In this document: positions 1 to 60,648 of the stretch, one piece after another
Layout of the letters: the number at the start of each line of letters is the position of its first letter
Position numbering within the stretch: position 1 is the stretch's first letter
IMG/VR virus record: IMGVR_UViG_3300038424_000095
Location: 1-60,648 of that record
From: a virus
Taxonomy: Duplodnaviria; Caudoviricetes
Strand: one strand, 5' to 3'
DNA length: 60,648 bases
Program-made: the position numbers and the translations under genes
Notes under the pieces: generated by a model
What the model saw: the letters and a program-made list of their open reading frames with translations, nothing else
Databases searched by the model: none
What the model was told of the DNA's origin: nothing

Positions 1-337
1 CGGTTTTGACACTCTCTTGGGGAAGATAGAGGCATCGCCAAAGACGGACTGGTGTTATGACTACGAAAAAGTAAAGGCATATGGAGGTGCCCAATGAACC
101 TCAAAGCCGCCTACCTCTGCATCGACCGTGATTCTGTATGGGAGCCCCAAGGCCCCATCATCTCCTGCCCCCGCTGCACGTCCTCTATCTGCGTCCCTCT
201 GGCAGCGTGGGTGCCCACTCAGACGATGACCGACAAGGTATGCGTGAAGGTCGCCCAACCCGAGCCGCCGAAGAGGGGGAACAGGAGATTTATGCGGGCC
301 ATGAGAGAGCCGAGGGGGGTGTGATGTCGGATTTCAG
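1..337. repeat. Terminal direct repeat, copy 1 (circular assembly overlap or terminal redundancy)
   Basis: 1-337 matches 60312-60648; the only differences I found are 127 C/T and 210 G/A. Confidence 0.95.
94..324 (+). CDS. Small Zn-finger-like phage hypothetical protein
   Basis: GGAGG RBS; CID(R/C)...CPRC motif; TGATG coupling to the next gene. Confidence 0.6.
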   Translation: MNLKAAYLCIDRDSVWEPQGPIISCPRCTSSICVPLAAWVPTQTMTDKVCVKVAQPEPPKRGNRRFMRAMREPRGV

Positions 338-512
338 CCCTGATGCCATAGCCCATTGCAGTGTTCACGGTCGCTTCTCAATCAACGATTCACCGGGGGG
401 ATGCCCGGACTGTCCGGAACCCGAGGAGGACTTTCTTTTGACGGATGAGGAGCTGGAGGCGTGCGAAGAGAGGGCAATCAAGGTCGTTGCACTCGAAATA
501 CTGGAGGCTTAA
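324..512 (+). CDS. Small hypothetical protein (CxxH...CPxC)
   Basis: ATG at 324 overlaps the upstream stop; abuts the next ORF. Confidence 0.5.
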   Translation: MSDFSPDAIAHCSVHGRFSINDSPGGCPDCPEPEEDFLLTDEELEACEERAIKVVALEILEA

Positions 513-1091
513 ATGGAAGAAACCCCTTGTATCAAAATTCCTTTTGCAATAGGCAAAAAAATATGGTGGACGGGCAACGGCTACCGAACGGAAAACGTGG
601 TGTGCCCCGAGTGCGCCGGTTATAAGTATGTCACGGTCATACAGGGGAACGGTGAAACATACACTCTTGATTGCCGATGCTGCCAACTCGGTTATGATCA
701 TCCCTTGGGATGGATAGAAAGAACTATTCACGAACATGTCCCTACGCCTTTCATTCCTGGCAGAGTGGAAATTTCCGGCCAACATATCAGATATTCCGAG
801 TCTGGACCTAACGCGACCTGTTACTCATCAATAGACGCAGAGAACCTCTTTGAAACCGAAGAAGAGTGCGCCGTGGCCTGCGAGAAGGAAAACAAAAAAC
901 AGGCCGAATGGGAAGCCGAACGGGAAATAAAAAACCTTCAAGGACGGAGAAAGGACAATGCTTGGAGCGTTCACTATTGGGGAGGGATAGTCAAACGGTT
1001 AGAACGAGAACTTGAGGTTACAAAGGCCCGTCTTGATGCCTGTGGAGAACATAAAAAGAGAGGGAAAGCTAAGGAAATATTGGAGGGATAA
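513..1091 (+). CDS. Hypothetical protein with a DnaJ-like Cys cluster and C-terminal coiled coil
   Basis: CPECAG...CRCC; GGAGG RBS; tightly packed operon. Confidence 0.7.
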   Translation: MEETPCIKIPFAIGKKIWWTGNGYRTENVVCPECAGYKYVTVIQGNGETYTLDCRCCQLGYDHPLGWIERTIHEHVPTPFIPGRVEISGQHIRYSESGPNATCYSSIDAENLFETEEECAVACEKENKKQAEWEAEREIKNLQGRRKDNAWSVHYWGGIVKRLERELEVTKARLDACGEHKKRGKAKEILEG

Positions 1092-2039
1092 ATGGAAGCA
1101 ATCGCAAAGCGTGAAGATGGCTATGGCATTGTGAATTTCGATGAAACAGCCATGTCTGTTTCGGCTGTTGTCAAACAAGTCCAGATCATTCAAAGCGTCA
1201 TGAAGGAAGTCATGAAGAAAGACGAACACTATGGAGTGATTCCCGGCACAGAGAAACCGTCTCTCCTGAAGCCTGGAGCTGAGAAGCTTGGGCTTACCTT
1301 TCGGCTTGCTCCTGAATATGACGTGACGGTTGTGAATCTTCCGAGGGATCACCGGGAATACCAGATCAGGTGTCGTCTCTATCACATCCCCACGGGTGCC
1401 ATGGTCGGTCAGGGGGTTGGTACGTGCTCCACGATGGAGAGCAAGTGGCGCTACCTCTCAGATTACGAATGGACCGGAAGGGCAGTACCGAAAGCCTATT
1501 GGGACAAAAGAGACATTGCCCTCTTGGGTGGTAAGGGTTTTGTAGCCAAGAAGAACGCAGAAAGTCAATGGGAGATTGCCAAGATCGCCGGTAAGGTCGA
1601 AAGGGACAACCCCGCCGATACCTATAACACCTGTGAGAAGATGGCGAAGAAGCGGGCTCACGTCGATGCCATCCTGACGGCAACTGCCGCCTCTGACATC
1701 TTCACTCAAGACCTTGAGGAGATAGTCGAGAACGAGGCCCATACAGACAGGTCCTCGAACGGTCAACAATCTTCAGCCAAGAAACAAAAAGAGGAAACAG
1801 AACCCCACCCCGCCTCAGAAGCACAACTCAAAAGAATAGGGATGCTCATGACGGACTGTGGTTACGACGACATTACTCGCCACGCTCATGCGTCTGAAAT
1901 AGCCGGTATACCGGCCACCATCACGAGTATGAAGGAATTGACGGTGACGCAGGCATCCAAGGTAATAGAGTGCCTTATCGCCGAAAAGAAAGAAATGACA
2001 GGAGGGACCACAAATGCCCACGATACCGTACAAAAATAG
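1092..2039 (+). CDS. Putative ssDNA-annealing/recombination protein
   Basis: Phage-type motifs HYGVIPGTEKPSLLKPGAEKL and KMAKKRAHVDAIL...SDIFTQDLE; C-terminal ASEAQLKRI helix; adjacent to an exonuclease. Confidence 0.6.
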   Translation: MEAIAKREDGYGIVNFDETAMSVSAVVKQVQIIQSVMKEVMKKDEHYGVIPGTEKPSLLKPGAEKLGLTFRLAPEYDVTVVNLPRDHREYQIRCRLYHIPTGAMVGQGVGTCSTMESKWRYLSDYEWTGRAVPKAYWDKRDIALLGGKGFVAKKNAESQWEIAKIAGKVERDNPADTYNTCEKMAKKRAHVDAILTATAASDIFTQDLEEIVENEAHTDRSSNGQQSSAKKQKEETEPHPASEAQLKRIGMLMTDCGYDDITRHAHASEIAGIPATITSMKELTVTQASKVIECLIAEKKEMTGGTTNAHDTVQK

Positions 2040-2691
2040 TTTTGGCCAGAAGGTCAAAGGAACCACAACGATTGTCGGCAATAACTGCGCCTGGGGAGCC
2101 CGAGCTCTTCAATGGTGGTATCACTCCAAAGGGCTTCAGGGAATCGAATACAAAGACATCTTCAAAGAAACCGGGGCAGACGTAGGCACGTTGGCTCACA
2201 AGCTCATTACGGATTACTGGTTAAAACAGGTAATCCTTCCTGATCATGGAGACAAACTATACGAAGGGTTTAGCGAAGAACAGTTATCTCTTGCCCTTCA
2301 AGCCCTCGATTCTTTCACCAAATGGCAGAATAACATACGCTTTGAGCCCTATGCCATGGAAATCAACATGGTCTCCGAGAAATACCAGTACGGCCTCACC
2401 CCGGACATCATAGGTCGGTTTCCTGATGGTCTAGCACTTGTAGACCTAAAAACTGGAAACGGGATTTACGACAGTCACGTATTGCAGATGGCAGCTTACT
2501 TCCAGGGATGGCATGAGGTTCACCCCGACGAGCCTTTGACTGAGGGGATTCACGTTCTGAGAATCGGGAAGGAAAACGCCAACTTTACGCATCATTGGTG
2601 GCAATCCCTACCGCCCGAAGCGTGGGAAGCGTTCATGTTGTGCAAGAGACTCGATGAGATACATCCGGTGATTGAGGCGCTTATTAAATAG
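2014..2691 (+). CDS. PD-(D/E)xK exonuclease (Cas4/lambda-exo-like)
   Basis: GTLAH...E...GLTPDII...LVDLKTG...LQMAAY motifs. Confidence 0.85.
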   Translation: MPTIPYKNSFGQKVKGTTTIVGNNCAWGARALQWWYHSKGLQGIEYKDIFKETGADVGTLAHKLITDYWLKQVILPDHGDKLYEGFSEEQLSLALQALDSFTKWQNNIRFEPYAMEINMVSEKYQYGLTPDIIGRFPDGLALVDLKTGNGIYDSHVLQMAAYFQGWHEVHPDEPLTEGIHVLRIGKENANFTHHWWQSLPPEAWEAFMLCKRLDEIHPVIEALIK

Positions 2692-2751
2692 CCCCCTTAC
2701 CCCCATGGCCGTAAGGGAAAGGCGCATAGCATAGAAGAGGGAGGGAGAAGG

Positions 2752-2949
2752 ATGAATATCCAAGGCGCTCATACCATAGAGACTCACGATTGGGGCATAG
2801 TCGTGAGGGCAAAGGAACCCGTCTACGATCTACTTTGCCGCGGATGTATCCCCATGGGCCATGAGTGGGAATGGCCTGAGACCGGAGGTTGCGGGCGCTG
2901 CCAGAAGTGTGGGGATGGACCGTGGCAGTTGCACAGGAGGAGAGTATGA
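2752..2949 (+). CDS. Small Cys-rich hypothetical protein
   Basis: Strong RBS; CGRCQKC; ATGA overlap with the next gene. Confidence 0.5.
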   Translation: MNIQGAHTIETHDWGIVVRAKEPVYDLLCRGCIPMGHEWEWPETGGCGRCQKCGDGPWQLHRRRV

Positions 2950-3266
2950 GCCAAGAAAAGGAAGTGCGGGAGCGGCAAGCCCAAGTGCTGAGGGATTTTA
3001 TCTATGCTCCTACCAAGCACCCCGGCTGTGAATACATAGCCTTGGACACGATCCTCGCCCTTCTCCCTGACCGGGAGGAGGAGGTGAGGTTGAGAGGGGT
3101 ACTCAAGAAAGCTAAACTCCTACTCTTGTTACTTCGTCCTGAAGAGGGCTTGCTTAGTTGGGAAGTCACAAAAAGCCTTCTTGATGCCACGAGAAGCAAA
3201 ATCAACGCAACCCTATCTGCCATCGATCAGGCCCTTAACCCCGCCCCGGAGAGGAGGCCCAAATGA
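2946..3266 (+). CDS. Hypothetical protein
   Basis: AGGAGG RBS before ATG 2946; ATGA coupling on both sides. Confidence 0.55.
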   Translation: MSQEKEVRERQAQVLRDFIYAPTKHPGCEYIALDTILALLPDREEEVRLRGVLKKAKLLLLLLRPEEGLLSWEVTKSLLDATRSKINATLSAIDQALNPAPERRPK

Positions 3267-3742
3267 ACGATGCCACGAACCGACTGATCACGGAGGCGCA
3301 AGGGCTGTGCTGGCATGTTCCTGATCCTCACCATGCAGATGAGTGTCTGAAATGCCATTCAGCCTTTCAGCGTGATAACTATGAGCCGTACAACTGCTGC
3401 ATTGAGGCACGTCCCGACTACTCCCGCGACTGGTATCCCGTCCTCCTCTACCTCCGCGACGATAGCAAACACGGTCAAGAGGTCGAGGTGGGGTGTTGGG
3501 AATGCTCCAATGGGATGGTGCAGGAACCATACAATAAGGTTATGAAAGGGGCAATGTCTCCATACGTATGTCCCCTCTGCCACGGTAAGGGCCGCGTCAG
3601 GATTGGGGTGTTCACTTATGACGAGTTCAAAATCAAGCAATGGGGTGTTCACATAAACGGACTACCAGATCGCCTCATCGGCCCGCCCCTCGCCGACGCA
3701 GCAGCTGAATTTCTCAAGACTTTGATAAAGGAGACCAAATGA
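3263..3742 (+). CDS. Hypothetical protein, ABA-sandwich-like with Zn-finger insert
   Basis: NRLI.E..G...PDYSRD...LADAAAEFL pattern; CWEC...CPLCHGKG. Confidence 0.55.
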   Translation: MNDATNRLITEAQGLCWHVPDPHHADECLKCHSAFQRDNYEPYNCCIEARPDYSRDWYPVLLYLRDDSKHGQEVEVGCWECSNGMVQEPYNKVMKGAMSPYVCPLCHGKGRVRIGVFTYDEFKIKQWGVHINGLPDRLIGPPLADAAAEFLKTLIKETK

Positions 3743-3940
3743 GAATAGACCTCACCAAAGGAGGATAGAGAATGACCGCAGACGAGTTTCAATGGTTTTA
3801 TGAACGGTTGATGGAGAAACTGTCCTCCATTGAAAGCCTTCTCGAAAGGGCTCTTCAGCCTATTAGTTATGACGATGTTGCCCAGGGGACGCTGAAAGCC
3901 CTTATCGATCAAGGGATCATCGCCAAGAAGGAGGACACTA

Positions 3941-4306
3941 ATGGATAGAATCCTCACATTAGCAATCTGCCTCATGCTCATCTCGACCCCCGCCCTCGCC
4001 TGTGGCCATGGTCACGGTCACGGAGGCCACGGGCATAGTCATGGTTACGGCCATCATGGCGGCCAGTGCGGCAAGCCGAGCGGGACCATTGCTCCCGTTA
4101 CGGGGATTCCCGTATCGGCCCCTGTCGCCCCTTCTCCTGTCGCCCCTGTGAGCCCCGCTGCGCCATCTTCACCTGCAGCTACGGCCCCTGCATCCCCCCC
4201 TGCTTCTGCCCCCTCCAGCGCCCCGGCAGCCGCGGCAAGTGCGCCTTCTCAGGGGGTGAGTCCGACTGGATCGTGGAATTGTCTCTACGAGAGGTGCGGG
4301 AAATGA
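3941..4306 (+). CDS. Secreted His/Gly- and Pro/Ala/Ser-rich low-complexity protein
   Basis: Signal peptide ending ALA; GHGHGHGGHGH tract; AGGAGG RBS. Confidence 0.6.
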   Translation: MDRILTLAICLMLISTPALACGHGHGHGGHGHSHGYGHHGGQCGKPSGTIAPVTGIPVSAPVAPSPVAPVSPAAPSSPAATAPASPPASAPSSAPAAAASAPSQGVSPTGSWNCLYERCGK

Positions 4307-5157
4307 TACGGGTTTTCCCCCGTAGGACTAAATGGACCCCCACCGATGAGTCCGCTTTCGTGGGCGATCCTCCTATGTTTCGACCGACCGATAGATGTAT
4401 TCCGGTAAGGATATCTGTCACCTTTACGTGGGACATTCCCGAGGGAAACCGTTTGTGGCGGGCGTGGAGCAGCTTTTATGACGACGTGCAGATCGGTGGT
4501 CCTGCCTTCGGCGATCCTGGCGGGGAGTTCACCATTGGGAAGTTTATCAAGGAAGGGGCTACCTTCACGAGTAGGGGTTGTATCCGCTCGTGCCCCCATT
4601 GCTTCGTTCCTGAACGGGAAGGCAGGAGGATGCGGGAATATCCCATAAAGCAGGGTCATATCATCCAAGACAACAATCTTCTCGCCTGTACGGACCAGCA
4701 TATAAAGGCTGTCTTCGATATGCTCAGAAGCCAAAGAAAGGCCGCGATCTTCTCGGGAGGCCTCGACATCCGTCTATTAGAGCCTTGGCACCGGGAGCTT
4801 ATCGACTCAATTAGGGTGGATGAACTATGGTTTGCCTGCGACTCCGCTGCCATGCTGAAACCGTTGGAGCGGGCGGCCTCCATCCTTGATGGCATCCCTC
4901 AGAGGAAGCGCCGTTGTTACGTGATGATCGGATATGGAGACGAGACGGTCATTCAGGCTCAGAAGAGGGTAGAGGCCGTCTATGCAATGGGTTTTGATCC
5001 ATTCTCACAGCTTTATCGAGGAGAAGGAGAAAAAGAATACATGCAAGACTGGAAAGACTTGAATAGAAAGTGGAGCAGACCAGCAGCATATAAAGCAGCA
5101 AGTGCCCCTTCTCAGGGTCATGGGGGGAATTGCCCGGATATTAGGTGGTGTCGGTGA
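4303..5157 (+). CDS. Radical SAM protein (phage type)
   Basis: CxxxCxxC (GCIRSCPHC), DNNLLA, GGLDIRL, YVMIGY; ATGA-coupled start at 4303. Confidence 0.85.
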   Translation: MIRVFPRRTKWTPTDESAFVGDPPMFRPTDRCIPVRISVTFTWDIPEGNRLWRAWSSFYDDVQIGGPAFGDPGGEFTIGKFIKEGATFTSRGCIRSCPHCFVPEREGRRMREYPIKQGHIIQDNNLLACTDQHIKAVFDMLRSQRKAAIFSGGLDIRLLEPWHRELIDSIRVDELWFACDSAAMLKPLERAASILDGIPQRKRRCYVMIGYGDETVIQAQKRVEAVYAMGFDPFSQLYRGEGEKEYMQDWKDLNRKWSRPAAYKAASAPSQGHGGNCPDIRWCR

Positions 5158-5268
5158 TGACGCCCTGGTACTATTGGATGCTTCAACGTAGCTCTTGGTG
5201 GATTGAGCATGAGTCTTATCAAGGAGAAGTGTATCTCATAACGACTGCTTAATTGGGGAGATGGGTAA

Positions 5269-5478
5269 ATGACAAAATATCATTTGCTAAGAGAAGCCAG
5301 AAAGCTGATTGACATACTTGATACATGGGGAAATGTTCTTGTCCCGACGATACCAGGACAAACCGAAACCTGCGCCCACGACCGGCTTATGTGGATTCTG
5401 AGTCAGTTGAGAGACGATTATGGGGTAACTACGCAAGAGGATTTACAAATGGGCATCGCTTCTCTTTCTGAGGCATAA
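5269..5478 (+). CDS. Hypothetical protein
   Basis: ORF with GGGGAG RBS in a gap between genes. Confidence 0.45.
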   Translation: MTKYHLLREARKLIDILDTWGNVLVPTIPGQTETCAHDRLMWILSQLRDDYGVTTQEDLQMGIASLSEA

Positions 5479-5547
5479 CCCTTGACGATGCAGGTTGAAC
5501 AGTTTTACGATAGCTCCATACTCAATTCAGAGAATGGAGGCTATTCA

Positions 5548-6699
5548 ATGGCCGGAAGTATAAGATGTGTCGGCTGTCACTCCGGTATCGATGAGCGGTC
5601 CAATGGGATATGCCCGAAGTGCAAAAAAGCTAAGGGGTATGCCATTAATTTCTACTACGAAGGCCGACACCATCGAATCAGGCTCGGGTTGAATTGGACC
5701 GCAACCCGGGTGAAGCTTCGTTCCCTGCGTGCGTCGATAGATGAGGGGCGCTTTGATCCCGTTGAGTGGGGCCTTGTCGATCAGAGCCCGAACAGCCTGG
5801 GGCTTCGGCTGTCCGAGTGGTTTGATGAGGTCAAGGATGACACCGCCCTCACCGAAGGGACAAAGACTATGTACGCCACTCAGGTACGGCGCATACTCGG
5901 GAGCCCGCAAGCTACCGTGAATCTTCTTCGCCTGGACATCGAAGACTTCAGGGCGATGTTCAAAGCAATGCCCCTGAGAAACAGCACGAAGCAAACCACG
6001 AAAAAGGCGCTCAGAACGTTTTTAACATGGGCAAGGGGTAAAAGGTACATCCTCTACATCCCAGCTCTCCCACGGATAAGCAGCGACGATGCCAAGGCCA
6101 AATACATCCTCACGATGGAGCAACAACAAGCCGCGCTTGAACGCTTGCCGGAAGGACGAAGAGGATTGTACCAGCTCATGATGAACATTGGCGCGAGAGT
6201 TAGTGAGGTTCTGACGCTCCAGGTGTCCGACGTGAACTTTGCCCGAAAGGTGGTCATCCTTCAGAGAACGTGGAGTGGTGACACGATCAGGGAAACCACG
6301 AAGACCGGGAAACGTAGAACGCTGCCCCTGACTGATACCGCTTTGGAGATCCTCGCAGAAGCAATAGGGGACAAGATCGGGAACGCCTATATCTGGTCGA
6401 AGACTGACGGCACCCCTTACATAAGACAGGAGATTTACACCGAATGGATGAACAAGTCGGGCCTCGATGTCCCTCTGAAGGATGCGACAAGAAGGACGTT
6501 CGCTACACGACTGAGAAACGAGGGTACGCCCCTTGAGATCATCCAGGCTTTACTCGGGCACAAGAGCGTTAGGATGACGGAGAGATACCTTGACGATGAC
6601 GTGGAATGGGTGAGAACGGCGTTGAAGAAAGCCGATATAGTGAATATGGTACGAGCTCGTAACGAGGCAAACGCTAAGGATTCAGAGGAAGATGTCTAA
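5548..6699 (+). CDS. int: Tyrosine integrase with N-terminal Zn ribbon and arm-binding domain
   Basis: GARVSE, TKTGK, DATRRTFAT (variant of HxLR), LLGHKS...TERY catalytic signature; GGAGG RBS before ATG 5548. Confidence 0.93.
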   Translation: MAGSIRCVGCHSGIDERSNGICPKCKKAKGYAINFYYEGRHHRIRLGLNWTATRVKLRSLRASIDEGRFDPVEWGLVDQSPNSLGLRLSEWFDEVKDDTALTEGTKTMYATQVRRILGSPQATVNLLRLDIEDFRAMFKAMPLRNSTKQTTKKALRTFLTWARGKRYILYIPALPRISSDDAKAKYILTMEQQQAALERLPEGRRGLYQLMMNIGARVSEVLTLQVSDVNFARKVVILQRTWSGDTIRETTKTGKRRTLPLTDTALEILAEAIGDKIGNAYIWSKTDGTPYIRQEIYTEWMNKSGLDVPLKDATRRTFATRLRNEGTPLEIIQALLGHKSVRMTERYLDDDVEWVRTALKKADIVNMVRARNEANAKDSEEDV

Positions 6700-6825
6700 A
6701 AACTACCTGCTTTCATTGTTAAATGTAATGCGCTCCGTACTGAAATACAATAATAAACCATCTGAACCTACTAAAAACGCCTTTTTACGGGCTACCACAT
6801 CCGTACCGAGGTCGTACCGAAGTAC
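6648..6825. other. Putative attP with arm-type direct repeats
   Basis: CGTA(C/A)CGA(G/A)G-like repeats at 6648, 6658, 6736, 6802 and 6813 around an AT-rich intergenic stretch directly after int. Confidence 0.6.
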
Positions 6826-6840
6826 ACAGGAGGATATAGC

Positions 6841-7392
6841 GTGGATCTAGGAACGATTCGATGCGCAGGGTGCCATACCGCACTTCTTAGCCCTATTTGC
6901 CCTAAATGCGGCAAGGAAAAAAACTGCTACATCAATTTATATTGGACGAGGTCGGAAGGTGGCGACAGCCATCATCACAGAATTCGGCTTGGCCTTCCTT
7001 TCGATGAAACAAAGAAGGCACTTGAAAGATTGCGCAGCGAACTCAAGTCTAACCTTCTTAACCCATTTGAATGGGGCCTGCAAGGCTCACTGAAGGGCAC
7101 TGTCGTGGCTCTGAGTCCCAAGCGACAACGTTTATGGGTGAAACTCATCAGAGAAGACGGCACAGCAGTCCAGATGCCCCGCGCCCATTACAACTGGCTT
7201 CAAGCAAACCCTTTTTTCAAAGACATTCCGAAAGGTTACACTATCCACCACCTTGACCTGGACGAGACCAACGACGACCCTACTAACCTCGTCTTGTTCT
7301 ACGGAAAGTATCACACGGCCTATCATTATAAAACCAAGCGACTTATGGATGTCAGACGACTTGAGGTTTTCATCCCGGAGAATGTTCTATGA
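6841..7392 (+). CDS. HNH endonuclease fused to an integrase-like N-terminal Zn-ribbon/arm-binding domain
   Basis: N-terminus aligns with the integrase N-terminus (IRCxGCH...ICPKC...IN.Y...HHRIRLGL...PxEWGL); C-terminal IHHLDLDETNDDPTNL...HTAYH; AGGAGG plus GTG start. Confidence 0.85.
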   Translation: MDLGTIRCAGCHTALLSPICPKCGKEKNCYINLYWTRSEGGDSHHHRIRLGLPFDETKKALERLRSELKSNLLNPFEWGLQGSLKGTVVALSPKRQRLWVKLIREDGTAVQMPRAHYNWLQANPFFKDIPKGYTIHHLDLDETNDDPTNLVLFYGKYHTAYHYKTKRLMDVRRLEVFIPENVL

Positions 7393-7666
7393 GGAAAGCG
7401 CAAAGACTGCCCCTCTCGCTATCTGTCTCGCTGCCCTTAAGGCATTAGAAAAGTGATCCCCACCCCCTTCCTCATCGCCCTCCTCGGCATACTCTTAGGG
7501 GCAGGATACCACTCCTGGCATGACCCGGAGATTCACCCTGCCCCCAAGATTGAAAGTAGAGCGCAGCAGTCGGAAAGGACCGCGCCCTTGGTAGCCGTTC
7601 GAGTCCGACCTACCTATCCCGCCGACGCTGTAGCGGGTTCCTCATTTCCTGCCCCTAGGATTGTTG

Positions 7667-8059
7667 TTACGCAGCCGGGGGAGCAGCCGCCGCTACCGCC
7701 GCTTCCATCGCCGCCGCCGAGTCCTTCAACGTCTGCGCCTTCGTTGCAAGATCCGCCGCAGCCGCCGCTACCTTGTCCGCATTCCCCGGTTCTGCCGCTA
7801 CTTCAGTCAGAAGGGTCTGCATCTCTGTGATGATGTCCTGCTGTGCCTTGGCAATCGCTGTGACGCCATCTCCGATCGCTGTGTTGCTGTCATTCAATGC
7901 TGCTACTGCTTCTTCCATCGTTGCCATGTGAATATCTCCTTTGTTTTTGATTGCCTGGACTATGCCCAGGATTATGTTTAGAGCCTTAATAATGGCTACC
8001 TGATTCACAAGGATCGCGCTGAGTCGGTTGTATATGCCCCGGAACATTTCAGCGAACAT
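7667..8059 (-). CDS. Ala-rich coiled-coil protein at the end of the late operon (alternative internal start MATMEE)
   Basis: Amphipathic heptad pattern; internal AAGGAG RBS. Confidence 0.6.
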   Translation of the reverse strand: MFAEMFRGIYNRLSAILVNQVAIIKALNIILGIVQAIKNKGDIHMATMEEAVAALNDSNTAIGDGVTAIAKAQQDIITEMQTLLTEVAAEPGNADKVAAAAADLATKAQTLKDSAAAMEAAVAAAAPPAA

Positions 8060-8062
8060 GGA

Positions 8063-8275
8063 TCACCTGCCCATGTGTATCGGCGCGGTGAGTATGCTTC
8101 CCACACCAAGCATGGAGAAAAGAAAGTAAAATAGGATGATGAGCACGATCACTGCCGCGGCGACTATCACCCATGTCTTGTACGGTGCAGGGACGTGATG
8201 GTTTGCCACCCACACTATCAACGCAAGGATGCAGAACAGGACTAACAGAAATATGAACAGACTTAGAATAGACAT
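8063..8275 (-). CDS. Small two-TM membrane protein (possible holin)
   Basis: Two hydrophobic helices; AAGGAGG RBS; lysis region. Confidence 0.65.
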   Translation of the reverse strand: MSILSLFIFLLVLFCILALIVWVANHHVPAPYKTWVIVAAAVIVLIILFYFLFSMLGVGSILTAPIHMGR

Positions 8276-8288
8276 GCTTACCTCCTTG

Positions 8289-8750
8289 TCAGAATGTCCA
8301 TTTTACGAGTCCCATGCCCCCGTATGCCAGTTTGCCGCTTGCCGTGTCGAAGGCTGCGCATGGGCCGATAGCAAGGCTCAAATTAGGGATTAGGATAGTC
8401 ACCTTGCCACCAATCAGTTTGATGATGTCAACATATGCTGCAGCGGCAAATATCGCCGCAGAAGGAGCACCAGCCGTATTGGTGACTCTCTCAAGCACGG
8501 ACCCATGCAGCGTCAGGGATAGGTTGCTCGCGCCGCCGAGAGTCTTGACATAGGAGGCAATGTCTATGCCCGCCCCGATCGCCAGGAAGCCGCCGGACTC
8601 GCCCTTTTCGAAAAGCAGGGCATTGTCAAGACCCGCCGCAAACGGACCGATCTGCGCCCCCTCCACGGGCTGCGTCTGGGCATGTGCCGTCACTCCCACA
8701 GTCAACATCATCATGAAAACCGCCAGTACCAAAAACATTGTCTTCATCAT
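8289..8750 (-). CDS. Secreted protein, possible outer-membrane beta-barrel
   Basis: Signal peptide ending AHA; alternating hydrophobic strands; C-terminal VKWTF. Confidence 0.65.
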   Translation of the reverse strand: MMKTMFLVLAVFMMMLTVGVTAHAQTQPVEGAQIGPFAAGLDNALLFEKGESGGFLAIGAGIDIASYVKTLGGASNLSLTLHGSVLERVTNTAGAPSAAIFAAAAYVDIIKLIGGKVTILIPNLSLAIGPCAAFDTASGKLAYGGMGLVKWTF

Positions 8751-8836
8751 CGTCCTCCTCTCTTTTATAGCCCCTCGTGATGCAGGGACCGGGGCCAGAA
8801 TGGCGCCCTTTGTATTTGCAATCCGTGCAGCGTGGA

Positions 8837-9433
8837 TCATCCACCCTTTTCATCCTCTTTGCCGTGGGTTAGAAACGGATCGAGAGAAGCGGTATAACTA
8901 CCCTGGTCCCCCTCTCTTGCCCCTGGCCTATGAGCAACGCTGTTTGCCCCAGGCTGTCCTTGTGCATCTCCTGGTAGATTGTCGGAGGTGGCTGTTCCTC
9001 CGCCCGCGCAATTGACTGTGACAGCCGGTCCAGTAGGCTGTTGGGCATTCCCTGATACATTGTTCACCCCCGGAAGGTCAGCCGGGCCGATCCCCGGCGT
9101 GGACATGATGGTAGCGTTGAGAACGTCCTTGAGATGTTCCGTATCCACGTTAGGGTGCTGCATAGCGAGGTTGCCGAGAGCATTGGCCCACTTCTCTCCA
9201 CCCGTTATTTTGTCGCCCCCTTTCTTTATGGCGTCGGCCGCCTTATTCTCTTGGGCAAGCATAGCCACGTTGGCATCCCTTATGAGAATGTCTTCAAGGA
9301 ATTTCAGAAAGCCAAGATGATACCGCTTGCGAACAGTATCAAGAATCTTCGTCAGGATCACGATGGCGATTGTGCCCGCTACTGGGCAAATATAGTGCAA
9401 AAACACATAGGAAAACAGATCACCCCACCCCAC
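8837..9433 (-). CDS. Holin-like protein (LL-H-type architecture)
   Basis: One N-terminal TM, helical domain with G.EK...A motif, disordered tail; GGAGGT plus GTG. Confidence 0.55.
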   Translation of the reverse strand: MGWGDLFSYVFLHYICPVAGTIAIVILTKILDTVRKRYHLGFLKFLEDILIRDANVAMLAQENKAADAIKKGGDKITGGEKWANALGNLAMQHPNVDTEHLKDVLNATIMSTPGIGPADLPGVNNVSGNAQQPTGPAVTVNCAGGGTATSDNLPGDAQGQPGANSVAHRPGAREGDQGSYTASLDPFLTHGKEDEKGG

Positions 9434-9445
9434 GTTACACCTCCT

Positions 9446-9610
9446 CTATTCGTCCCTTTCCTCTATCTTCCGTTCTACCAAAACACCGTCTTCATAGCGT
9501 TCTGTGATAAGCCTCGTTTTTTTGACAGGAACAGACGACGTTGGGGAGCATGTAATCATCGGGTAGAAGATTTGGGGCCACCAGGGGTTATAGTAATAGT
9601 ATCCAGGCAC
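9446..9610 (-). CDS. 54-aa hypothetical protein (not in the ORF track)
   Basis: GGAGGTGTAACGTG RBS/start; MPGYYYYNPWW...; flanked by a 14-bp direct repeat. Confidence 0.45.
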   Translation of the reverse strand: MPGYYYYNPWWPQIFYPMITCSPTSSVPVKKTRLITERYEDGVLVERKIEERDE

Positions 9611-9611
9611 G

Positions 9612-9875
9612 TTACACCTCCGTCTTCTTCATTACGAGATTTCCCCATCCGCTCAGTACGGTCTCGATCCTGGCGGGGATCCATTGTACCGTGGCATAGA
9701 CGACATGACCCCTGACGCCCTTGATAGTAATCATCCCCCCGCATATGCCGTCTGCATCATCTTCCAACCTTTCCCGGGCCTCTTTGATGGCAGACTCGAG
9801 ATAGATATGCGTTCCGGTGGGAATGCGGTTGTCGTGGGCGTCGAAAAGCACATACTCGCTCATGGTTTCCTCCAT
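9612..9875 (-). CDS. Hypothetical protein
   Basis: Coupled ORF in the late operon. Confidence 0.5.
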   Translation of the reverse strand: MEETMSEYVLFDAHDNRIPTGTHIYLESAIKEARERLEDDADGICGGMITIKGVRGHVVYATVQWIPARIETVLSGWGNLVMKKTEV

Positions 9876-10261
9876 GGCACGAGGCCGCCTATCAACGACT
9901 GTATCGCTTTGGGGGATGGCGTGATGATGGCGACAGTATTCTCCCCGTCAAGACTTGTCCAGCCCTGAATAGAAATCACATACCCGTCGTTCGTCAAAAA
10001 ATCGAACCAGCCGCCCTTCATGGCGTAACTTGATAGATCGCCCGGCCTTACCGATCTCACATTGGTTATGATCCCTTCATATATGCCCTGAGAAGTAGCC
10101 AGCCATTTAGTCTGGAGATCCCCATGGCACTTGTATATATCACCGTGGAAGACTCCTTCAGGATAATAGACTAATGTGAAATTGATCGGCCTCGTTATTG
10201 AATGAGACGCACAGGCGGAGAGAGTCAAACAGACAAACAACAAAAAAATGAGGGTCTTCAT
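9860..10261 (-). CDS. Lipoprotein
   Basis: Lipobox LSAC after a hydrophobic core; GGAGG RBS; follows the endolysin. Confidence 0.65.
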   Translation of the reverse strand: MKTLIFLLFVCLTLSACASHSITRPINFTLVYYPEGVFHGDIYKCHGDLQTKWLATSQGIYEGIITNVRSVRPGDLSSYAMKGGWFDFLTNDGYVISIQGWTSLDGENTVAIITPSPKAIQSLIGGLVPWRKP

Positions 10262-10270
10262 GCCGCCTCC

Positions 10271-10630
10271 TTACGTTATCTCAAAGTGCGGATAATCCGG
10301 CGTGTGCCATAGTCCCCCTGGCGTGAGGCCGACCCCTTGTCCTATTTTTGCAGCTTCAAGGTAGTCAGGGATTCCGTCCCAATACACTTTCCCATCTTTT
10401 GTTAGAGCAATATCGAAAGCTTTCCGTTCCTGATGCTTGGAATGTTTTACCCACGTCACTACTTTACCCGGCGCAGTGCGCCCTTGCGCATAGAGCCGGT
10501 CTTGCTCTGCCTGATCCCGATAGGTACACGTCACCACGAAGGATAGTTTTGCTTCACTCATGGCTTTAGCGAATTTCCAATAGAGGGCTTGAATCTCTGG
10601 AAGAAGGTCTTCTATTTTTCTACTTGTCAT
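10271..10630 (-). CDS. Endolysin, peptidase M15 family (L-Ala-D-Glu peptidase-like)
   Basis: TYR...EQDRLYAQGRT.PG, SKH...AFDI, DYPHFE. Confidence 0.9.
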   Translation of the reverse strand: MTSRKIEDLLPEIQALYWKFAKAMSEAKLSFVVTCTYRDQAEQDRLYAQGRTAPGKVVTWVKHSKHQERKAFDIALTKDGKVYWDGIPDYLEAAKIGQGVGLTPGGLWHTPDYPHFEIT

Positions 10631-10949
10631 TATTATCCCTTCCCTTCTCAGTTGTATTATTTAGGCAGTGCCCATCCTTAGCATCAAGCATCGGTGCCCC
10701 CTTCCTCCCGCAGTATCCTGCGGCGTAGTAGGCACAGTCCCGGCCCCCGCCATTGATGCAGATGTAGGGTTCTTTATCTTCAGGTTGTTTTTTCACACTT
10801 CTCCGGGATGCGATTGGCAGCCACAAGAGCGCCGATCTGCATTTGCTCGGGCCATTTCTCCCACATTAGCGCGAAGGCATCGAGTCTTTCCTGGTCATCC
10901 AATGCCTTGAACAGAATCCACCATGTCTTTTCGTATATGCGCCAAGGAC

Positions 10950-11393
10950 TCATCTTATCGCTCTCAGCAGAAAACCCACGAATCCCATTACCATGCCAAA
11001 TACGGCAAGCACGGTGGCGATAGTGACCGACCGCTGTGATGCCTTCCCCGCCAATTCTGCCCTACTTAGTTCTAATGTTCTGATCTTATCTTCAATCCTC
11101 GCAACCGACTGGTCAAAGTCGCTTCTCATGCAAAAGGCCGTCATTCGATCCTTGATGGAAGAATACTCAGTACGGTCGATGAATCGAGATGTCTGGTCCT
11201 TCAGGGCCTCGCGAAATTCATTCATGGATGCAAGCCTCACACTCATCTTCTCGTCGGCTTTTTCGAGGGCAAGGGTGTTCAGTTTAAAATGCTGATCCAG
11301 TCTCTTCTCCAAGTCAGAAATCTTGTTGAGCAAAAATTCCTTGAGAGATACGCCGTCTTGGTAGTCGAAGGAGATGTGGTCTTTGTCGTTCAT
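10950..11393 (-). CDS. Coiled-coil protein with C-terminal TM (lysis region)
   Basis: RLASMNEFREAL motif; C-terminal hydrophobic helix; ATGA-coupled. Confidence 0.7.
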   Translation of the reverse strand: MNDKDHISFDYQDGVSLKEFLLNKISDLEKRLDQHFKLNTLALEKADEKMSVRLASMNEFREALKDQTSRFIDRTEYSSIKDRMTAFCMRSDFDQSVARIEDKIRTLELSRAELAGKASQRSVTIATVLAVFGMVMGFVGFLLRAIR

Positions 11394-11776
11394 CGTTTAG
11401 TCCTACTGGGATGCAGTCCAAGGTTGATTAATATTTGAGTGACGTTATACGAAAGCACCCCTACGGCCTCATTGTTCCCCTTGGCTATTTCCATAATCAT
11501 GTCCAGTTTCTCTTTGACGGCATTCACCTCGGATGCTGAAAGCTCCCGAACCCTTGTCGCATCGTGCTTCGCTTCTTCATGATAGGATTCGATAACCTTC
11601 TCCCACTTCTCTTTGCATTGATGACATTCGCCCACTGGAACGGTGCCGTTTTCCAGACGGCAAACTCTCTTGTCCAAGTCTGAGACGTGTTGCCTGACCG
11701 CATAGAACACGCCGACACCGATTATGAATGCCATAATTATCGAGCTTGGAAGGTGAGTCAAGATGTCTGAAAACAC
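11390..11776 (-). CDS. N-terminal TM plus coiled-coil protein (holin/antiholin-like)
   Basis: TM helix followed by a heptad region; GGAGG upstream of GTG. Confidence 0.65.
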   Translation of the reverse strand: MFSDILTHLPSSIIMAFIIGVGVFYAVRQHVSDLDKRVCRLENGTVPVGECHQCKEKWEKVIESYHEEAKHDATRVRELSASEVNAVKEKLDMIMEIAKGNNEAVGVLSYNVTQILINLGLHPSRTKR

Positions 11777-11805
11777 TGTTAATCCTCCATGCGGCTGTGA
11801 TAATG

Positions 11806-11814
11806 TGGTATAAT
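11806..11814 (+). promoter_or_regulatory. Extended -10 promoter for the counter-oriented HNH gene
   Basis: TGGTATAAT about 70 nt upstream of the HNH start. Confidence 0.55.
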
Positions 11815-11883
11815 AAAGAACGGGCCACCACGGAGCGCGAACTCCGAAGCAGCCCTGAACACCGACCCTACATGGAGGATCGA

Positions 11884-12360
11884 ATGTCTAACCAATACGT
11901 TATCACACCCAAACAACCAATCAAAGAAAGATTTGAAAATCTTATTTCCATGGAACCAACTACAGGATGTTGGTTGTGGATGGGGAGATGGGGCAAAACT
12001 GGGCTGTATGGACAATTCAAAATAGGGAGAAAAAACTGCAAAGCCCACCGAGTCGCATACGAGTTGTACGTTGAACCCATTGCTGAAGGGAAGTGTGTTC
12101 TTCACCATTGCGATACGCCGCCATGCTGCAACCCTAAGCATTTGTTCCTTGGCACTTCGAAAGACAACGTACATGACTGTATTAAAAAAGGAAGAAAACC
12201 AATAGGAGTAAATGCCTCTGGTGTAAAAATCACCGAGGAACAAGTAAGAGCGATACGGAAGGATACCGATTCTGAACACGTCATGGGATTGAAATACGGA
12301 ATTGCTGGATCTCATGCTGGAAGAATAAGAAGAGCGCAAGTGTGGAAGCATATTCAATAG
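11884..12360 (+). CDS. HNH homing endonuclease, counter-oriented in the late operon
   Basis: GCWLWMG...AHRVAY...VLHHCDTPPCCNPKHLFLGT..DN; C-terminal HTH-like region; GGAGG RBS. Confidence 0.9.
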   Translation: MSNQYVITPKQPIKERFENLISMEPTTGCWLWMGRWGKTGLYGQFKIGRKNCKAHRVAYELYVEPIAEGKCVLHHCDTPPCCNPKHLFLGTSKDNVHDCIKKGRKPIGVNASGVKITEEQVRAIRKDTDSEHVMGLKYGIAGSHAGRIRRAQVWKHIQ

Positions 12361-14936
12361 CCGCTCCCGTTTTGTATGTAGCCACTGCCGTATGTGTAGC
12401 CGTAGAAACCACCGAAGCCTACGCCGGAATTTAGAAATTCCCACGCGCCCATCGATGGCAAAGTACCTCCGGCATGAGTGGAATACCCTCCGTAGTCGGT
12501 CAATAAGCCCACTGAAGTGCCCTTCCATATCGCGGGGCTTCCTGGGCATAGCTTGAAATCTGCCGCCACGCTGTAACTCCCCGAGGGGTTGGTGAAGAGG
12601 GGATTGGCAGAAATGTTCCCATTCGATCCTGTCGGGTTTGTTCCCCCTGAGTAGTTCGCCGTGGTGTTTCCATACACATCGTTATTGTTGAAGGTGTAGT
12701 TCCAATTCGTCGCGTCCCTGACGCCATAGGCCGCGTTGTTGTAGACGATGTTGTTCTTGAACAAAATTCCGGTCTGCCCTGATCCGGTGTAGCCTCGGTT
12801 ATTTCCGTAAAGGTCGTTGTTGTAAATTGCCGCGCCGTTTCCACCCACGTTAAGCGAGATTCCAGATTCTCCCGCTACCGTATGGCCCGTTATGATGTTG
12901 TCGTAAATCTGTAAACCAGTGGCCCCAGCATTCTGAGTCTCGATGCCGTTGGCGGTGTTCCCGTGGATGTAATTCTGATAGATCGAGACGTTCGCCCCGC
13001 TGACCTGGATACCGTCGAGAGGACAAAGAGATATGTTGTTTTTGAAGATTGAAACAGTCGAGGCTCCTGGGACAATGGAAATACCGTGGCCTACTGGCCC
13101 AGACGCAGTGAGAGTGTTCCCAGAAACTGTGAGGCCGGTTCCTCCGAAATAAATTAAGTCCCCATTCCCGCCATTGGCGATCGAGTTATTTGTTATGCTC
13201 AGGGAAGTCGCAGCAGGAAAGTAAAGTGTGTCCGTTGCCACCCCGCATCCCGTGATCGTATTTCCAGTTATTGACCAGTTATTAACCGCATAGGTGGCTG
13301 TGCTGATAGCTGGCTGGACCGTATTCGATATGCTGTTGTTGCTGATCGTGACGTTAGCCACGGTGTCATTTGCTCTCACCGCATCGGTCATCACCCCATC
13401 AAAGGTGTTTCCGCTGATCGTGAGGCCAGAAGTAGCGGAGTCATAGGTGTAAACCCCGCTCCCGAGGTTCGTACCGTCAGAGCAATCATGGATATGATTG
13501 TTCTGGATAGTGTTATTGGTTGCGCCGCCATGCACGACGATGCAGCCGAAGCCGTCTTCTTTCGTCGAGTAGACATTATTTGAAATGTCCGAATTTTCGA
13601 TCAAGGCTCCCGCCGCCGTGTTGTAGATCGAGATTGGCGTAGTGACGAGGGAATTGTACGCGGTAACATTGTTAATCACACATCCCGATGTAGCGCCGGT
13701 GTAGCAACTTACGCAATGGCGGCGATGGTTTCCCGTCGAGAGGTTTTCGACTACCGTGTCTATTCCGGTGACGTTGATCCCGCCCATTGTCGCATCTGAG
13801 CCGCCCGTCCGAGTCGTGTCTATGCCGTTTATGACGAGATGGTCTTTATTGTTCGTGTCGATGCCCTGATCGACGTGGTAATGCTCATAGGTTTTGCTGT
13901 TCGTGGCTACGTTTGTTCCGTCCCAGGCATGGAGGTAAGTATTCGCTCCGTCCCAGTACCAACTCCCAGCGTTTGACTCTACCGCATTGATGGATGTCTG
14001 CTGGTTCATCCCGACGGTGTTTTCCCACACCCATCCTGGGGTAGAGGCCGCTGCGGCAGTGTAGGTGTAGGAGTAAGAGGCGCCTATGGCAATTATCTTG
14101 GAGACGCCGCCATTCGTGCCTAATGCCCCGTATCCGGTTGGCTGGGTCGTGGCCTGAGAGTCGTCACTGGCAACGCTCTTGTACCACATATTCACGCCGA
14201 TAGGAGCGCCGAAATTAGGATACGCGGAACTATAGGTCGTCGCCACGACCTGCGCGACGGCGTGGTCGAGAGCATAAGTGATCGTATCCGACTGCTTGCA
14301 GGTGTTCTTGGTAATCGTTGTCCCGCTGGCTCCCGAGTCCCATGTAACCCTAGTCATTGCCGAGGCGTTACTGTTTGTTCCCGTAGCCGGGCCGATGCCT
14401 ACGCCTACAAGGACGGCGTCATTACCTGCTGACGCACACAGTTCGACCTTGATTTGAGCGGCGCTTACGCTAAGGTGGGTGGTGTCGATCACAGTCCGAT
14501 AGCCGTAATAACTTCCTCCTCCAGCGTTGCTCACAGCGTAGGAATAGGTATTGACGTTGCCGGGATTGTAAAGCGTGTATCCGGAGGTTGAGAAGACTGA
14601 CGAGCCTATAATAAGAGGGTTTGCTCCAGTTGTTCCATATGCCCCAAAGGTTATCGGATGCCCCGTTGTGCCAGAAGAGGGAACGGTGAGTTGCTCTCTC
14701 CATGTATCGCCCCTGTTGAACAGGATTTGATCATCACCAGAGAAAGACGCGCCATTGACCTTGGCGATGGTCTGCCAAGGCCCCGTGGTCCCCGTCGTGT
14801 GGGCCTGCTGTGTCCCGTCGTAGGAATCATTACCGGCGTTCGCGACGTAGTACGTAGCCGCATTGGCCCATACGAGCCACCCGAGGACGATGGCGGATAG
14901 GAGGAAGCAGATGAGGGAGAAACGCTTTAAGCGCAT
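12354..14936 (-). CDS. Right-handed beta-helix (pectin-lyase-like) tailspike/depolymerase-like protein with Sec signal peptide
   Basis: Start MRLKRF...ANA; YYVANAGND, GPWQTIAKVN, GDDQILFNRGDTW; many parallel beta-helix repeats; C-terminal SPAIWKG...MGAWEF. Confidence 0.85.
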   Translation of the reverse strand: MRLKRFSLICFLLSAIVLGWLVWANAATYYVANAGNDSYDGTQQAHTTGTTGPWQTIAKVNGASFSGDDQILFNRGDTWREQLTVPSSGTTGHPITFGAYGTTGANPLIIGSSVFSTSGYTLYNPGNVNTYSYAVSNAGGGSYYGYRTVIDTTHLSVSAAQIKVELCASAGNDAVLVGVGIGPATGTNSNASAMTRVTWDSGASGTTITKNTCKQSDTITYALDHAVAQVVATTYSSAYPNFGAPIGVNMWYKSVASDDSQATTQPTGYGALGTNGGVSKIIAIGASYSYTYTAAAASTPGWVWENTVGMNQQTSINAVESNAGSWYWDGANTYLHAWDGTNVATNSKTYEHYHVDQGIDTNNKDHLVINGIDTTRTGGSDATMGGINVTGIDTVVENLSTGNHRRHCVSCYTGATSGCVINNVTAYNSLVTTPISIYNTAAGALIENSDISNNVYSTKEDGFGCIVVHGGATNNTIQNNHIHDCSDGTNLGSGVYTYDSATSGLTISGNTFDGVMTDAVRANDTVANVTISNNSISNTVQPAISTATYAVNNWSITGNTITGCGVATDTLYFPAATSLSITNNSIANGGNGDLIYFGGTGLTVSGNTLTASGPVGHGISIVPGASTVSIFKNNISLCPLDGIQVSGANVSIYQNYIHGNTANGIETQNAGATGLQIYDNIITGHTVAGESGISLNVGGNGAAIYNNDLYGNNRGYTGSGQTGILFKNNIVYNNAAYGVRDATNWNYTFNNNDVYGNTTANYSGGTNPTGSNGNISANPLFTNPSGSYSVAADFKLCPGSPAIWKGTSVGLLTDYGGYSTHAGGTLPSMGAWEFLNSGVGFGGFYGYTYGSGYIQNGSGY

Positions 14937-15865
14937 AGTAATACCTCTTTGTCGGAATAGATAATTGCGGCCCACACGACGCTTATCAGTGCTAGCGGTA
15001 GGATATGCCAAGTAAAGAACGGCACGGCAGATACACAAGCAAGTGCAAGGCCCCACAGAGGTATCCGATCGATGCCTTGTAGTCCACGCCGAATGGTACG
15101 GTAAAGGGTCCACAGGAATAGGGCGATTCCCACGATCCCGAACCGCCAAGCAATCTCGACATATTCATTGTGAGCTTCCAGGAAAAGGTTGTTGTTCTGA
15201 GCGTTATAGAATTGAAAAAGGTGGAAACATTGCCCGAACCACAGGGCCTTTCCCATATCGTGAATGGTGAAGGACCACGCAGCCCACCTGCCCGAGATGT
15301 GCTCAATGACACCGTAATGCTGTGAGGAATTTACAAGAGGAGAAGCCAGGATAAGCCCACCTATGCAAATGGGAATAAGAAGTTGCCACCTTCTCTTTCT
15401 GAAGAATGCCGGAAGACATATCATGTAGAGCGCAAAGGTCTCGTCCACGTTGCTCATGAGTCCGACCAGTTGTCCATTAGTCGGATGGATAAGAAAGGAG
15501 ACGTGAAAATACTGCAAGGCCTGAAATACGATATTCAGCCCCGCGATAAGGATAAGGGCGTCATAAATGAGCCCCTTGAAGGCCCACCAGTGAGGCGCCG
15601 TCATGACTATGAAGAGGAAGAAAACCGACAGGGCCACTATTGTCGAGAGGATCGTGATGTTTATTCCCCTGAGCGTCTCGTAACAGGTATAGAGAAGCAA
15701 AGCCCCTATGGACCAGCTTACGGAGAACAAGGCAATGAGTCCGGAAGCGGCGAGGAAGATGAATTGCATATTCCCGAACCGTTGGACGCGAGGATCTACG
15801 CCGTTCGGTAGAACGAGTACGCATCCGAGAACGAGAATAAAGACAATGATGAGAACGGGCTTCAA
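14927..15865 (-). CDS. O-antigen ligase (Wzy_C/WaaL/PglL)-like multi-pass membrane protein
   Basis: Many TM helices; GRWAAW and EAHNEYVEIAWRFGIVG signature. Confidence 0.8.
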   Translation of the reverse strand: MKPVLIIVFILVLGCVLVLPNGVDPRVQRFGNMQFIFLAASGLIALFSVSWSIGALLLYTCYETLRGINITILSTIVALSVFFLFIVMTAPHWWAFKGLIYDALILIAGLNIVFQALQYFHVSFLIHPTNGQLVGLMSNVDETFALYMICLPAFFRKRRWQLLIPICIGGLILASPLVNSSQHYGVIEHISGRWAAWSFTIHDMGKALWFGQCFHLFQFYNAQNNNLFLEAHNEYVEIAWRFGIVGIALFLWTLYRTIRRGLQGIDRIPLWGLALACVSAVPFFTWHILPLALISVVWAAIIYSDKEVLLCA

Positions 15866-15875
15866 GTTTCCCTCA

Positions 15876-16304
15876 CTAGTGCTTATACACCCCGACCGAA
15901 CACATCGTACCGCTTACCGTGGGCAGAATGGACACGGCGGTGATGGCAAGGTTATTTATTCTCAAGACCGGCTGATATTCGGCTCCGCTGCCGTCCAGTA
16001 TCGACGCGGTCGCGGTAACAACATTCGGAGCAGTACCGGCATATCTCGTGAAGATAGGATTGGTACAACTGAAGGCAACTCCGCTTGCTCTTGCCCCTTT
16101 ATCATCGGTCGGCAAGGTATATGAAACCGGAGTCCCTGCGGTGGGAAGATAGACGTTGTCGATCCACTTGGTCATGGGAAGACCTAGCTCGACAGGGACT
16201 TGGCGCCCCTCTGGAAAGTCAATCTTGCCGAATTCAGTGGCCAGTGCCGTACCGACAAAGGCCAGAAACAGGATTGCCACTACTACCACTACTATTTTCT
16301 TCAT
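15876..16304 (-). CDS. Small secreted beta-rich protein
   Basis: Signal peptide MKKIVVVV...ALA; GGAGGG RBS. Confidence 0.75.
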   Translation of the reverse strand: MKKIVVVVVAILFLAFVGTALATEFGKIDFPEGRQVPVELGLPMTKWIDNVYLPTAGTPVSYTLPTDDKGARASGVAFSCTNPIFTRYAGTAPNVVTATASILDGSGAEYQPVLRINNLAITAVSILPTVSGTMCSVGVYKH

Positions 16305-16314
16305 CTTTCCCTCC

Positions 16315-19300
16315 CTACATCGTTCTCAATATCTTCCGGTATTTTTCAATCTCGTCCTTTGTGAGCTCATTTTTCTCTACGGCATTGGAGAACTTATTGT
16401 AAAAGATAGGCTTGATCGCCTTCTTCTCTTCAGGTGTAGCCTTGTCTATCCCCGTAGCGAGCTGCTCGAGGGTGATCCTCTTGGCCGCAGCTACGGCAGG
16501 GGGCTCTTTCGCCTTCTCGTGGATACTCTCCATGTCGGAAGGAGTGAGTTTATGTTTCCGGATGGCCTGGCGGATCTGCGCGTTGGCCGTTGGGTCATTC
16601 TCCTTGACGGCCTGAGTGAGCTTGGACTTGAGCTTGCTCTTATCGGTCGAGGGGAATGATGGGCCCTCGAGGTTCTGGGCATACTTTTCAAAATCCGACA
16701 TGTATTTGTAGTTCGAGATACCCACCGATCCAAGAAGACCGTTGACGATCTTCCCGAGGGTGGTCTCGCCAGTGTTGCTCTTGAGAAGCCCCTGCCCCGG
16801 GATTGGGACCCACGATGAGAGGATGTCTTTCACGAGTTCCATCGTTCCCATCCGCTTCCCGTAGAAGTCCCTTCCGGTGGCAACCTCGACGAGTGGCCGA
16901 CCCCAGAGGGGATTGATCCGGTGATACCAGAAGCCCCGGGGGTCCGTCACGAGGTGCATCATATCGCCAACCACTGACCTTGGGGTGTACTCACGGCCGC
17001 CAACCATGACTGAGAAGGGCCTATTCCAGTGGGTCTTGTGGTCATCCCCGATGAGCATGTTCGTTACCTGTGCCGCTGTCGCCATGATGATCGCCCCGCG
17101 GAGAAGAGCCATGAACTGCTCCTTTCCCTTCGGTCTTGCGGCCTGGGCGAAGAACTTCAGGCGCGCCTCGAGGAAGTCAGGTGCAAGAAGTCCTATCCGG
17201 AGAACATCCTGCAGCGTGGGGTTCCTGCCGAGGTACTTGTAGTTGAGCTCACCGAAAGCGGCGTTTGCCTGCTTGGCCGCATTGTCGAGGAGCTGGTCAC
17301 GGGTGAACTTTCCCGAGGCCATGTCCTTCGCGTAATACTTCAGGGCCCGGCCTACGGCATGTTCGAACATGAGGGCCTTGAGGCGTGGGATGTAATCCTG
17401 AAAGAGCCACTCCTGATAGTGCTTAAGGGCATCCCCGACCAGAGGAATCCTGTTCCATAGACCGCCGGAAGCCATCCCTTCGGCGAATTCCTGCATGGCC
17501 TTCCCGCTGTAAAGCATGAGCCCGTGGTCGACGCCCTCGCGCAACAGAGGACGGGTGTCGAAGTCTATCTCGGGTGCCACAAAGGGGTTGACCTTATGAA
17601 AAACCGCGTGCTCCCCAAGGTGAAACTGATGGAAGGGCCCTATGAGGATCGTTCCCTTGATGAAGGCCCCACCATGGAGGGCCGTCCTGCCTGGCTGCCA
17701 GCCTCCGACCACTGGCACCTTCGCAGGGATTTCGAAGGTCTGGATCTTCGACTTTCCAAGAAGGGCATTAAGCCGGCCGAAGGCGTCCCGGTGAATTCTC
17801 ATGTTGCCCTGCATGAGAACGGGGTGTCCGTTCACGTCGTTGCCAAGCCATTTCCACTTGCGGAGGGCTGGATGGTCAAGAGGCCGATAAATCTCTCTGC
17901 CCTGATCGTCGTACCAGTCCTTGCCTTTTACATTCGGCTTGACTGCAAAGGCTGAATTGTCCCGTTCAACTATGTGGTCGCCAATGGAGGGGACCTTCTC
18001 GCCGAACATGGGCGTTGTCTTGTTTCCCTCTATGAATTTCTCGGCCTCGTCCTTCGAATCGAAGACCCTGAAGGCTCGGTCCTTGTCCCCGCGCATGACG
18101 GCGTAGGAGGTCTTCTGGATGGGTTCTCCCATGCCCCCGACCACTACCGTAGGTCTGCCGTCGGCCTCAGTGGATGCCATCAATTCCTTGAGGGCCTGGC
18201 GGGCCAGCATTGCTTCACGGATCGATCGCTCATGGGCGACCACTTGATAGCCTATCCTCTTGTCCGTGGGGTCATAGCCAAGCTTCTCGCCTTCGTGGTA
18301 ATTCGCCCATATCCGGTGAAGGGCTTCCCGGGGATTCGTCTTAAAGACCCCCGCATTAATCTGAGAGATAATCTTCTTCCCGGCCTTCTCCGGCTTGTCC
18401 TTCCACTGGTGTCGGACGTAGTTCTCGACATAGTCGATCTCGAGACCGGAATCGTTCGCGGCCTGCCAGGTATCCTGCATATCTTGGGAGCACTTTTCTG
18501 CCCAGGCGTGTTCTTCCGGGGTGAGCTTCATTGCATCAAGGTAGCCTTGTTTGTAAGGCGCCTTGGAATCATCGGCCCAGGCCTGAAGGGTGGCGTTGTC
18601 CCCGCCAGCTTCGATGTAGTTGCTGATGGCCACCTGCCTCTTCTCGGGGATCTCCGCATTGATCTGCTTGGCCAGCTTTGTGAGTTGCCATTCAAGGCGC
18701 TGGAGAGCTCCGGTGTATCGCCCGATGATGCGCTTACTTTCCGTGCTAACCGGAGGTTTCTTGTAGGCTTCCTTGAGGTCGTTGAGTGCCGTCTTGACCG
18801 GTTCGATGACAGGGGAGAAGAAGGTTTTTGGTCTCTCCGGTCCCTTCTCCGCCTCACGCTCTTTCCCGATATTGTCGAGGAAGTCCTGGAGGAGAGGAGG
18901 AAGGTCCTTGTCTTTGAGGACCACCTCGCCGCGCTCATTGGCGAGAGGGGATTCTGCATAGGCTTTCTTGGCTGCCTCGAATACCTTCTTCATTGAGAAC
19001 ATGAACCGTTTGTAGAGGTCCCCGAGGACTTCCTTCATCCGGTCCAGGAAGTCTTTCCAGGTCCTGGCCCCTTCCTGGTAGACGTGGGTGGCAATCTTTT
19101 CGAGGTGCGGATAGGCGGCCTTTGCGTCGTTACCTGCCTCCTTGATCGCATCAAGGCTCTCCTGGATGCTGAAACGGGGCTGCCCCTTATAGAGGACATC
19201 CTGCTTCATGGAGGGGGTGATATCGAGGGAGTGGACGGCAGTGAGTTTTTTCTCAGGTACGCCTTCCGCGACTTCAAGACCCAATATCTCGGCGAGGTCT

Positions 19301-22300
19301 TGGCTTCCATCTTCGTTCATCGCTTCGATGAGAGACTTGCCCCGGTCCATGACATGAAGAACCGATTCCGACGCGCGAGTAATTGCCACGCGTTCTATGG
19401 AGTACATGAGCTTTTCGCCAGTAATCGGACTAACCTTCGTGTTCCCGTATCCCCTGGAGAGCTTGTAGACTTTCTCCAAATCCTCTCGGGTCACTTCGGG
19501 GCGTCCAGTCATATCGGAGGTATCGTGATAGGTGACGGGTGCCCACCCTTCTGACGTGTCGACCTTCGTCTCCCCGACCTTCGCTCCCCACTGTTTGGCA
19601 TACTTGTTCATGAAGGCAGGGAGCATGGTATCGTAGAAGCCCTTCATGCCCTCGCCGCCGACTTTTAGGTCGAGACCGGAAAGGGATTTCAGCTTCATCC
19701 CGTCTTCGTCCATAACGGACTTGCCTTCACTGGCGGCTATCTTGTCGGCTATTTCCTTGCCGAAGAGGTCGGAGACTCTCTTGATGTCGACATTGTCCTC
19801 GTGGAGAACCACGTCGCCGTCTTTTATTGCTCTTACCCAATACTGATCATCCCCGTAGTCGTCGTACTGAATTCTGTCGATTTGCTTGGAGAGATCATAC
19901 CGTTCTGCCTGCTGCTCGCCTGTTGTGAAGGCTATCCGATCATACCCATTCTCCGAGGCCCAGCGTAGCATCCGCTTCATGACGAGTTCCGGCCAGGTCT
20001 TTGAGAAGGGGGCGGGGGGGACAGTCTGTGCGGCATAAAGATTATTTCCCGTCTGCTCTACATTCTCCCGTTTTGGCCCAGAGGCATAGAGATGGCCTTC
20101 TTCATCTAGGGCCATGAACATTTTGGTTCCTATCGGGCGTCCGCTTATCTCTGCAGCCTCTTCGCTATCAATGGTGTACTCTTCTATTCTGAGTGGCTTT
20201 GTGTAGCCCTTCTTCTTGCCCTCCTGGTGCCAGTCGCTCTGCACTTCTTCGATGAAGAGGACTTTCTTACCGTCAGCGTCTACCCGATCATTGAAACGGA
20301 CGTGGGCCAGGACGTTGGGTTCGTCCCAATGAGGTGAGGCGTACTTGCCTTCATAAATGTTACTTTTCTGAAGCCTTCCCTGTTCTGCCCATAGTCTCTG
20401 TTCCTCTGCGCCTACTTCTGATGCGGGTAGATTTCGAATCTCTTCTAGTCTTGCCCTTATTTCAGTGAGACGGCCCTCCTTGCTCTTTACGCCGGTGTCT
20501 TCTTTGCTTGGCAGCGTAAACAGCATCTCCCGGTAGTTCTCGCCCATGGGAAGGGTGTAGGCGGAAAACTTGGTGGGCGACTGCTTTGTTTCGTTCCTAT
20601 CCTCGTAAGCCGCCCTCAATTCTTTTGCCAAAGGCTCTAACGTACTGCTGAGTTCGTTTGGTGTCCTATCTCCTCTTGCGATGTCTAGGGCGGTATCGCG
20701 CGCTCCGCTATCTGTAAAATGCTCATTCTGGGCTTGCCTAATGAAAGCCTGTTCTGCTTTTTGGAGTCGTTCCTGTCCTTCTCCCCCCTTCACCACTTCC
20801 TTCATCTGCACCTGGTTCTCTTTGAGGAAGTCCGCGATCTCGCCCTTCGTGACCTTGCCCGTCCTGCCATCAAGCCAAGGAACCAGTCCCGACCACTTCA
20901 GTTCGTCCGCCTTGTACTCGCCCTTGTTCGCCCACGATTCAATGAGGGTTCGATAGCTCTCGGGCGTGCCCGTGCCGGGGAGCTTGGCGTCGAGGACTCG
21001 GGACATTTTGGAGTAGAAGGTGGGAGCGATGTCCTTCGCACCTGCGTTAAACACAGGCGGTCCTTTTGATCCCGTCCTGCCACCTGTCTTCTTGTATTCA
21101 ATGAGAGCCTTGTCTACCGCGCTCTTTACGGCTTTTGGATCGGTGGTCATGCTTTCAAGTTCACGACCGGCAGCGAACTGAGCTATCAAATCGCCCATGA
21201 CTCTTGTTCTCTGCGATTCCAACATACCAGTGCCTTCGTAGTCCGCCTGGAGTTTTTTCTTATAGATGTCGAGGTTTCTAAGATAGGGCTTTACTTCTTC
21301 CAAAAGTGGTTCATAAATGTCCGGCCTGCTATGTTGTAGAGTATGCATGATCTCATGCTGTGCCGTTGCCGCGACATCACGGGCGTTAGTGTTGAGATAG
21401 AGGACTGTCGGTTCTTGAGGAAGAGTGAATCCGCCTATCTTTATGGCCGATTCCGAGCCATCGAAAAAGTATGCATCAATGCCGTACGATTTCGCATCGG
21501 TAGCTATTTTTCGGTGTTCTGCGGTGAGTTCGACGGGGATTTTGACGTGATCCTGGACGAATCCCTCAAGATGCGTCCCCAAAATCTCCTGGACTTTTTT
21601 GATTGCAGAGCTGTATCGTTCGGATAGTAACGTATTCCGCTCTGTGACGTCAGGCAGATTATTCTCGGTTCTTCCTTCATTACCCTCCTCCTCTATACTG
21701 AATGTTGGCGGTTCCTTGCGTCTCGGCTTCAGCCTCTCCCCTATCTGTTCGGCGGTCTGCTTCTCCTCTCCGAGAGCAAGGCGGCCACCTCTGACTTCTG
21801 GTTCGCTAAAGGTAAGTTGGTGGATAGGCTGGTTGCCGGCGAGAACTTGCTTGACTTCTTCTTCTGATTTTGATACTCTTTCTTTGTTATGCCTAATCTC
21901 CTTTGTAGTACTTGTGGAACCGTAATTAACCGCGCCCCGTGCTTGATCAGAGGAAGCAAGACTGGATTCTTCTTCTGTTCCCGGTTGTGCAAAACTACTT
22001 TTTTCAACCACAAGATCAGGATGGATTGCCTCACTTGCGGCAAGGGGTTCTACGTTTCTCCCTCTACCCTCGATAATGGAAGAGGGAGGTTCTGTAGTAA
22101 AACCTGCTATGCGATTAATCAAGCTACTGGCCGTATTAATTCCAAGGGATACCGTTTTATCAGGGTTGACGGTAAGAGCGTTGCCGAGCACAGAATCGTC
22201 ATGGAACGTCATCTTGGTAGGCGACTTCACAGAAGTGAGGTGATCCACCACATTGACGGGAACAGACTCAATAACGAAATCTCTAACCTTCGGATCATGA

Positions 22301-24771
22301 AGTGCATTGATCACAGCGCCCATCATAATTCGTTGGCTTGGGACATCGAGACCGCCAAAGCCCTTTTGAAGGAAGGTGCTACTTTGCGAGAGGTCTCTGA
22401 TGTTCTGCACGTCTGCGGGACCAGTATTGGAGCTGCCTTGAGACGTAGAGGCGTTACCCTCCGTCTCTTGAGAGGATACAAGCGCACTAGCGGGTAGCTT
22501 CGCCTCTGAGGGGCCGCCAGTCGTTTTTTGGGGTGTGGTGGGGATGGTAGGCTTAGGGGCACCCGCCGGCTCCTCTTCCGCTGGCTTCTGGCTGGCCTCC
22601 TTTATGCCTGCTTCGATTGGAGCCGTGGGTTCCCCTAAAGGCTGCATGGCAGGAGTCAACGGGGCCATCCCGAGGGGTGCCATCGGAGCCTCCACCGGCA
22701 CCGTCAACGGCAGTTCCGCTATCCGGTCGATGATCTCCTTGTTGGCGACATCGGGCGGGAGCCCCTTGCTTCCCACGTCCGCGATGATAGCCTCTGGTGA
22801 GCTGTTCCTAATAGCCTCGTGGGCCTGGATGAACTGGTCGAGGGCGGTAACGGATGGAGCATGAGCCTGGGGACTCGCGGCGTACTGGTCGCGTACTGCC
22901 CGGATATGATCTAGGGTAGTCTCCCCTCTTTCAAGCCCCCTGGTGGCTTGGTCAAAGAATGAAGGGGGAAGAGGGGTGCCGCCCACCGCTGAAGGACCGG
23001 CAGCCGGAGAAGGAGGAGTCGCGGGAGGCGGGCCCTCTTCCGAAGTTGGTCTGGTTTCTGGCATTCCTGGTGTCTGTCTCGGATATGTCGAAACGCCTTC
23101 AACCGCCCCCTTAAGTTCGAAGGGAACAACCTTAGGCTGTCCTGCCGCTGCAACCTGAGTGTCGCTGTAAGGTGGAACGTGAATGGCACTCTTTATCTTT
23201 CTCCACCAGGGACGGTCGGCCACCGTAACGGCCTTTTCAACGGGCATCTCTATCCATGTACCGCCGATGAGGTCTTGGCGCATCTGTGGGCCTGAGCGTC
23301 CAAGTGCCCCGTAGAGTTCTTTTTCTTCGGCGGTAGCCTCTTGTCCGGCCCCGAGGATGTCGTGAATCTTGGCGGGGTCAAGAAATACTCTCCGAGGCAT
23401 GTTGTACTGCTCGAAGGTCTTTGTCGTTGCGGCTTCAAAGGCTTTCTGCGATCCTCCATGCACCTTGCCAGCCGCCCATATCTGACCCATGAAGTCAACG
23501 GCATCAAGGACCGAAGCCTGCCATCCCTCGGCATCATTGATGTCAGCAAGACCACGGCCTCCTCCAAAAGTGTAGGGCTTGCCGCTGATCTTAGATGCGG
23601 CGAAGTTCTCAGCTTCTGCGGCGCCCATGAAGGTCCCAAAACCAGCCGCACCCTTCAGGACATCCTTTGCCATCTGAATCTTCGAGGGAGCACCACCGAG
23701 AATCTCTTTCGCTATGCCGGATCTTGCCAAGTCAAATGCTGTGTTCACTGCACCGGCCGCTTCCTCCGCCGACATACCTGCCTGGACTATGCCGGCCCCT
23801 TCCCGGGCCGCTCCTGCCAAAGCTGAAATACCAGTTCCTGCGCCATATATAGCCGCTGTCGGTGCCATGAGAGGCAGCCAGAACGCCATCATGTACGGGT
23901 TGTTTATGATCTCTTTCCCCGTGGGCGTACCGCGGAGTCCGAGTTGCTTGGTGATCGCGTCGAAGTTGTCATAGATAGCATCAGAGGGGACCTGGACATG
24001 GTTAGCCTGGAGAATCTTCGAGACTTCTGCCGCCCTGTCAGCAACCGGCCAGGAAGGTTCTGCCCCTTTAGATACATAGAGATTGAAAGAGTTCACATCA
24101 TCGTGGTATTGCTTGGCCTTCTGATTAAAGGTCTCTACCTTTGTGTTGAAGGCATCTACCGATGTCTGAGAAGTCCTGTCTACCTTCTCCTGAGATGCTT
24201 TGAGGTCATCGTAAAGAGCCTGGACCTGCTTGCCCTGAATCTCAAGGGTATTACTTTTGGCGGAGAGGTCTTTCCCCCTTGCGAGAAACTCTCCTTCTCT
24301 GGGTGTCGCCTCAGGTGCTTCTGGCGCCCTCATGGTAAAAGGCACTCTCGCCATGTCCACATGCTCTGCGGGGTGCGCGAGTTCCTCCACTATTCGGTGA
24401 TCTGGAGGAGGAGCATTCGCCTCTTCTTCGAAGCGGTGTGCGATGTTGAGGGCAGCCTGAGCTTTCACAGGATCAGGATGGTGAACGACAGTCCCTATAC
24501 TTGGCTTTCCTAACCAGTCCGTTGTGATGAAAGGCTTCATAGTGCTGATTACATCAGGTTCAGGTTGACCGAGGCGGGCCGGGCGGACAGCAGCAAGTTC
24601 CTCTTCGGTAGCGGCAGGAGGAAGGGCTATTTTGACCGGAGCCTTGACGACAGGCGGTTTCTCTGCCGCCGCGAACTCCTCGTCGCTTATGACCCTGAAG
24701 CCCTTACTGACAGGTTGCTCTTGCTTCTGCGCCTGTTCAATCTCGTCATCGCTGATTACAACGTAGGGCAT
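16315..24771 (-). CDS. Giant 2818-aa polyvalent internal virion/ejection protein
   Basis: Last gene of the ejection module; HEIMH zincin motif; conserved phage domain AHVRFNDR...LFIEEVQSDWHQ...GYDRIAFT...GFYD; helical C-terminal region. Confidence 0.85.
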   Translation of the reverse strand: MPYVVISDDEIEQAQKQEQPVSKGFRVISDEEFAAAEKPPVVKAPVKIALPPAATEEELAAVRPARLGQPEPDVISTMKPFITTDWLGKPSIGTVVHHPDPVKAQAALNIAHRFEEEANAPPPDHRIVEELAHPAEHVDMARVPFTMRAPEAPEATPREGEFLARGKDLSAKSNTLEIQGKQVQALYDDLKASQEKVDRTSQTSVDAFNTKVETFNQKAKQYHDDVNSFNLYVSKGAEPSWPVADRAAEVSKILQANHVQVPSDAIYDNFDAITKQLGLRGTPTGKEIINNPYMMAFWLPLMAPTAAIYGAGTGISALAGAAREGAGIVQAGMSAEEAAGAVNTAFDLARSGIAKEILGGAPSKIQMAKDVLKGAAGFGTFMGAAEAENFAASKISGKPYTFGGGRGLADINDAEGWQASVLDAVDFMGQIWAAGKVHGGSQKAFEAATTKTFEQYNMPRRVFLDPAKIHDILGAGQEATAEEKELYGALGRSGPQMRQDLIGGTWIEMPVEKAVTVADRPWWRKIKSAIHVPPYSDTQVAAAGQPKVVPFELKGAVEGVSTYPRQTPGMPETRPTSEEGPPPATPPSPAAGPSAVGGTPLPPSFFDQATRGLERGETTLDHIRAVRDQYAASPQAHAPSVTALDQFIQAHEAIRNSSPEAIIADVGSKGLPPDVANKEIIDRIAELPLTVPVEAPMAPLGMAPLTPAMQPLGEPTAPIEAGIKEASQKPAEEEPAGAPKPTIPTTPQKTTGGPSEAKLPASALVSSQETEGNASTSQGSSNTGPADVQNIRDLSQSSTFLQKGFGGLDVPSQRIMMGAVINALHDPKVRDFVIESVPVNVVDHLTSVKSPTKMTFHDDSVLGNALTVNPDKTVSLGINTASSLINRIAGFTTEPPSSIIEGRGRNVEPLAASEAIHPDLVVEKSSFAQPGTEEESSLASSDQARGAVNYGSTSTTKEIRHNKERVSKSEEEVKQVLAGNQPIHQLTFSEPEVRGGRLALGEEKQTAEQIGERLKPRRKEPPTFSIEEEGNEGRTENNLPDVTERNTLLSERYSSAIKKVQEILGTHLEGFVQDHVKIPVELTAEHRKIATDAKSYGIDAYFFDGSESAIKIGGFTLPQEPTVLYLNTNARDVAATAQHEIMHTLQHSRPDIYEPLLEEVKPYLRNLDIYKKKLQADYEGTGMLESQRTRVMGDLIAQFAAGRELESMTTDPKAVKSAVDKALIEYKKTGGRTGSKGPPVFNAGAKDIAPTFYSKMSRVLDAKLPGTGTPESYRTLIESWANKGEYKADELKWSGLVPWLDGRTGKVTKGEIADFLKENQVQMKEVVKGGEGQERLQKAEQAFIRQAQNEHFTDSGARDTALDIARGDRTPNELSSTLEPLAKELRAAYEDRNETKQSPTKFSAYTLPMGENYREMLFTLPSKEDTGVKSKEGRLTEIRARLEEIRNLPASEVGAEEQRLWAEQGRLQKSNIYEGKYASPHWDEPNVLAHVRFNDRVDADGKKVLFIEEVQSDWHQEGKKKGYTKPLRIEEYTIDSEEAAEISGRPIGTKMFMALDEEGHLYASGPKRENVEQTGNNLYAAQTVPPAPFSKTWPELVMKRMLRWASENGYDRIAFTTGEQQAERYDLSKQIDRIQYDDYGDDQYWVRAIKDGDVVLHEDNVDIKRVSDLFGKEIADKIAASEGKSVMDEDGMKLKSLSGLDLKVGGEGMKGFYDTMLPAFMNKYAKQWGAKVGETKVDTSEGWAPVTYHDTSDMTGRPEVTREDLEKVYKLSRGYGNTKVSPITGEKLMYSIERVAITRASESVLHVMDRGKSLIEAMNEDGSQDLAEILGLEVAEGVPEKKLTAVHSLDITPSMKQDVLYKGQPRFSIQESLDAIKEAGNDAKAAYPHLEKIATHVYQEGARTWKDFLDRMKEVLGDLYKRFMFSMKKVFEAAKKAYAESPLANERGEVVLKDKDLPPLLQDFLDNIGKEREAEKGPERPKTFFSPVIEPVKTALNDLKEAYKKPPVSTESKRIIGRYTGALQRLEWQLTKLAKQINAEIPEKRQVAISNYIEAGGDNATLQAWADDSKAPYKQGYLDAMKLTPEEHAWAEKCSQDMQDTWQAANDSGLEIDYVENYVRHQWKDKPEKAGKKIISQINAGVFKTNPREALHRIWANYHEGEKLGYDPTDKRIGYQVVAHERSIREAMLARQALKELMASTEADGRPTVVVGGMGEPIQKTSYAVMRGDKDRAFRVFDSKDEAEKFIEGNKTTPMFGEKVPSIGDHIVERDNSAFAVKPNVKGKDWYDDQGREIYRPLDHPALRKWKWLGNDVNGHPVLMQGNMRIHRDAFGRLNALLGKSKIQTFEIPAKVPVVGGWQPGRTALHGGAFIKGTILIGPFHQFHLGEHAVFHKVNPFVAPEIDFDTRPLLREGVDHGLMLYSGKAMQEFAEGMASGGLWNRIPLVGDALKHYQEWLFQDYIPRLKALMFEHAVGRALKYYAKDMASGKFTRDQLLDNAAKQANAAFGELNYKYLGRNPTLQDVLRIGLLAPDFLEARLKFFAQAARPKGKEQFMALLRGAIIMATAAQVTNMLIGDDHKTHWNRPFSVMVGGREYTPRSVVGDMMHLVTDPRGFWYHRINPLWGRPLVEVATGRDFYGKRMGTMELVKDILSSWVPIPGQGLLKSNTGETTLGKIVNGLLGSVGISNYKYMSDFEKYAQNLEGPSFPSTDKSKLKSKLTQAVKENDPTANAQIRQAIRKHKLTPSDMESIHEKAKEPPAVAAAKRITLEQLATGIDKATPEEKKAIKPIFYNKFSNAVEKNELTKDEIEKYRKILRTM
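21889..22497 (+). CDS. HNH endonuclease with two Cys4 Zn modules and C-terminal HTH, nested antisense within the giant gene
   Basis: CSTCG...FCSRLC, CLTCGK...FCSKTC, KGYRFI...AEHRIVMERHLGRRL..SEVIHHIDGNRLNNEISNL, TLREVSDVLHVCGTSI. Confidence 0.85.
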   Translation: MPNLLCSTCGTVINRAPCLIRGSKTGFFFCSRLCKTTFFNHKIRMDCLTCGKGFYVSPSTLDNGRGRFCSKTCYAINQATGRINSKGYRFIRVDGKSVAEHRIVMERHLGRRLHRSEVIHHIDGNRLNNEISNLRIMKCIDHSAHHNSLAWDIETAKALLKEGATLREVSDVLHVCGTSIGAALRRRGVTLRLLRGYKRTSG

Positions 24772-25637
24772 TATGGCTCCCTAAAGGACCATGAAACGCA
24801 ATTGCAAAGGCCGCCCATCATAGAAAGATACCGACAGTCGATCATCACCACAGCATGATTTGGGAAGAGGTTGTCGACTATCTGTCTCGCTCTTGCATCC
24901 TTCGGCAATCCAAAAGCCGGAAGAAGAATCACGTTTTCAGTTTGTAGCCAGTTGCAGAAATACCCCCATCCAGGAGAGTACGCATCCGCGTCTGGCCAAA
25001 TCTGTCTAAAGGCCGCCTCTGGCATGTCCCAGTCCCATGAGTCAAAAGCGTACGTGAAACGAAACGTGTTGAAATTGGCCTTCTCAAGGGTCTTTTCGAG
25101 GTCTCGCTGATATTTCCTGAAGCGATCATCCTTGTCGAAAACGCAAGAGTAGTCATTCACGATGAGCGTATTGTGGTTCACAAATCGGCAAATGCCGTCG
25201 CTGTGCCCGAGTTCATCGCCGGGTTCCACAGGAATGAGGATCACTGGACATCCGAGGGCTTGTTCAAGAGCTTCTTGGGATCCAGCGCCGTTGTCATGGA
25301 TGAACTTCTCGGTAACGATTGCCTTGCCATATCCCATGACGCAGTTGCCGCCATCGAGAATCAATGGAGACTCCAGAAGGTTGGGCACCCACCGCCAGCA
25401 TTCCTCGGCAACCTTGAGTTGAGGCCATCTATCCCAGTCGTTTGGTGTCTTGGCATACTGAAACTTCACGAAATGATCCCCTACCTGAACCGGCATGTAG
25501 TCTCTTGACCAAACATTTCGAGTTCCGTTGAACGTGCGCACCTTCACGCCATAGGCTTCAAGGTTAAGTTTGGCAGCCCAGAACACGTCCTTATGGTTGT
25601 GAGCGAACCATTCGTTGAAGTAAACGACGTCTTTCAT
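24771..25637 (-). CDS. Agmatine deiminase / peptidyl-arginine deiminase family protein
   Basis: WSRDYMP, LDGGN, GHSDGICRF, YFCNWL, GGLCNCVS (Asp/His/Cys residues present). Confidence 0.88.
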   Translation of the reverse strand: MKDVVYFNEWFAHNHKDVFWAAKLNLEAYGVKVRTFNGTRNVWSRDYMPVQVGDHFVKFQYAKTPNDWDRWPQLKVAEECWRWVPNLLESPLILDGGNCVMGYGKAIVTEKFIHDNGAGSQEALEQALGCPVILIPVEPGDELGHSDGICRFVNHNTLIVNDYSCVFDKDDRFRKYQRDLEKTLEKANFNTFRFTYAFDSWDWDMPEAAFRQIWPDADAYSPGWGYFCNWLQTENVILLPAFGLPKDARARQIVDNLFPNHAVVMIDCRYLSMMGGLCNCVSWSFREP

Positions 25638-26371
25638 GCTTGACTCATCCTCTCAACTTTCACGATAGGGTCAATCCCACCTTCGACATGGTACACCTTC
25701 CCGTCATTGGGAATGAGTGATTGGAACTTGATCCTATTCTTTGCAACAAGGGGAATGATCAGATCTGCTTGGCTCCCTTGCCTGACAAGGCTGATTTTCT
25801 CCCCTTGGGTATAGAAGTTTCCCGAGGGACCAAACATGCAGACAACATCAATTTCGAAGTCCCCGGTCAGAAGCAGGTGCATATGTTGATTGATTCTCGG
25901 ACAAACGATCTTGCATTTCATTCGCTCGTTATAAAGGGCGTACTGCATCGCATTGATGTTCACCTTGATTCGGTCAAGGATAGCTTTCTCTATCGGGCGC
26001 ATGGAGAGATTCGTTACCTTCAGGGAAGGCATTTTTTCATAGAAGAGGAAACCGCTCACGGGCGCGTGCTGAACATGAATGTCGATACATGTCATGAATA
26101 TCCCGATGACGAGACAGTCTTCTTTAACTTCTTCCCGCAGAAGGGTGTTCACGCTGTACGTCCCGCCCTTCACATTGATGATCTCCTCGTTCGGCCCGAC
26201 TACCTTGTTGTAGATAACAAAGCCATCGGCCGGCGCGTATACCACATTCATGTCATAGTAGATCGGGCGTATCGGATCCCTGGACAATTCCCGTTCAAGG
26301 ATCTGCCGCGGCGGCATCTCCGTGAGTTTCTTTGTTTCCGGCATCTGAAGAAAGGCGTTAAGCTCTTTCAT
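25634..26371 (-). CDS. Phosphatidylserine-decarboxylase-family (pyruvoyl) decarboxylase, apparently soluble
   Basis: APADG, IGIFMT..DIHVQHAPVSG, NERM, RQGSQADL (Gly-Ser autocleavage site); ATGA-coupled start at 26371. Confidence 0.85.
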   Translation of the reverse strand: MKELNAFLQMPETKKLTEMPPRQILERELSRDPIRPIYYDMNVVYAPADGFVIYNKVVGPNEEIINVKGGTYSVNTLLREEVKEDCLVIGIFMTCIDIHVQHAPVSGFLFYEKMPSLKVTNLSMRPIEKAILDRIKVNINAMQYALYNERMKCKIVCPRINQHMHLLLTGDFEIDVVCMFGPSGNFYTQGEKISLVRQGSQADLIIPLVAKNRIKFQSLIPNDGKVYHVEGGIDPIVKVERMSQA

Positions 26372-27312
26372 GACGGGTACGGTACTCCGTTTAAAGGCAA
26401 ACAACAGCAACTCAAAGCTGCCCCGGAAGCCCCTATCTCGCTCAAGTCTATGAAAATTGGTGTCAATCCTGCGTCCATGACGATCTTTTCAAACTCTTCG
26501 TTCTTCCTCTTCTCCTTCTCATAATCCTCATCACTACGCTTCAATTCCGATATGTCCGTCATGGTGTAGACGATTGACCCAATGCGCTGGTTATTGGTCA
26601 CAGACATTTGCGCCGCTTCCTTGCTTACCGGGATGATTTCCGCGACTTTCTCTATCTCTTTGACCGTGGCCCTGTCCTGGCCATCGGTCGCGAACATGAC
26701 TTTGTCCTTCGAAAGAGGGAATATTGAACAATCGAGGTGATAGCGCTTCTGATCTCGTTCTTCGATCTTGATTACCCGGGCATCGAACTTCTGCGCTATC
26801 CAGTCGAGGGCCTCGGGTACGCTGCGCTGTCCATACCCTCCGAAGTAGATGTTATCCCGAAGCCAAAGGAACTCGGCCTTACCCTCGAAGAAGTACGGAG
26901 GGGTAAACTGCTTGTAGCCTGCGATGTCGAGGAACTTACTGAGTTCCTTCTCTTCACCCGGTCGCCCCTCTGCTTTGAATTTGGCGAGCACGAATGTCTT
27001 GTCCAGGTGCGGAAGGCATACCCCGGCATTGGAGATATACATCTGGTCCTGAAGGCCCCTCTTAGGCGGAAGGAGATAGACGAAAGCGTCCTGAGCAAAG
27101 AGGCCGGCCATCTCAAAAAACTGCGCCATGGCCTTATCGACATTGATCTTTCGTTCCTTCTCAGGAAGTTTTTTCATAAAGACGTTGTTCGCGATGTCGG
27201 CCCGGAGGTACTCCGGCGGACAGAGGAGCAGTTTCAGGTATGCATCCTGTGTCTGAACCTTCAACGACTCCTGGCCCTTCAGCTCTTCATCCCCTATCAC
27301 CCTGTAAGCCAT
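26368..27312 (-). CDS. Amidinotransferase/DDAH/arginine-dihydrolase-like (pentein) hydrolase
   Basis: LLCPPEY, GLQDQMYISNAG, R.GE, FEG, YHLDCSIFPL, SGAALSC. Confidence 0.88.
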   Translation of the reverse strand: MAYRVIGDEELKGQESLKVQTQDAYLKLLLCPPEYLRADIANNVFMKKLPEKERKINVDKAMAQFFEMAGLFAQDAFVYLLPPKRGLQDQMYISNAGVCLPHLDKTFVLAKFKAEGRPGEEKELSKFLDIAGYKQFTPPYFFEGKAEFLWLRDNIYFGGYGQRSVPEALDWIAQKFDARVIKIEERDQKRYHLDCSIFPLSKDKVMFATDGQDRATVKEIEKVAEIIPVSKEAAQMSVTNNQRIGSIVYTMTDISELKRSDEDYEKEKRKNEEFEKIVMDAGLTPIFIDLSEIGASGAALSCCCLPLNGVPYPS

Positions 27313-27316
27313 GGCT

Positions 27317-28645
27317 CTAATCCAACGGGACGAACTTATTCCCGAATTTGTCTATCCATACTTGCTTGCCGTTCAGTACAACACCTGGAAGCTTCTTTGA
27401 TCCTGCGGGAATGTTGTCGACATGGGAGCCTAATTTTAGTTTCCCGCTGGCGGTTTCCGGAGTCATGGTTGAAGGTGCCTGTGTCTGAGAGGTTTCCTTT
27501 CCTCCGAACACCTTGTTCCATACCGCCTTGCCAGCTTTTTTTACTACCCCCTCCCCCTCTTCCTCTGCCTTTTTCTTCTCGTCCTCTTCCTTCCGCTGTA
27601 TCGCCTTGATGTCCTTTTTTGGAGGAAGAGTCATGTCGAATTTCTGTTTGGTATTGGCGGCCGCTCCGGCGAATCTGGGGCGGAATTCTTGCTCGATGCG
27701 GTCTATCTCCTCGTTGTATTTTTCTGCCGTTGCGACAGGATCTATCTGAGCGGTCTTATCCGTCAGAATCTTGTCGGCACCCTTCAGCCTTTCATTGAAT
27801 TCCGCCTGTACTGCCCTGAGTCCTGCTGCCCCTTGAGCCTCTGTCTGCCTATCACTGGTCGCCCCGGCCGATGCCTGCGCGAGTTTGAGTTTTTCTTCGA
27901 AGGTTTCCGGCATTGCTTTCTGTTCACCAGTCGCGGTATTTACCTGTACGCCGCCCTGCTGGACAAAAGCGCCAGGGGCTTTAGGCGCAAACTTCGCCAC
28001 ACCGTCTGCCTGAGTGACGAATTCCTGACCGCTCGGGGTTTTGCCGAAGACAGTGCCTCCAGGGGTTATTCCCCATCCGTCGAGTGATGGCAACTTCCCT
28101 AACGTATTAGGGAAAAGCGTTTTGAGCTGTGGGAACATTGCCTTTGCAACCGTCCCGGTCTTGTCAAGAGAGAATAGCCCGTGCATCGTGGTCGCCATAT
28201 CCTTTATCTCGTCCCGTTGTTCCTTCTTCAAAGCGAGAGCTTTTGTGGTATCTCCCTTCTCAAGGAGGAAATTCACCGCCACTTCCTCAGGAGTGGTCTT
28301 AGGGGGAGTCGTTGTCGTCACGTCGGGTCCTGTGGCCGTGCTCGCAGATTCAGGAGTATACTGGGGGATCGTCGCCGTGACGCCTGGGGTTCTTTTTGTC
28401 GTAGGACTGAAATCACCGGCCGCTTTCGAGCTTTTTATCCTGTCCGCAAGCTCTTGCTTTTCGTCGGATTCCTTCTTCTTCTCTATTAACCCCATCTCCA
28501 CAAGCTGATTCTGCAGGTCCTGGGCTTTATTGATACGATCCTCTCGTTCCTGATCGAGCTTGTTCCTTATGTTCTCCTGGAGGACTTGGTCGACCATCCC
28601 GAAGCCGGATTGAATCCCCTGTGCTAATCCTCTAAGGTCTGCCAT
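27317..28645 (-). CDS. Internal virion/ejection protein
   Basis: GLAQGIQSGF N-terminus, coiled coils, short C-terminal beta motif; position in the ejection module. Confidence 0.7.
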   Translation of the reverse strand: MADLRGLAQGIQSGFGMVDQVLQENIRNKLDQEREDRINKAQDLQNQLVEMGLIEKKKESDEKQELADRIKSSKAAGDFSPTTKRTPGVTATIPQYTPESASTATGPDVTTTTPPKTTPEEVAVNFLLEKGDTTKALALKKEQRDEIKDMATTMHGLFSLDKTGTVAKAMFPQLKTLFPNTLGKLPSLDGWGITPGGTVFGKTPSGQEFVTQADGVAKFAPKAPGAFVQQGGVQVNTATGEQKAMPETFEEKLKLAQASAGATSDRQTEAQGAAGLRAVQAEFNERLKGADKILTDKTAQIDPVATAEKYNEEIDRIEQEFRPRFAGAAANTKQKFDMTLPPKKDIKAIQRKEEDEKKKAEEEGEGVVKKAGKAVWNKVFGGKETSQTQAPSTMTPETASGKLKLGSHVDNIPAGSKKLPGVVLNGKQVWIDKFGNKFVPLD

Positions 28646-28670
28646 TGTCTCCTCCCACTATGAAACATTT

Positions 28671-29687
28671 TCATACAAAGACTCCAGCGTTCCACGCCTG
28701 ATCTAAAGCCGTACCGCTGTTAGCAGATGACAGATACCCTGTTCCAAGCCTTGCAGACCCACCTAAAATTGTCCCAATCAGTTGGTTCATGCCCTGAGTT
28801 TGTCCGGCAGCAGTTTGAGCATTCGCCACGTTAGCGCCGTACTGTCCCTGCTGCTGCTGCAAGTACGGCTGAAGTAGTTGACTATATCCACTCACGAGCG
28901 GTGAGTAGGACTGAGAGATATTGGAAAGGGCATTGAGCGTCTGCGTGTTTGCATTGTTGGTAAAACCCATGTCGTTGAGGGTATTGGTCGTCCCCTGCTG
29001 GATGTCCCCGCGGCGCGCCTCTTCCTCTACCATGGCATTGTTGGCGAGGAGGTCGGTCATCTGCTTGCCGGCCGTCGATCCTTGCCAGTTGGGCCCCGCC
29101 TGCCTCTGGAGAGCTTCGGTAAGGTTCTGCTTGTTCTGCGCCAGGGTCTTCTCGAGGGCTGGGTCAACGGGGAGATTGCCCTCAAGTGCCTGCAGGGTCC
29201 TGTCCGCCTGCAACTTTGTTATCTGATCTTGCTCTTGCTGAATCGGCGTCTCATTAGCTGTGATCTGAGCCTGAGTCATCTTCTGGTACTGAGGTTGGGA
29301 CAAAGCACTGATCTGCTGGTCAAGGGCCGTCATCTGGGATTCCATGTTATTAAGACCTGACTTGTCCACGCTTCCAGACTGCCATCCTTGGGTGTATTGC
29401 TGCTGAATGGCCGCTCTCTGAGCGGTAAGGTCCGTAATCTGCTTCTGTGTATCAGAAGAGACAGGTACTGTTGTATATCCCATCTGTTGAAGCATCGCAG
29501 GAAGCAGCGCTTGGGTGAGTCCCTGCTCGCTCTGCATGTTCTGGAGCTGGAGGTTCTCAATCTGCTGTCCTGTGGAACTAACCGCTGGATAACTCACATC
29601 TTCGGAGCCTCCGCCGCTGTTCATTGATGCTGCTGCTATTGCGCCACCTGCTGCTATTGCGCCACCTGCTACAGCCGCCATTGTCAT
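28671..29687 (-). CDS. DNA pilot/ejection protein
   Basis: Gly/Ala-rich hydrophobic N-terminus, Gln-rich body, Gly-rich C-terminal helix. Confidence 0.75.
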   Translation of the reverse strand: MTMAAVAGGAIAAGGAIAAASMNSGGGSEDVSYPAVSSTGQQIENLQLQNMQSEQGLTQALLPAMLQQMGYTTVPVSSDTQKQITDLTAQRAAIQQQYTQGWQSGSVDKSGLNNMESQMTALDQQISALSQPQYQKMTQAQITANETPIQQEQDQITKLQADRTLQALEGNLPVDPALEKTLAQNKQNLTEALQRQAGPNWQGSTAGKQMTDLLANNAMVEEEARRGDIQQGTTNTLNDMGFTNNANTQTLNALSNISQSYSPLVSGYSQLLQPYLQQQQGQYGANVANAQTAAGQTQGMNQLIGTILGGSARLGTGYLSSANSGTALDQAWNAGVFV

Positions 29688-30151
29688 ATGCCGTCTCCCT
29701 GCCCCACCATGGCATTTTCTTTAGACTCGGCAAGGGCATCATATTGCTCGAAGGTGTCAACTGTGTAAAAATCTGCCATCTCGTCTTTGTCTCCACTCAC
29801 GTTCTCAGGGTTTGGATGAACCGTCAAAAATATGGTGTCAGTCAAGGCATATCCTGCTTTTTTGCTTCCAGCCCCAGAAGGCATGACGCAAGGTGCCTTC
29901 ATCTTCATGGTCCTGCCATCATCCATACGGATTATTATTTCTCCATGAAGAAGGATGTTGAGGCATGGACCTTTGTGGATTTTCCCGGTGAGGACGGTAT
30001 TTGCCGGAATATAAAGCGCACGGGCATACAACCCCGGAGAGAAGAACTGCGCCACAGGCAGATCATCCGCTATGTTCTGGAATTTCTCCCGTATGGAGTC
30101 CTCAAGATCCTGAATGTTTTTTCGTTCGCTGGCCTGAAGAGTCATTACCAC
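29684..30151 (-). CDS. Cupin-fold phage protein
   Basis: FSPGLYARALYIPANTVLTGKIHK...APCVMPSGAGSKK...TVHPNP. Confidence 0.75.
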   Translation of the reverse strand: MVMTLQASERKNIQDLEDSIREKFQNIADDLPVAQFFSPGLYARALYIPANTVLTGKIHKGPCLNILLHGEIIIRMDDGRTMKMKAPCVMPSGAGSKKAGYALTDTIFLTVHPNPENVSGDKDEMADFYTVDTFEQYDALAESKENAMVGQGDGI

Positions 30152-31248
30152 GTCCTTCTTGCCGTCAACCGAAGGTTCCAGTTGGCTGCCGTTATTCCTG
30201 ATGATATTCCCGTTGTTTTGTCATTAATGAGTATCCCGCCGGCCCCTGTCGTAAACGTGGCGACGTTTCTCGTGTCAATTCCGAGGGGAGATTGAGTGGT
30301 GACGTAAACCCCAGAACTGTAATAGGCCATCGGGTCTATGGCTATCTCACCTTGCACCCATCCATATTCTGCCGACTGGCACACGAGCATCGCCCGGAGT
30401 TCAACACCGAACTGAACGCCGAGATTGTGGGTGAATGTGGTTTTCGTGGCAACAACGTCAAAAGTAGTGCCTGCTATGTCTGCCGACGTGTAGCGGCCCA
30501 TGAGCGCGTACCATGTGATGGAATCAGTGACCGCACCCGCAGTGACATTTACCTCGCCCACCGCCACCCAATTCGTCTCGTTGGCCGTGGTGCCGTCTCC
30601 CAGGTAACCTTTCATCTCTTGGACATTGAAGGTGAGCTGATCCAATGTGACTGAGGGGGTTCCTCCCCACTGATAGACCGGAGGAAGGGTCGTGGTTGCT
30701 GTAGTGAGAACCCCTCCTAATATGGTGACGCAGAGGTACATGGTGCCCGTCGTGGATAGGCCGGTCCACGAGAGGTCCGTTCCCGATCCTATGACATCCT
30801 TCTGCCCGTAAACCGAATCAAAGCCGTTCGCCGCAGTGGCGACAAGCGTTCCAGTCATTGTAACGGTTGCGCTTCCCGTCGTTCCCCCGAAATCAGGGTT
30901 ACCCGATGAGTCGAGAGGGCCTGAAAGAACAGTTTGCCTGACAGGTGGCTGAAGAAGTTCGCGGATAGATGCCTCGGGTACCTCATACCAATAGGTCTTT
31001 CCGATAAGCATGTTCAACTGATAGCGTAATTGCTGGAGTTCTTCTTCGATGCTCGTCGCCTGTGCGGGTGCGTTGCTAGGGTAAGGGTTTTCAGAGGCCC
31101 GCATTTCGGCGATCGTGTCGGATGCCCCGCCCCATCCGGCGGCGTCACCGTTGGTGAGGATGTTGTCTATGACCGCGTCGAGGTCGGCGGCTTTCAGCGT
31201 TTCTCCGACTATCCATCTTTTGGTGGTAGTAAACGTCGCTCCGCTCAT
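30145..31248 (-). CDS. Tail fibre/needle-like virion protein
   Basis: N-terminal GETLKAADLDA attachment-like motif; Thr/Gly-rich; follows the nozzle gene. Confidence 0.65.
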   Translation of the reverse strand: MSGATFTTTKRWIVGETLKAADLDAVIDNILTNGDAAGWGGASDTIAEMRASENPYPSNAPAQATSIEEELQQLRYQLNMLIGKTYWYEVPEASIRELLQPPVRQTVLSGPLDSSGNPDFGGTTGSATVTMTGTLVATAANGFDSVYGQKDVIGSGTDLSWTGLSTTGTMYLCVTILGGVLTTATTTLPPVYQWGGTPSVTLDQLTFNVQEMKGYLGDGTTANETNWVAVGEVNVTAGAVTDSITWYALMGRYTSADIAGTTFDVVATKTTFTHNLGVQFGVELRAMLVCQSAEYGWVQGEIAIDPMAYYSSGVYVTTQSPLGIDTRNVATFTTGAGGILINDKTTGISSGITAANWNLRLTARRTW

Positions 31249-32801
31249 TGCCGTACCCCCACTGGCTTGAAATCGTACAGAATTTTGCTGATACTGAATG
31301 TTTGGTCGATGCCGGTATTAAAAAACTCTGAGCGAATCCTTTTCGCCCTATGTTTTACATGGAACCGGCCGTCAACCACCTCTTGACCGCCAAGTACATC
31401 GACGTCGAGGATGAAGGAATCAAGAACTCCTCCCGTACCACCTTCAGATATGTTCGTGGTATTCGTGATGGCGATGCCATCTGCCCAGTGATGCGCCGAC
31501 AGCGTGTAGTTTCCCTCTGGCTCCATCACTACCCATCCATCATTGAAATGCTTCGTTGTTCTGGGAGAATCTGCGAAAATGGTAGGGACGTCGAAGCCTT
31601 TGATGTACGCATGGCCGTCATCGTCGATCGAAGTCATCTCGGTCTTCCATACGTTACCGGAATAGTCTCCGGTGTAGACCCGGTAGATACCCATAGATTC
31701 GCGTATATTGACCGACACGGACGCATTGTATCCCGACGGGGATGATACGTTGTCGTGAGGGCAGCCCCAGGCCTCTTGTGGCTGTCTGTCGACACAGAAG
31801 GGAAGACAGACACTTACTGGGGTATCGCCTGACCTCGGAAAGAACCACTTCACCATTCTGTTCTGGGAGTCGAAGACCGCATGGGCCTTGTCAATGTTCC
31901 CGAGGCTGACGTTGTCCTGAATCCATTCATGGATGCCTGCCGGGACCGCGATGGATGCCTGGTAGTAGTCCCCGTAGGCCTGCGTGGTCGACACGGAATA
32001 GATGTCTCCGGATTCGGTGGCCGCATAGAGATTGTTCTTCGTCTTGACGAGAAGGCGCCAGTGTGCAACGCCACCTTCCCATTGCACAGGAACAAGGGCC
32101 CACTTCGAAATGTCGATATCTGAGTCGTCGAGATACCATACCTGAGTCTTTCCGAAGACAAATAGGCGCTTTCCGAATTCGATCATCCCGACAAAGCCTA
32201 TTCCGTCCCCCGTGTCTCCGTAGATGACACCTGATCCAGTACCGTTGAAGTCTGTAGGGGTATCTCCAATACACCAATAGAGGGCGTCCTTGTTGAGCGC
32301 GAAGAGGCGCCGTGAGTTGCCGTTCATGTGCTGCATGACCTGGAAGGGATAGTCATATGCCCCGCCCCAGTCTAAGGCGGGCGTCGTAATGTCTGCCGTC
32401 GCTACGTCTACCCCATTCCATGTCTGGACTTGCGTTGCTCCGTCTGCCACGAAGAGCGTGTCAAGGATGGTCTCGAACGAGAAATAGTCGCTCGTCGACA
32501 TGCCGGTCTTTATCGTGGTGGTCGCATTCTTGTAGAGCTTGCCGTCCTTCGTGGCCGCCATGATGAATTCGGTTGCGTTTGCCAGCCTGAACTTGTAAAG
32601 GCCCATGATGTGAGGAGCGCCGGAAAACGCCGCAGGATACAGTTTTGACGTTCCTCCTCGGGGCTTCCTCACGCCTACATTGATATTGACGTTCCTCGAC
32701 GGCTCGATCATCATCTCAGCCGGTATGGCGTCGATGTTCCGGAGACCGCAGAATCCCCCCCTCGAGCAATCGATCACGAAACTTTTCCCCGTGTATGCCA
32801 A
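31245..32801 (-). CDS. Tail nozzle / tubular protein B (P22 gp10-like)
   Basis: About 520-aa beta-propeller-like sequence, GG...NVN...RGG N-terminus; probable TTG start at 32801. Confidence 0.75.
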   Translation of the reverse strand: MAYTGKSFVIDCSRGGFCGLRNIDAIPAEMMIEPSRNVNINVGVRKPRGGTSKLYPAAFSGAPHIMGLYKFRLANATEFIMAATKDGKLYKNATTTIKTGMSTSDYFSFETILDTLFVADGATQVQTWNGVDVATADITTPALDWGGAYDYPFQVMQHMNGNSRRLFALNKDALYWCIGDTPTDFNGTGSGVIYGDTGDGIGFVGMIEFGKRLFVFGKTQVWYLDDSDIDISKWALVPVQWEGGVAHWRLLVKTKNNLYAATESGDIYSVSTTQAYGDYYQASIAVPAGIHEWIQDNVSLGNIDKAHAVFDSQNRMVKWFFPRSGDTPVSVCLPFCVDRQPQEAWGCPHDNVSSPSGYNASVSVNIRESMGIYRVYTGDYSGNVWKTEMTSIDDDGHAYIKGFDVPTIFADSPRTTKHFNDGWVVMEPEGNYTLSAHHWADGIAITNTTNISEGGTGGVLDSFILDVDVLGGQEVVDGRFHVKHRAKRIRSEFFNTGIDQTFSISKILYDFKPVGVRQ

Positions 32802-32802
32802 A

Positions 32803-33687
32803 CTACTTGCCCCCTGCCGCTTGCTGCTTCGGCACGTACCCAACTAGGTCACGGGCCATCATGGCGACGAGCATATCCTGGTAAAGGCCGTTCTCAGCCT
32901 GGTATCTGTCATCGTCCTCACCAAGCTTCCACACATAGATGCCCTGCTCAAGCACGGTCGCCCACCGTCTTAGGATGGTCGTGTAGAGCTGTCCCGCACC
33001 TTCGGTCGTGTCGAGCTTCATGAAGTCCGCATAGTAGTCACGCTTAATGCCCATTACTGTCGCCGGGATTGGATGAAGGACGATCTGCCCGACCGTCGCG
33101 TTCTCTTTCTGGCTGTACCTCACAGGGGTTCCAGGGGTCCCCGTGGTTCCGAGAAGATTGAAGAAAGACTCAGGGAGAGGAGGAATGTCGGACGAGGAAT
33201 TGACGATGAGATATCCGTCCCCCGTCACTGGAGGCGTATCAAAACCGTCCGCCAGAGTAGCCTTATTGGTTGCCACATCATATGAAACGATCTGTTGGGC
33301 CTGGTTGATGCCTGTTCCTGATGTGATGAGAAGCCACTTCCCTTCCGCCTCTATCTTCGTGGCTCCCGCATTCAGAGTAATGATAGCGGGACTCGTAACA
33401 CCGGCGATGACGGAGGATCTGATCCCAGTCATGATGGCTACCCTGAAGTCGGTCTCGAAATCTGCCGGATTGTCATAGCGCGCTTGGTTGATGACCGTTA
33501 TCTGATACGAAGTCTTGAGCAGAGGGCGCCATTTCTTTCCGATGAGCATGATGTCTCGTTTCACTTTTTCAAAACCGAACTGTTGTGCCCTCGTGAGAGC
33601 GTCGGCCTCTGATGCTCCTCCATCTTCAAACCGGGTTAATGCTGCGGTCGTGATGCTTAGAGTCGTCGGATCGGTAGGAGCGCCCAT
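32803..33687 (-). CDS. Head-tail adaptor / tubular protein A-like with beta insert
   Basis: YDNPADF...GTPVRY...IVLHPIP pattern; position before the nozzle. Confidence 0.7.
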   Translation of the reverse strand: MGAPTDPTTLSITTAALTRFEDGGASEADALTRAQQFGFEKVKRDIMLIGKKWRPLLKTSYQITVINQARYDNPADFETDFRVAIMTGIRSSVIAGVTSPAIITLNAGATKIEAEGKWLLITSGTGINQAQQIVSYDVATNKATLADGFDTPPVTGDGYLIVNSSSDIPPLPESFFNLLGTTGTPGTPVRYSQKENATVGQIVLHPIPATVMGIKRDYYADFMKLDTTEGAGQLYTTILRRWATVLEQGIYVWKLGEDDDRYQAENGLYQDMLVAMMARDLVGYVPKQQAAGGK

Positions 33688-33698
33688 TTATCCCTCTC

Positions 33699-34646
33699 TT
33701 AGAACAAATCGTTCCAGGCAATGCCGCGGTCGAGCCTCTTGGGGGCTATCTTACCTCTCCGGACTGCCCACATATCGACGGCCTTGTTGAAGTAGGCGTC
33801 CGCGCTTGCAATCATGGCCGTGCCTTTCTCCAATACCCCGACAAGAAACTCCACGATGGAGTCATCGAAGAGCTCATTGTACGGAAGGATCTGCTCTGCC
33901 GAGGTAATCTTGGCCTGTTTCTGCCAGTACCTTCCCTTGATCGTCTCGTTGGCAGCAGTCGCCGGGTACGTGTAAATCTTCTGCCCCATGATCTCGTAGT
34001 AGTAGGGGTCTCCGGGAGAAGTGTACTGAAGCCTCGTGTCCTGGTTCGGTATCGGCCAAAGCGGCCATGTCCTGCCGTTGAGGTAGGGTTTCTCCTGGTC
34101 GAGAAGACCCCAAAAATCTGCGGGAAGATAGCCGTAATCCGAGATACTCGTGAGGGTGACGGTCGAACCTGCAGCGACAGCCGTTACCCCTCCTGTCGTG
34201 GCGAGCGTGATCGTGCCGGCGGACAGAGAGGCTATCTTGAAGGGCCCGAGGTTTGCCGTCTGGTCGGAAGTGAAGTCCATACCTGCCGCGAAGCCAGCCG
34301 TGACGAACCCTGAAGCCGAATCGGTGATGGTATCGGCCACTCCCTCCGTGCCCTGGACGAAGGCGATGGTATCGGCTGCTTCGGTCACCTGGGCGTAGAG
34401 AGCGACTAACAGGTCGTTCCTGATCAGGTCCGAATCAAGAAGGCGAAGACGCTTGTTGATGATGGAAATGCCTCTGTTCAAGGCCGCAAATATCATCGGG
34501 CCTTTCTCCGGAGGCACCCGGTCCTGAAACTCAGGGAAGAGGTCCGCGAGCGTCGAACCATATCCTGTTGACTGTTGACTCGGAGTGGAAACGGGAAGCG
34601 AACCCGGTCCCGGCCATGAAAAATCCCCCCATCCACCTCCACTCAT
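33699..34646 (-). CDS. Second adaptor-like protein with beta insert
   Basis: ALNRG...YLPADF...GDPYYY...IYTYPA pattern. Confidence 0.65.
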   Translation of the reverse strand: MSGGGWGDFSWPGPGSLPVSTPSQQSTGYGSTLADLFPEFQDRVPPEKGPMIFAALNRGISIINKRLRLLDSDLIRNDLLVALYAQVTEAADTIAFVQGTEGVADTITDSASGFVTAGFAAGMDFTSDQTANLGPFKIASLSAGTITLATTGGVTAVAAGSTVTLTSISDYGYLPADFWGLLDQEKPYLNGRTWPLWPIPNQDTRLQYTSPGDPYYYEIMGQKIYTYPATAANETIKGRYWQKQAKITSAEQILPYNELFDDSIVEFLVGVLEKGTAMIASADAYFNKAVDMWAVRRGKIAPKRLDRGIAWNDLF

Positions 34647-34658
34647 TCTGCTGCCCTC

Positions 34659-35810
34659 CTACCGCTTGATCGACAGATATACGACTGTCGATGGCAAACT
34701 TATTGTCACGCTGTCATTGCGGGACGATGAAATATTCCCGGCAGCATCTTTCGCCCACGCATAGAGCGTCTTGCTCCCTGAAGATGCAAAGGTGTACGAA
34801 GTCTCCGCTGTTCCCGCCCATCCAGATCCTGAGCACGACGCCGATGTGGGTGCCGAGGGAGATTCGTTGACGCAGTACCCCGTGACCGCTGTATCATCGG
34901 TCGCCGTGTAAGAAGTGATCGAGACTGTGAGCGATGAGGACGTCGAGGGGATAGTGAATGCCGTCACGGTTGGCGGGGTCGTATCGCCTCCTCCTCCTGC
35001 CAGTCCTATGTACGTCCCATTGCTGATGGCGATGTCATCAAAATCTACCGGGATACAGGTACGATTCCCTATCGGCATCTCCTCATTGTTTGAACCGATA
35101 GTTGCGTGCGAAATAGTATGTGAGCCGAATGCGTAATTGTGGTTCAGGACTTGCGTCCCATCGAACCACATGGAGACGTTGCCTGAGTCCCAGTGCAACT
35201 CGTAGCAATGCCAGTTGCCGTCGAAAGCGGTAGCGAGAGGAAGGGTTGTCGAGATATTACCTTCGCTAGGATCGCTTGATACTCCTACGATATATTCCGT
35301 TCCATGAGGTTCGGGAATGATCCAGAAGGAGTTATTCCCGTCCTGGTACATGAAATAGATGTCTTTATGGATTGCATTGTTGAAAGAGAAACCCGCACCA
35401 TACCGCTCGTACCATCTGAAATTAAAGTTACCCGTCGCCGGGAAGTTAATTGCAGGACCCTCGCTATACTGGTTGCCGTCACTACCGCCAAGATATTGTC
35501 TCGATCCTTTGCTTCCGGAAGTCCTACTTGCACTGGCGGTAATGGTGGAGTAGTGGGTGCCCCCTGAATCTGGACAATTTGCGCTGTCTCCGGCATTACT
35601 GGTTCCCCATCCCCAATTCTGCCCGTAGTCTGCCATATCAGTGCAGTACGGGTCTGATACCCCGCTGCCGGACATCCCCGGCAAATACTCACCCGCATAG
35701 ACGAAATCGGGAGATCCACAGGTATAGGTAGTGGACCACAGGGTAGTGGCATGAGAGGGCGTCGGCAACAGGGCAAGGAGCATGAGGAGGAAAAGGTATC
35801 GTTTCATCAT
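34659..35810 (-). CDS. Secreted lectin/lyase-like beta-sandwich plus Ig-like protein
   Basis: Signal peptide ending SHA; GNWHCYEL...MWFDG...FDDIAIS; DTTPPT...TLYAWAKDAAGNIS. Confidence 0.75.
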   Translation of the reverse strand: MMKRYLFLLMLLALLPTPSHATTLWSTTYTCGSPDFVYAGEYLPGMSGSGVSDPYCTDMADYGQNWGWGTSNAGDSANCPDSGGTHYSTITASASRTSGSKGSRQYLGGSDGNQYSEGPAINFPATGNFNFRWYERYGAGFSFNNAIHKDIYFMYQDGNNSFWIIPEPHGTEYIVGVSSDPSEGNISTTLPLATAFDGNWHCYELHWDSGNVSMWFDGTQVLNHNYAFGSHTISHATIGSNNEEMPIGNRTCIPVDFDDIAISNGTYIGLAGGGGDTTPPTVTAFTIPSTSSSLTVSITSYTATDDTAVTGYCVNESPSAPTSASCSGSGWAGTAETSYTFASSGSKTLYAWAKDAAGNISSSRNDSVTISLPSTVVYLSIKR

Positions 35811-37582
35811 GGTGCCTTATATGCGGCCGTTGCGCTAGACCATGCGCCAAGCGGACCATCAAGTTCATTCCAGATAAACTGAACCGCTGAAGTGTTGGGG
35901 TTATAATAAATTCCCCATCCGTTATTCTCGTCACTTTGCGAGAGGTCGAAGTATCCATCGTCCTCTGTAGCCGAAACCCCGTAGTATGAAGAACTCGTAG
36001 GATCAGTCACTGTTCCGACGCCTACCGATACCACGTTGAACACGAGGCCGTTGGAAGTTGCAGGCGTGACACTCGATGTGGTGAACGTCGTGCCCGATGC
36101 CTGAGTCTGATTTTCCAACTTGCTTGACTTGTCGTATGGTACCGTTGCCGCTCCTGTCACGTCGAACAGAAGGTAGTCCTGGTTGTTTTGTGCATCCAGC
36201 GATACGGTGATCACGTTCGATCCTGCCGTAGTATTGGCCGAGTCAAGGATTGAGGCGTAATACATCTGACCAGCATCATCATCCTGGGCGGCTACCCTTG
36301 ATGTCCACGCGGCGGTATTGGCCCCGGTCGAAGCGATACCTGATATGGCACCAGCAGTTGCCATAAGAATCTGCAAGTTGCCCTTCGTGACAAATTGCGT
36401 GACGCTGCTCGTCGTACCAGAGCCGACGAACATGCTTTGAATAGCTATCACCCTAATCCCTGCCGCAGGTGCCGTCCCTGCCGATGCCGCTTTGAGGGCC
36501 ACGGCCATGTTGATGTAATTCTCGGGATCACCAGTCACCGTACATGCCGGATTAATAGGTGACGTAGAGGCGTATACGCGATACTGAGCATAGGAACCGT
36601 CGTAGGAATTTGTGCTGCCGGGTACGAGGCTGAAACCTGTACCCGCCGTCATTCGCTGAGACAAGGCTGTCGCAGAATCCTGCCAACCGACCATGTAGAT
36701 AAGGTCCCCTGTTTGTGATGGCGTCATGGAACCAGCAGTTAGGCTCGTTCCCGCCACCACGTTAGATGTCGAGGCATCTACCGGACTTGCTGAGGCTACA
36801 TTGTAAAATTCCGTGATCTTGAACGCCGTCCAGTTTGACGCCACGGATAAGGTTCCCGTGATCTTGCGTGGGCCGTTGGTGATATTCGGTTTCACCCACA
36901 GGGCATGTGTCTGCGTGTTGGTCGCATCGTAATATGTTATCGTGGGCGATCCGTAAGAATTGCTCTTGTCGTCGGAGATAGTATTGGTCGCTGTTCCGCT
37001 CCAGGTTGCGGCAACGATAAGGCAATTACCTGATAGGACGGGGTTCGCCAGTCTCACCGATCGTATCGTGGTTCCTGTCCCGCTTTGTTCGGCCATGTTG
37101 GCATCCCGGTGCTGAACGTATACAGGGGTTGCCGTTGCCGTGGAATTGTTCGTTACCGACACATTGGTTGTGTACGGGAGATAAGAACCTCCACTACTGA
37201 CAAAGTTGCCAGCGCCGCCTATTTGGGAAATCGTCACAGTGGCTCCAGAAGCAATTGCGGGGCCTGAGATAGTATATGTGATCGTGTTTGTCCCATCTCC
37301 GGTTATGGGACCAGTAGCTAAGACATAGTTGCCTGCGACAGATAAGGCTATGGTGTCCGCCGATCCATAATCTACGGCAACACTAAAGACGAGAACGAGT
37401 GTCGTCCCTGCCGATGGGATAGTTGCTGATACAAGAGTAGGTGCGCTTCCAGTAGTAGTCCCATTCCACGCACTAACAGCCTTACCGTCCCATGCTGATA
37501 TGACTTTTCCATCGACAGTAAAAGCGTTTGCCGCCCAAGGGATAACTAAGCATAGGAGCGCGAGAAGCAGCGTCTTTCTCAT
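35807..37582 (-). CDS. Secreted Ser/Thr-rich multi-beta-sandwich fibre-like protein
   Basis: Signal peptide ending ANA; repeated G(N/D)xLI beta-sandwich modules. Confidence 0.75.
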   Translation of the reverse strand: MRKTLLLALLCLVIPWAANAFTVDGKVISAWDGKAVSAWNGTTTGSAPTLVSATIPSAGTTLVLVFSVAVDYGSADTIALSVAGNYVLATGPITGDGTNTITYTISGPAIASGATVTISQIGGAGNFVSSGGSYLPYTTNVSVTNNSTATATPVYVQHRDANMAEQSGTGTTIRSVRLANPVLSGNCLIVAATWSGTATNTISDDKSNSYGSPTITYYDATNTQTHALWVKPNITNGPRKITGTLSVASNWTAFKITEFYNVASASPVDASTSNVVAGTSLTAGSMTPSQTGDLIYMVGWQDSATALSQRMTAGTGFSLVPGSTNSYDGSYAQYRVYASTSPINPACTVTGDPENYINMAVALKAASAGTAPAAGIRVIAIQSMFVGSGTTSSVTQFVTKGNLQILMATAGAISGIASTGANTAAWTSRVAAQDDDAGQMYYASILDSANTTAGSNVITVSLDAQNNQDYLLFDVTGAATVPYDKSSKLENQTQASGTTFTTSSVTPATSNGLVFNVVSVGVGTVTDPTSSSYYGVSATEDDGYFDLSQSDENNGWGIYYNPNTSAVQFIWNELDGPLGAWSSATAAYKAP

Positions 37583-39528
37583 TGAATGGTCCCCACATCG
37601 AGGCTCGGAATGAGTTCAAGAACAGTCGTGCTCGACGCCACTCCTACTCTCTGTATGAAGTGACCAGATGTCGTCGGCTCCGTAGTGGTGAGAAGCCCTG
37701 CCGTCCCATCACTCACGTAATAGATGCCGCCCTGAGTCAAGCCGGTTGTGGTGTATTTCCCCATTTTCCGGCATACCGTGGTTGAGATAGCCACGCACAC
37801 GGCAGGAAGGGTTGAGGCCGAATCAGCTTTGGCAAGGGCAAGACCTGTGCTTGAATTGATGTAATAGGCGCTGCCGGCTGACAGAGATGTCCCGGTGATG
37901 ACAAACTGCCCGTCCACATAGGCGTCGGTCGAAACCTTCGTGTCGTTGCTATTTGCTGCCTGAGTGGTCGCCGTCTCACCGTTTGGCAAAGCCCCGTTGA
38001 GGGTGAGCGTACCAGCCGTGTCGGTTAGTCCCGTGCTGATGGTTCCGTTGACCACGGCTCCAGAAGAGTTAAGATAGAGAAAATGGCTGTTTGTAAGGGC
38101 TGAACCGTCCAGTAGGCTGTATGTATTTCCGTCGGACCCCAAGGCATGCGAAGAGTCTTTGGTCCCAGTCCACAGTCCGTAAATGTCTGCTGCAGCCGCT
38201 ATAGAAGGCACACCGGTTGCCGTCGTATTCTTGACAACACCGGTTCCCAAACTAGACATCAAGACGCCATTGATCCCTTTGACCGTCATAGCCAGGGACC
38301 CGGCAGTGTTGGTCGCATCTCCGGTATGGGCCGGTTGAGCCGCCGTGGGAAGGGTGGTCTGAAGACTCAAGGTGCCCGAGGTATCGTACAGGATACCTGT
38401 AGCGGCTGCCAAGGTAGGAACGGTAACGTTATTTATCTTGGCAACAGTAGTTGCGCCCTGCGTACCCGTCACATCCCCTGCTACGGCCTCAGAGGATATG
38501 AGTCCCCATGACGGGGTTGTTCCAGATTTCAGAACAGATCCCGTAGCCACAGTTGCGAGTCGTGCAGGGGCACCCCCTGTATCTCCTACGATGATGTCGC
38601 CAACATTAGTCATGGGGTTTGTCAGGGCTGAGCCTACCGCACCGTAAGGACCGACGGTTGAACCGTTTATGTAGGCGTAAAGGCCGCTGGTAGTCGTCCA
38701 AACATCCCCATTGTTCGGAGCCGCTGGTGCAGAGCCGTGAGGCATATTAAGACTTGCCCCGCCACTTGCCGAGGTTGCCGTAACGATCTTGTCGCCAGAG
38801 GTATACCACCCCGTGAGGGCCTTCATGGCTGCATAGCTGGCCGCACTGACGAGGCTAAGCCCATTGGCCGAGGGAGCTGCCCCGGCAAACGAGGTGAGGT
38901 TGGCCGATAGAGGCTGACCACCTATCGATACCAGGGCCTGTCCCGCCGTCTCTCCCGAAAGTGTCTGGAAGAACGCCGAGGGAGGCATCCCGGCATAAGC
39001 GCCGAGGTTGGCGCTGTACGCCTGTACGTTCGTTCCCGGGACAAGGCTCAGGTCCGTCCGCATCTGGGAGAAGGTGTGACCTGCCATCGTCACGGCATTA
39101 GCACTGAAGCCGAGGAAGGTGAGCGTCTGAGCCGCAGAATACCCACCAAACACACCATTGTTGTTGTACTGGATGTAGGTATTGTTGCCGCCAGGAGAGG
39201 TAGCGCCAGTCCCTGCGGTAAAACTACAGGACCCCGGAGCCGTGCAGTACAGATACCCCGCCGTTTCTGTGATAGTCGTATCCCACGCGGCACCTCCGGA
39301 CACCGTGACGATTCCAGTCCCGACCGGATAGGACGTGAAAGCCGCTATGGCACTATGGATTGCCGCATCGATGAGGGTAAAGTTGTTCGACACGGCAGGG
39401 CCCCAGAGCGAAGGAGCATCCCCCTGAGCCGGCACGAACAGGTTGTAGTACGTCGTGTAGGTCCCGGCATTGAGACAGGCAGGGAAGATAAGCGCCAGGG
39501 CCATCAAGATTGAGAAGAACTTCTTCAT
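37579..39528 (-). CDS. Fibre protein with signal peptide, fibre-attachment motif and C-terminal head-fibre/cement-like domain
   Basis: MKKFF...LNA then TTYYNLFVP..GD...WG....NNFTLID; C-terminal LAKAD...GGIYYVS...QRVGVA. Confidence 0.75.
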   Translation of the reverse strand: MKKFFSILMALALIFPACLNAGTYTTYYNLFVPAQGDAPSLWGPAVSNNFTLIDAAIHSAIAAFTSYPVGTGIVTVSGGAAWDTTITETAGYLYCTAPGSCSFTAGTGATSPGGNNTYIQYNNNGVFGGYSAAQTLTFLGFSANAVTMAGHTFSQMRTDLSLVPGTNVQAYSANLGAYAGMPPSAFFQTLSGETAGQALVSIGGQPLSANLTSFAGAAPSANGLSLVSAASYAAMKALTGWYTSGDKIVTATSASGGASLNMPHGSAPAAPNNGDVWTTTSGLYAYINGSTVGPYGAVGSALTNPMTNVGDIIVGDTGGAPARLATVATGSVLKSGTTPSWGLISSEAVAGDVTGTQGATTVAKINNVTVPTLAAATGILYDTSGTLSLQTTLPTAAQPAHTGDATNTAGSLAMTVKGINGVLMSSLGTGVVKNTTATGVPSIAAAADIYGLWTGTKDSSHALGSDGNTYSLLDGSALTNSHFLYLNSSGAVVNGTISTGLTDTAGTLTLNGALPNGETATTQAANSNDTKVSTDAYVDGQFVITGTSLSAGSAYYINSSTGLALAKADSASTLPAVCVAISTTVCRKMGKYTTTGLTQGGIYYVSDGTAGLLTTTEPTTSGHFIQRVGVASSTTVLELIPSLDVGTIQ

Positions 39529-39538
39529 CGTGTCCTCC

Positions 39539-40780
39539 CTACTCCGACAGGATCAGGAGTTTCACGTCATTAAGGGCTGACAGGTTAGTACCGTCCGGGA
39601 TCTCAAGGGGAACTTTTGTCTGAACATCTTCAGGAAGACCCCACAGATAGGTAGGCTTCACGGTAAGTGAGGCCGCAACGCCAGTCCCCGAGGTCCATGT
39701 TCCCGCAGTAACCGCCTTGGTCTTCTGATACCAGTTCGTCGGCTGCCACTGAGTCGTGGACCCGACGGTCATGCCGATCCCGCCTATGGGCCACGTCGCC
39801 GAGGTCGTGGAAAGCGTTACCGATGGCATGAATCCCGGCGTGCTCCACAGGAGGGGTTGCTTCACGAGTGCCGCTGAAGCCGCATGGGTGTAGACCTGAG
39901 ACGATGACGCGGCCGAATCCTCCTCGATGAACCGGTCATAGAGAAAGCCTGCCGCCGGCTTCTTGAGATAATTGAAGACGATGGTGGCCGTTGCCGCATC
40001 CCAATTGGCCGTGGTGACGACGCTCATGGTCGTCGCCGCAGGGCTGGTATTCGTCCAGTCGAGGGCGTATTCTCCCGCAACTGTTGTTTCCCCTTTCTGA
40101 CATGGCTTCGGCGCGCTTACCGTCGTGCTGAGTTTGAGACCTACCATAAGGCCGCACAGAAAACCCGTCCCTACGCTGATGAAACTAATCGTGTCTGGAG
40201 TGCCCGCCGTGAACGTGATACCGTTGGTTGTGGTAGCCCCGGCGGCCATCGTCTCACCCTCAACGAGGTTGTCGAAGACTTCCTTCCACGCCTGGGTAAT
40301 GTAGGAAATAGTGATGGTTGTGTAGCTGTCGGCATCCAGAGACGTAATGGTGGCTCTCGTCCCCGGGGTTCCAGACTGCATGTCGATGCTGATGGTCTTG
40401 GTGACGGGGTTCAGTCCCTTCGGCAGGAGTCCGAGCGCCTGGTTCGCGTTCGAAGCATAGATCGGCCATGCCATCGGGTACTTCGTCGTGCCCGTGTCGT
40501 AAGTCGTGCCTGCCGTCATGGTGACTACTTCTTCGAATACCACCAAAGGCGCCGGCGCAAACACCCTCATCTTCTTGTTCGTGTAGTCATACTTGAAGAC
40601 GTATCCCGCAGGGTTCTCCGGAAGAATAAGGCTCACCGGCCCCGCGGGAAGACCGAAAAGAACGTTGGGGTCAAACGCTTCACCGCCGTAGGAGTAAGAA
40701 CTGTCCATGGCAATCGAGGCAAGGATCTGCTGTCTCTTTCCGACGACGTCATAGTCTTTCGTATTTACCGAGATTCCCAT
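39539..40780 (-). CDS. Minor capsid/decoration-like protein with large insertion
   Basis: SYSYGGE...GYVFKYD...K N-part and EIPDGTNLS C-part; located in the head operon. Confidence 0.6.
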   Translation of the reverse strand: MGISVNTKDYDVVGKRQQILASIAMDSSYSYGGEAFDPNVLFGLPAGPVSLILPENPAGYVFKYDYTNKKMRVFAPAPLVVFEEVVTMTAGTTYDTGTTKYPMAWPIYASNANQALGLLPKGLNPVTKTISIDMQSGTPGTRATITSLDADSYTTITISYITQAWKEVFDNLVEGETMAAGATTTNGITFTAGTPDTISFISVGTGFLCGLMVGLKLSTTVSAPKPCQKGETTVAGEYALDWTNTSPAATTMSVVTTANWDAATATIVFNYLKKPAAGFLYDRFIEEDSAASSSQVYTHAASAALVKQPLLWSTPGFMPSVTLSTTSATWPIGGIGMTVGSTTQWQPTNWYQKTKAVTAGTWTSGTGVAASLTVKPTYLWGLPEDVQTKVPLEIPDGTNLSALNDVKLLILSE

Positions 40781-40792
40781 GGCAGCCCTCCC

Positions 40793-41056
40793 CTAATTGC
40801 CCCAAGCGATGAATGATCCGCTCTTGTTGGCCACCGTGACGATGGTAATGCTGCCACCTGCGAGTGGGAAAGACTCGTTGACAACAGGCGCAGACGTGAT
40901 GACTGCCGACCCCCATTCCTGAATGATGCAACCGTCGATGTGGTTCAGACCGGTAGCAATCTCTCCCCCCGTCGAGCCACTGTCACTGACGTAGGTACCC
41001 GTGACAACCTCATGGGTCGACATTATGTCGTGCTGGTACGTGACTGTGAAAGCCAT
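40793..41056 (-). CDS. Small virion protein
   Basis: AGGAGG RBS before MAFTVTY; GGEIATGL...WG motif. Confidence 0.7.
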   Translation of the reverse strand: MAFTVTYQHDIMSTHEVVTGTYVSDSGSTGGEIATGLNHIDGCIIQEWGSAVITSAPVVNESFPLAGGSITIVTVANKSGSFIAWGN

Positions 41057-41073
41057 TTCGCACACCTCCTGAA

Positions 41074-41101
41074 GGGAGGAGCCCCTTACGAGCCCCTCCC
41101 G
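41074..41101 (-). terminator. GC-rich stem-loop after the capsid/decoration genes (attenuator or processing site)
   Basis: GGAGGGGCTC-GTAAG-GGGCTCCTCC on the - strand; no clear U-tract. Confidence 0.45.
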
Positions 41102-41110
41102 CATAATTCT

Positions 41111-41827
41111 TTAGTCCTGCGACAGATACACAGGACAGTACTTCGTGTTGACGGACGCATAGGAGTAGGACTGTCCGAAGAGTCCACCGAGATAGTTGGC
41201 CGCGATCTTGTAACTGCCCGCCGTAGCCGACATCTCGAGCACCCCGCCGAGCGCCGTGTTTCCCGTGTTCAGGGCTATTGCCTCCCCCCCGGTCTGCGCC
41301 CAGTAGTAGTAGGCTGCCGTCACCGCTATCGGAGCGACACCGGCGAAGAAGCCCGCGACTGCGGCCGTCTCCGTCACGCCGTTCCACGGGTTAGGAACCA
41401 GGGACACGCTGTCAGTCGCAAGGACCGCCACTCTTATGGGCTCGCGCAAGCTGATGTTGATTGCCGCACTGCCGGTCGTGCTGGTCCCATGTGACGATAT
41501 CCTGTACTGCTCGCCCGCCGTACCGGTAGATGTGTCGTACACCTGAAGAAGACCGTCATCGTACTCATTCGCAGTGACAGCTTCAGCCCCGAGGGTCACA
41601 CTGATCTCCCGGACCCCTACCGCAGCCGCAGCCGGGGTGAGGGCGATGTTGACCGTGCCGGCGTTTGCCCCTGTCCCCACTTTCCCGGCAACAAGGGCGG
41701 TTGCTCCCGCCCTGGCGTACCGGAATTTTCGCCCGTCGTCGTCGATCCTCAGCATCCCGAACCGGTGTTTCTTGGTAAGGGACTGCTCATAGATGCTCTG
41801 TTGAAACGAGGTAAGTAAGCCTCCCAT
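41111..41827 (-). CDS. Capsid decoration/cement protein, paralog 2
   Basis: GRKFRYARAG...YYYWAQTGG; collinear with the neighbouring paralog. Confidence 0.75.
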   Translation of the reverse strand: MGGLLTSFQQSIYEQSLTKKHRFGMLRIDDDGRKFRYARAGATALVAGKVGTGANAGTVNIALTPAAAAVGVREISVTLGAEAVTANEYDDGLLQVYDTSTGTAGEQYRISSHGTSTTGSAAINISLREPIRVAVLATDSVSLVPNPWNGVTETAAVAGFFAGVAPIAVTAAYYYWAQTGGEAIALNTGNTALGGVLEMSATAGSYKIAANYLGGLFGQSYSYASVNTKYCPVYLSQD

Positions 41828-41839
41828 ATTGCACCCCCT

Positions 41840-42559
41840 CTATGCCGTGAGGAAGATCGGGCAATACTTGCCGTCCGCCGCCGCGTAACCATATGTCTGA
41901 CCGAGGACACCACCCAAGAAGTCACCTGCCGTGATAAAGGCGCCTGCGGTCGAGCAGAGCTCGATACAGGTCCCAAGGGCAGTCACGCTCTTGTTGAGGG
42001 CTACCGCCTCTCCGTGCATCTGATCCCAGAAGTAGTAGCCACTCGTCACCGCGATACTCGGCACGCCGGCGAACATCTCTGCCGCTGCCGCGCTCTGAAT
42101 CACCACCGACCACGGATTCGGGATAAGCGACCACGTATCGGTTGATATGATGGCCACTCTGATGGGCTCTCTCAGAGAGACCGAGATGGCTTCCGACCCT
42201 GCCGCCGATACCCCATGGCTCGAGATGCGGTACTGGGTGCCGACGGTGCCCGCCGCCCCATCGTAAACCTGCAACCAGCCATCGTCGTACTGGCTTGCCG
42301 TGCAGACCGTACCCCCAAGGGTGAAATTGACCTGCTTGTCTCCGACAGCCGCCGCACCAGCCGCCGCCACGGTCTGCTTGATGTGGTTCGTGATGCCGGG
42401 AGCCGCAGTTGTCATCTGTCCGGCAAGGAGCGTCCCGCCTGCTTTCGCATAGCGGAAGATCCTGCCGTCGTCCTCGATCCGGATGGTTCCGAGTCTATGT
42501 TTCTTCGTCGAGGACTGGTCGTGAATTCCCTGTTGAAAAGATGTCAGTAGACCTCCCAT
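41840..42559 (-). CDS. Capsid decoration/cement protein, paralog 1
   Basis: GRIFRYAKAG...YYFWDQMHG; immediately after the major capsid gene. Confidence 0.75.
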   Translation of the reverse strand: MGGLLTSFQQGIHDQSSTKKHRLGTIRIEDDGRIFRYAKAGGTLLAGQMTTAAPGITNHIKQTVAAAGAAAVGDKQVNFTLGGTVCTASQYDDGWLQVYDGAAGTVGTQYRISSHGVSAAGSEAISVSLREPIRVAIISTDTWSLIPNPWSVVIQSAAAAEMFAGVPSIAVTSGYYFWDQMHGEAVALNKSVTALGTCIELCSTAGAFITAGDFLGGVLGQTYGYAAADGKYCPIFLTA

Positions 42560-42571
42560 GGTCCACCTCCC

Positions 42572-43546
42572 TTAAGCCGTCAGCCCGGAATGACGGATGT
42601 GGGCCTTCCGGTTGCTGTTGATCAAATTGCCGTGCCAGAAGATCTTCATCGACTTGGCCGGCTGGTTTGCGACGATGAGGGACACCCACGGGAACCTCTG
42701 GAAGAAGCCGTCGGTGTGGATCGCCCATCCGATGTAGTTCTTGTTCAGGGCGTAGAAATTGCCCGAACCGGCGTAATCGTCGACCGCGAGTAGCATCCCC
42801 TCGAACCACAGGTTGACAAAGCCCGCCTTCACGGTGTCGGTGTCCTGGGTGAATCTCTGCTGGACCTGTAGTCTGCCCGCGATGACGTTGTAGAGCGTCT
42901 CCGTGGTGAGCCCCACGTCCGGCTTGCCCTCGGCGCTGTCGTTGATCTTGGCCGTCGACCGCATGGTTCTGATCACGTCGAGGCTGATCGACTCCGCGGT
43001 GGTCGTGGTCCTTCCGGTCCATGGCTTCGTCCCGTCGCTTGACACAACGGTGTCTTCCGACAGGGACTCATAGGCCAGCGTCGTGGTCGTGCCGGTTGCC
43101 GCATTCAAGCCGGTGATTTCTTCGGCGCCGTCGGCCGCGGAATTGTAGATGTTCTCCGCGAGGAGCCTGCGGGCTTTCTTCTGTGCGCCTTTTGCCTGGG
43201 CAAGAATAAGCTTCACCTTCGCCATCTCGCCGTTGTTGCTGATCTCATCGACCATGTGGATGGTGCCGCTGCCGTAGACGTGCTTCCATTGGGTGTATGC
43301 GGCGTTGATGATTTCTCTCTGGTCGCTGTTGAGAGCCGTTCCCTTGGTGAAGAAACCGCCCGGAGGAAGATCATAGTCGAGGTTGATCCTGATCCGGTCT
43401 CCGCCTTCGGGCCGGTCGAAAAGTCCCATCTTCTTGTCCATGAAGTAGTTCAGGAAGAAGGACTCCTTGTAATAAATGTCGACTGCTTCCTTCGTAGCGA
43501 AGTAATCGTTGGTCACTGATTGAACTTCTGTGAATGTCCAGGCCAT
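42572..43546 (-). CDS. Major capsid protein
   Basis: 324 aa after the scaffold; GGDRIR, ITGLNAA, AGFVNLWFEG, GNLINSNRKAH pattern. Confidence 0.85.
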   Translation of the reverse strand: MAWTFTEVQSVTNDYFATKEAVDIYYKESFFLNYFMDKKMGLFDRPEGGDRIRINLDYDLPPGGFFTKGTALNSDQREIINAAYTQWKHVYGSGTIHMVDEISNNGEMAKVKLILAQAKGAQKKARRLLAENIYNSAADGAEEITGLNAATGTTTTLAYESLSEDTVVSSDGTKPWTGRTTTTAESISLDVIRTMRSTAKINDSAEGKPDVGLTTETLYNVIAGRLQVQQRFTQDTDTVKAGFVNLWFEGMLLAVDDYAGSGNFYALNKNYIGWAIHTDGFFQRFPWVSLIVANQPAKSMKIFWHGNLINSNRKAHIRHSGLTA

Positions 43547-43580
43547 GTTTGGCCACCTCCTGCCTTAGAATCGGCGGAAG

Positions 43581-44516
43581 CTACCGGCCGGCTCCTGCCC
43601 GTTGTCGCTCCAAATGGCGCTGAAGGACAATGTCGTCTGCCTGCCTTCCGCTCGCGTTTTTCAAGTCATCGTCTGTTGAGCCGCTGATGACCGGAGCCGT
43701 ACCGCTCGCATGGGTCACCGTGGCATGTCCTTTTGCCTCGAATTCCTTTCTGGTCTTCTCGACGGCCTCTTTCACCGCCTTCTCCGTGGCTGCGGTGATC
43801 CTCTTGTCGAGGGTCATGGCCTCGTAAGCGGAAATTGCCGTCGTGTGGAGGGGGTTCTCTTCCATGAACTTCTTGATCTCCCCCTTGTCCCACATCTCTT
43901 TGAAGTCGGGATGGTCTTTCTGGTAGCCTTCGAGCGCCTTGGTGATGGTCTCGACCTGAGTGTTGACCTGCGTCTGCTGGGCGGCCTTCTGTGCCTTGGC
44001 GTCCATGATCTGAGAGGCTTTGTACGTCGCCTCCGCGACCACGTTAGCGTTGTAGCCGACAGGATCGTCCTGCATCCATTCGAGGATCTCGTCCTTCGAC
44101 ATCTTGGACGTGTCCTTAAAGGGCAGTTCCTCGACTTTCGTCTCTGGGACAGGGGCCGGTTGGGCCTTCGCCGCATCCTCTAAGGCCTTCGCCCGTGACT
44201 CTGCCGCTATCCTGGCCTCGCGCTCTTTGGTTACCTCGTCCCTTGCCGTGTCTCTTGCTGTCTTCAGCCTCTGCCATGCAGGGTCTTTGTGGTACGGCTG
44301 AGGGACATCTTCCTCCGCTCCCGCTTCCTTCTTCTCAGGTTCCTCTTTGTCCTTGGCACCAGCGGTATCGCCGCCACTCGCATCCCCGAGGGGGGTGTCA
44401 TCAGGTTCATCGGATACCTGGTCGATGGAGGTAGACGATGTCTCCATCACCGCATTCAGTCCGGCGTCGCGGAAGTCTGCGGTTTCTTGTTTAGCGTCCT
44501 GGGTTTCTTCGGCCAT
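43581..44516 (-). CDS. Scaffolding protein
   Basis: Acidic disordered N-terminus, PYHKDPAWQRL coiled coil; directly upstream of the capsid gene. Confidence 0.8.
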   Translation of the reverse strand: MAEETQDAKQETADFRDAGLNAVMETSSTSIDQVSDEPDDTPLGDASGGDTAGAKDKEEPEKKEAGAEEDVPQPYHKDPAWQRLKTARDTARDEVTKEREARIAAESRAKALEDAAKAQPAPVPETKVEELPFKDTSKMSKDEILEWMQDDPVGYNANVVAEATYKASQIMDAKAQKAAQQTQVNTQVETITKALEGYQKDHPDFKEMWDKGEIKKFMEENPLHTTAISAYEAMTLDKRITAATEKAVKEAVEKTRKEFEAKGHATVTHASGTAPVISGSTDDDLKNASGRQADDIVLQRHLERQRAGAGR

Positions 44517-44534
44517 TTGTGGCCTCCTTTGGTA

Positions 44535-44640
44535 GAATAAAAAAGCCCCTCAAGGAACCGACTCTAAGTCCGGCTCCGAGAGGGGCAATGTGCCCGTGTC
44601 GGCTTTCCTATCCGTGCATCACAGTGAGGGGCGGATAGGC
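44535..44640 (-). promoter_or_regulatory. Structured leader/attenuator upstream of scaffold-capsid genes
   Basis: Two hairpins; the second is followed by a U6 tract; an 8-nt segment can pair alternatively. Confidence 0.55.
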
Positions 44641-44888
44641 GTTAGTTGTCGCTTATGCTCTACTTCATGTCTGAACCTCCATGGATCTGGACGTAAATAG
44701 AAGCTACCATCCCACAGACACTAACGGCCAAGATGGCGATCAGGGCATATGGTTCTATCTGGAAAATGAAACTGAAAAAGCTATCCATCACGCCGCTTCC
44801 CCCTTCTCTTTCAGCAGCGCCTCCAATATCCCGATCATGCCTTTCAGACCCCTAATAATGGCATGGATGAGGAGGCGCGACTCAGAGG

Positions 44889-45158
44889 TCATCTAAATTT
44901 TCTCCTCCACCACGGGCCAAGAGGTGGAAGCAGGTGGCCTTCCCACCGTACTTCCTCTTTCGGTTCGTCAAGACTTGCTGGAGGCATCACACGGATGATG
45001 GCTATTTTAGATACATCGACGAACATTTTTGAGTTCTGGCCTTGAAGAGTCAGGGTTTTGTGAAATGGCCCTTCTTCCGGAAGGACTGTGCCCCCGCAGA
45101 AAGAACCGCCTGTAGTCCAGACCATTAAGACTTTGCCCGTCATCTCGTCTATGGTCAT
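44889..45158 (-). CDS. Hypothetical protein
   Basis: ATGA-coupled ORF. Confidence 0.5.
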   Translation of the reverse strand: MTIDEMTGKVLMVWTTGGSFCGGTVLPEEGPFHKTLTLQGQNSKMFVDVSKIAIIRVMPPASLDEPKEEVRWEGHLLPPLGPWWRRKFR

Positions 45159-45538
45159 ACCTCGATCCTCTCCCGCTCCATCTTCTGTCTCAAGAGCCTG
45201 GCCGCCATCCTGTCCTCGTCGAATTCAGGCTCCCGCCTCCTCTCTTCCCCTGGTTCCATGTGCCTGATGCCTTCCTTCTGCATGAGGATGCGAAGGTTCT
45301 CCCGGGTCGGCGACTTCATGAAGGCCTGGACGTGAGGCTTGGTTGACTCCTTGTCGACCACGTCTCGGATGCTATTGATCCATTCCGCGGTATCGGGCAG
45401 CCTCTTCCCGGCCGAATTGCCGAAGAACTTGTGCATGTCGGCGCCACATTCAGGGCAGGGGATAGTCTCGACGTCCCGATCCACGATGGATTCGGCAATG
45501 GTGGAGCAGTCCGAGCAGACGAAGTCAAAAAGTAGCAT
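45155..45538 (-). CDS. FmdB-like Zn-ribbon protein
   Basis: FDFVCSDC...CPECG...K. Confidence 0.75.
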   Translation of the reverse strand: MLLFDFVCSDCSTIAESIVDRDVETIPCPECGADMHKFFGNSAGKRLPDTAEWINSIRDVVDKESTKPHVQAFMKSPTRENLRILMQKEGIRHMEPGEERRREPEFDEDRMAARLLRQKMERERIEV

Positions 45539-45738
45539 TACCGAACCACCTCTATACCGTTGTTGGGCGTGTCTATCAAAGCCGGTCCCGCCTGTGCCGT
45601 GTCAATGATCTGCTTCTCTACCGACGTGAGAGAAGCCTTTATTAGTTCCCTTGCCATGAGGGGGTTCATCCCCTTCCATGTCGTGTTGACGACGCCATTC
45701 TCACCAATCCAGATACGTACTTCCATTCCTTCCGGCAT
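45538..45738 (-). CDS. Hypothetical protein
   Basis: GGAGGAG RBS; TAATG coupling. Confidence 0.6.
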   Translation of the reverse strand: MPEGMEVRIWIGENGVVNTTWKGMNPLMARELIKASLTSVEKQIIDTAQAGPALIDTPNNGIEVVR

Positions 45739-45764
45739 ACTCCTCCTCCTTTGTTCTCTCCGGC

Positions 45765-45938
45765 CTATTTCGGTCCCCTGTTCATTGCCGCCTGGTACAT
45801 ATGGAAAAGGTGCTTCTTGGGCTTCTTAACATGCATGGGCAGCCCCTTGCTCTTAGCGCCTTCATCAACCCATCGCTGGGCGATCTCAGGGTGCTTGGCC
45901 CACATGAAACGACGCTGACTCTCTGACGAAAATGGCAT
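45765..45938 (-). CDS. 57-aa basic phage protein (MPFSSESQRRFMWAKHPEIA...), not in the ORF track
   Basis: GGGAG RBS; motif recurrent in phage head regions. Confidence 0.65.
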   Translation of the reverse strand: MPFSSESQRRFMWAKHPEIAQRWVDEGAKSKGLPMHVKKPKKHLFHMYQAAMNRGPK

Positions 45939-45958
45939 GGCGTAATCTCCCTGTTGAG

Positions 45959-46303
45959 TTAGTTATTCCCCGTAAATATTTGATACTCCTCAAGATGGAA
46001 ATACCCGCGACACGATTTTATCCCGGTGCGATCTCTTTCAAGCATTGAAGCAACCAAGTCGAGAAGATACTGCTTTGCCTTTTTTTCTTTTATGGCCTTT
46101 TCCTGTTCTACTACACCTGATATCTGTTGCAGTTCCTGTTTGGTCAAGGAGGCCGTTGAAAAAGCGTGCACGTAGTACCATTTTCTGTTCTTCGCTCGGC
46201 ATTTAAAACTGACGAAATAGGTCAACTTGAGAGCGTTATTGATAAAGTGCCAACCTGCAGGCGATTGTATGGCTTTCGACAACTGTTCCCGGTCAACGTC
46301 CAT
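45959..46303 (-). CDS. Hypothetical protein
   Basis: AAGGAG RBS; follows the portal gene. Confidence 0.55.
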   Translation of the reverse strand: MDVDREQLSKAIQSPAGWHFINNALKLTYFVSFKCRAKNRKWYYVHAFSTASLTKQELQQISGVVEQEKAIKEKKAKQYLLDLVASMLERDRTGIKSCRGYFHLEEYQIFTGNN

Positions 46304-46305
46304 GC

Positions 46306-48531
46306 CTATGTCTCCTTATCATTGTCGCTCTTTACCCCGTTAATCTGTCCCTTCTGTATGTCCACAGCCACCTTGGCGGCATCTACCCTTCTCTGCTTGT
46401 GGGCGTCGTGGATGTCCGCCACGGCCTCGGCTCTCTTGATGACGAGGTTCTCCTTGTCGAGCTCAATTCCGGCCGCTATCTTCGCCTGGGCCATCTTCTC
46501 GGTGTTGATCTGCTCTGCTATCAGGGCCGTCTCGGCCCGTGCCTTCTTGGCTTGCTCGCCCTTCAGCATGGCATCGGCCTGTTCCTTCACGTTCGTCTGT
46601 GCCTGTGGCTGTTGTCCCGTGAGCGCCCGTTGAAGTATCTGCATGAACGGCGGTATCTTGCCGGCCTTCTTCGCACGCTCGAACATCTTCGGGTCCATCT
46701 TGGCAAGCGTGCCAATGGCGTCTATCAATCCAGGGGGACATCCTATCTCTTTAAGCTCATTGAGGAGGCTCGACAGCGGGCCTTGTTTCATTCTCTGGAT
46801 GATCTGCTGCTTCCCTGAGTAGTCGAGCTTCTCGAGGAGGGCTTCTTTATCAATCGCTCCCATCTTCGCAAGTTCCAGGGCTTCCTGACGCTGCTGAACC
46901 TTGGAGACGGGCAACGTCGAACCGGTGACGAAGGTAAGATTCGAGGGGATGATAAGGTCCTTCCCGCGGATTGCTTTGCTCACCTTGTCGCCGTTCGAAT
47001 TCGTGTAGGCAAGCCACCTTTCCGTTGCGCCTTCCCCTTCGTTGTAGAAGTTCTGTGCGCAGCTCATATACATCCTGCCCGTCTCACGAATGAGATAGCC
47101 GTAATTGCGGGTCTTGCCCCGCATCATAGTCGACGCCCGCTCCATAAGGGCAGCAAGGGCCTTGAACGCAAGCTGGCCATTCGTATTCTGTGCCTGGTCG
47201 AGTTCGAACGTGCCGGCCACGAGAAAGAAGAGGTCCTTGAACAGGGTGATGTACGCGCTGAGGTCCTGGTTCATCGGGGGCTGTTCAAGCCACCTTATCG
47301 CCTGGGCCTGTTCCGCGTTCGAGGGGTTGACTACCGTGGCTTCATTCGTAAATTCATCGTTCGACACCCCGGACGTGATCGGGTTCATGACTTTCATCCT
47401 GGCGCCGATGTCTTTGTAGTAGATCAACTGACTGATGATTTTGTCGAGTTCACGGACGAGTTCTTCTACCTGCTGCAAGTCGCTCTCTCCCCATGCCGAA
47501 GAGGTGTCGTCAATCGAGTTGGCCAACGCGACGGGAAAACGGTCCCACAGGTATGTCTGTCTGGCAAGGTCTTCTTCAAGGGCAGGGCTGATATTCGGGT
47601 TGCTCTTGTCCTGGAGGACAACCTTGCCTGCGGAGCACACCTCGACGTAGCGGATATTGCCCTTGTACAGATCGTTGTCTTCCTTATCCTTCCGGTAGTC
47701 ATGGCAGTAACACCGCACCAGGAGGGTCTTGTCGTCCTCTCCGTCGAAGAGCATCCCGCCGAACTTCGCGTAGACGGTCTTGATTGTGTTGAGGATCTTG
47801 ATCATCATGGTCGGTCCGCCCTCGCGGGTAACATCCGAGTTGACGTCCCGCCGCTCGTCGCCCATCTCTTTGAGGACTTCGCCGTCAGGCTTGATGTCCT
47901 TAGCCTTGTCTGGGTAGAGGCGCCTGAGACTGCGCACGCTCATGGGCTGCCAGACAAGAAAGGCCTCGCATCCCTGCAGGTCCAGGGGATCGCAGAGTTC
48001 CAGTGGCCACCATCCGAAATGATAGGGGTCGAGGACGTGCGTTTCTACCTCGCCGTAGCCCTTTTTGAGACGCCGGTTGAAGCATACCTCTACGCCTGTG
48101 ATGCCGTAAATCTCTCCGGTCCGGACTGCCCGGGCGTACCGATGCTGCTGCTCGGTCTCGTTCCACCAGTGCTCGGACTGATGAAGCTGGTCTTCGAGAA
48201 CGTCTTCCTGTTCAGGCTGCAACTGCCCCTCGGCGTGGACGTTGAAGGTCGGGTCGTTGTCGGTGAGGACGTTGACTGTGCGCTGAATGTGTGTGTGGGT
48301 GAGGTTGATGGACGCGAGCTTGATGTTGCTGACGTTCTTTGCCTGCCAGTGGAGATTCTTGACGAGTTTGTAGAACTTCATCCAGAGGTCGTGCAAGCCT
48401 AACCTTTTCTTCTCCTCGACGATCTTCCGCCACATCTCCATAACGGCCTCGCCCACAGCCTTGGGGTCTGACTTGGCAGGGAGCAGCTCGTAGTCTTCGG
48501 GAGAATCTTTTATTGCTTCGGGCTCAGGCAC
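46306..48531 (-). CDS. Portal protein (P22-like)
   Basis: 741 aa; position between terminase and scaffold; P22-type helical layout with C-terminal coiled-coil barrel. Confidence 0.85.
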   Translation of the reverse strand: MPEPEAIKDSPEDYELLPAKSDPKAVGEAVMEMWRKIVEEKKRLGLHDLWMKFYKLVKNLHWQAKNVSNIKLASINLTHTHIQRTVNVLTDNDPTFNVHAEGQLQPEQEDVLEDQLHQSEHWWNETEQQHRYARAVRTGEIYGITGVEVCFNRRLKKGYGEVETHVLDPYHFGWWPLELCDPLDLQGCEAFLVWQPMSVRSLRRLYPDKAKDIKPDGEVLKEMGDERRDVNSDVTREGGPTMMIKILNTIKTVYAKFGGMLFDGEDDKTLLVRCYCHDYRKDKEDNDLYKGNIRYVEVCSAGKVVLQDKSNPNISPALEEDLARQTYLWDRFPVALANSIDDTSSAWGESDLQQVEELVRELDKIISQLIYYKDIGARMKVMNPITSGVSNDEFTNEATVVNPSNAEQAQAIRWLEQPPMNQDLSAYITLFKDLFFLVAGTFELDQAQNTNGQLAFKALAALMERASTMMRGKTRNYGYLIRETGRMYMSCAQNFYNEGEGATERWLAYTNSNGDKVSKAIRGKDLIIPSNLTFVTGSTLPVSKVQQRQEALELAKMGAIDKEALLEKLDYSGKQQIIQRMKQGPLSSLLNELKEIGCPPGLIDAIGTLAKMDPKMFERAKKAGKIPPFMQILQRALTGQQPQAQTNVKEQADAMLKGEQAKKARAETALIAEQINTEKMAQAKIAAGIELDKENLVIKRAEAVADIHDAHKQRRVDAAKVAVDIQKGQINGVKSDNDKET

Positions 48532-48701
48532 TTATGCCCTCCTGAATACGATCTGCGCGTCGTGGTCGACGGACTTCAGCCGGTCTCTCCACACAAGCCT
48601 GTTGAAGTACTTACAGGCCCTGAGCGTGTCCACAACCCATTTCCTTCGGACGGGAGCGTACCACTTCTCGACTACGGCATCGAGGTCGGCATAGCTGAAA
48701 C

Positions 48702-48977
48702 TCACTTCTTCTTGTCCTCCGCTGCCTTGTCGGCATACTGCTCGTCGGTCTTGAACTGCGTGCATTCGGACCCCGTGCAGTCGCCAGTAGGCTGCTCTGC
48801 CGGGGCTTCAGCGGTCGGCTCAGTGGCCTCTACGGCCAGCTCGAAGTCTATCTTCACTGTGTGCGCCGGCTCGTTGGCCGCATGGACGAGGGAGTACACC
48901 TTGTTCACGACGATGCCTTCAGCCACCGCGACGTCATAGTTTCCCTTGGCCGCGTTCCAGGATAGTTCAAGCAACAT
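48702..48977 (-). CDS. Acidic hypothetical protein
   Basis: AAGGAGGAG RBS before MLLELSW. Confidence 0.55.
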   Translation of the reverse strand: MLLELSWNAAKGNYDVAVAEGIVVNKVYSLVHAANEPAHTVKIDFELAVEATEPTAEAPAEQPTGDCTGSECTQFKTDEQYADKAAEDKKK

Positions 48978-49151
48978 GTTTCTCCTCCTTGGCAAATTGC
49001 CTCTGTTTCTCCCTGGTCCCTCTGCCGTGACAAGCCACGCACCGCTTGGTTCCACGGCGCACGCCAGGCTCAAACCCTGAGCCGCCGCAACGCGTGCATT
49101 TGATCTTGAAGAAGTTCTGAATAATCCAGAGAAGGCCGTATTCGTGGGTCA

Positions 49152-49571
49152 TCAATGCACCACTCTTTTATGCGCAATCAAGCCAGCATTGCTTTTGCAT
49201 GGCTTCCCGCATTCGTCACAGGTCCATAGTGCCGAGGAGGGGGCTGTCTTACCAGCACCACTTGAGGGTGTCATGGCGTCGCCCCCTCCTTCTATCGGCA
49301 CTCCCTTACCTTCTGGCAGGGGCTTCACTTCGAATCTCCCTTCCTTGGTCATCACCGCATCTTCCTCGGTAAAATTTGAGTGGCAAACAGGACATAGCAT
49401 CTCTCCAAACCGTCTTGTAGCATCCAGCTCAAAAGGTGGTGGGAAGCCATTTTGTGGTCTTGGACTATAAAACATGCTGCCATCAAGAGGAAGATGTAAT
49501 TTGTCGGTATCAACATTCGCAGCCCACTCTCCGCAAGCCACGCAAAGAGCTTTGGTAATCATGATGCCCAC
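49152..49571 (-). CDS. Zn-finger protein (CxxC pairs plus C-terminal C2H2)
   Basis: CVAC, CPVC, CDECGK...GLIAHKRVVH. Confidence 0.65.
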   Translation of the reverse strand: MGIMITKALCVACGEWAANVDTDKLHLPLDGSMFYSPRPQNGFPPPFELDATRRFGEMLCPVCHSNFTEEDAVMTKEGRFEVKPLPEGKGVPIEGGGDAMTPSSGAGKTAPSSALWTCDECGKPCKSNAGLIAHKRVVH

Positions 49572-49707
49572 CGTACTGTTTGTCTAGGCTTGCTTATAAC
49601 ATCTTCTGGAGACCATCCCCTTTGTATGCGATTATCCATCCCAACTCTTCCTACAGTGCTTGGTCCTATAATGTCTCCAACGCTATATGTCAGCGTTATT
49701 TTCCCCA

Positions 49708-49968
49708 TCACTTCTCCCTTTCCCCGGTTTCACCGATCGGCTTATCCGAGGTGCCTCTCATCATGTCTTCCCAGATGTTCGTTTGAACCAGCGGCTCCCC
49801 ATCCTTCTTCTGCCTCTTGAAAACCAGCGAGGGTCTATTTTCTTGAGGCATAACAGTCAGCCTCCCCCATCGAAAACCGATCCTGGCGCACCACAGCGCG
49901 AGCAATATGCCGATAATGGCGCCAAAGAGGATGCCGAGGACGAAAAGCTCTTCTTGGGTCGCGGTCAT
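49708..49968 (-). CDS. Single-TM hypothetical protein
   Basis: N-terminal hydrophobic helix; ATGA-coupled. Confidence 0.55.
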   Translation of the reverse strand: MTATQEELFVLGILFGAIIGILLALWCARIGFRWGRLTVMPQENRPSLVFKRQKKDGEPLVQTNIWEDMMRGTSDKPIGETGEREK

Positions 49969-50156
49969 ACTGTCGTTACTCCATATTCCTGAAACTGCTT
50001 GCGCTTAGCTTCCATAGCGAGCTCGATGTCGGCCTGGTCACGCCAGCTTTGCCAAGGGACCCTATGATGTTTGATACACGAAAGCCATTGAAAGCTGCGC
50101 CCGCCATACTGCCAAACCTGAACAACTTTCTTGCACTCAGGGCAATATGCCTTCAC
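49965..50156 (-). CDS. Small Zn-ribbon hypothetical protein
   Basis: CPEC...CIKH; ATGA-coupled to terL. Confidence 0.5.
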   Translation of the reverse strand: MKAYCPECKKVVQVWQYGGRSFQWLSCIKHHRVPWQSWRDQADIELAMEAKRKQFQEYGVTTV

Positions 50157-51802
50157 TCAATCCCTCCGCACGGGTCAAATATATCCCCTTCCCCCTCCAT
50201 CTGCCCGAAGACCTTGCGCAGGTAATTGTCTGTGCGCATCTGCTCGGTCAGGTGTATCCGCTCGGTTTGATTCCCCGGCTGGCCGGTGACGGCGTCGATG
50301 ATGCGGTCGGAGAGAGGGCGCCGATGCTCTGGGTCCTTGTTAATCTGCACGATCTTGTCGAGGAGGAGTCCTATCAGCGCGAAGCTGTCGACCTGGTCCT
50401 TCGTGCGTGCCTTCGGAAATCGGCGCAGCTCGTATTCGAAGTCTGCCAGCCATGGGGGCTCAAACGCTCCCCGCTTTGGCAGGAGGATAACTCCCTGCTT
50501 TGCGCGACCCTGGATGGATCTGGCCCGGGCAACCTTGTCCTTATCAGGCCTAAATTCCTCAAGATTGAGGTAAACACCGGCTTCTTGCATGGCCTTTTTC
50601 AGGAAGGGCCCTATCGTGCGTTCTATGTTCTCTACCTCGATGGCGAACATGAGGGGCTTCCAGGTCCTCTGTACGTCGATGAGCTCCTCGATGATGGACA
50701 AGGCGTCCCAATGGCCGCGTCTTACGTGAACGACCGGCAGGCGCTTCAGCATGTCTATTCCTGCCACCACAATAGCGGTATAGGCTGCCTTCTCTCGTTC
50801 GGATATAGCCAGGTCAGCAGCGGCGTAAAGCGTGAGCCTGTCGGGGATTACCTCATAGCGGGGAAACCAGTTGAGACTGAAAAAAGCATTTTCGTCTTCA
50901 GGGGTTGGATCAAGGAGGTATTGGCAGGAGTAGATGTAATCCCCGACTGTCGGGTCCTTTCTGATTTCTTCTTGTCGATTGAGGCTAAACTGCTCTGGCC
51001 ACAGTGCTACGGCACCATCGGATGACGGCGGTACGGCCTTACCGGTCATGAAATGATAGCTTGCCGGCCGCTTGTACGTCCGGTACATTCCGGACTTTTC
51101 CATGTCGCAGTGCAGGTCTCCGTCATCGTAGATCGTCCCTGCGATCTGAATATTTCCCCCAGTCTGAAGGATCGATGAACGCATGAGACCGTAGGCATCG
51201 CGGTTCTTGTCCATCATCTCCCTGGAGGTACAGGTCTCGGGCGTCACGATGTCATCACACTTAATCCTCGGAAAATGGAGTCCAGTCGGCTGGTTCTCAA
51301 GGCTGGTTGCCAAAAACGAAGGCTCCTGCCGACCGGTGTGATAGGGAAGAATGAATTCCTCGTCAGTCCACTTAGGTGATTCCTTTTGAGGGTTTGCCCA
51401 TATCTTGTCAGGAAACAACTCTCGGAGCCTTCTGTTGCTCTCAAAGTGCCATTTGACGGCACGCATCTTCTTAACACTTCGCTTAAGGGCGTCACATACG
51501 ATAGCGATAGGCTCTGAGGGGACCTTGAGGTATTGTCTGATGCCATCGGCAATAGTGAAAATTTGGGTCTTGCAGTGGCCGCGGGGGAGGAGAAACAACG
51601 ACAGGTTGGTGTCCTTCTGGACTTCGGCAGCAAACTCCTGGTGTACGGGCCCGGTGAGCCACCAGTACCCCAGGATGAATTTCGCAAAGAAATAGAGGTC
51701 ATTAAGCCCCCACTCCCTGATCAGATTCGCCTGGTCTTCCGAGGATAAGCTTTGTAAGGTCCTCAACAATGGCTCGTACTTCAGGTCCACAGGTAAGCTC
51801 AT
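50153..51802 (-). CDS. terL: Terminase large subunit
   Basis: Walker A-like LPRGHCKT, TGLH...KCDDIV Walker B, GTIY, nuclease AADLA...DQVDS; start uncertain. Confidence 0.93.
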   Translation of the reverse strand: MSLPVDLKYEPLLRTLQSLSSEDQANLIREWGLNDLYFFAKFILGYWWLTGPVHQEFAAEVQKDTNLSLFLLPRGHCKTQIFTIADGIRQYLKVPSEPIAIVCDALKRSVKKMRAVKWHFESNRRLRELFPDKIWANPQKESPKWTDEEFILPYHTGRQEPSFLATSLENQPTGLHFPRIKCDDIVTPETCTSREMMDKNRDAYGLMRSSILQTGGNIQIAGTIYDDGDLHCDMEKSGMYRTYKRPASYHFMTGKAVPPSSDGAVALWPEQFSLNRQEEIRKDPTVGDYIYSCQYLLDPTPEDENAFFSLNWFPRYEVIPDRLTLYAAADLAISEREKAAYTAIVVAGIDMLKRLPVVHVRRGHWDALSIIEELIDVQRTWKPLMFAIEVENIERTIGPFLKKAMQEAGVYLNLEEFRPDKDKVARARSIQGRAKQGVILLPKRGAFEPPWLADFEYELRRFPKARTKDQVDSFALIGLLLDKIVQINKDPEHRRPLSDRIIDAVTGQPGNQTERIHLTEQMRTDNYLRKVFGQMEGEGDIFDPCGGIE

Positions 51803-52226
51803 GCTGTATCGGTTCTCCCCCTTTTCCAGTGACCTGAACATTCTTCGCCGGTTCATCCCCTCTCAATTCCACCAGGCGCCACAGGGCGTCCAACTTATCG
51901 TAGAGTTCAAACTCGACGGTCGATGTTTTAAACATCTGCTCGCCGTCCTTGCTTTCGGTGATTCGTGTGTGTTCCTTCACCTTTTTGATAGCGGCCAGTT
52001 TACGCTTACCGCCTTTCTGGGCCTTGATTTCCTCAAAGGTATTAGCGCATATCTCCCCTCCTTCGGCAACCGTCAGGTAGTCATCGATGCGGGAGAACGC
52101 CACAGAGCAAAGCTCTTCGGCAATGCGTTTCAGGGTTCCCCCAGCTTTCTCGATGGTCTTGATTCGTTCAGCCACGACGATATCTGCTGCAATAGAAGGT
52201 GCTGAATCAGAAATAGAAATGCTCAC
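51702..52226 (-). CDS. terS: Terminase small subunit
   Basis: EELCSVAFSRIDDY...AIKKVK...FELYDKLDAL...VTGKGGEPIQ. Confidence 0.85.
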   Translation of the reverse strand: MSISISDSAPSIAADIVVAERIKTIEKAGGTLKRIAEELCSVAFSRIDDYLTVAEGGEICANTFEEIKAQKGGKRKLAAIKKVKEHTRITESKDGEQMFKTSTVEFELYDKLDALWRLVELRGDEPAKNVQVTGKGGEPIQHELTCGPEVRAIVEDLTKLILGRPGESDQGVGA

Positions 52227-52265
52227 CCCTAAAGTATGACGTATTACATTGTTGGTGTGCAGATG

Positions 52266-52580
52266 TTACTTTGATGTCAAAGGGGGATCATTTTTGATGT
52301 CACCTGATCCAAAATTATTGACTCTCCCCTGCCATTTGGAGTATCCTCCCCCCATACCCCCCTTAAGAACAACCTCATACACCCTTAGCCACTCTTCTAC
52401 CTCACCACGTAGCAGATAAGGCCGTCCATTCGGTGCATGGTGAAACAACTTCTCCATCGCGTATCGTTCCCGCCATCGGTAAACTTTCCTCCATGCAACG
52501 TCCTGATCCCCTGATAATCCGAGCAATGGCTTCAGATACTCAATAATCGCTTTTCTTCCCACGATCATATCCTCACTCAT
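52266..52580 (-). CDS. Winged-HTH DNA-binding protein (late regulator/excisionase-like)
   Basis: IVGRKAIIEYL...VYRWRE...PYLLRGEVEEWL; just upstream of the packaging genes. Confidence 0.55.
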   Translation of the reverse strand: MSEDMIVGRKAIIEYLKPLLGLSGDQDVAWRKVYRWRERYAMEKLFHHAPNGRPYLLRGEVEEWLRVYEVVLKGGMGGGYSKWQGRVNNFGSGDIKNDPPLTSK

Positions 52581-52807
52581 TCTTCCCCCATGTTCTCGTA
52601 TTCAGCACACCAACTTGCTTGATTCCACGCCGATCTATGCGCGAGTTTCTTTCTCAGCTCCCAGGTTTGCCCGATTCGATACCCATGCTCAAGATATTTG
52701 CACCTGGCAACCCCCTTTTTGATCTTGAATTGCAGACAGTTAGCGCAACTAACTTCAGGGATGTTCGACATTGGGTCCGATCTGTAGGAACCTTCAGGTC
52801 TTGCCAT
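52577..52807 (-). CDS. Cys-containing hypothetical protein
   Basis: CANC...C...CAEY; ATGA-coupled. Confidence 0.5.
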   Translation of the reverse strand: MARPEGSYRSDPMSNIPEVSCANCLQFKIKKGVARCKYLEHGYRIGQTWELRKKLAHRSAWNQASWCAEYENMGEE

Positions 52808-52971
52808 TATCTCACCCCAAACACTTCCATACTCCTCACCCACGCATACCCCACCGCCCCTATCACAATGGCTGCCTCCAGGATCCACAGGAGGCGGGTG
52901 CACCATTTATCCTTCGCTCTCATGTATAACCTATGCTTATGACATCATAAGTTCTTTTGTGCAAATACTGC

Positions 52972-53000
52972 TTGACACGTATTAAGATACGTGTTATAGT
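52972..53000 (+). promoter_or_regulatory. Strong sigma70 promoter with palindromic operator
   Basis: TTGACA-17bp-TATAGT; perfect inverted repeat ACACGTAT-taag-ATACGTGT at 52975-52994. Confidence 0.85.
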
Positions 53001-53045
53001 ATAGGTATGATGATAGAGGATCAAATAAACCAAACGGAGGGTGCT

Positions 53046-53336
53046 ATGAGAACCAGTGGAACATTTCAGGACGTGTACGAGGCGGCCAAAAACTACTCTA
53101 ACGGTGGTACTACTTATGGTGGGCGCCCAATGAATCCGGTTGTGCGTAGGCGTGCCTCTGACGGCGTATGGATGTTGGAAAGCGGTCTTGATAGCGCGGA
53201 GGGCAGCGATCTTGAATGCTCTTTGGACGCATTTGACAACTGGTTTTATGAGAGCTACAAAACGGACTATATTCCAGGCGATGAGGACATAGCGGATTTT
53301 GCAACGACAATAACCGAGGATATAGACAATGTCTAA
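53046..53336 (+). CDS. Small acidic moron protein
   Basis: GGAGG RBS; 96 aa; 19 D/E versus 7 K/R by my count. Confidence 0.75.
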   Translation: MRTSGTFQDVYEAAKNYSNGGTTYGGRPMNPVVRRRASDGVWMLESGLDSAEGSDLECSLDAFDNWFYESYKTDYIPGDEDIADFATTITEDIDNV

Positions 53337-53475
53337 ACTCAAAGTCCCCACTCTTACCTGTCTCCGCTGCGGCCACACTTGGGTTCCCCGCTCCGCCGAT
53401 GTCCGGCAGTGCCCTAACCCTAAATGCCACTCGGTGCTTTGGGATGTGCCACCCAAAAAATCTATCAGCAAGTAA
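53329..53475 (+). CDS. 48-aa Zn-ribbon protein, putative regulator (not in the ORF track)
   Basis: MSKLKVPTLTCLRCGHTWVPRSADVRQCPNPKCHSVLWDVP; GAGG RBS; overlaps the upstream stop. Confidence 0.75.
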   Translation: MSKLKVPTLTCLRCGHTWVPRSADVRQCPNPKCHSVLWDVPPKKSISK

Positions 53476-53482
53476 TCCTCAC

Positions 53483-53506
53483 GAGGCCCTTCGGGGCCTC
53501 TTTTTT
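53483..53506 (+). terminator. Intrinsic terminator
   Basis: GAGGCCC-TTCG-GGGCCTC followed by T6. Confidence 0.9.
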
Positions 53507-53521
53507 GTTCGGATGCGCCAT

Positions 53522-53824
53522 TTAGGGGCCATTAGCGGCCTCTTCCTCATCGTGACATTCCTTGCACAGCGTAACTAAGTGCTCCGGTGTCTGAAGCACA
53601 TTGCGGATAATGTAATCAATCACCCGTTCCCAATCGATACCCGAGCAATGGTGAACCTCCACACTGAACTCGTGTCCTTTGGCCTTGGTTTGCCGTTTAT
53701 GGCAGCCCTGGCATGTGTAATCGTCCCGACGTAATGCTGCACCCCTTTCGCGAGAACGGAGCCATATGAGGCGCACAGCACGCTTTACGTGGGCACGGGG
53801 GGTGACATCGGGATTGCGCTTCAC
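53522..53824 (-). CDS. HNH-family nuclease
   Basis: RDDYTCQGC...EVHH...LVTLCKECH; GTG start after AAGGAGG. Confidence 0.75.
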   Translation of the reverse strand: MKRNPDVTPRAHVKRAVRLIWLRSRERGAALRRDDYTCQGCHKRQTKAKGHEFSVEVHHCSGIDWERVIDYIIRNVLQTPEHLVTLCKECHDEEEAANGP

Positions 53825-54006
53825 TTGGCCTCCTTCTCGATTTCTACGCTTACCCTCACAGCTCTCAACTGGTGATTTCGTTTGACTGTCCGCCACGGCA
53901 ATTTAGAATCCCTCATAACCGCCTTAATGGCGTTCTGCCGTTTCTCTCGAATTGTGAAATCCCAAATAGCATTCCATTTATCGCTGAATATCGCCCAAGC
54001 TTTCAT
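53821..54006 (-). CDS. Hypothetical protein
   Basis: GGAGG RBS; GTGA overlap with the next gene. Confidence 0.5.
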   Translation of the reverse strand: MKAWAIFSDKWNAIWDFTIREKRQNAIKAVMRDSKLPWRTVKRNHQLRAVRVSVEIEKEAK

Positions 54007-54333
54007 CCCCCCACCTCCTCCACCGCCCTACTCTGCTCCCTCGCCTTTCTGCCGATCCAGGGGCCGACGAGAAGGGCGACAGGGAAAGAGAGGATAACCC
54101 ACGCGGCCAGGATGGCGAGGAGGAGGCTCATAGTTTTGGCTCCTTGTCTTGCTTTGAGTCTACCTTCGTCTCAAGTTCTTGAAGGCGACATCCGATCAAG
54201 TACAAAAGGTCATGGAGTTGGTCTCGGAGCTCCCCGGTCTTCAGGTCGTTTATCATTTCCCACATATCGCGGCTTCGTTCCCCAGAGAATATTTCCATCC
54301 TTCCCCTCCTTCCTGGTCATAAGGCGTTGAGGT

Positions 54334-54879
54334 TCATGCTCTTAGCGCCTTTTTGTCTCTCGTGCCGATCTGAAAGACTTCTGCGGCGGCTCCATTTGCT
54401 TCTAGCTCACCCGTAAATTTGACCGGCCCCAATTCGTGAGCCTTGGCAGAGTAAGCCTTGTAGAGCTTTTCGAACTCCAGCCGGTTCCACTTCCGTTGAT
54501 CGGCCGGCCAGTCGCAGACCTTCATCCATCCACCCATAGCCTCAACACACTTCCCAATCACGCCGTCTTGGAACTCTACAGAGTGATTTGCCCCGTAGTC
54601 GTGGATGGCACCCAAGAGAACGTCAAAGGCGGCGATAGCGCGTGTCTCTGGATTGCCCTGCACGGCCTCTCGTATCTCCGCAGGAGTCGGAAACGTGTGG
54701 ATGGTCTTGGTGTTGGCAAGATTGATCGTGGCATCGTTTATCTCCTCGATGGTGAGGTCGGATAGGGCCTTGAAGTAGAAATCGAGCTTTATCTCGCTGA
54801 TTGCCTTGTCAGGGTTCCCGAAGGTTTCGTTGAGGATTGCCATGATTTGAGAGAATTTATGTAAGTCCGTTCTCTTCAC
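54334..54879 (-). CDS. Replication-associated protein (DUF6475-like, helicase-loader position)
   Basis: FPTPAEIRE...SVEFQD..I..CVEAMGGW...EFEKLY; follows the initiator. Confidence 0.7.
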   Translation of the reverse strand: MKRTDLHKFSQIMAILNETFGNPDKAISEIKLDFYFKALSDLTIEEINDATINLANTKTIHTFPTPAEIREAVQGNPETRAIAAFDVLLGAIHDYGANHSVEFQDGVIGKCVEAMGGWMKVCDWPADQRKWNRLEFEKLYKAYSAKAHELGPVKFTGELEANGAAAEVFQIGTRDKKALRA

Positions 54880-55630
54880 GTTCTGCCTCCTCCTGTCTTC
54901 TCTTGCCCCAATCGAGGATACCAGCCGATGATTTGCTTATCAGTGGTTGACCGCTGTTCGGTTCTGTTGCCAGTTGATCCTCCCATCCTTTCCTGTTCAA
55001 CCACGTAGCCGGATATGGGATATACTGGCCACTATCCTTAAGCCAATCGGTCGAGGTCTTGGCACGCTGTACGGCTGAGAGGATTTCTCCTGTCAGGTGC
55101 TCGCTCGGATTGATCTTGGCCCATGCGTTTTCCGCATCTCCCTTGGCTACTTTGCGTGGGTACTCTGTCCAGAATTTTTGAAATGCTTCTAACAGAATCT
55201 CTTTCGAGGGTTTCGGTTTCTGTTTCGGTTTAACTTCTGTTTCTGTTTCGTCAGTGAGTACTCCGTGAGGAATCAGTGAGCCATCAAGAATATGTGATGG
55301 TGGCTCAGGATTTCTCTGCAAAGATGGACGGTTGATTGTTTGATGCTTAGGAAAGGTGCGAATATAGTAGTATTTCTCGCCATCGGCCTCAAAAGGAATG
55401 ATGCAGTGCATTGCCTCAAGTTCTTTTAACCACTTCAAAAAATCGGGCGGCTTAATTTCGTCGTAGGGGAAAATCTTGTTCTTAAGCCACAAGGGATGCC
55501 CTTTTACCACGGCGTAGTCATCAGAATGATTCCACATGCCTATAAACGTGAGCCGGGCATCTCTGGAAGTATTTACCGCCAACTTCTCATCATCCCAAAA
55601 CTCAGGCTTGACTATTCTGGATCGAGCCAT
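54857..55630 (-). CDS. Replication initiator protein
   Basis: MARSRIVKPEFWDDEKL N-domain; FWTEYPRKVAK...YIPYPATWLN C-domain. Confidence 0.85.
   Translation of the reverse strand: MARSRIVKPEFWDDEKLAVNTSRDARLTFIGMWNHSDDYAVVKGHPLWLKNKIFPYDEIKPPDFLKWLKELEAMHCIIPFEADGEKYYYIRTFPKHQTINRPSLQRNPEPPSHILDGSLIPHGVLTDETETEVKPKQKPKPSKEILLEAFQKFWTEYPRKVAKGDAENAWAKINPSEHLTGEILSAVQRAKTSTDWLKDSGQYIPYPATWLNRKGWEDQLATEPNSGQPLISKSSAGILDWGKRRQEEAEREENGLT
55209..55283. other. Putative replication origin inside the initiator gene
   Basis: Three 11-bp-phased TC(A/C)GTGAG repeats (55251, 55262, 55273) next to a strand-biased GAAAC repeat tract. Confidence 0.55.
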
Positions 55631-55859
55631 TCTTAGCTCCGCCCCCGTATGTTCCGCAACCTATATGGCACCAATGACACAGCGTTCTTCCGTTGTCGAC
55701 GTCGTATTTAAGGTCCGGTCTTAAGCAACGAGGAATTATATGATCCGATTCAAGGCGGTATTTACATCCACACAAGACACACTGATGCCCATCTCGTTCA
55801 AACACCAGTTTTCTCCAGGCGTCGTATGACATCGGTCGAATCTTCTTAGATCCCCTCAT
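55602..55859 (-). CDS. HNH endonuclease
   Basis: WRKLVFERDGHQCVLCG...SDHII...NGRTLCHWCH. Confidence 0.85.
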   Translation of the reverse strand: MRGSKKIRPMSYDAWRKLVFERDGHQCVLCGCKYRLESDHIIPRCLRPDLKYDVDNGRTLCHWCHIGCGTYGGGAKNGSIQNSQA

Positions 55860-56158
55860 CCCTTCTTCCTCTCCTTCCACCTCACTGAGCTCGCCCGCCT
55901 CTGCCTTTTCAGGACGACCATACTGCACGGCGAACAGTACTTTTGGTTCCCGCTGATAGGGTGGTAGGGCTTATGGCACTCGTCGCAGGACCTGGTCTGG
56001 TTCATAGGGCGCTTGCCTTTGGGGGGCTTGTGGTTGGCGGGATCGTCGGCCTCGGGCTTGCGCACGATGATAAGCCCACAGCAATGCAGCCACAACTCGT
56101 CCTTCGATGCGTCGATGCGCTCAGAAACAAGGGGAGTTGTGCAATGGGGGCAATTCAT
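55856..56158 (-). CDS. Zn-finger protein
   Basis: CPHC, CDEC...QKYCSPC. Confidence 0.65.
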   Translation of the reverse strand: MNCPHCTTPLVSERIDASKDELWLHCCGLIIVRKPEADDPANHKPPKGKRPMNQTRSCDECHKPYHPISGNQKYCSPCSMVVLKRQRRASSVRWKERKKG

Positions 56159-56694
56159 TTTTTTGGCCTCACAAACCCTAGTTTCAATCGCCGTTTGTAC
56201 CGTCTACCCCTTTCTGTATCTCTTTTTGTCAAGCAGAGTCGGCTTCCGCATGTCTTCGGCGCCGTGCCGTGTTGTCGAGGATTAATTAAGAATTCCACGC
56301 CGCACGATGTGCAGATGCCAATCATGGATTTTCGCGTAGGGACGCAGGCAAAATGCCGATATACTATCTGTTCCGGCAGTTGGTACGTTGTCATGTTTTC
56401 AGGATCGTCCCAGGCCTTACAGACCGAGCACCGCTTCTTGCGAGGATCGCCCGTCGCAGCATAAGACTTCTGCCTGGTATGAAGAAGCATGTGATATTCG
56501 TGGTCTTCGCAAATTACAAGTGGGCCGCCGTTCAGACCGCCATCTGCATGATGGACCGGAGCTTTTGCGGGCAACGGTTTACCGAGAGCTTTCTCTGCCA
56601 CAGCCCTATGAAGATTGACATTCTTTCCATTGACTCTCGCTTGCTTATAGGTTTTGCCATTGTATGGCTTTACGAAGGCAAGTTTTTTATCCAT
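56155..56694 (-). CDS. HNH endonuclease with C-terminal Zn modules
   Basis: LHRAVAEKALGKPLP...VHHADG...LVICEDHEYHMLLH; CSVC, CTSC. Confidence 0.8.
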   Translation of the reverse strand: MDKKLAFVKPYNGKTYKQARVNGKNVNLHRAVAEKALGKPLPAKAPVHHADGGLNGGPLVICEDHEYHMLLHTRQKSYAATGDPRKKRCSVCKAWDDPENMTTYQLPEQIVYRHFACVPTRKSMIGICTSCGVEFLINPRQHGTAPKTCGSRLCLTKRDTERGRRYKRRLKLGFVRPKK

Positions 56695-56865
56695 GAGGTC
56701 CCTCGCACTTCTCTACATCCTGAAGCAATCGGCAATAAGGCGGCGTGCCTTTCTCTTTCCCGTCTATCCGGGGGAAGGATTGAAGGGGTTCGTCCCAAAG
56801 CCAGTTACAGAATGAACATGAATTTTTGAGGGAGGATGGAGTACAGAGGGAGGCGACCGGGATCG

Positions 56866-57270
56866 TCATACCTTGATGACCGCCTCAAGCTTGTGCTCCC
56901 TGATCTGTTCTTTCAGGAGCCGGAGCTCCTCCTCGGCGCTCATCTTAGGCTTTTCCTCCGAAGGGTTCCTCCCTATGATCTCCAGAACGAAGTCGAGGGC
57001 CTCCTGTGCGAGAAGGTCAGGGGCGAGCACCATGAGGGCCCCCGTGAAACATATCTGCCACCGTTTCTGGTGATCTTCATTGTTGCTGTTGAGCACTTCA
57101 GACATGTAACTGTACGAGACATCGCACACCGCGGCGAGGTGCTTCCTGTCGATGCCCGCGGCTACCCCTTTGAGACGGCGCTCAAGTTCGGCCCCGAAGG
57201 CCTTAGCCTTCCCCGCCTGCTCCTGTACCGCCAACTCCTCGAACGTGCCTTGATTCATGCGATCCTCCAT
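56866..57270 (-). CDS. CII-like HTH regulator
   Basis: KHLAAVCDVSYSYMSEVLN HTH; position immediately after the cro-like gene. Confidence 0.6.
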   Translation of the reverse strand: MEDRMNQGTFEELAVQEQAGKAKAFGAELERRLKGVAAGIDRKHLAAVCDVSYSYMSEVLNSNNEDHQKRWQICFTGALMVLAPDLLAQEALDFVLEIIGRNPSEEKPKMSAEEELRLLKEQIREHKLEAVIKV

Positions 57271-57342
57271 GGGCTTGCGTAACCTTGCGTAAAAACTAAC
57301 GATGGACTACGCAAGGGCAAAACGGATAAAAAAAGACATGAA

Positions 57343-57552
57343 TCAGGCACATTGCTCTTCAGCCGTGAAGACTTCGATGGAGGCACCCAGTTCGGTGGCC
57401 ATTCTTTCAAGCACGCCGATGGTAGGGTTTATCTTTTCCCCCGCCTCTATCTTGGAGATCATCGACCGATCTATGCCTACCCGTTCGGCCAGCTCTGCCT
57501 GCGTCATGCCTTTCGCCATTCTGAGGTCTTTGAGCTTCGTTCCTATCATCAT
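57343..57552 (-). CDS. Cro-like XRE HTH protein (leaderless)
   Basis: LKDLRMAKGMTQAELAERVGIDRSMISKIEAG; divergent from the repressor. Confidence 0.85.
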   Translation of the reverse strand: MMIGTKLKDLRMAKGMTQAELAERVGIDRSMISKIEAGEKINPTIGVLERMATELGASIEVFTAEEQCA

Positions 57553-57591
57553 GTGCATATTATTCACTTGGGGGCAGTGAATGTCAAGCAC
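57553..57591 (-). promoter_or_regulatory. Leftward early promoter with two operators
   Basis: TTGACA-17bp-AATAAT; operators GTGCTTGACATTCAC and GTGAATAATATGCAC. Confidence 0.8.
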
Positions 57592-57637
57592 AATTTCATC
57601 CTATTCAGAAAAAGCCGATTATCGTAGACTTTTGATC

Positions 57638-58039
57638 ATGGCAAAACCTGACGACACCGCCCCCCAAGAGGAGTTCATCCCCGAGGAGCTGCGAAGGACC
57701 ATCAAAGAATTGCGGTTAAGCAAGAAGCTCGGACAAAAAGCGATAGCTGCCGTTCTTCGAATGGAGCGGAGCAATTACACGAAGATCGAGAGCGGCAAGG
57801 TTAAAAACATAAAGACCGAACACCTCGCGAAGTTAGCAGAGTTCTACAAAGTCGATCTGCACGGCCTAGCGTACGGTCACGCACTGAACCCCACCGCGCT
57901 CCCACACGATGAGTCTCGACTACTTACCGCCTACCGCGAGATCAAAGCAAAGAACAAGCACAGAGCCCCCGGGATGATTGATTATCTTGAGTTCAATCTT
58001 GCTCGCATCAAACGAAGTGACGAAGAATTAACAACTTAG
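57638..58039 (+). CDS. CI-like XRE HTH repressor (no S24 peptidase domain; start uncertain)
   Basis: IKELRLSKKLGQKAIAAVLRMERSNYTKIESG; C-terminal DESRLLTAYR. Confidence 0.8.
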   Translation: MAKPDDTAPQEEFIPEELRRTIKELRLSKKLGQKAIAAVLRMERSNYTKIESGKVKNIKTEHLAKLAEFYKVDLHGLAYGHALNPTALPHDESRLLTAYREIKAKNKHRAPGMIDYLEFNLARIKRSDEELTT

Positions 58040-58066
58040 CAGCGCACTCTGGTAAATGGAGGTAGG

Positions 58067-58282
58067 ATGAGAGGAAAGTTTATAGACTTCTTCCATGCTT
58101 GCCAGGGGAGGGGCGACTACGATCCTCCCGTCCGGCCCGAGTTTCGATGGCAATGCCTTGAGTTCCTCTATGCGTGCGCCTATTACCTCGCAATCGTCTC
58201 AATTGGTCTGCTCTTTGTGCTCACCATCATCTACGTAGCAGGTGTCTTCAGCCACAACTCCTGGATCTGGTTCCTGAAGTAA
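58067..58282 (+). CDS. Small membrane protein next to the repressor (possible superinfection exclusion)
   Basis: GGAGG RBS; long C-terminal hydrophobic segment. Confidence 0.55.
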   Translation: MRGKFIDFFHACQGRGDYDPPVRPEFRWQCLEFLYACAYYLAIVSIGLLFVLTIIYVAGVFSHNSWIWFLK

Positions 58283-58343
58283 ATTAGCTCTTTTCCCTCT
58301 AATCTGACTCCTCCCAAAAATATTTTTACGTCTACTCCAAAAA

Positions 58344-58382
58344 GTGCTTGACATTCACTTTTCATGGGTGCATAGTATTCAC
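58344..58382 (+). promoter_or_regulatory. Rightward early promoter with two operators
   Basis: TTGACA-17bp-CATAGT; operators GTGCTTGACATTCAC and GTGCATAGTATTCAC. Confidence 0.8.
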
Positions 58383-58874
58383 ATGACGATAAACCAGAGA
58401 GAAAAAGCCTTCGTAACGGAAGATGAACAAAATACCTACATCGAACACCCCGCCGTCTTCTGCCTGTCCGATGGGACAAAATACACTCCCGACTTCTACT
58501 GCATTGAAACAGACGAATTCATAGAGGTCTCCGGTACGAGGCAAGCTCACGCCCAAAATAAAGGGAAATACGAACGCTTCAGGGCTGATTACCCAAACCT
58601 GAAGTTTCGCATTGTTAATACAGGCGCATGGAAGGAGAACAATGTGAAAAATCATGATCAGAGCCAAAAAGCCATAGCCTACCGCCTCGGAATAAGTCAG
58701 GTGACAGTAAGCGAGGTTAAACGAGGCAATAAACATACAACCAACAAAGACCTTGCGTTGATGCTTTCCGCCGCTACTGGGAAGCCGGGGATTGATTTTA
58801 TCAGCCCCAGGGCTCGGGAAGCTTACATATTGGCCTATCCGGAGCTTCAGAGCATTCAGGAGCCTACCCCATGA
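58383..58874 (+). CDS. PD-(D/E)xK nuclease-like domain fused to an XRE HTH (leaderless)
   Basis: YTPDFY...FIEVSG; SQKAIAYRLGISQVTVSEVKRG. Confidence 0.7.
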   Translation: MTINQREKAFVTEDEQNTYIEHPAVFCLSDGTKYTPDFYCIETDEFIEVSGTRQAHAQNKGKYERFRADYPNLKFRIVNTGAWKENNVKNHDQSQKAIAYRLGISQVTVSEVKRGNKHTTNKDLALMLSAATGKPGIDFISPRAREAYILAYPELQSIQEPTP

Positions 58875-58923
58875 CCGCCCACAGAGACCTTATCCTCGTC
58901 TCAAAAACCCAAAGGAGGAACCC

Positions 58924-59121
58924 ATGTTCAAGATTGAGAAAGGAATACCGATGTCAAAGCGCAGAAAATACCCTTTTGCAGAAATGGAAATCGGAGACTC
59001 CGTGTTTATTGAAGGACTCAAGAGCGTGGCCGAAATATCTGGATCCTTCCGGGGCCATAGGCCAAAGAAATTCGCAACTCGCCAAGTAGACGGCGGCATC
59101 AGAGTCTGGAGAATAGCATGA
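58924..59121 (+). CDS. Small conserved phage DNA-binding-like protein
   Basis: KIEKGIP...KYPFAEMEIGDSVF...GIRVWRI; AAGGAGG RBS. Confidence 0.75.
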   Translation: MFKIEKGIPMSKRRKYPFAEMEIGDSVFIEGLKSVAEISGSFRGHRPKKFATRQVDGGIRVWRIA

Positions 59122-59172
59122 CCCCCCACGCCGAACTGATCTTTGTAGCAGAAACAGGAAAGGAGGCACGCC

Positions 59173-59838
59173 ATGACTAAAACTGAAATTAAAAAAATCC
59201 TCGACGCACATCTACTCTGGATCAGAACTGATGGCAAAGAAGGGAGCAGGGCGAACCTCTACGGGGCGAACCTCTCCGGGGCGAACCTCTACGAGGCGAA
59301 CCTCTCCGGGGCGAACCTCTCCGGGGCGAACCTCTACGAGGCGAACCTCTCCGGGGCGAACCTCTCCGGGGCGAACCTCTACGAGGCGGACCTCTCCGGG
59401 GCGAACCTCTCCGGGGCGAACCTCTCCGGGGCGAACCTCTCCGGGGCGAACCTCTACGAGGCGAACCTCTCCGGGGCGAACCTCTACGGGGCGAACCTCT
59501 CCGGGGCGAACCTCTACGGGGCGAACCTCTACGAGGCGAACCTCTCCGGTCTACTGAAAAGAAATTCGGTCCACAGCCTTCTGACCGTTATCAATTGGGG
59601 TCAATTGCCCGATGACCTTACCCTTGAGATGATGCGCCATGACGCCGAATCGTGCGGCCAAGAAGCAATGCAGGCGTGGGTTGACAGCGGTCTGTGCCCC
59701 TTCCATGACTCAGTCCGGGATTACCAGTTTCAGGAGAATAAGGCTCTTTGGGTTAAGGGCTCGCCGCAGTATCGCGGCATGGAGTTGCTGAAGAAACTCT
59801 GCGAAGCCAAGGGTTACAAACTTGAGGCCACCCCATGA
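59173..59838 (+). CDS. Pentapeptide repeat protein
   Basis: ILDAHLLW...G.RA then 20 x A(N/D)L(S/Y)(G/E). Confidence 0.92.
   Translation: MTKTEIKKILDAHLLWIRTDGKEGSRANLYGANLSGANLYEANLSGANLSGANLYEANLSGANLSGANLYEADLSGANLSGANLSGANLSGANLYEANLSGANLYGANLSGANLYGANLYEANLSGLLKRNSVHSLLTVINWGQLPDDLTLEMMRHDAESCGQEAMQAWVDSGLCPFHDSVRDYQFQENKALWVKGSPQYRGMELLKKLCEAKGYKLEATP
59251..59550 (+). repeat. 20 x 15-bp coding tandem repeat GCGAACCTCT(C/A)CG(G/A)G
   Basis: Directly visible; encodes the pentapeptide repeats. Confidence 0.95.
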
Positions 59839-60128
59839 AACCCCACGAAACGCCAGGCTCGGACTGGGCTTGGGACTATCTTTCTAAGGAGGAAACGAAA
59901 ATGCGAGTGATCTTCCTACACAAGAACGATGTGTTGTTGATCATGGACTGCCCGGACAACACCAGGGCGATAGACCTTGCCTATGAGACAGACCTGCTCG
60001 CCATCCAGGAGAAGTGTGCCGGAAGCGACATCAAGGTCGAACTCGTATCCCCCTTCCGGACCGGTCACACGGCGCTGTATCAGCCGACAGAGGAGTTTGT
60101 GAGTCTGAGAGGTGGCCCCCATGCCTAA
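59835..60128 (+). CDS. Hypothetical protein
   Basis: ATGA-coupled; alternative start after AAGGAGG near 59901. Confidence 0.5.
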   Translation: MKPHETPGSDWAWDYLSKEETKMRVIFLHKNDVLLIMDCPDNTRAIDLAYETDLLAIQEKCAGSDIKVELVSPFRTGHTALYQPTEEFVSLRGGPHA

Positions 60129-60408
60129 ACTCGTCTGCGTCAAATGCCAAGTGGAACTGAGACCCGAGTTGAACGGCTTCAAGGTTGTGGAAATGATGAG
60201 CGATGACAGACCCTACAAAATATGGGACTCAGACAAATGGAAGTGCCCGGAATGCGGCTTCGAGGTCGTGTCAGGTTTTGGTTATAACGCCGAGAAAGAA
60301 CATTTCGAGACCGGTTTTGACACTCTCTTGGGGAAGATAGAGGCATCGCCAAAGACGGACTGGTGTTATGACTACGAAAAAGTAAAGGCATATGGAGGTG
60401 CCCAATGA
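60121..60408 (+). CDS. Zn-ribbon hypothetical protein
   Basis: CVKC...YKIWDSDKWKCPECG; GAGG RBS. Confidence 0.65.
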   Translation: MPKLVCVKCQVELRPELNGFKVVEMMSDDRPYKIWDSDKWKCPECGFEVVSGFGYNAEKEHFETGFDTLLGKIEASPKTDWCYDYEKVKAYGGAQ

Positions 60409-60648
60409 ACCTCAAAGCCGCCTACCTCTGCATCGACTGTGATTCTGTATGGGAGCCCCAAGGCCCCATCATCTCCTGCCCCCGCTGCACGTCCTCTATC
60501 TGCGTCCCTCTGGCAGCGTGAGTGCCCACTCAGACGATGACCGACAAGGTATGCGTGAAGGTCGCCCAACCCGAGCCGCCGAAGAGGGGGAACAGGAGAT
60601 TTATGCGGGCCATGAGAGAGCCGAGGGGGGTGTGATGTCGGATTTCAG
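60312..60648. repeat. Terminal direct repeat, copy 2
   Basis: Matches 1-337 with two mismatches (60438, 60521). Confidence 0.95.

Follow-up and report, generated by a model that had tools for sequence, protein, structure and literature searches.

A gene that follows a phage integrase gene and encodes a version of the integrase's own N-terminal domain joined to an HNH nuclease raises the question of which DNA such a protein would recognize and to what end it would cut. We addressed this question in a phage of peat-soil origin; the whole stretch of DNA analyzed (60,648 nt) is referred to below as the window.

The integrase gene and its downstream neighbor

The tyrosine integrase gene (P0001; positions 5548 to 6699, plus strand) encodes a protein of 383 aa with an N-terminal Zn-ribbon/sheet/helix domain, a weakly matched SAM-like core-binding part, and a catalytic domain. 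The protein matched Pfam Phage_integrase over aa 200 to 351 (E = 4.7e-25) and the PHROG integrase family phrog_1 over aa 28 to 372 (E = 2.1e-40), while the Pfam match to Phage_int_SAM_1 over aa 89 to 162 was weak (E = 0.079). The next gene, P0002 (6841 to 7392, plus strand), opens with GTG and encodes 183 aa; read from the sequence, a Shine-Dalgarno motif, AGGAGG (6829 to 6834, plus strand), lies 6 nt before this start codon. All three parts of P0002 are encoded on the plus strand. Its N-terminal integrase-type domain (aa 1 to 80; 6841 to 7080) was delimited by the AF2 model and by identity to the integrase, a flexible linker (aa 74 to 85; 7060 to 7095) by low pLDDT in that model, and an HNH_3/I-HmuI-type nuclease domain (aa 86 to 166; 7096 to 7338) by fold and conserved positions.

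The two genes lie on a common strand and are separated by a 141-bp intergenic region (6700 to 6840), a candidate att or regulatory region with no notable ORF signal. A consensus-based scan of the window, whose counts of terminator-like and promoter-like sites did not exceed those of shuffles, predicted neither kind of site in this gap. By the same consensus scan, the first plus-strand terminator-like hairpin downstream of P0002 occurs at 7954 to 7970. To judge from this layout, int and P0002 may share one transcript.

A second HNH_3 gene of different DNA-binding make-up is present in the window (21889 to 22497). It is common for phages that host homing endonuclease genes to carry several of them. 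A reading of P0002 as a terminase-associated HNH protein was ruled out by position, with the terminase gene located far off at 50153 to 51856.

A shared N-terminal domain of integrase type

By BLASTP, integrase residues 3 to 76 aligned with P0002 residues 4 to 80 at an E value of 4e-19, with 34/80 identities (43%) and 45/80 positives. Searching the record of the window itself recovered the same pair at an E value of 1.2e-15. A sequence-only reading of this locus had proposed that a head of about 80 aa is common to the two genes; the alignment bears this out, and the coordinates given were right. The corresponding region of the integrase gene (aa 1 to 81; 5548 to 5790, plus strand) encodes Cys7, Cys10, Cys22, and Cys25, and the Zn ribbon of P0002 consists of Cys8, Cys11, Cys20, and Cys23. 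All four zinc-ribbon cysteines are invariant in the nine aligned N-terminal domains (9/9). In the AF2 model of P0002, strands at residues 5 to 8, 29 to 35, and 44 to 48 and a helix at residues 54 to 73 (pLDDT of 85 to 95 over these blocks) form a predicted three-stranded antiparallel sheet packed on the C-terminal helix. The linker that follows is modeled with low confidence (mean pLDDT of 51 over residues 71 to 80, with residues 76 to 80 under 50).

In P0001, aa 1 to 80 precede the weak SAM-like match and the catalytic domain, and the domain likewise comes first, ahead of the core-binding and catalytic parts, in three other full-length integrases (P0045, P0108, and P0150). In P0113 it is preceded by ∼100 extra residues; near its C terminus, P0055 is encoded in two reading frames. 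By this comparison of sequences, the P0002 head is specifically homologous to the N-terminal domain found in this phage's integrase family. The head shows about equal overall identity to P0001 (48%), P0045 (48%), and P0055 (45%), and a tree of nine N-terminal domains, in which one of six inner branches was supported, did not place P0002 beside P0001. The third strand, HHRIRLGL, is identical between P0002 and the neighboring integrase at 8/8 positions and is different in every other aligned integrase.

The shared domain is not a recent copy. Between P0002 and the integrase, synonymous sites are saturated (pS of 0.95, against a pN of 0.37), nucleotide identity is 50%, and a common codon is used for only 7 of the 34 identical residues. 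With pN well below pS, the domain has been under selection. A recent in situ duplication was thus ruled out as the origin of the P0002 head, as was the notion that it is debris of such an event. Contigs of four further peat runs contain the P0002 gene with two differences from the window sequence: C6969T, synonymous by codon reading, and G7075A, which by codon reading changes Gly79 to Ser.

Assignment of the head to the arm-binding domains is putative and is suggested by its position in the integrases together with its predicted sheet-plus-helix topology. These two features agree with the sequence-only reading, which had called the head arm-binding; profile comparison gave that name no significant match to Arm-DNA-bind families or lambda Int. 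Pfam Arm-DNA-bind_2 matched two of the nine N-terminal domains (best E = 0.16), and hhalign against lambda Int gave a probability of 0.23%, with its sole local alignment on the equivalent strand-helix. A profile search of PDB sequences retrieved zinc-ribbon matches only (E ≥ 0.008). In the structure search for this domain, the top rows were halves of PH domains (Z of 4 to 5.6). The best match to an AP2 structure, the AP2 domain of PfSIP2 (6sy0_A), ranked 38th (Z of 3.6, rmsd of 3.1, 53 residues aligned), within background. AP2 and integrase N-terminal domains have been grouped as one "AP2-integrase" superfamily (PMC1702500).

An I-HmuI-type nuclease domain

The C-terminal half of P0002 matched Pfam HNH_3 with an E value of 3.2e-5 and 23.9 bits, 0.9 bit below the curated cutoff of 24.8. 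Six PHROG families annotated as HNH endonuclease were also matched (whole-protein E ≤ 0.1), and phmmer retrieved at least 142 relatives via the HNH part (best E = 1.5e-19 among the matches listed). All of the aligned HNH relatives (45/45) have a Pfam HNH_3 match. P0002 keeps 20 of the 21 positions that are at least 90% conserved in 42 relatives, among them residues of the metal-binding and catalytic His/Asp/Asn motif: His136, His137, Asp139, Asn144, Asp146, Asn149, His158, and His162.

Structural comparison pointed to the same family. Among 48,161 chains, I-HmuI (1u3e_M) was the top match of the P0002 model (Z of 7.9, rmsd of 2.6, 82 residues aligned), with model residues 79 to 166 lying on chain residues 5 to 106, such that the whole domain was covered at 13% identity. 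A Z of 7.9 falls at the upper edge of the common background, yet it is 2.3 above the next row. Foldseek paired P0002 with I-HmuI at a probability of 0.99 (E = 0.042; 21% identity over 81 columns). In BFVD, 17 matches were obtained at an E value of ≤0.001, and those with names were mostly phage HNH or homing endonucleases. A PDB sequence search with P0002 returned nothing below an E value of 0.33, a search of the ESM Atlas gave no usable match, and Rfam, run on the window, found no intron at P0002. Taken together, the nuclease part looks like an intact I-HmuI-type nuclease by its conserved residues, and the earlier proposal that the second protein continues into an HNH domain is confirmed. One BFVD match of P0002 is named merely "DNA binding protein."

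Relatives and the search for a second fusion

Relatives were collected by an exhaustive HMMER/phmmer search against 1.84 billion representative proteins, from which the best 150 of 189 matches were listed, giving 149 relatives. Of these, 142 matched the HNH part only and 7 matched the N-terminal domain only, the latter all being integrases or integrase fragments; none of the 149 (from the best 150 of 189 matches) matched both. A typical HNH relative has ∼170 aa, with the nuclease first and a sheet-plus-helix domain after it. For example, the model of the relative P0004 (pLDDT of 91.9) places the HNH domain at aa 1 to 82 and a C-terminal sheet of three to four strands plus a helix at aa 105 to 163. 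P0002 ends ∼17 residues past its nuclease domain and lacks this C-terminal domain, and no remnant of it was detected downstream of P0002 when the 149 relatives were compared with the window by tblastn.

The missing C-terminal domain and the integrase-type head may be alike in fold. In a structure search of the models, the N-terminal domain of P0002 and the C-terminal domain of P0004 retrieved the same structural neighbors over the same chain ranges: 1h10_A (59 to 116 for P0002 and 57 to 116 for P0004), 6lvb_B (76 to 131 for both), 6d7k_H (21 to 74 for both), and 9g6k_UG (324 to 392 for P0002 and 324 to 393 for P0004). By profile, similarity between the relatives' C-terminal domain and integrases was negligible, with a probability of 0.33% in hhalign of the HNH relatives against the integrases; the idea of an exchange of like folds therefore draws its support from the models. 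One of 45 relatives' C-terminal domains matched Pfam AP2 (E = 0.039). With phmmer, the head aligned below threshold to several of these domains (E of 0.35 to 15 in the 149-sequence set), and such alignments were not counted as evidence.

No second fusion was retrieved from any of the collections searched. Word-indexed searches of 5.8 billion clusters returned only P0002 itself, both with the whole protein (73 candidates) and with residues 1 to 84 (5 candidates). An integrase profile run against shorter proteins gave three matches, namely, P0002 and two catalytic-domain fragments. Scans of IMG/VR with P0002, P0001, and alignment A2, and of the genome-contig collection with alignment A2, likewise found none. 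The fusion is so far known from one phage and is a singleton in the collections searched, which likewise offer no conserved int-attP-fusion arrangement. The 90% cluster of P0002 has three members, found on 4, 3, and 1 contigs in turn. Two of these members are one sequence with V or M as the first letter, and the third is a 72-aa call from Met112.

Neighboring loci were also compared. A metagenome scan found three related integrases (L003 to L005), each at a contig end; because these contigs end within int or no more than ∼90 bp past the match, no partner gene is readable downstream. Twelve IMG/VR loci share the radical-SAM gene upstream of the integrase; within 6 kb, they contain neither an integrase of the P0001 family nor an HNH gene. 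Two of these loci each share one further window ORF, and the others share none. A scan with the downstream gene at 8837 to 9433 found nothing.

Tandem repeats and the candidate attachment region

The CGTACCGA repeats that had been noted are present as two tandem 11-bp direct units (family D20; plus strand), CGTACCGAGGT at 6802 to 6812 and CGTACCGAAGT at 6813 to 6823, with the consensus CGTACCGARGT. They lie 18 to 39 bp upstream of the P0002 start, constitute the only exact tandem copy, and are candidates for the sites that the shared domain binds. Degenerate copies with one mismatch each occur on the plus strand inside the 3′ end of int (CGTAACGA, 6658 to 6665) and in the intergenic region (CGTACTGA, 6736 to 6743). 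The exact repeat 8-mer occurs four times in the window versus 1.0 expected, a count reached by 2 of 100 shuffles; this enrichment is modest, and the repeat was defined post hoc.

The sequence-only reading had placed the gene pair across attP, a placement that our searches did not bear out. The searches revealed neither a tRNA nor a fragment of one, and Rfam gave no match at the gathering cutoff, the best being a chance-level snoRNA (E = 3). No match was obtained in the phage collection and no prophage copy in the genome-contig collection. Contigs of four peat runs contained neither a host junction or joint nor an allele lacking the P0002 gene, and loose ends in these contigs were confined to a conserved integrase piece of 36 bp and to places distant from the P0002 gene. 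All or part of the stretch is contained in 11 peat-metagenome runs, with no RNA runs listed among those containing it.

Proposed mechanism and alternatives

We favor, with moderate confidence, the explanation that P0002 is a chimeric HNH endonuclease of homing type and that a DNA-binding domain derived from an integrase positions it, probably at arm-like repeats. P0002 would act as a free-standing nuclease of the HNH_3 (I-HmuI) type, akin to phage homing endonucleases. It lacks its relatives' C-terminal sheet-plus-helix DNA-binding domain and carries an N-terminal Zn-ribbon/three-strand/helix head of integrase type in its place. The head would bind integrase-arm-type DNA repeats, the best candidates being the CGTACCGARGT units at 6802 to 6823 and related sites in kindred phages, and the linker of ∼12 residues would let the nuclease nick or cut no farther than one or two helical turns from where the head is bound. 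P0002 would be expressed together with int. The likely payoff would be selfish or competitive: the int-adjacent module would spread by homing to related genomes in a coinfection, or such genomes would be excluded. A housekeeping role in the phage's own integration appears less likely. Should the repeats beside the P0002 gene be the binding site, the phage would need protection from self-cutting. More tentatively, P0002 could be an att-directed nuclease, with an int-coadapted head that reads the arm sites of the integrase family and a nuclease that cuts beside them. This possibility, which we regard as doubtful, would have the int-adjacent module copied into related phages or would destroy competitors and satellites with the same integration system.

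Several other explanations were weighed. P0002 may be an ordinary free-standing homing endonuclease whose head, although of integrase descent, serves an unrelated target, such as a conserved gene of related phages, with int adjacency and the repeats having no functional meaning. DNA-binding modules are indeed freely shuffled in this class (PMC5714182; PMC10448857), and the equal distance of the head from the neighboring and other integrases, the tree, and the weak repeat statistics all fit such an origin. We nevertheless consider it unlikely, given that the third strand is identical to that of the neighboring integrase only, despite saturated synonymous divergence, and that the gene directly follows int, with the sole exact tandem repeat just upstream of its start. 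Less probable still is an accessory recombination factor, in which the head would compete or cooperate with the integrase on arm sites to provide directionality or to oppose integration, and the nuclease would be silent or would nick to bias recombination. The shared strand and likely cotranscription with int, a putative DNA-contact strand co-conserved with the integrase, and the lack of an excisionase recognizable by Pfam or PHROGs in the neighboring small ORFs speak for this role, whereas the full nuclease motif would be superfluous in a pure DNA-binding factor. Furthermore, a targeted literature search found no HNH-based directionality factor, and the three related integrase loci end at contig edges, with any partner gene beyond reach.

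We consider it very improbable that P0002 is a nonfunctional by-product, a chance fusion in decay. The sequence-only reading had listed the lack of a second example, together with absent repeat binding and absent effects on recombination, as what would mark one-off duplication debris; no second example was found, but the saturated synonymous sites and the intact-looking nuclease argue against debris. The singleton status and the gene call starting at Met112 in one assembly would suit decay. Against it stand an open frame of 183 codons with a good ribosome-binding site, retention of 20/21 nuclease positions and all four Zn ligands, a pN far below pS, and the presence of only two differences across the gene in contigs from four further peat runs.

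Comparison with known systems

I-HmuI (PDB 1u3e), an HNH nicking endonuclease from a Bacillus phage, is encoded within an intron and has helical and helix-turn-helix parts for DNA binding that follow its nuclease domain. P0002 is predicted to share its nuclease-domain fold and, unlike I-HmuI, is free-standing. The arm-binding N-terminal domain of lambda-type integrases resembles the shared domain in its N-terminal position, its three strands plus helix (in the model), and the tandem ∼11-bp repeats nearby. The shared domain differs in having an extra zinc ribbon and in occurring also detached from a recombinase, in P0002, and neither by profile nor by fold did it significantly match lambda Int or the Pfam Arm-DNA-bind families.

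HNH_3 nucleases are combined with modular NUMOD, HTH, or AP2 DNA-binding domains (PMC5714182), and the AP2-bearing homing endonucleases among them form an established class (PMC5714182; PMC10448857). It includes HNH-AP2 homing endonuclease genes of phages, cyanobacteria, and protists and "IPA-HNH" of ICP1-like phages. Together with the AP2-integrase superfamily (PMC1702500), this class makes the earlier statement that no fusion of this kind had been described too strong. Like P0002, these are small free-standing phage proteins that pair an HNH_3/I-HmuI-type nuclease with a compact sheet-plus-helix domain. In P0002, by contrast, the putative DNA-binding domain is N-terminal with a four-Cys zinc ribbon, the head is a tyrosine integrase N-domain homologue (E = 4e-19) rather than a generic AP2 domain, and the C-terminal domain is absent.

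A second parallel is Odn (ICP1 gp88), a chimeric nuclease with a borrowed origin-binding domain that cuts a satellite's origin (PMC8263062). Odn and P0002 are both phage nucleases of homing endonuclease families with the DNA-binding domain, putative in P0002, of another mobile-element protein. Odn joins a T5orf172-type nuclease to a replication-initiator domain and gained the site specificity of its donor protein, with the satellite origin experimentally proven as its target (PMC8263062); P0002, as predicted from its sequence, joins HNH_3 to an integrase-type head, and the family that donated this head is the one to which the adjacent integrase gene belongs. Were the att-directed reading true, P0002 would be an integrase-guided counterpart of Odn, the second natural case of nuclease specificity borrowed from the system acted on, and the first known example of a nuclease that recognizes the arms of attachment sites. 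Attachment sites could then be targets of conflict among phages, prophages, and satellites as well as recombination substrates. P0002 would also be a compact (∼180-aa) nuclease of two modules, and because its specificity domain has a paralogue of knowable binding site, it would be useful for studying how DNA-binding domains are retargeted. As merely a shuffled homing endonuclease, it would represent a neat but minor module exchange within the AP2-integrase superfamily. Its architecture rearranges known modules in a rare but understandable way and is, because HNH-AP2/integrase-superfamily fusions and Odn-type borrowing are already described, a variant rather than a new kind.

A head shared by the integrase and the adjoining nuclease

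In the tyrosine integrase (P0001; 5548-6699; 383 aa), the catalytic domain (Pfam Phage_integrase, E 4.7e-25) spans aa 200-351 and is preceded by a weak match to a SAM-like domain (aa 89-162). P0002 (6841-7392; 183 aa) is the gene that follows and begins with a GTG codon six bases past AGGAGG. Residues 3-76 of the integrase align by BLASTP with residues 4-80 of P0002 (34/80 identical, E 4e-19), and P0002 used as a query against the window's record matches only two places, P0001 and P0002. Thus, the N-terminal alignment noticed in the sequence-only reading is real and lies far above chance. In an AlphaFold2 model of P0002 (51-row alignment, mean pLDDT 84.9), this shared head is predicted to form strands 5-8, 29-35, and 44-48 followed by a helix (54-73), with its four-Cys ribbon placed between the first two strands.

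Over 71 aligned codons, the two heads share 50% nucleotide identity (pS 0.95, saturated; pN 0.37), and the same codon is used in 7 of the 34 identical residues. The P0002 head is 48% identical to that of P0001, 48% to that of P0045, and 45% to that of P0055 (both related integrases), with these three mutually 62-68% identical. A six-residue loop is present in P0002, P0045, and P0055 and absent from P0001. Because of this divergence, equidistance, and loop, we rejected the possibility that the P0002 head is a fresh copy of its neighbor's. A tree of nine N-terminal domains gave no resolved placement of the P0002 head. P0001 and P0002 have exactly the same third strand, HHRIRLGL, a sequence found in no other integrase aligned; all eight of its codons differ between the two genes. 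Since the sheet of AP2- and arm-type domains contacts DNA, this identity, a post hoc observation on eight residues, hints that the two heads share DNA specificity.

The nuclease half

The C-terminal half of P0002 matches Pfam HNH_3 (E 3.2e-5) at 23.9 bits, slightly under the 24.8-bit cutoff, as well as six PHROG families annotated as HNH endonuclease (whole-protein E <= 0.1). Residues 79-166 of the model superimpose on the nuclease domain of I-HmuI, a homing endonuclease that ranked first among 48,161 chains (Z 7.9, rmsd 2.6, 82 residues); Foldseek also paired P0002 with I-HmuI (prob 0.99, E 0.042). A BFVD search returned 17 matches at E <= 0.001, the named ones being mostly phage HNH or homing endonucleases. 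P0002 retains 20 of the 21 positions that are >=90% conserved in 42 relatives, including His136, His137, Asp139, Asn144, Asp146, Asn149, His158, and His162. By predicted fold and by motif, P0002 fits the HNH_3/I-HmuI group. Given the I-HmuI-like fold, the HNH matches, and the conserved positions, the nuclease looks functional. Contigs from other peat-metagenome runs carry two single-base differences in P0002, each in one low-depth contig: C6969T, a synonymous change, and G7075A, which replaces Gly79 with Ser where the head ends (both by our own codon reading).

Rarity and possible origin of the fusion

We searched 1.84 billion representative proteins exhaustively with HMMER and obtained 189 matches at E <= 0.001, the best 150 of which were examined by rescoring the 149 non-self proteins with each P0002 half separately. 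Among these, 142 matched the nuclease only and 7 the head only, and none of the 149 matched both. The head-only proteins were five integrases of 366-498 aa (P0045, P0055, P0108, P0113, and P0150) and two fragments (P0124 and P0130). Word-indexed searches of 5.8 billion clusters with whole P0002 or its residues 1-84 recovered P0002 alone, and an integrase profile run against the shorter proteins in those clusters found P0002 as the only such fusion. Three sequences, carried by 4, 3, and 1 contigs, make up the 90% cluster of P0002: two that differ solely in the initial letter (V or M) and a 72-aa call starting at Met112. Because none of the 149 rescored proteins matched both halves and the cluster members are P0002 itself or its part-call, the fusion is a singleton so far. 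No allele lacking the gene was found in contigs of four peat runs.

Relatives of P0002 are mostly 150-200 aa and run from nuclease through a Pro-containing linker to a C-terminal domain. P0004, one such relative, was modeled at pLDDT 91.9; its HNH domain (1-82; I-HmuI Z 7.3) is followed by strands 105-109, 112-120, and 126-131 and a long helix (142-163). The P0002 chain ends ∼17 residues past its nuclease domain, and a tblastn search of the window with 149 relatives found no remnant of their C-terminal domain downstream. The P0002 head and the P0004 C-terminal domain have structural neighbors in common at matching chain ranges: 1h10_A at 59-116 with P0002 and 57-116 with P0004, and 6lvb_B (76-131) and 6d7k_H (21-74) at the same range with both. 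The simplest reading of these models is a module swap, in which P0002 would have lost a C-terminal DNA-binding domain of the sheet-plus-helix type and acquired a similarly built one at its N terminus. Comparison of the integrase-type head with the relatives' C-terminal domain by hhalign did not recover homology (probability 0.33%), and Pfam AP2 matched 1 of 45 relatives.

Possible arm binding, repeats, and the search for attP

The N-terminal position of the head in integrases, the sheet-plus-helix topology of its model, and short tandem direct repeats close to the gene all count in favor of arm binding. Pfam Arm-DNA-bind_2 matches two of nine heads (best E 0.16), hhalign against lambda Int gives a probability of 0.23% with the sole local alignment on the equivalent strand-helix, and the best solved AP2 structure match (Z 3.6) lies within background. 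Weighing these together, we regard the head as a putative arm-binding domain, a reasonable reading that we do not count as a result.

Two 11-bp units in tandem, CGTACCGAGGT and CGTACCGAAGT, occupy 6802-6823 of the 141-bp intergenic region between the genes (6700-6840), 18-39 bp upstream of the P0002 start. The 8-mer of the repeat occurs 4 times in the window (1.0 expected), a count reached by 2 of 100 shuffles. Counting the same-strand copies with one mismatch at 6658 and 6736, four copies fall within ∼170 bp, where our own arithmetic from the window-wide rate (42 matches) predicts ∼0.1.

The pair had also been placed across attP. Searches for tRNAs and Rfam families found no tRNA or tRNA fragment as a marker, contigs of four peat runs contained no host junction, and a profile search of genome contigs found no prophage copy; none of these searches identifies attP, and that placement is putative. 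Three metagenome contigs with related integrases (L003, L004, and L005) all end within int or within ∼90 bp of the match end, and an att site next to int may have broken the assembly at these points. Among integrase relatives, P0055 is the closest (60% identity); tblastn recovered it on L003 as two overlapping pieces (3116-4051 and 4041-4286), and its predicted C terminus diverges from the family consensus, suggesting a frameshift around residue 306.

Gene neighborhood

The window (linear, 60,648 bp, estimated 88% complete in the IMG/VR virus record) is a tailed phage with large terminase (50153-51856, minus strand) and portal (46306-48531, minus strand) genes, and several peat-metagenome runs contain the same sequence. 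Plus-strand genes extend from ∼138 to 7392 or 7830, with a long minus-strand block thereafter; therefore, P0001 and P0002 close the plus-strand block. Directly upstream of int lies a radical-SAM-domain protein (4303-5157, plus strand; PHROG 9298, E 4.7e-22); its counterparts on 12 IMG/VR contigs are 41-61% identical, or 82% in the case of a 55-residue fragment. Almost no other window ORF occurs near those genes, with one more in each of two loci. A small ORF (3941-4306, plus strand) with a hydrophobic N terminus, a His/Gly-rich run, and a Pro/Ala/Ser-rich tail overlaps a longer, GTG-started version of the radical-SAM ORF. Immediately past P0002, where coding changes from the plus to the minus strand, two ORFs without family matches converge and overlap by ∼160 bp: a Pro-rich one with a hydrophobic N terminus (7453-7830, plus strand) and one of 130 aa (7667-8059, minus strand).

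The window encodes another clear HNH_3 endonuclease, P0159 (21889-22497, plus strand; 202 aa; Pfam HNH_3, 39.8 bits), which has Cys-rich repeats at its N terminus and a tail resembling an HTH. Its gene sits antisense inside, and codon aligned with, a predicted 2818-aa ORF (16315-24771, minus strand) that remains open across it; thus, both strands are open for 609 bp. An Rfam search found no group I intron there.

Proposed mechanism and comparison with known systems

We propose that the P0002 head would bind the arm-like repeats and that, across a 12-residue linker modeled at low confidence, the I-HmuI-type domain would nick or cut near them. The two genes are probably cotranscribed, as a consensus scan found no terminator-like site between them. 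P0002 would likely serve as a homing-type nuclease or a competitive one. If P0002 targets such repeats, the phage would have to avoid cutting its own copies.

HNH_3 enzymes are described as homing endonucleases of modular build that use NUMOD, HTH, or AP2 domains (PMC5714182), N-terminal HNH plus C-terminal AP2 as a recognized class (PMC10448857), and AP2 and integrase heads as one superfamily (PMC1702500). Fusion of an HNH nuclease to an AP2-integrase superfamily domain is known in kind, so the earlier statement that no such fusion had been described is too broad for that superfamily. The open-access literature searched yielded no protein joining an integrase-type or arm-binding domain to HNH. 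What is new is that the P0002 head is, as judged by alignment, a specific homologue of the tyrosine integrase's own zinc-ribbon head, and that an integrase-type domain precedes an HNH nuclease in the gene adjoining that integrase. In contrast to the HNH-AP2 class, in which the DNA-binding domain is C-terminal, that of P0002 is N-terminal. Odn, an ICP1 nuclease, took the origin-binding domain of a satellite's replication protein and therefore cuts the satellite origin (PMC8263062); by analogy, P0002 would be its integrase-and-att counterpart.

Follow-up and report, generated by a model that had tools for sequence, protein, structure and literature searches.

How can an endonuclease gene persist inside a giant phage gene without interrupting it? 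This question is raised by a window of 60,648 nucleotides (the whole stretch of DNA that was analysed, positions 1 to 60,648 of the IMG/VR record IMGVR_UViG_3300038424_000095, Caudoviricetes). A sequence-only reading of this window had noticed a complete HNH endonuclease gene nested antisense within a 2818-aa ORF that has no stop across it. It had inferred that a homing endonuclease invaded a likely essential gene without intron or intein by being readable as a tolerated linker on the other strand, which would be an unusual parasitic strategy. The observation itself was confirmed. Its core interpretation is supported by comparative evidence, because the same arrangement was found in 22 further distinct metagenomic viral loci, whereas the essentiality of the host gene and a clean insertion at this particular site are not supported or still open, the promoter is weak, and homing activity, transcription and translation are untested.

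The nested gene and its host reading frame

The locus consists of the following features:

21889..22497, + strand: intact HNH_3 endonuclease gene (202 aa, start ATG, stop TAG) with two N-terminal Cys4 modules, an HNH core (about aa 96-146) and a C-terminal helix-turn-helix-like part (about aa 152-195).
21889..22497, - strand: the same triplets read in the giant frame (giant aa 759-961), a stop-free, polar peptide that is poor in aromatic residues and Cys, mostly of low predicted order, and in this view an inserted spacer.
16315..24771, - strand: giant 2818-aa ORF of the mosaic polyvalent protein type that hosts the insert, with a conserved domain at about aa 1230-1500 shared with thousands of giant proteins.
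21851..21877, + strand: promoter-like TTGACT, 15 nt, GATACT, ending 11 nt before the ATG and not followed by an SD.
22498..22674, - strand: Pro/Ala/Thr-rich linker of the giant (about aa 700-758; …PMAPLGMAPLTPAMQPLGEPTAPIEAG…EPAGAPKPTIPTTPQKTTGGPSEAK), directly upstream of the insert in the reading direction of the giant.

The HNH ORF matches Pfam HNH_3 (PF13392) at residues 101-138 with 39.8 bits against a cut-off of 24.8 (E 3.4e-10), and 16 of the 18 PHROG families matched are annotated as HNH endonuclease (best E 1.1e-15). Two CxxC...CxxxC modules are read directly from the sequence (C6/C9/C30/C34 and C47/C50/C69/C73). The residues H120, H121, N129, N133, H142 and H146, the catalytic H and N residues among them, are invariant in an alignment of 9 nested copies. 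The C-terminal helical DNA-binding part matches phrog_664 at residues 152-191 (E 1.7e-4) and is helical in an AF2 model (helices 153-195), which has a mean pLDDT of 81.8 with the core above 90. Whether the core adopts the beta-beta-alpha metal finger fold is left undecided by the model, since residues 100-140 have a pLDDT of 88-94 but the best PDB match, I-HmuI of phage SPO1 (1u3e), was obtained only at Foldseek E 0.042, prob 0.92 and TM 0.26-0.30. A PDB sequence search with an alignment of the HNH frame (A3) returned 4 matches, none of them a homing endonuclease. Over 21850-22450, GC dips to 0.44-0.50 and AT skew flips.

The two frames use the same triplets, so that the HNH codons TTA, CTA and TCA would read as stops in the giant frame. 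None of the 19 Leu codons is TTA or CTA and none of the 15 Ser codons is TCA, which has a chance of 0.017 by the codon usage of the phage or 0.030 by that of the giant gene. AF2 prediction of giant aa 756-964 gave a mean pLDDT of 47.8, with 145 of 209 residues below 50. However, helices at segment residues 30-81 reach block means of 73-84, so that this part may be more than spacer. No Rfam family matched at E<=1 within positions 20500-24000 of the window, nor at gathering score in 12 nested loci, and no Pfam family, Hint included, matched the host-frame segment at E<=1. Thus, neither a ribozyme core of a group I or II intron nor the splicing domain of an intein was detected.

The giant ORF has 4519 matching proteins at E<=0.001, and its relatives carry LPD38, LPD22, ART-PolyVal and similar Pfam families (PF18857, PF18834, PF18760, PF18823 and others). 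No credible Pfam family is found in the giant itself, and its only family match is phrog_7348 at aa 1483-1633, which does not settle whether it is a polyvalent protein in the strict sense of several LPD or effector domains in one polypeptide. Nothing in the analysis shows that the gene is essential. A megablast search of the giant gene against GenBank phages returned no match, and neither did searches for related loci in viral contigs with the giant protein and with two further proteins (P0115 and P0151). Among 10 neighbouring ORFs, only two PHROG families of unknown function were matched.

The promoter-like site is weak and is regarded as inference only. It is not listed by a consensus scan, which accepts spacers of 16-18, and any transcript would have almost no leader. 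Its position is shared with two relatives, the nested loci L012 and L014, which have TTGCTT...GATATT and TTGCTT...GCTATC, respectively, at the aligned position, followed by a roughly 24-nt leader with GGAGG. The window copy lacks both the SD and the conserved upstream extended -10 of its nearest relatives and may be poorly expressed or on the way to decay. In contrast, GGAGG-like SD sequences lie 6-9 nt before the ATG in 6 of 9 non-duplicate nested loci.

Recurrence, stop avoidance and composition of the host-frame peptide

BLASTP relatives of the giant-frame segment were found in 16 of 204 proteins of a local set consisting of 193 relatives of the giant and 11 small HNH proteins, and they sit at very different positions in those proteins. 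A search for longer protein relatives of the segment, which covered only 367-2000 aa, found none. A first alignment (A1) was too diverse for a locus scan, so a 4-row alignment (A2) was used instead; genome contigs scanned with A2 yielded no relative. All 9 DNA loci found with the giant-frame alignment show an open giant ORF (1125 to over 3299 aa, some cut by locus ends) with an intact antisense HNH ORF, although L014 and L015 are near-duplicates and loci found in this way are biased towards open frames. A scan with the HNH-frame alignment A3 does not depend on the antisense frame. Among its 80 best loci, 15, including 11 of the 13 best hits, have an antisense open frame of 640-3292 aa around the HNH. 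All 15 are in register, and none is in either of the other two antisense frames. As these 80 loci are the best matches to a profile built from nested copies, 15 of 80 is not a population frequency. Searches with tblastn of the host-frame segment against GenBank phages and PLSDB plasmids gave no match, and therefore no cultured example of the antisense form was found. On the HNH tree nested copies cluster: 22 of 24 lie in one set of 29 rows with an SH-aLRT of 96, and the tree needs 7 changes against 21.3 in shuffles (0 of 500 as low).

TTA, CTA and TCA codons are absent from all 10 nested ORFs tested, with a per-locus chance of 0.39 to 5e-5 and a product over the 9 non-duplicates of 2e-16; the underlying codon null models are simple, as they use host codon usage and assume independent codons. 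Antisense stops are absent from every nested copy, while free-standing relatives carry 1-12; 11 of the 65 non-nested relatives, however, also have no antisense stop within the matched part. The latter lie in ordinary gene contexts and are taken as chance. Free-standing members of the same clade carry 18 such codons in 763 codons, which gives about 0.008 for none in 202 codons.

Compared with synonymous resampling, nested copies encode a host-frame peptide that is poor in W/F/Y/C (mean z -3.65) and rich in polar residues (mean z +3.29; n=20), with values of -2.78 (aromatic/Cys) and +3.98 (polar) for the window copy. In a control, 14 nested copies gave z values of -3.25 and +3.16, whereas 45 free-standing relatives gave +1.62 and 0.0 (Mann-Whitney p 2.7e-7 and 3.2e-6). 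The HNH frame is the better conserved frame in 6 of 6 pairs. An estimate of dN/dS in both frames, which had been proposed for this locus, was not attempted because nested copies are only 36-46% identical, so that synonymous sites are saturated, and near-identical cluster members were available only as proteins. From codon choice, conservation and peptide composition, both frames appear to be under selection.

Insertion contexts

An alignment of giant-protein homologs had been suggested in advance as a way to reveal a clean insertion of about 200 aa, and clean insertions are indeed visible at the level of the family. The relatives P0093 and P0132 carry the segment between AHVRFNDR and LFIEExQSDW, locus L051 carries it just after that motif, and locus L024 carries it after KWLGL, while the giant of the window is uninterrupted at all three places. 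For the site in the window itself, no insert-free relative was found: all 4 members of the 90% cluster of the giant carry the insert, and no other relative spans the site with matching spacing. The protein P0059 matches both flanks, but with 554 aa between them against 273 aa in the window. Only 2 locus pairs share an insertion context, a variety that fits poorly with strict site-specific homing. L004 also holds a decayed second copy, in which the HNH frame has stops and the N-terminus is lost, yet the giant frame is still open.

Stranded RNA evidence had likewise been named as a test, but the 10 sequencing runs listed are all peat-metagenome DNA kept as contigs, with no RNA among them. Comparison of 4 of these runs with positions 20000-24800 showed no joint, no indel and no insert-free form. 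In one run (X4) contigs end at 21891/21916 and at 22535/22543, close to the HNH borders; contigs break at several other places too and gaps prove nothing, so no conclusion is drawn from this.

Interpretation and related systems

The arrangement is best explained, with fairly high confidence, by a mobile HNH endonuclease cassette inserted in the giant polyvalent-type gene in the opposite orientation, with its codons in register with those of the host. In this register the HNH start ATG reads as His in the host frame and the HNH stop as Leu or Ser. The only HNH codons that would stop the host are TTA, CTA and TCA, each of which has synonyms, and the HNH protein can therefore be kept unchanged while the host ORF stays open. 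The host ribosome would then read about 200 extra residues as a mostly disordered, polar spacer between domains of a beads-on-a-string protein, and the endonuclease would be made from its own antisense transcript. The anatomy, its recurrence, the conservation of the HNH, the avoidance of stops and the tuning of synonymous sites towards a benign host-frame peptide are demonstrated by the present data. That both products are made, and that the enzyme cuts insert-free DNA and so spreads the cassette, is inferred, since RNA, ribosome and peptide data were lacking and neither cleavage nor copy-in by repair was assayed. It is possible, though rated somewhat less likely than not, that a whole lineage of ambigrammatic endonuclease cassettes is specialised for living inside giant polyvalent genes. 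Such a cassette would be a bare HNH ORF with a short upstream region, written so that its reverse complement is a stop-free, polar spacer poor in aromatic residues and Cys, and could land in many in-frame positions of mosaic genes without killing them, a third way beside introns and inteins. Decayed copies would stay behind as linkers, and by cutting and repairing these genes the cassettes may help to shuffle the domains of polyvalent proteins.

Three other explanations were considered and appear unlikely, the first two of them very much so. The HNH might be an ordinary gene lying between two genes that were joined by a gene-calling artefact, the open frame being a coincidence. Long antisense ORFs are common in this 55% GC genome (for example, a 340-aa + strand ORF at 17974..18996 inside the giant), 11 of the 65 non-nested relatives also have no antisense stop within the matched part, and the probability for the window copy alone is just 0.017-0.03. 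Against this stand the recurrence in 22 other distinct loci, always in register, the tuned composition of the host-frame peptide, and inserts inside a conserved domain, which two separate genes would break; with no stop upstream, any continuous mRNA would be read through regardless. Removal of the insert by an unrecognised RNA or protein splicing activity would make the inserts inside a conserved domain (P0093, P0132, L051) easiest to tolerate, and antisense endonuclease genes are known inside nuclear rDNA group I introns (PMC9548176). However, besides the missing Rfam and Pfam matches, the extra segment in P0093 is about 165 aa, roughly the HNH ORF alone, which leaves no room for a ribozyme core, and an RNA-spliced segment has no need of an open frame or a tuned peptide composition, yet both are observed.

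Domestication, either of the host-frame segment as a working domain of polyvalent proteins or of the HNH for a phage function such as DNA processing or competition between phages, without further movement, is suggested by the deep, clade-wide association, by the partly helical prediction and by the persistence of decayed copies as open host sequence. A second HNH-derived segment lies in the hosts of L004 and L022, and host-frame motifs such as GFxGLDxPxQR and IPVDVVDNL are conserved. These motifs, however, are the reverse complements of the most conserved HNH motifs, with IPVDVVDNL corresponding to (E)VIHHIDGN, the HNH frame is always the better conserved one, most of the host-frame segment is predicted with low confidence, and insertion contexts differ from locus to locus.

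Selfish endonuclease genes are thought to survive inside genes only with the help of a self-splicing intron or an intein, and otherwise to sit between genes; a same-strand, out-of-frame form was added in 2025 (see below). The antisense, codon-aligned form is a cleaner solution, as the three codons to avoid all have synonyms and the enzyme pays no cost at the protein level. It would also be one of the few cases of long antisense dual coding in DNA phages supported by selection on both frames. In practice, gene callers miss these endonucleases, and the exact protein is absent from a collection of about 15 billion sequences. Part of the apparent domain content of giant phage proteins is the reverse reading of an HNH gene, and linkers of polyvalent proteins may partly descend from such inserts.

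The free-standing, intron-borne and intein-borne homing endonucleases of phages, including I-HmuI, share with the nested gene an HNH core with a C-terminal helical DNA-binding part, a patchy distribution among homologous host genes and insertion within phage genes. Known forms spare the host gene by sitting between genes, by RNA splicing or by protein splicing, while this one spares it by being translatable on the other strand; its activity and target are unknown. In ambigrammatic narnaviruses (PMC8316113), a long reverse-strand ORF is kept open in the codon-aligned (-0) frame by avoiding exactly UUA, CUA and UCA. Those are RNA viruses in which the reverse ORF spans nearly the whole RdRp gene and has no recognisable fold, whereas here a DNA cassette of roughly 600 nt carries a known enzyme on one strand and host spacer on the other, and there is no homology between the two systems. 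Polyvalent proteins of phages and conjugative elements (Iyer et al. 2017, PMC5512222) resemble the host gene as giant multi-domain mosaics, but the main text of that paper does not mention homing, introns, inteins, opposite strands or linkers and has only one unrelated mention of HNH.

The closest known case is the hidden HNH of the ShiLan domain (Arsenault et al. 2025, PMC11855218), which belongs to the same HNH_3 group. In both cases, an HNH gene with zinc-finger modules is inserted in a host ORF without a stop across it, no intron or intein signature is found, the host-frame product is poorly ordered and the HNH-frame product well ordered, and the RBS and the route of translation are not clear. 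In the ShiLan case, however, the HNH lies on the same strand in the third frame of a DNA methylase gene and would be translated from the mRNA of the host gene, whereas here it lies on the opposite strand in register, the hosts are giant mosaic polyvalent-type proteins and a separate antisense transcript is needed. The element is therefore a variant of the ShiLan type and not a member of it as described. The words antisense, reverse, opposite strand, complement and polyvalent do not occur in the main text of that paper, and no description of an antisense-nested endonuclease in a protein-coding ORF was found in the literature searched, which did not extend to subscription journals or supplements, so that the antisense form in giant polyvalent-type genes appears undescribed. 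The HNH of the window is homologous to that of phage ShiLan (36% identity over aa 42-146, E 7e-14), and the same-strand arrangement was seen again here in phages Bipolar and Cr-LKS3 and in 6 metagenomic loci.

The nested HNH gene and its relatives

The viral genome analyzed here is a whole IMG/VR virus record of 60,648 bp with an estimated completeness of 88%, and DNA matching it occurs in peat metagenomes. Genes run on the - strand from about 8.3 to 56.7 kb, and within this block only one convincing + strand gene was found. The features considered here are the following:

21889..22497 (+), HNH endonuclease gene encoding 202 aa
16315..24771 (-), giant ORF encoding 2818 aa, which runs straight through the HNH gene
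56155..56694 (-), second, free-standing HNH-like ORF encoding 179 aa

The 202-aa protein has two CxxC...CxxxC modules, an HNH core, and a helical C-terminus. It matches Pfam HNH_3 above the curated cut-off (E 3.4e-10) as well as 16 PHROG families annotated as HNH endonuclease (best E 1.1e-15). Both frames use the same triplets, so that each HNH codon is the reverse complement of a giant codon and the HNH ORF equals giant aa 759-961. Over the insert, GC falls to 0.44-0.50 and the AT skew flips. Thus, the arrangement described in the sequence-only reading, a complete HNH gene lying antisense within a giant ORF that stays open across it, is confirmed as written. The exact 202-aa protein is absent from a collection of about 15 billion predicted proteins although the giant is present. 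Gene callers that forbid full overlap hide this class of endonuclease. The second HNH-like ORF is weakly related to the nested one (E 4.8e-7 over aa 83-145) and, unlike the nested gene, has 2 antisense stop-equivalent codons.

In this register, only the HNH codons TTA, CTA, and TCA would stop the giant. None of the 19 Leu and 15 Ser codons of the HNH gene is one of these three, for which the chance is 0.017 by the codon usage of the phage and 0.030 by that of the giant itself. On its own this is no more than suggestive. Antisense ORFs of 200-340 aa occur elsewhere in this genome. The picture changes when relatives are considered. Searches with giant aa 301-1500 showed that the giant belongs to the mosaic giant proteins of phages, whose members related to it carry LPD38, LPD22, ART-PolyVal, and similar Pfam families, the polyvalent protein class of Iyer et al. 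2017, while no Pfam family was found in the giant itself. One protein hit, P0115, matched precisely the segment that is antisense to the HNH gene. In a subsequent BLASTP search of this segment against a local set of 204 proteins, consisting of 193 relatives of the giant and 11 small HNH proteins, 16 giants were found to contain the segment at positions ranging from aa 272 to aa 3885. Their most conserved motif, IPVDVVDNL, is the reverse complement of (E)VIHHIDGN, the heart of the HNH motif.

A scan with a 4-row alignment of the giant-frame segment returned 3 viral and 6 metagenomic loci, of which L014 and L015 are near-duplicates. All 9 show a giant open frame of 1125 to over 3299 aa from stop to stop, some of them cut by locus ends, and all 9 hold an intact HNH ORF on the other strand, in register and mostly beginning with MP...CxxC. 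One of these loci, L004, also holds a second, antisense-HNH-derived segment in the same giant ORF at about 6001-6435, in which the HNH frame has stops and has lost its N-terminal Cys4 part while the giant frame is still open. This looks like a decayed cassette kept as host sequence. A second segment of this origin was also seen in the host ORF of the nested locus L022 (aa 867-991), here only as a BLAST match.

As this search favors open frames, an alignment of the 9 HNH proteins was built and used to scan viral contigs in the HNH frame, where 505 of the 597 stretches examined encode a relative. Among the 80 best loci, 15 lie inside an antisense open frame of 640-3292 aa, including 11 of the 13 best hits. 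All 15 are in register and none is in either of the other two antisense frames. Of the remaining 65 loci, 54 have 1-12 antisense stops in the matched part, whereas the other 11 have none and sit in ordinary gene contexts. Including the locus analyzed here and after removal of duplicates, 23 distinct nested loci are known from these scans. With the insert masked, 21 of 22 host ORFs match the local set of relatives of the giant.

Evidence for selection in both frames and against splicing

Several lines of evidence suggest that the HNH frame is under selection. The catalytic His and Asn residues are invariant in the alignment of the 9 HNH proteins, and the HNH frame is better conserved than the giant frame in 6 of 6 pairs. 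In 6 of the 9 non-duplicate loci in which stop avoidance was tested, a GGAGG-like SD lies 6-9 nt before the ATG, and copies without an ATG have GTG or TTG at the right place. The AF2 model of the HNH protein has a mean pLDDT of 81.8 from only 9 sequences.

The giant frame also looks selected. There are no stop-equivalent codons in any of the 10 nested ORFs tested, and the product of the per-locus probabilities over the 9 non-duplicates is 2e-16, subject to the ascertainment bias of the search towards open frames. In contrast, the free-standing members of the same clade carry 18 such codons in 763 codons. To examine the composition of the giant-frame peptide, synonymous codons were resampled from host usage and the resulting peptides were compared with the real one. 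The real peptide is poor in W/F/Y/C, with 2-6% observed against 3-21% expected (mean z -3.65), and rich in polar and small residues (mean z +3.29; n=20). In a control on the loci from the HNH-frame scan of viral contigs, 14 nested copies give z -3.25 and +3.16, while 45 free-standing relatives give +1.62 and 0.0 (Mann-Whitney p 2.7e-7 and 3.2e-6). The nested copy of the phage analyzed here shows this tuning, too (z -2.78 and +3.98). RNA and protein evidence is lacking for this element, for which no RNA run is listed. The giant-frame segment has a mean pLDDT of 47.8 with 145 of 209 residues below 50, but four helices at segment residues 30-81 have block means of 73-84.

No Rfam family matches at E<=1 within positions 20500-24000, none matches at gathering score in 12 nested loci, and no Pfam family was found in the giant-frame segment. 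No signature of an intron or an intein was found. In P0093, a giant relative containing the segment, the extra segment is about 165 aa, which is roughly the size of an HNH ORF alone. In addition, an untranslated or RNA-spliced segment would not be expected to show the tuning of the peptide composition. The core of the interpretation offered in the sequence-only reading, in which an endonuclease gene invaded the giant gene without intron or intein by being readable as a tolerated linker on the other strand, is supported and extends to a family of elements, while its suggestion that the giant gene is likely essential is unsupported.

Insertion sites and upstream signals

An alignment of giant-protein homologs had been proposed beforehand as a way to reveal a clean insertion, and clean insertions are visible in homologous domains of other giants. 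The giant of the phage analyzed here carries PNVLAHVRFNDR-VDADGKKV-LFIEEVQSDWHQ without interruption. The giant relatives P0093 and P0132 carry the segment between NDR and LFIEE. In the nested locus L051 it lies just after EEIQSDW, and the BLAST match of L051 to the giant is split, with 249 aa in the host against 71 aa in the giant of the phage analyzed here. In the nested locus L024 the segment follows KWLGL. For the giant itself, however, no insert-free allele was found. All 4 members of its 90% cluster carry the insert, and no joined form appeared in 4 metagenome runs. Two protein cluster members, P0049 and P0050, are encoded on a contig of 19,958 bp, on which the same giant is called as two proteins of 1839 and 964 aa. 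The break is near aa 1839-1855, far from the HNH insert, and could be a frameshift, a stop variant, or an assembly error.

Among the 23 nested loci, only L029/L068 and L012/L014 share the same flank at the same offset. In other pairs the same host domain lies on opposite sides of the insert, and the flanks of the insert analyzed here match no other locus. In L014, a giant-frame peptide ending in SSIISEYPDL ends just before the insert, and one ending in KEKVLAEYPDL follows about 25 aa after it. P0115 and L012 have the same ILDxIxQxTGKSKxxVLxDYPDL stretch after their inserts. This could be a duplicated target or a flank that travels with the cassette. On the HNH tree, 22 of 24 nested rows fall in one set of 29 rows with SH-aLRT 96, and nestedness needs 7 changes against 21.3 in shuffles (0 of 500 as low), although the tree came from a quick search and many inner forks are unsupported. 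Thus, the association is old and clade-wide, and the cassettes have reached many sites, a variety that fits strict single-site homing poorly.

The nested loci L003, L013, and L016, which are the nearest relatives of the copy analyzed here, share a TGnTAnAAT-like extended -10 about 80 nt upstream as well as an SD. The copy analyzed here and those of L012 and L014 share a proximal TTGnnT...GATACT/GATATT/GCTATC element. The former lacks about 24 nt that carry the SD in the other two, which leaves 11 nt between the -10-like hexamer and the ATG. The promoter-like element proposed in the sequence-only reading is thus positionally conserved in two relatives, but it fails a standard consensus scan, and its role is inferred only. 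L012 and L014 do possess the SD that is missing here.

Related arrangements

The closest precedent is the ShiLan domain (PMC11855218, 2025), an HNH gene hidden in the third frame, on the same strand, of an insertion in mycobacteriophage DNA methylase genes, which has no stops in the host frame and no intron or intein signature. The HNH protein analyzed here is homologous to that of ShiLan, but its gene lies on the opposite strand and in register with the host codons. The main text of that paper never uses the terms antisense, reverse, opposite strand, complement, or polyvalent. Literature searches found no antisense-nested endonuclease in a protein-coding ORF, and no cultured example was found among GenBank phages and PLSDB plasmids. 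Avoidance of UUA, CUA, and UCA to keep a codon-aligned reverse frame open is known from ambigrammatic narnaviruses (PMC8316113), and antisense endonuclease genes are known inside nuclear rDNA group I introns (PMC9548176).

The published same-strand arrangement was also seen here among relatives of the same HNH, which lie in another frame of a larger ORF that stays open. These were found in two cultured phages, Cylindrospermopsis phage Cr-LKS3 (L010, OM373202.1 39044-40894) and Mycobacterium phage Bipolar (L011, NC_028823.1 46390-48396), where the hosts are annotated as DNA methylases, and in 6 metagenomic loci. The hosts are ORFs of 554-753 aa in L056, L062, L064, and L089, and a 2124-aa ORF in L073/L074 that has no match in the local protein set and is not a methylase by any test applied. 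A further HNH homolog, annotated as hypothetical, was found in Streptococcus phage Javan616 (L006, MK448993.1 37187-37813) between two CDS that are both annotated as lysin (N-acetylmuramoyl-L-alanine amidase). A split lysin gene of this kind suggests an intron or a gene in pieces.

Follow-up and report, generated by a model that had tools for sequence, protein, structure and literature searches.

A pentein and a PSD-fold decarboxylase encoded side by side in phages and bacteria: a candidate route from arginine to a small diamine

Organization of the locus

Within the analysed window (the whole stretch of viral DNA, 60,648 nt), a three-gene array was located on the minus strand, encoding a stand-alone ArgZ-like pentein predicted to act as a guanidino-group hydrolase (314 aa; positions 26368..27312), a soluble decarboxylase of the PSD fold that presumably depends on a pyruvoyl cofactor (245 aa; 25634..26371) and a short deiminase-like enzyme of the AguA/PAD_porph family (288 aa; 24771..25637), which is accessory to the other two. 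The stop codon of the pentein gene and the start codon of the decarboxylase gene overlap in ATGA, the decarboxylase and AguA-like genes are likewise joined by ATGA, and a TAATG junction couples the cassette to a giant ORF of 2818 aa (16315..24771, minus strand). Reading of the ORFs and of the sequence itself confirmed this arrangement as given in the first-pass annotation, and all motifs quoted there were located. When read from a TTG codon, the decarboxylase ORF would span 25634..26410 (258 aa); the ATG start at 26371 is supported because Met begins 24 of 24 aligned homologues.

The cassette and the giant ORF are situated on the late strand, which is headed by the genes for the terminase large subunit (50153..51856, minus strand; phrog_38, 4.9e-63) and the portal (46306..48531, minus strand; phrog_156, 5.6e-17), downstream of both and upstream of a gene for a beta-helix tailspike. 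The earlier description of this region as an ejection module and of the giant ORF as a virion gene was not confirmed, as the latter yielded no match to Pfam or to PDB sequences, a single weak PHROG match (phrog_7348, residues 1483-1633, 1.8e-09) and matches in only three phage records, each over 15-17% of the ORF. It possibly represents a large virion or polyvalent protein.

The ArgZ-like pentein

In the pentein, the FEG, YHLD and LSC motifs are positioned at residues 142, 191 and 300, respectively, and the candidate functional residues are D89, N95, R117, E143, R163, H192, D194 and C302. No Pfam match was obtained for this protein, which matches phrog_12759 (1.4e-42) as well as the NCBIfam models for DDAH, arginine dihydrolase and ArgZ (9e-27 to 3e-23), the latter all far below their cut-offs (85 bits versus 450 bits for the arginine dihydrolase domain model). 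AgrE and ArgZ were the best matches of its profile in the PDB (3e-34 to 4e-31), followed by DDAH (0.0026), and Foldseek matched its AF2 model (pLDDT 92.0) to the ArgZ N-domain (E 1.7e-23, TMt 0.89-0.90). Judged by profile and predicted fold, its closest solved relatives are the cyanobacterial arginine dihydrolases ArgZ (Sll1336) and AgrE (Alr4995; PDB 6JUY-6JV1, 6LRF-6LRH), with which it has in common the pentein fold, the catalytic Cys and His, two conserved Arg residues and N95, the aligned counterpart of ArgZ Asn71, which is the position substituted in 6JUZ, a structure with a trapped intermediate. The contexts of the two arginines are ERQGEE and YGFRS in ArgZ, compared with GRPGEE and YGQRS in the phage pentein. 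Identity to ArgZ and AgrE is, however, ~23%, and the phage protein lacks their C-terminal ornithine cyclodeaminase-like part, carries an insertion of ~30 residues before the catalytic Cys and has a decarboxylase as its partner, whereas ArgZ and AgrE belong to an ornithine-ammonia cycle.

Read along the chain, D89, R117, E143, R163, H192, D194 and C302 give the series Asp, Arg, Glu, Arg, His-x-Asp, Cys. The same order is found in ADI and DDAH, where both arginines hold the substrate carboxylate (PMC11659421). R117 and R163, which are at least 90% conserved in a 33-sequence alignment and common to ArgZ, are candidate carboxylate binders by motif order rather than by superposition, and as such lean against agmatine and N-carbamoylputrescine as substrates. 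Of the two activities previously suggested for the pentein, arginine dihydrolase agrees with its nearest relatives, whereas carbamoyl hydrolase, as regards N-carbamoylputrescine, is disfavoured by these arginines.

The PSD-fold decarboxylase

The decarboxylase carries PADG at residue 47, DIH at 97 and QGSQ at 198, with D49 and H99 as key residues, G199-S200 as the predicted self-cleavage site and GSQ in place of the canonical GST; D49, H99, G199, S200 and Q201 are invariant in 24 of 24 sequences. It matches PF02666 (1.5e-16, 61.1 bits; cut-off 22) and phrog_12670, and scores at most 54 bits against the NCBIfam PSD equivalogs (cut-offs 111-377). Escherichia coli PSD (PDB 6L06, 7CNW) was the sole solved match in both sequence and fold (AF2 model pLDDT 86.6; Foldseek E 2.5e-05). 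The Asp, His and Ser needed for autoprocessing align between the two proteins, but identity is 19%, the sequence-level match is limited to residues 28-110, and the phage enzyme lacks ~40 residues present at the N-terminus of E. coli PSD and any hydrophobic segment. In 19-residue windows, none of the three cassette enzymes reaches the Kyte-Doolittle threshold of 1.6 (maxima 1.24 to 1.44), and the earlier statement that the decarboxylase has no membrane anchor therefore stands.

By profile score, the decarboxylase clade is set apart from canonical PSD as a separate paralogue: its HMM gives 270-328 bits for clade members and 21-38 bits for canonical PSD, which is also encoded by four of five bacterial genomes that carry a clade decarboxylase. 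One Streptomyces copy lacks a pentein neighbour and adjoins an NRPS, which fits an amino-acid decarboxylase supplying amines. Two predicted fusions were found, one with an Acb1 anti-CBASS domain (P0216; 3e-34) and one of 1114 aa with VapB-like and ADP-ribosyltransferase exoenzyme domains (P0200; 8e-26); both are metagenome gene predictions that may represent adjacent genes merged by gene calling. One further observation is that a decarboxylase copy bears an intein.

A precedent for the use of the PF02666 fold on a free basic amino acid (the substrate proposed here for the phage enzyme) rather than on a lipid comes from Aspergillus oryzae, whose Ao-ADC1 (PDB 9JER) is an arginine decarboxylase of the PSD family that generates its pyruvoyl group by Gly-Ser self-cleavage (PMC12904898). 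For the first-pass suggestion of a PSD fold repurposed as an Arg/Orn decarboxylase, this is a biochemical and structural precedent as regards arginine. Ao-ADC1 is 483 aa long, has a helical region at its N-terminus and carries GGST, as opposed to 245 aa and GSQ in the phage enzyme. At E 0.01, Ao-ADC1 lay beyond the reach of the clade profile, and a function common to both enzymes would therefore have arisen by convergence within the family.

The AguA-like accessory enzyme

The AguA-like enzyme (RD at residue 45, GHSD at 144 and NC at 279; residues W43, D46, D95, H145, D147 and C280) matches PF04371 above the Pfam cut-off (1.8e-20, 73.9 bits; cut-off 25) over profile positions 71-318 of 321, and scores 33.9 bits against the AguA equivalog TIGR03380 (cut-off 381.8). 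It has the PAD_porph domain and the Asp, His and Cys columns in common with AguA, but at 288 aa lacks the first ~70 profile positions and contains an insertion at residues ~205-225. Twenty homologues were identified, and no catalytic column varies among 19 aligned sequences; the catalytic residues of the cassette enzymes, earlier called apparently intact, indeed occupy columns that are invariant across the homologue alignments. The enzyme ends in GGLCNC in place of the Cys motif typical of AguA.

Distribution of the pentein-decarboxylase pair

Recurrence elsewhere, on which the earlier proposal had been made to depend, was decisive for the pair: the pentein gene adjoins the decarboxylase gene in 17 of 19 related viral loci, the decarboxylase lying at a contig edge in the other two, and the genes are side by side in 74 of 80 bacterial loci (±8 kb) from many phyla. 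The AguA-like gene adjoins the pair in seven of the 19 viral loci and in none of the 80 bacterial loci. It is a phage-only accessory, and the conserved unit therefore consists of two genes rather than the three-enzyme cassette originally put forward. Given that the homologues show no variation at the catalytic residues and that the pair recurs in ~90 independent loci, the cassette is not a chance assembly. The pair is a widespread bacterial operon common to phages and no phage invention.

Both genes are present in 39-40 Campylobacter phage records and six Bacteroides phage records, being adjacent in Bacteroides phage DAC19 and far apart, in separate modules, in Campylobacter phage NCTC12673. 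In GenBank, the Campylobacter phage homologues are named 'phosphatidylserine decarboxylase' and 'amidinotransferase'. In unrelated phages, the pair has head or packaging genes as neighbours, namely a Gp23 capsid protein gene in L012-L016, a gene for a terminase homologue in L009-L011, and both a terminase homologue and a portal in L019, with a weak portal-like match, below cut-off, in L020.

Metabolic and exporter context

A polyamine context was recovered in both phages and bacteria. Viral locus L018, in which the decarboxylase-adjoining pentein lacks the catalytic His and Cys, encodes a deoxyhypusine synthase homologue (1e-40) together with a full-length PAD_porph protein. In Xenorhabdus, the operon neighbours include aminobutyraldehyde dehydrogenase (667 bits; cut-off 615) and GabT (827 bits; cut-off 724), and a Verrucomicrobiales operon is flanked by a PotD/PotF-like binding protein gene. 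Full SpeA plus agmatinase are also encoded by Xenorhabdus and one Latescibacterota genome, and canonical AguA together with a SpeA that is split over contig ends by two Campylobacterota genomes; the operon is therefore not the sole polyamine route in the bacteria checked. A MATE exporter cluster was observed in 34 of the 80 bacterial loci and an ABC exporter cluster, MsbA-like, in 21, which suggests a secreted product; the MATE protein is weakly similar to natural-product exporters. No exporter gene is present in the phage loci, and the upstream regions of eight loci gave neither a riboswitch nor any other hint of a ligand.

Proposed pathway and alternative explanations

The pair constitutes an uncharacterised operon of many bacteria and phages that most likely yields a small diamine, such as putrescine, from arginine. 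For the phage cassette, what follows on substrates and product, on step order and on purpose is inferred, with roughly even chances given to an arginine-to-putrescine (diamine) small-molecule pathway expressed along with genes for the head and for packaging. The ArgZ-like pentein would hydrolyse an alpha-amino acid at its guanidino group, converting arginine to ornithine or possibly halting at citrulline; the PSD-fold proenzyme would self-cleave at Gly199-Ser200, thereby gaining its pyruvoyl cofactor, and would use a free basic amino acid as the substrate for decarboxylation. Dihydrolysis followed by ornithine decarboxylation is somewhat favoured over arginine decarboxylation followed by agmatine hydrolysis. 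In this phage lineage, the shortened AguA-like deiminase may also channel the host agmatine pool into N-carbamoylputrescine. As the genes are located on the late strand with those for head and packaging functions, the product would be made during DNA packaging, when polyamines could serve as counter-ions and also support translation.

Phage polyamine enzymes are established, among them SpeD-derived decarboxylases for ornithine and arginine that have a pyruvoyl cofactor but a different fold, and chlorovirus PBCV-1 uses arginine decarboxylase, agmatine iminohydrolase, N-carbamoylputrescine amidohydrolase and homospermidine synthase (PMC9992855, PMC10407285). The proposed pathway resembles these in drawing diamines from arginine or ornithine and in recruiting a pyruvoyl cofactor from another decarboxylase family, but differs in having a PSD fold instead of an AdoMetDC or alanine racemase fold, and an ArgZ-like pentein instead of a nitrilase-type amidohydrolase or agmatinase. 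The main text of PMC9992855 makes no mention of phosphatidylserine, amidinotransferase, dihydrolase or Campylobacter. In the literature, no paper was found describing the pentein and PSD-fold decarboxylase pair; a PSD-fold arginine decarboxylase is known from a fungus, as noted above. Against the diamine pathway count the scores of every equivalog-level model, all below cut-off, the AguA-like enzyme being left without a phage-encoded follow-up step under the favoured order, the L018 pentein without His and Cys, the separated genes of NCTC12673, the canonical routes in bacteria, the exporter clusters with the secretion that they suggest, the distance of the clade profile from Ao-ADC1, E. coli PSD as the one Foldseek match of the decarboxylase, and its predicted fusions.

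The order originally proposed, counted here as the minority order of the same pathway and considered rather unlikely in its own right, has the PSD-fold enzyme as arginine decarboxylase, the AguA-like enzyme forming N-carbamoylputrescine and the pentein removing the carbamoyl group, or acting as an 'agmatine dihydrolase' in two-gene modules. It provides a role for all three enzymes in one line, and for ArgZ-type enzymes the second half-reaction is itself the hydrolysis of a ureido group. The sole PSD-family enzyme known to be characterised with a non-lipid substrate is an arginine decarboxylase (PMC12904898). Moreover, L018 encodes a PAD_porph enzyme alongside a SpeY/DHS homologue, and SpeY enzymes are reported to use agmatine (PMC13625781), so that this phage would need an arginine decarboxylase. 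However, R117 and R163 occupy the ADI/DDAH carboxylate-binding positions, whereas agmatine and N-carbamoylputrescine have no carboxylate, and 12 of the 19 viral loci, like all 80 from bacteria, lack the AguA-like gene. The exporter clusters, the coexistence of the operon with complete canonical polyamine routes, the NRPS-adjoining copy and the weak resemblance of the MATE protein to natural-product exporters would instead accord with another exported arginine-derived metabolite (agmatine, N-carbamoylputrescine from citrulline, or a guanidino/amino signal or natural-product building block), the phage copy altering host physiology rather than providing packaging counter-ions. This is judged unlikely, as phage loci lack an exporter, the putrescine/GABA catabolic and PotD-like neighbours indicate ordinary diamines, and no ligand clue was detected upstream in the eight loci.

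The predicted Acb1 and ADP-ribosyltransferase fusions match a role in conflict, such as counter-defence, better than housekeeping metabolism. The enzymes, produced late and perhaps carried in the virion for delivery together with the giant protein, would then destroy or deplete a molecule that bears an amino acid and matters for host immunity or takeover; free arginine and an amino-acid-nucleotide signal are examples; the intein-bearing copy, the coupling to the 2818-aa ORF, the L017 cassette adjoining an ORF of >1932 aa and the nearest Atlas clusters, which are 93-96% viral, point the same way. Such a role is nevertheless held to be quite improbable: the fusions may be merged neighbours, an anti-defence function is hard to fit to a chromosomal operon of many bacteria, often with an exporter in the locus, and to our knowledge no defence-signal chemistry requires both a pentein and a decarboxylase. 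On the favoured reading, the cassette is neither a lipid- nor a protein-modifying system. A true phosphatidylserine decarboxylase remodelling host membrane lipids alongside independent penteins, taken jointly with the earlier alternative that penteins deiminate arginine in host or virion proteins, is highly improbable, even though the Pfam name and GenBank labels suggest the former and the PAD_porph family has a peptidyl-arginine deiminase member. A pyruvoyl decarboxylase requires a free alpha-amino acid moiety, which residues inside a protein chain do not offer. Furthermore, the decarboxylase has no hydrophobic or N-terminal anchoring segment, scores far below the cut-off of all PSD equivalogs, belongs to a clade that is separate from, and coexists with, canonical PSD, and is tightly linked to an arginine-type hydrolase across the pair-bearing loci.

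Gene structure of the cassette

The window comprises a whole viral contig (60,648 bases; estimated completeness 88%), in which four consecutive minus-strand ORFs were identified, namely those encoding a pentein, i.e. an ArgZ-like guanidino-group hydrolase (26368-27312; 314 aa), a soluble decarboxylase with a phosphatidylserine decarboxylase (PSD) fold (25634-26371; 245 aa from its ATG) and an AguA-like protein of the PAD_porph family (24771-25637; 288 aa), followed by a giant ORF (16315-24771; 2818 aa). The junctions between these ORFs were read from the sequence as ATGA, ATGA and TAATG, in this order, and the four ORFs are therefore translationally coupled. For the decarboxylase, the ORF listing gave a TTG start at 26410; the ATG at 26371 was adopted, as all 24 aligned homologues begin at the Met encoded by this codon.

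The gene observation made in the first-pass annotation was itself confirmed: the overlaps leading into the giant ORF were seen as claimed, the catalytic motifs named there were all found in the window proteins when their positions were checked, and the reported lack of a membrane anchor agrees with 19-residue Kyte-Doolittle windows of at most 1.44 in all three enzymes. The proposal of a three-gene cassette held for the pentein-decarboxylase pair, which recurs in viral and bacterial loci, but not for the trio, which does not recur. The associated interpretation was thus retained in part, its core being the pair rather than the trio, the origin of the pair being bacterial, and the location in an 'ejection module' remaining a putative label.

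All three proteins fell far beneath the NCBIfam equivalog cut-offs. The pentein and the decarboxylase were assigned to phrog_12759 and phrog_12670, respectively, both PHROGs families of unknown function, while the PHROGs search returned no match for the AguA-like enzyme. At the DNA level, the cassette had no match among phage records. The predicted complex of pentein and decarboxylase scored 0.00 against a mark of 0.32, which speaks neither for nor against binding.

Sequence and structure comparison of the three enzymes

The pentein had no match in Pfam and was matched by the NCBIfam dimethylargininase, arginine dihydrolase and ArgZ models (9e-27 to 3e-23), with a score against NF052232 (arginine dihydrolase, ArgZ/AgrE type) of 85.3 bits, short of the curated cut-off of 450. 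A profile of 33 pentein sequences matched AgrE and ArgZ (3e-34 to 4e-31), followed by DDAH (0.0026). The AlphaFold model (pLDDT 92.0) matched the N-terminal domain of ArgZ (E 1.7e-23; TM 0.89-0.90 by target length), which ranked ahead of DDAH and amidinotransferases. The likeness to ArgZ encompasses both the fold and the conserved catalytic residues C302, H192 and E143, together with N95, which aligned (HMMER) with the Asn called N71 in ArgZ entry 6JUZ. Across the 33 sequences, E143 is invariant, and H192 and C302 are conserved in at least 90%.

In ADI and DDAH, two arginines hold the substrate carboxylate, and the substrate-contact residues of ArgZ were deduced from these two enzymes and the active-site residue order given for them in the available part of PMC11659421. 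The pentein displays the same order (D89, R117, E143, R163, H192, D194 and C302), with R117 and R163, which are common to ArgZ, conserved in at least 90% of the clade. Because these two residues occupy the places of the carboxylate-binding arginines, as judged by motif order and not by superposition, the sequence favours a substrate with an alpha-carboxylate (e.g. L-arginine) rather than agmatine or N-carbamoylputrescine.

The decarboxylase matched PF02666 (phosphatidylserine decarboxylase) with 61.1 bits (60.4 bits in the genome search; gathering cut-off 22), and remained below the cut-off of all 15 NCBIfam PSD equivalog models (best 54.2 bits against 230). The autoprocessing residues D49, H99 and the Gly-Ser site G199/S200, as well as Q201, are identical in all 24 sequences (24 of 24), and G199-S200 thus represents a putative self-cleavage site with its residues intact, at which cleavage would yield fragments of 199 and 46 residues. 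No hydrophobic, membrane-binding N-terminal region was detected in the Kyte-Doolittle profile (maximum 1.44), and the first 30 residues are charged. A PDB search with the AlphaFold model (pLDDT 86.6) returned Escherichia coli PSD as its sole match (E 2.5e-05). In the sequence alignment, residues 28-110 of the decarboxylase pair with residues 69-155 of the E. coli protein, such that a stretch of approximately 40 residues at the N-terminus of the lipid enzyme is missing from the viral protein. A PSD-family enzyme acting on a free amino acid has been described: Ao-ADC1 of Aspergillus oryzae decarboxylates free arginine (structures 9JER, 9JF5 and 9JFN), according to the available part of PMC12904898.

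Four of the five bacterial genomes checked contain both an operon-type decarboxylase and a canonical PSD. The clade HMM separated the two, assigning 270-328 bits to the operon copies and 21-38 bits to the canonical PSDs of the same genomes; the operon copies carry GSQ, whereas GST was found at the expected place in three of four canonical PSD ORFs. Searching 1.84 billion representatives with the decarboxylase yielded 2446 matches at E 0.001, 588 at 1e-10 and 124 at 1e-30, and the nearest Atlas clusters were 93-96% viral.

The AguA-like enzyme matched PF04371 (PAD_porph) with 73.9 bits (cut-off 25) over profile positions 71-318 of 321, and scored 33.9 bits against the TIGR03380 agmatine deiminase equivalog (cut-off 381.8). 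Compared with AguA, it is short and diverged, and lacks approximately the first 70 positions of the PF04371 profile. It nevertheless looks active, since none of the residues W43, D46, D95, H145, D147 and C280 varies among the 19 sequences aligned.

Distribution of the pair among phages

Homologues were identified in 45 phage records for the decarboxylase (39 Campylobacter and 6 Bacteroides), 48 for the pentein (40 Campylobacter, 6 Bacteroides, 1 Ralstonia and 1 Xanthomonas) and seven for the AguA-like enzyme (6 Bacteroides and 1 uncultured); a large protein collection held 50, 267 and 20 relatives, respectively. An alignment-based scan of viral contigs detected 19 loci, where an earlier single-protein scan had given no confirmed locus. 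The pentein gene adjoins the decarboxylase gene in 17 of these, with one intervening ORF in L014; in the other two (L002 and L003), the decarboxylase gene lies at the contig edge. An adjacent AguA-like gene was found in seven of the 19 loci (L002-L007 and L017). The flanking genes differ widely, indicating that the two genes are transferred together. They are neighbours in Bacteroides phage DAC19, where the AguA-like gene is located ~48 kb away, and separated in Campylobacter phage NCTC12673.

Several unrelated phages among the viral loci place the pair close to head or packaging genes: it follows the Gp23 capsid protein gene in L012-L016, a portal gene in L019 and, in L020, a weak portal-like match that scored below the Pfam cut-off, while L009-L011 and L019 have a terminase homologue upstream of it. 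In the window, terminase and portal precede the cassette on the late strand. Annotations around the matches in Bacteroides phage DAC19, Ralstonia phage RsoM2USA and MT836602 were all 'hypothetical' or absent. The phage portal protein of L019 (4031-6154; PF06381, 5e-92), encoded two genes upstream of the pair, is fused at its C-terminus to a domain resembling inorganic pyrophosphatase (PF18823, 2.6e-18). For the PSD-like gene of NCTC12673 (L103 and L104), the GenBank note records similarity to Saccharopolyspora SACE_0607 and 'AF210249_12'. If AF210249 is the bleomycin cluster of Streptomyces verticillus, a homologue is present in a cluster whose products bear amine tails.

In the viral locus L018, an intact pentein and then a full-length PAD_porph protein come after a deoxyhypusine synthase homologue (1e-40); the pentein adjoining its decarboxylase no longer has the catalytic His and Cys. 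The same stretch (L018, 1-16657) mixes these polyamine-type genes (including two penteins and a PSD-like gene) with genes of the 7-deazaguanine type, encoding GTP cyclohydrolase I, radical SAM and DUF5591 proteins, and also has a dCTP deaminase-like gene. DNA hypermodification, a reading raised by the GTP cyclohydrolase I, radical SAM and DUF5591 genes, was dropped because such genes were absent from the 19 Pfam-scanned window proteins and from the other scanned flanks.

Bacterial operons

When prokaryotes were scanned with a single genome for each species, 141 matches were confirmed, and the best 80 of these were analysed. These 80 include loci from Streptomyces, Saccharopolyspora, Nocardia, Xenorhabdus, Sulfurimonas and Candidatus Glomeribacter, as well as from Verrucomicrobiales, Acidobacteria, Gemmatimonadota and Planctomycetota. 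In 74 of these best 80 loci, a pentein gene was located on the same strand within 600 bases of the decarboxylase gene (73 downstream and one upstream); of the six remaining loci, two are cut off by the edge of the contig. An AguA-like gene was found in none of the 80.

When the ORFs of the same 80 loci were clustered, MATE transporters formed a cluster represented in 34 loci and fused ABC exporters one represented in 21, the exporter being the next gene in most locus maps. Divergent neighbours in Xenorhabdus encode an aminobutyraldehyde dehydrogenase (667 bits; cut-off 615), a 4-aminobutyrate transaminase (827 bits; cut-off 724) and a GntR regulator, and a PotD/PotF-like binding protein is encoded near the operon in Verrucomicrobiales. 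One Streptomyces decarboxylase copy without a pentein adjoins an NRPS. In another Streptomyces sp. locus (L025, ~6949-8678), two PSD-like genes were observed back to back with one pentein alongside. Rfam searches of eight bacterial loci gave a single tRNA and nothing else, with no riboswitch upstream of the operon.

A lack of other arginine decarboxylases in the host was considered as a discriminator and failed, SpeA being present in four of the five genomes checked, in each case with agmatinase or AguA. The exception was Candidatus Glomeribacter, in which none of SpeA, agmatinase and AguA was detected.

Proposed pathway and alternatives

Together, the linkage of the pair, its arginine-type hydrolase, its soluble amino-acid-type decarboxylase and its putrescine-related neighbours support a pathway from arginine to a diamine in two steps. 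The pentein would act first as a dihydrolase, converting arginine to ornithine, and the decarboxylase would then convert ornithine to putrescine. This order is considered the more probable one, on account of the carboxylate-binding arginines R117 and R163. A smaller, still substantial chance is given to the order in which an arginine decarboxylase acts first, which has a precedent in Ao-ADC1 and is consistent with the gene content of L018: bacterial SpeY enzymes join two agmatines, as described in the available part of PMC13625781, and L018 would therefore need an arginine decarboxylase. In the window, the AguA-like enzyme would additionally draw in the host agmatine pool. Late expression of the cassette would supply counter-ions for packaged DNA, in which polyamines have a role. 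So read, the cassette would represent virus-encoded diamine synthesis, of an already known kind, assembled here from unexpected folds.

Against the arginine-to-diamine reading, the bacteria checked (bar Candidatus Glomeribacter) already possess a SpeA-based route, and the presence of exporters implies that the product is secreted. Predicted decarboxylase fusions, moreover, keep a role in conflict alive. P0216 (390 aa) is a predicted fusion of the decarboxylase to an Acb1 anti-CBASS domain, and P0200 (1114 aa) of the decarboxylase to VapB-like and ADP-ribosyltransferase exoenzyme domains; these fusions to known counter-defence domains constitute a second lead. The pair could accordingly be a phage conflict module, recruited from bacterial operons with exporters and delivered or expressed so as to destroy an amino-acid-bearing host molecule, either free arginine or an arginine- or amino-acid-nucleotide immune signal of a new type. 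Such a module would explain both the occurrence of Acb1 and ADP-ribosyltransferase fusions in large multidomain proteins and the coupling to the 2818-aa ORF; taken as a whole, we nonetheless regard it as improbable. Two ParB/Srx-like DGxHR motifs were seen by eye in P0200, and the decarboxylase copy in P0233 is broken by an intein with a LAGLIDADG endonuclease.

If correct, diamine synthesis by the pair would constitute a further non-orthologous route to putrescine, the most basic polyamine, combining a lipid-enzyme fold with an arginine dihydrolase of the cyanobacterial type, and spanning bacteria of many phyla and phages of Campylobacter, Bacteroides and uncultured hosts. It would provide a function for phrog_12759 and phrog_12670, require correction of the labels 'phosphatidylserine decarboxylase' and 'amidinotransferase' in Campylobacter phages, and provide another example of phages that produce counter-ions for DNA while heads are being assembled. 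The bacterial operon with its exporter represents a candidate pathway in its own right. No description of the pair was found in the literature searched; supplements and subscription papers lay outside this search, so an earlier mention is possible. The words phosphatidylserine, amidinotransferase, dihydrolase and Campylobacter do not occur in the main text of a virosphere polyamine survey (PMC9992855), a study of ocean auxiliary genes (PMC11360552) names psd and amidinotransferase only in unrelated contexts, and an article on jumbo phages (PMC7824862) contains nothing on these enzymes.

The giant ORF and other genes of the window

Searches of the 2818-aa ORF against Pfam and PDB sequences and by phage tblastn gave nothing useful, and hardly any relatives of it could be detected. 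By eye, a HExxH motif of the zincin-like kind (HEIMH) was seen, and an internal stretch (residues ~1250-1730) resembles, at 25-33% identity, proteins encoded by three phages, namely a Dolichospermum phage, a Pelagibacter phage and one from spring water. Elsewhere in the window, a tyrosine integrase (5482-6699, plus strand), a 931-aa beta-helix tailspike (12354-15149, minus strand) and an overlapping Wzy_C (O-antigen ligase-like) ORF (14927-15865, minus strand; 31.2 bits, just under the cut-off of 31.7) suggest a temperate phage with possible O-antigen conversion. Nested in the giant gene, a plus-strand ORF of 202 aa (21889-22497), Cys-rich and with HNH-like motifs as seen by eye, could encode a homing endonuclease or else be an antisense frame that is open by chance.
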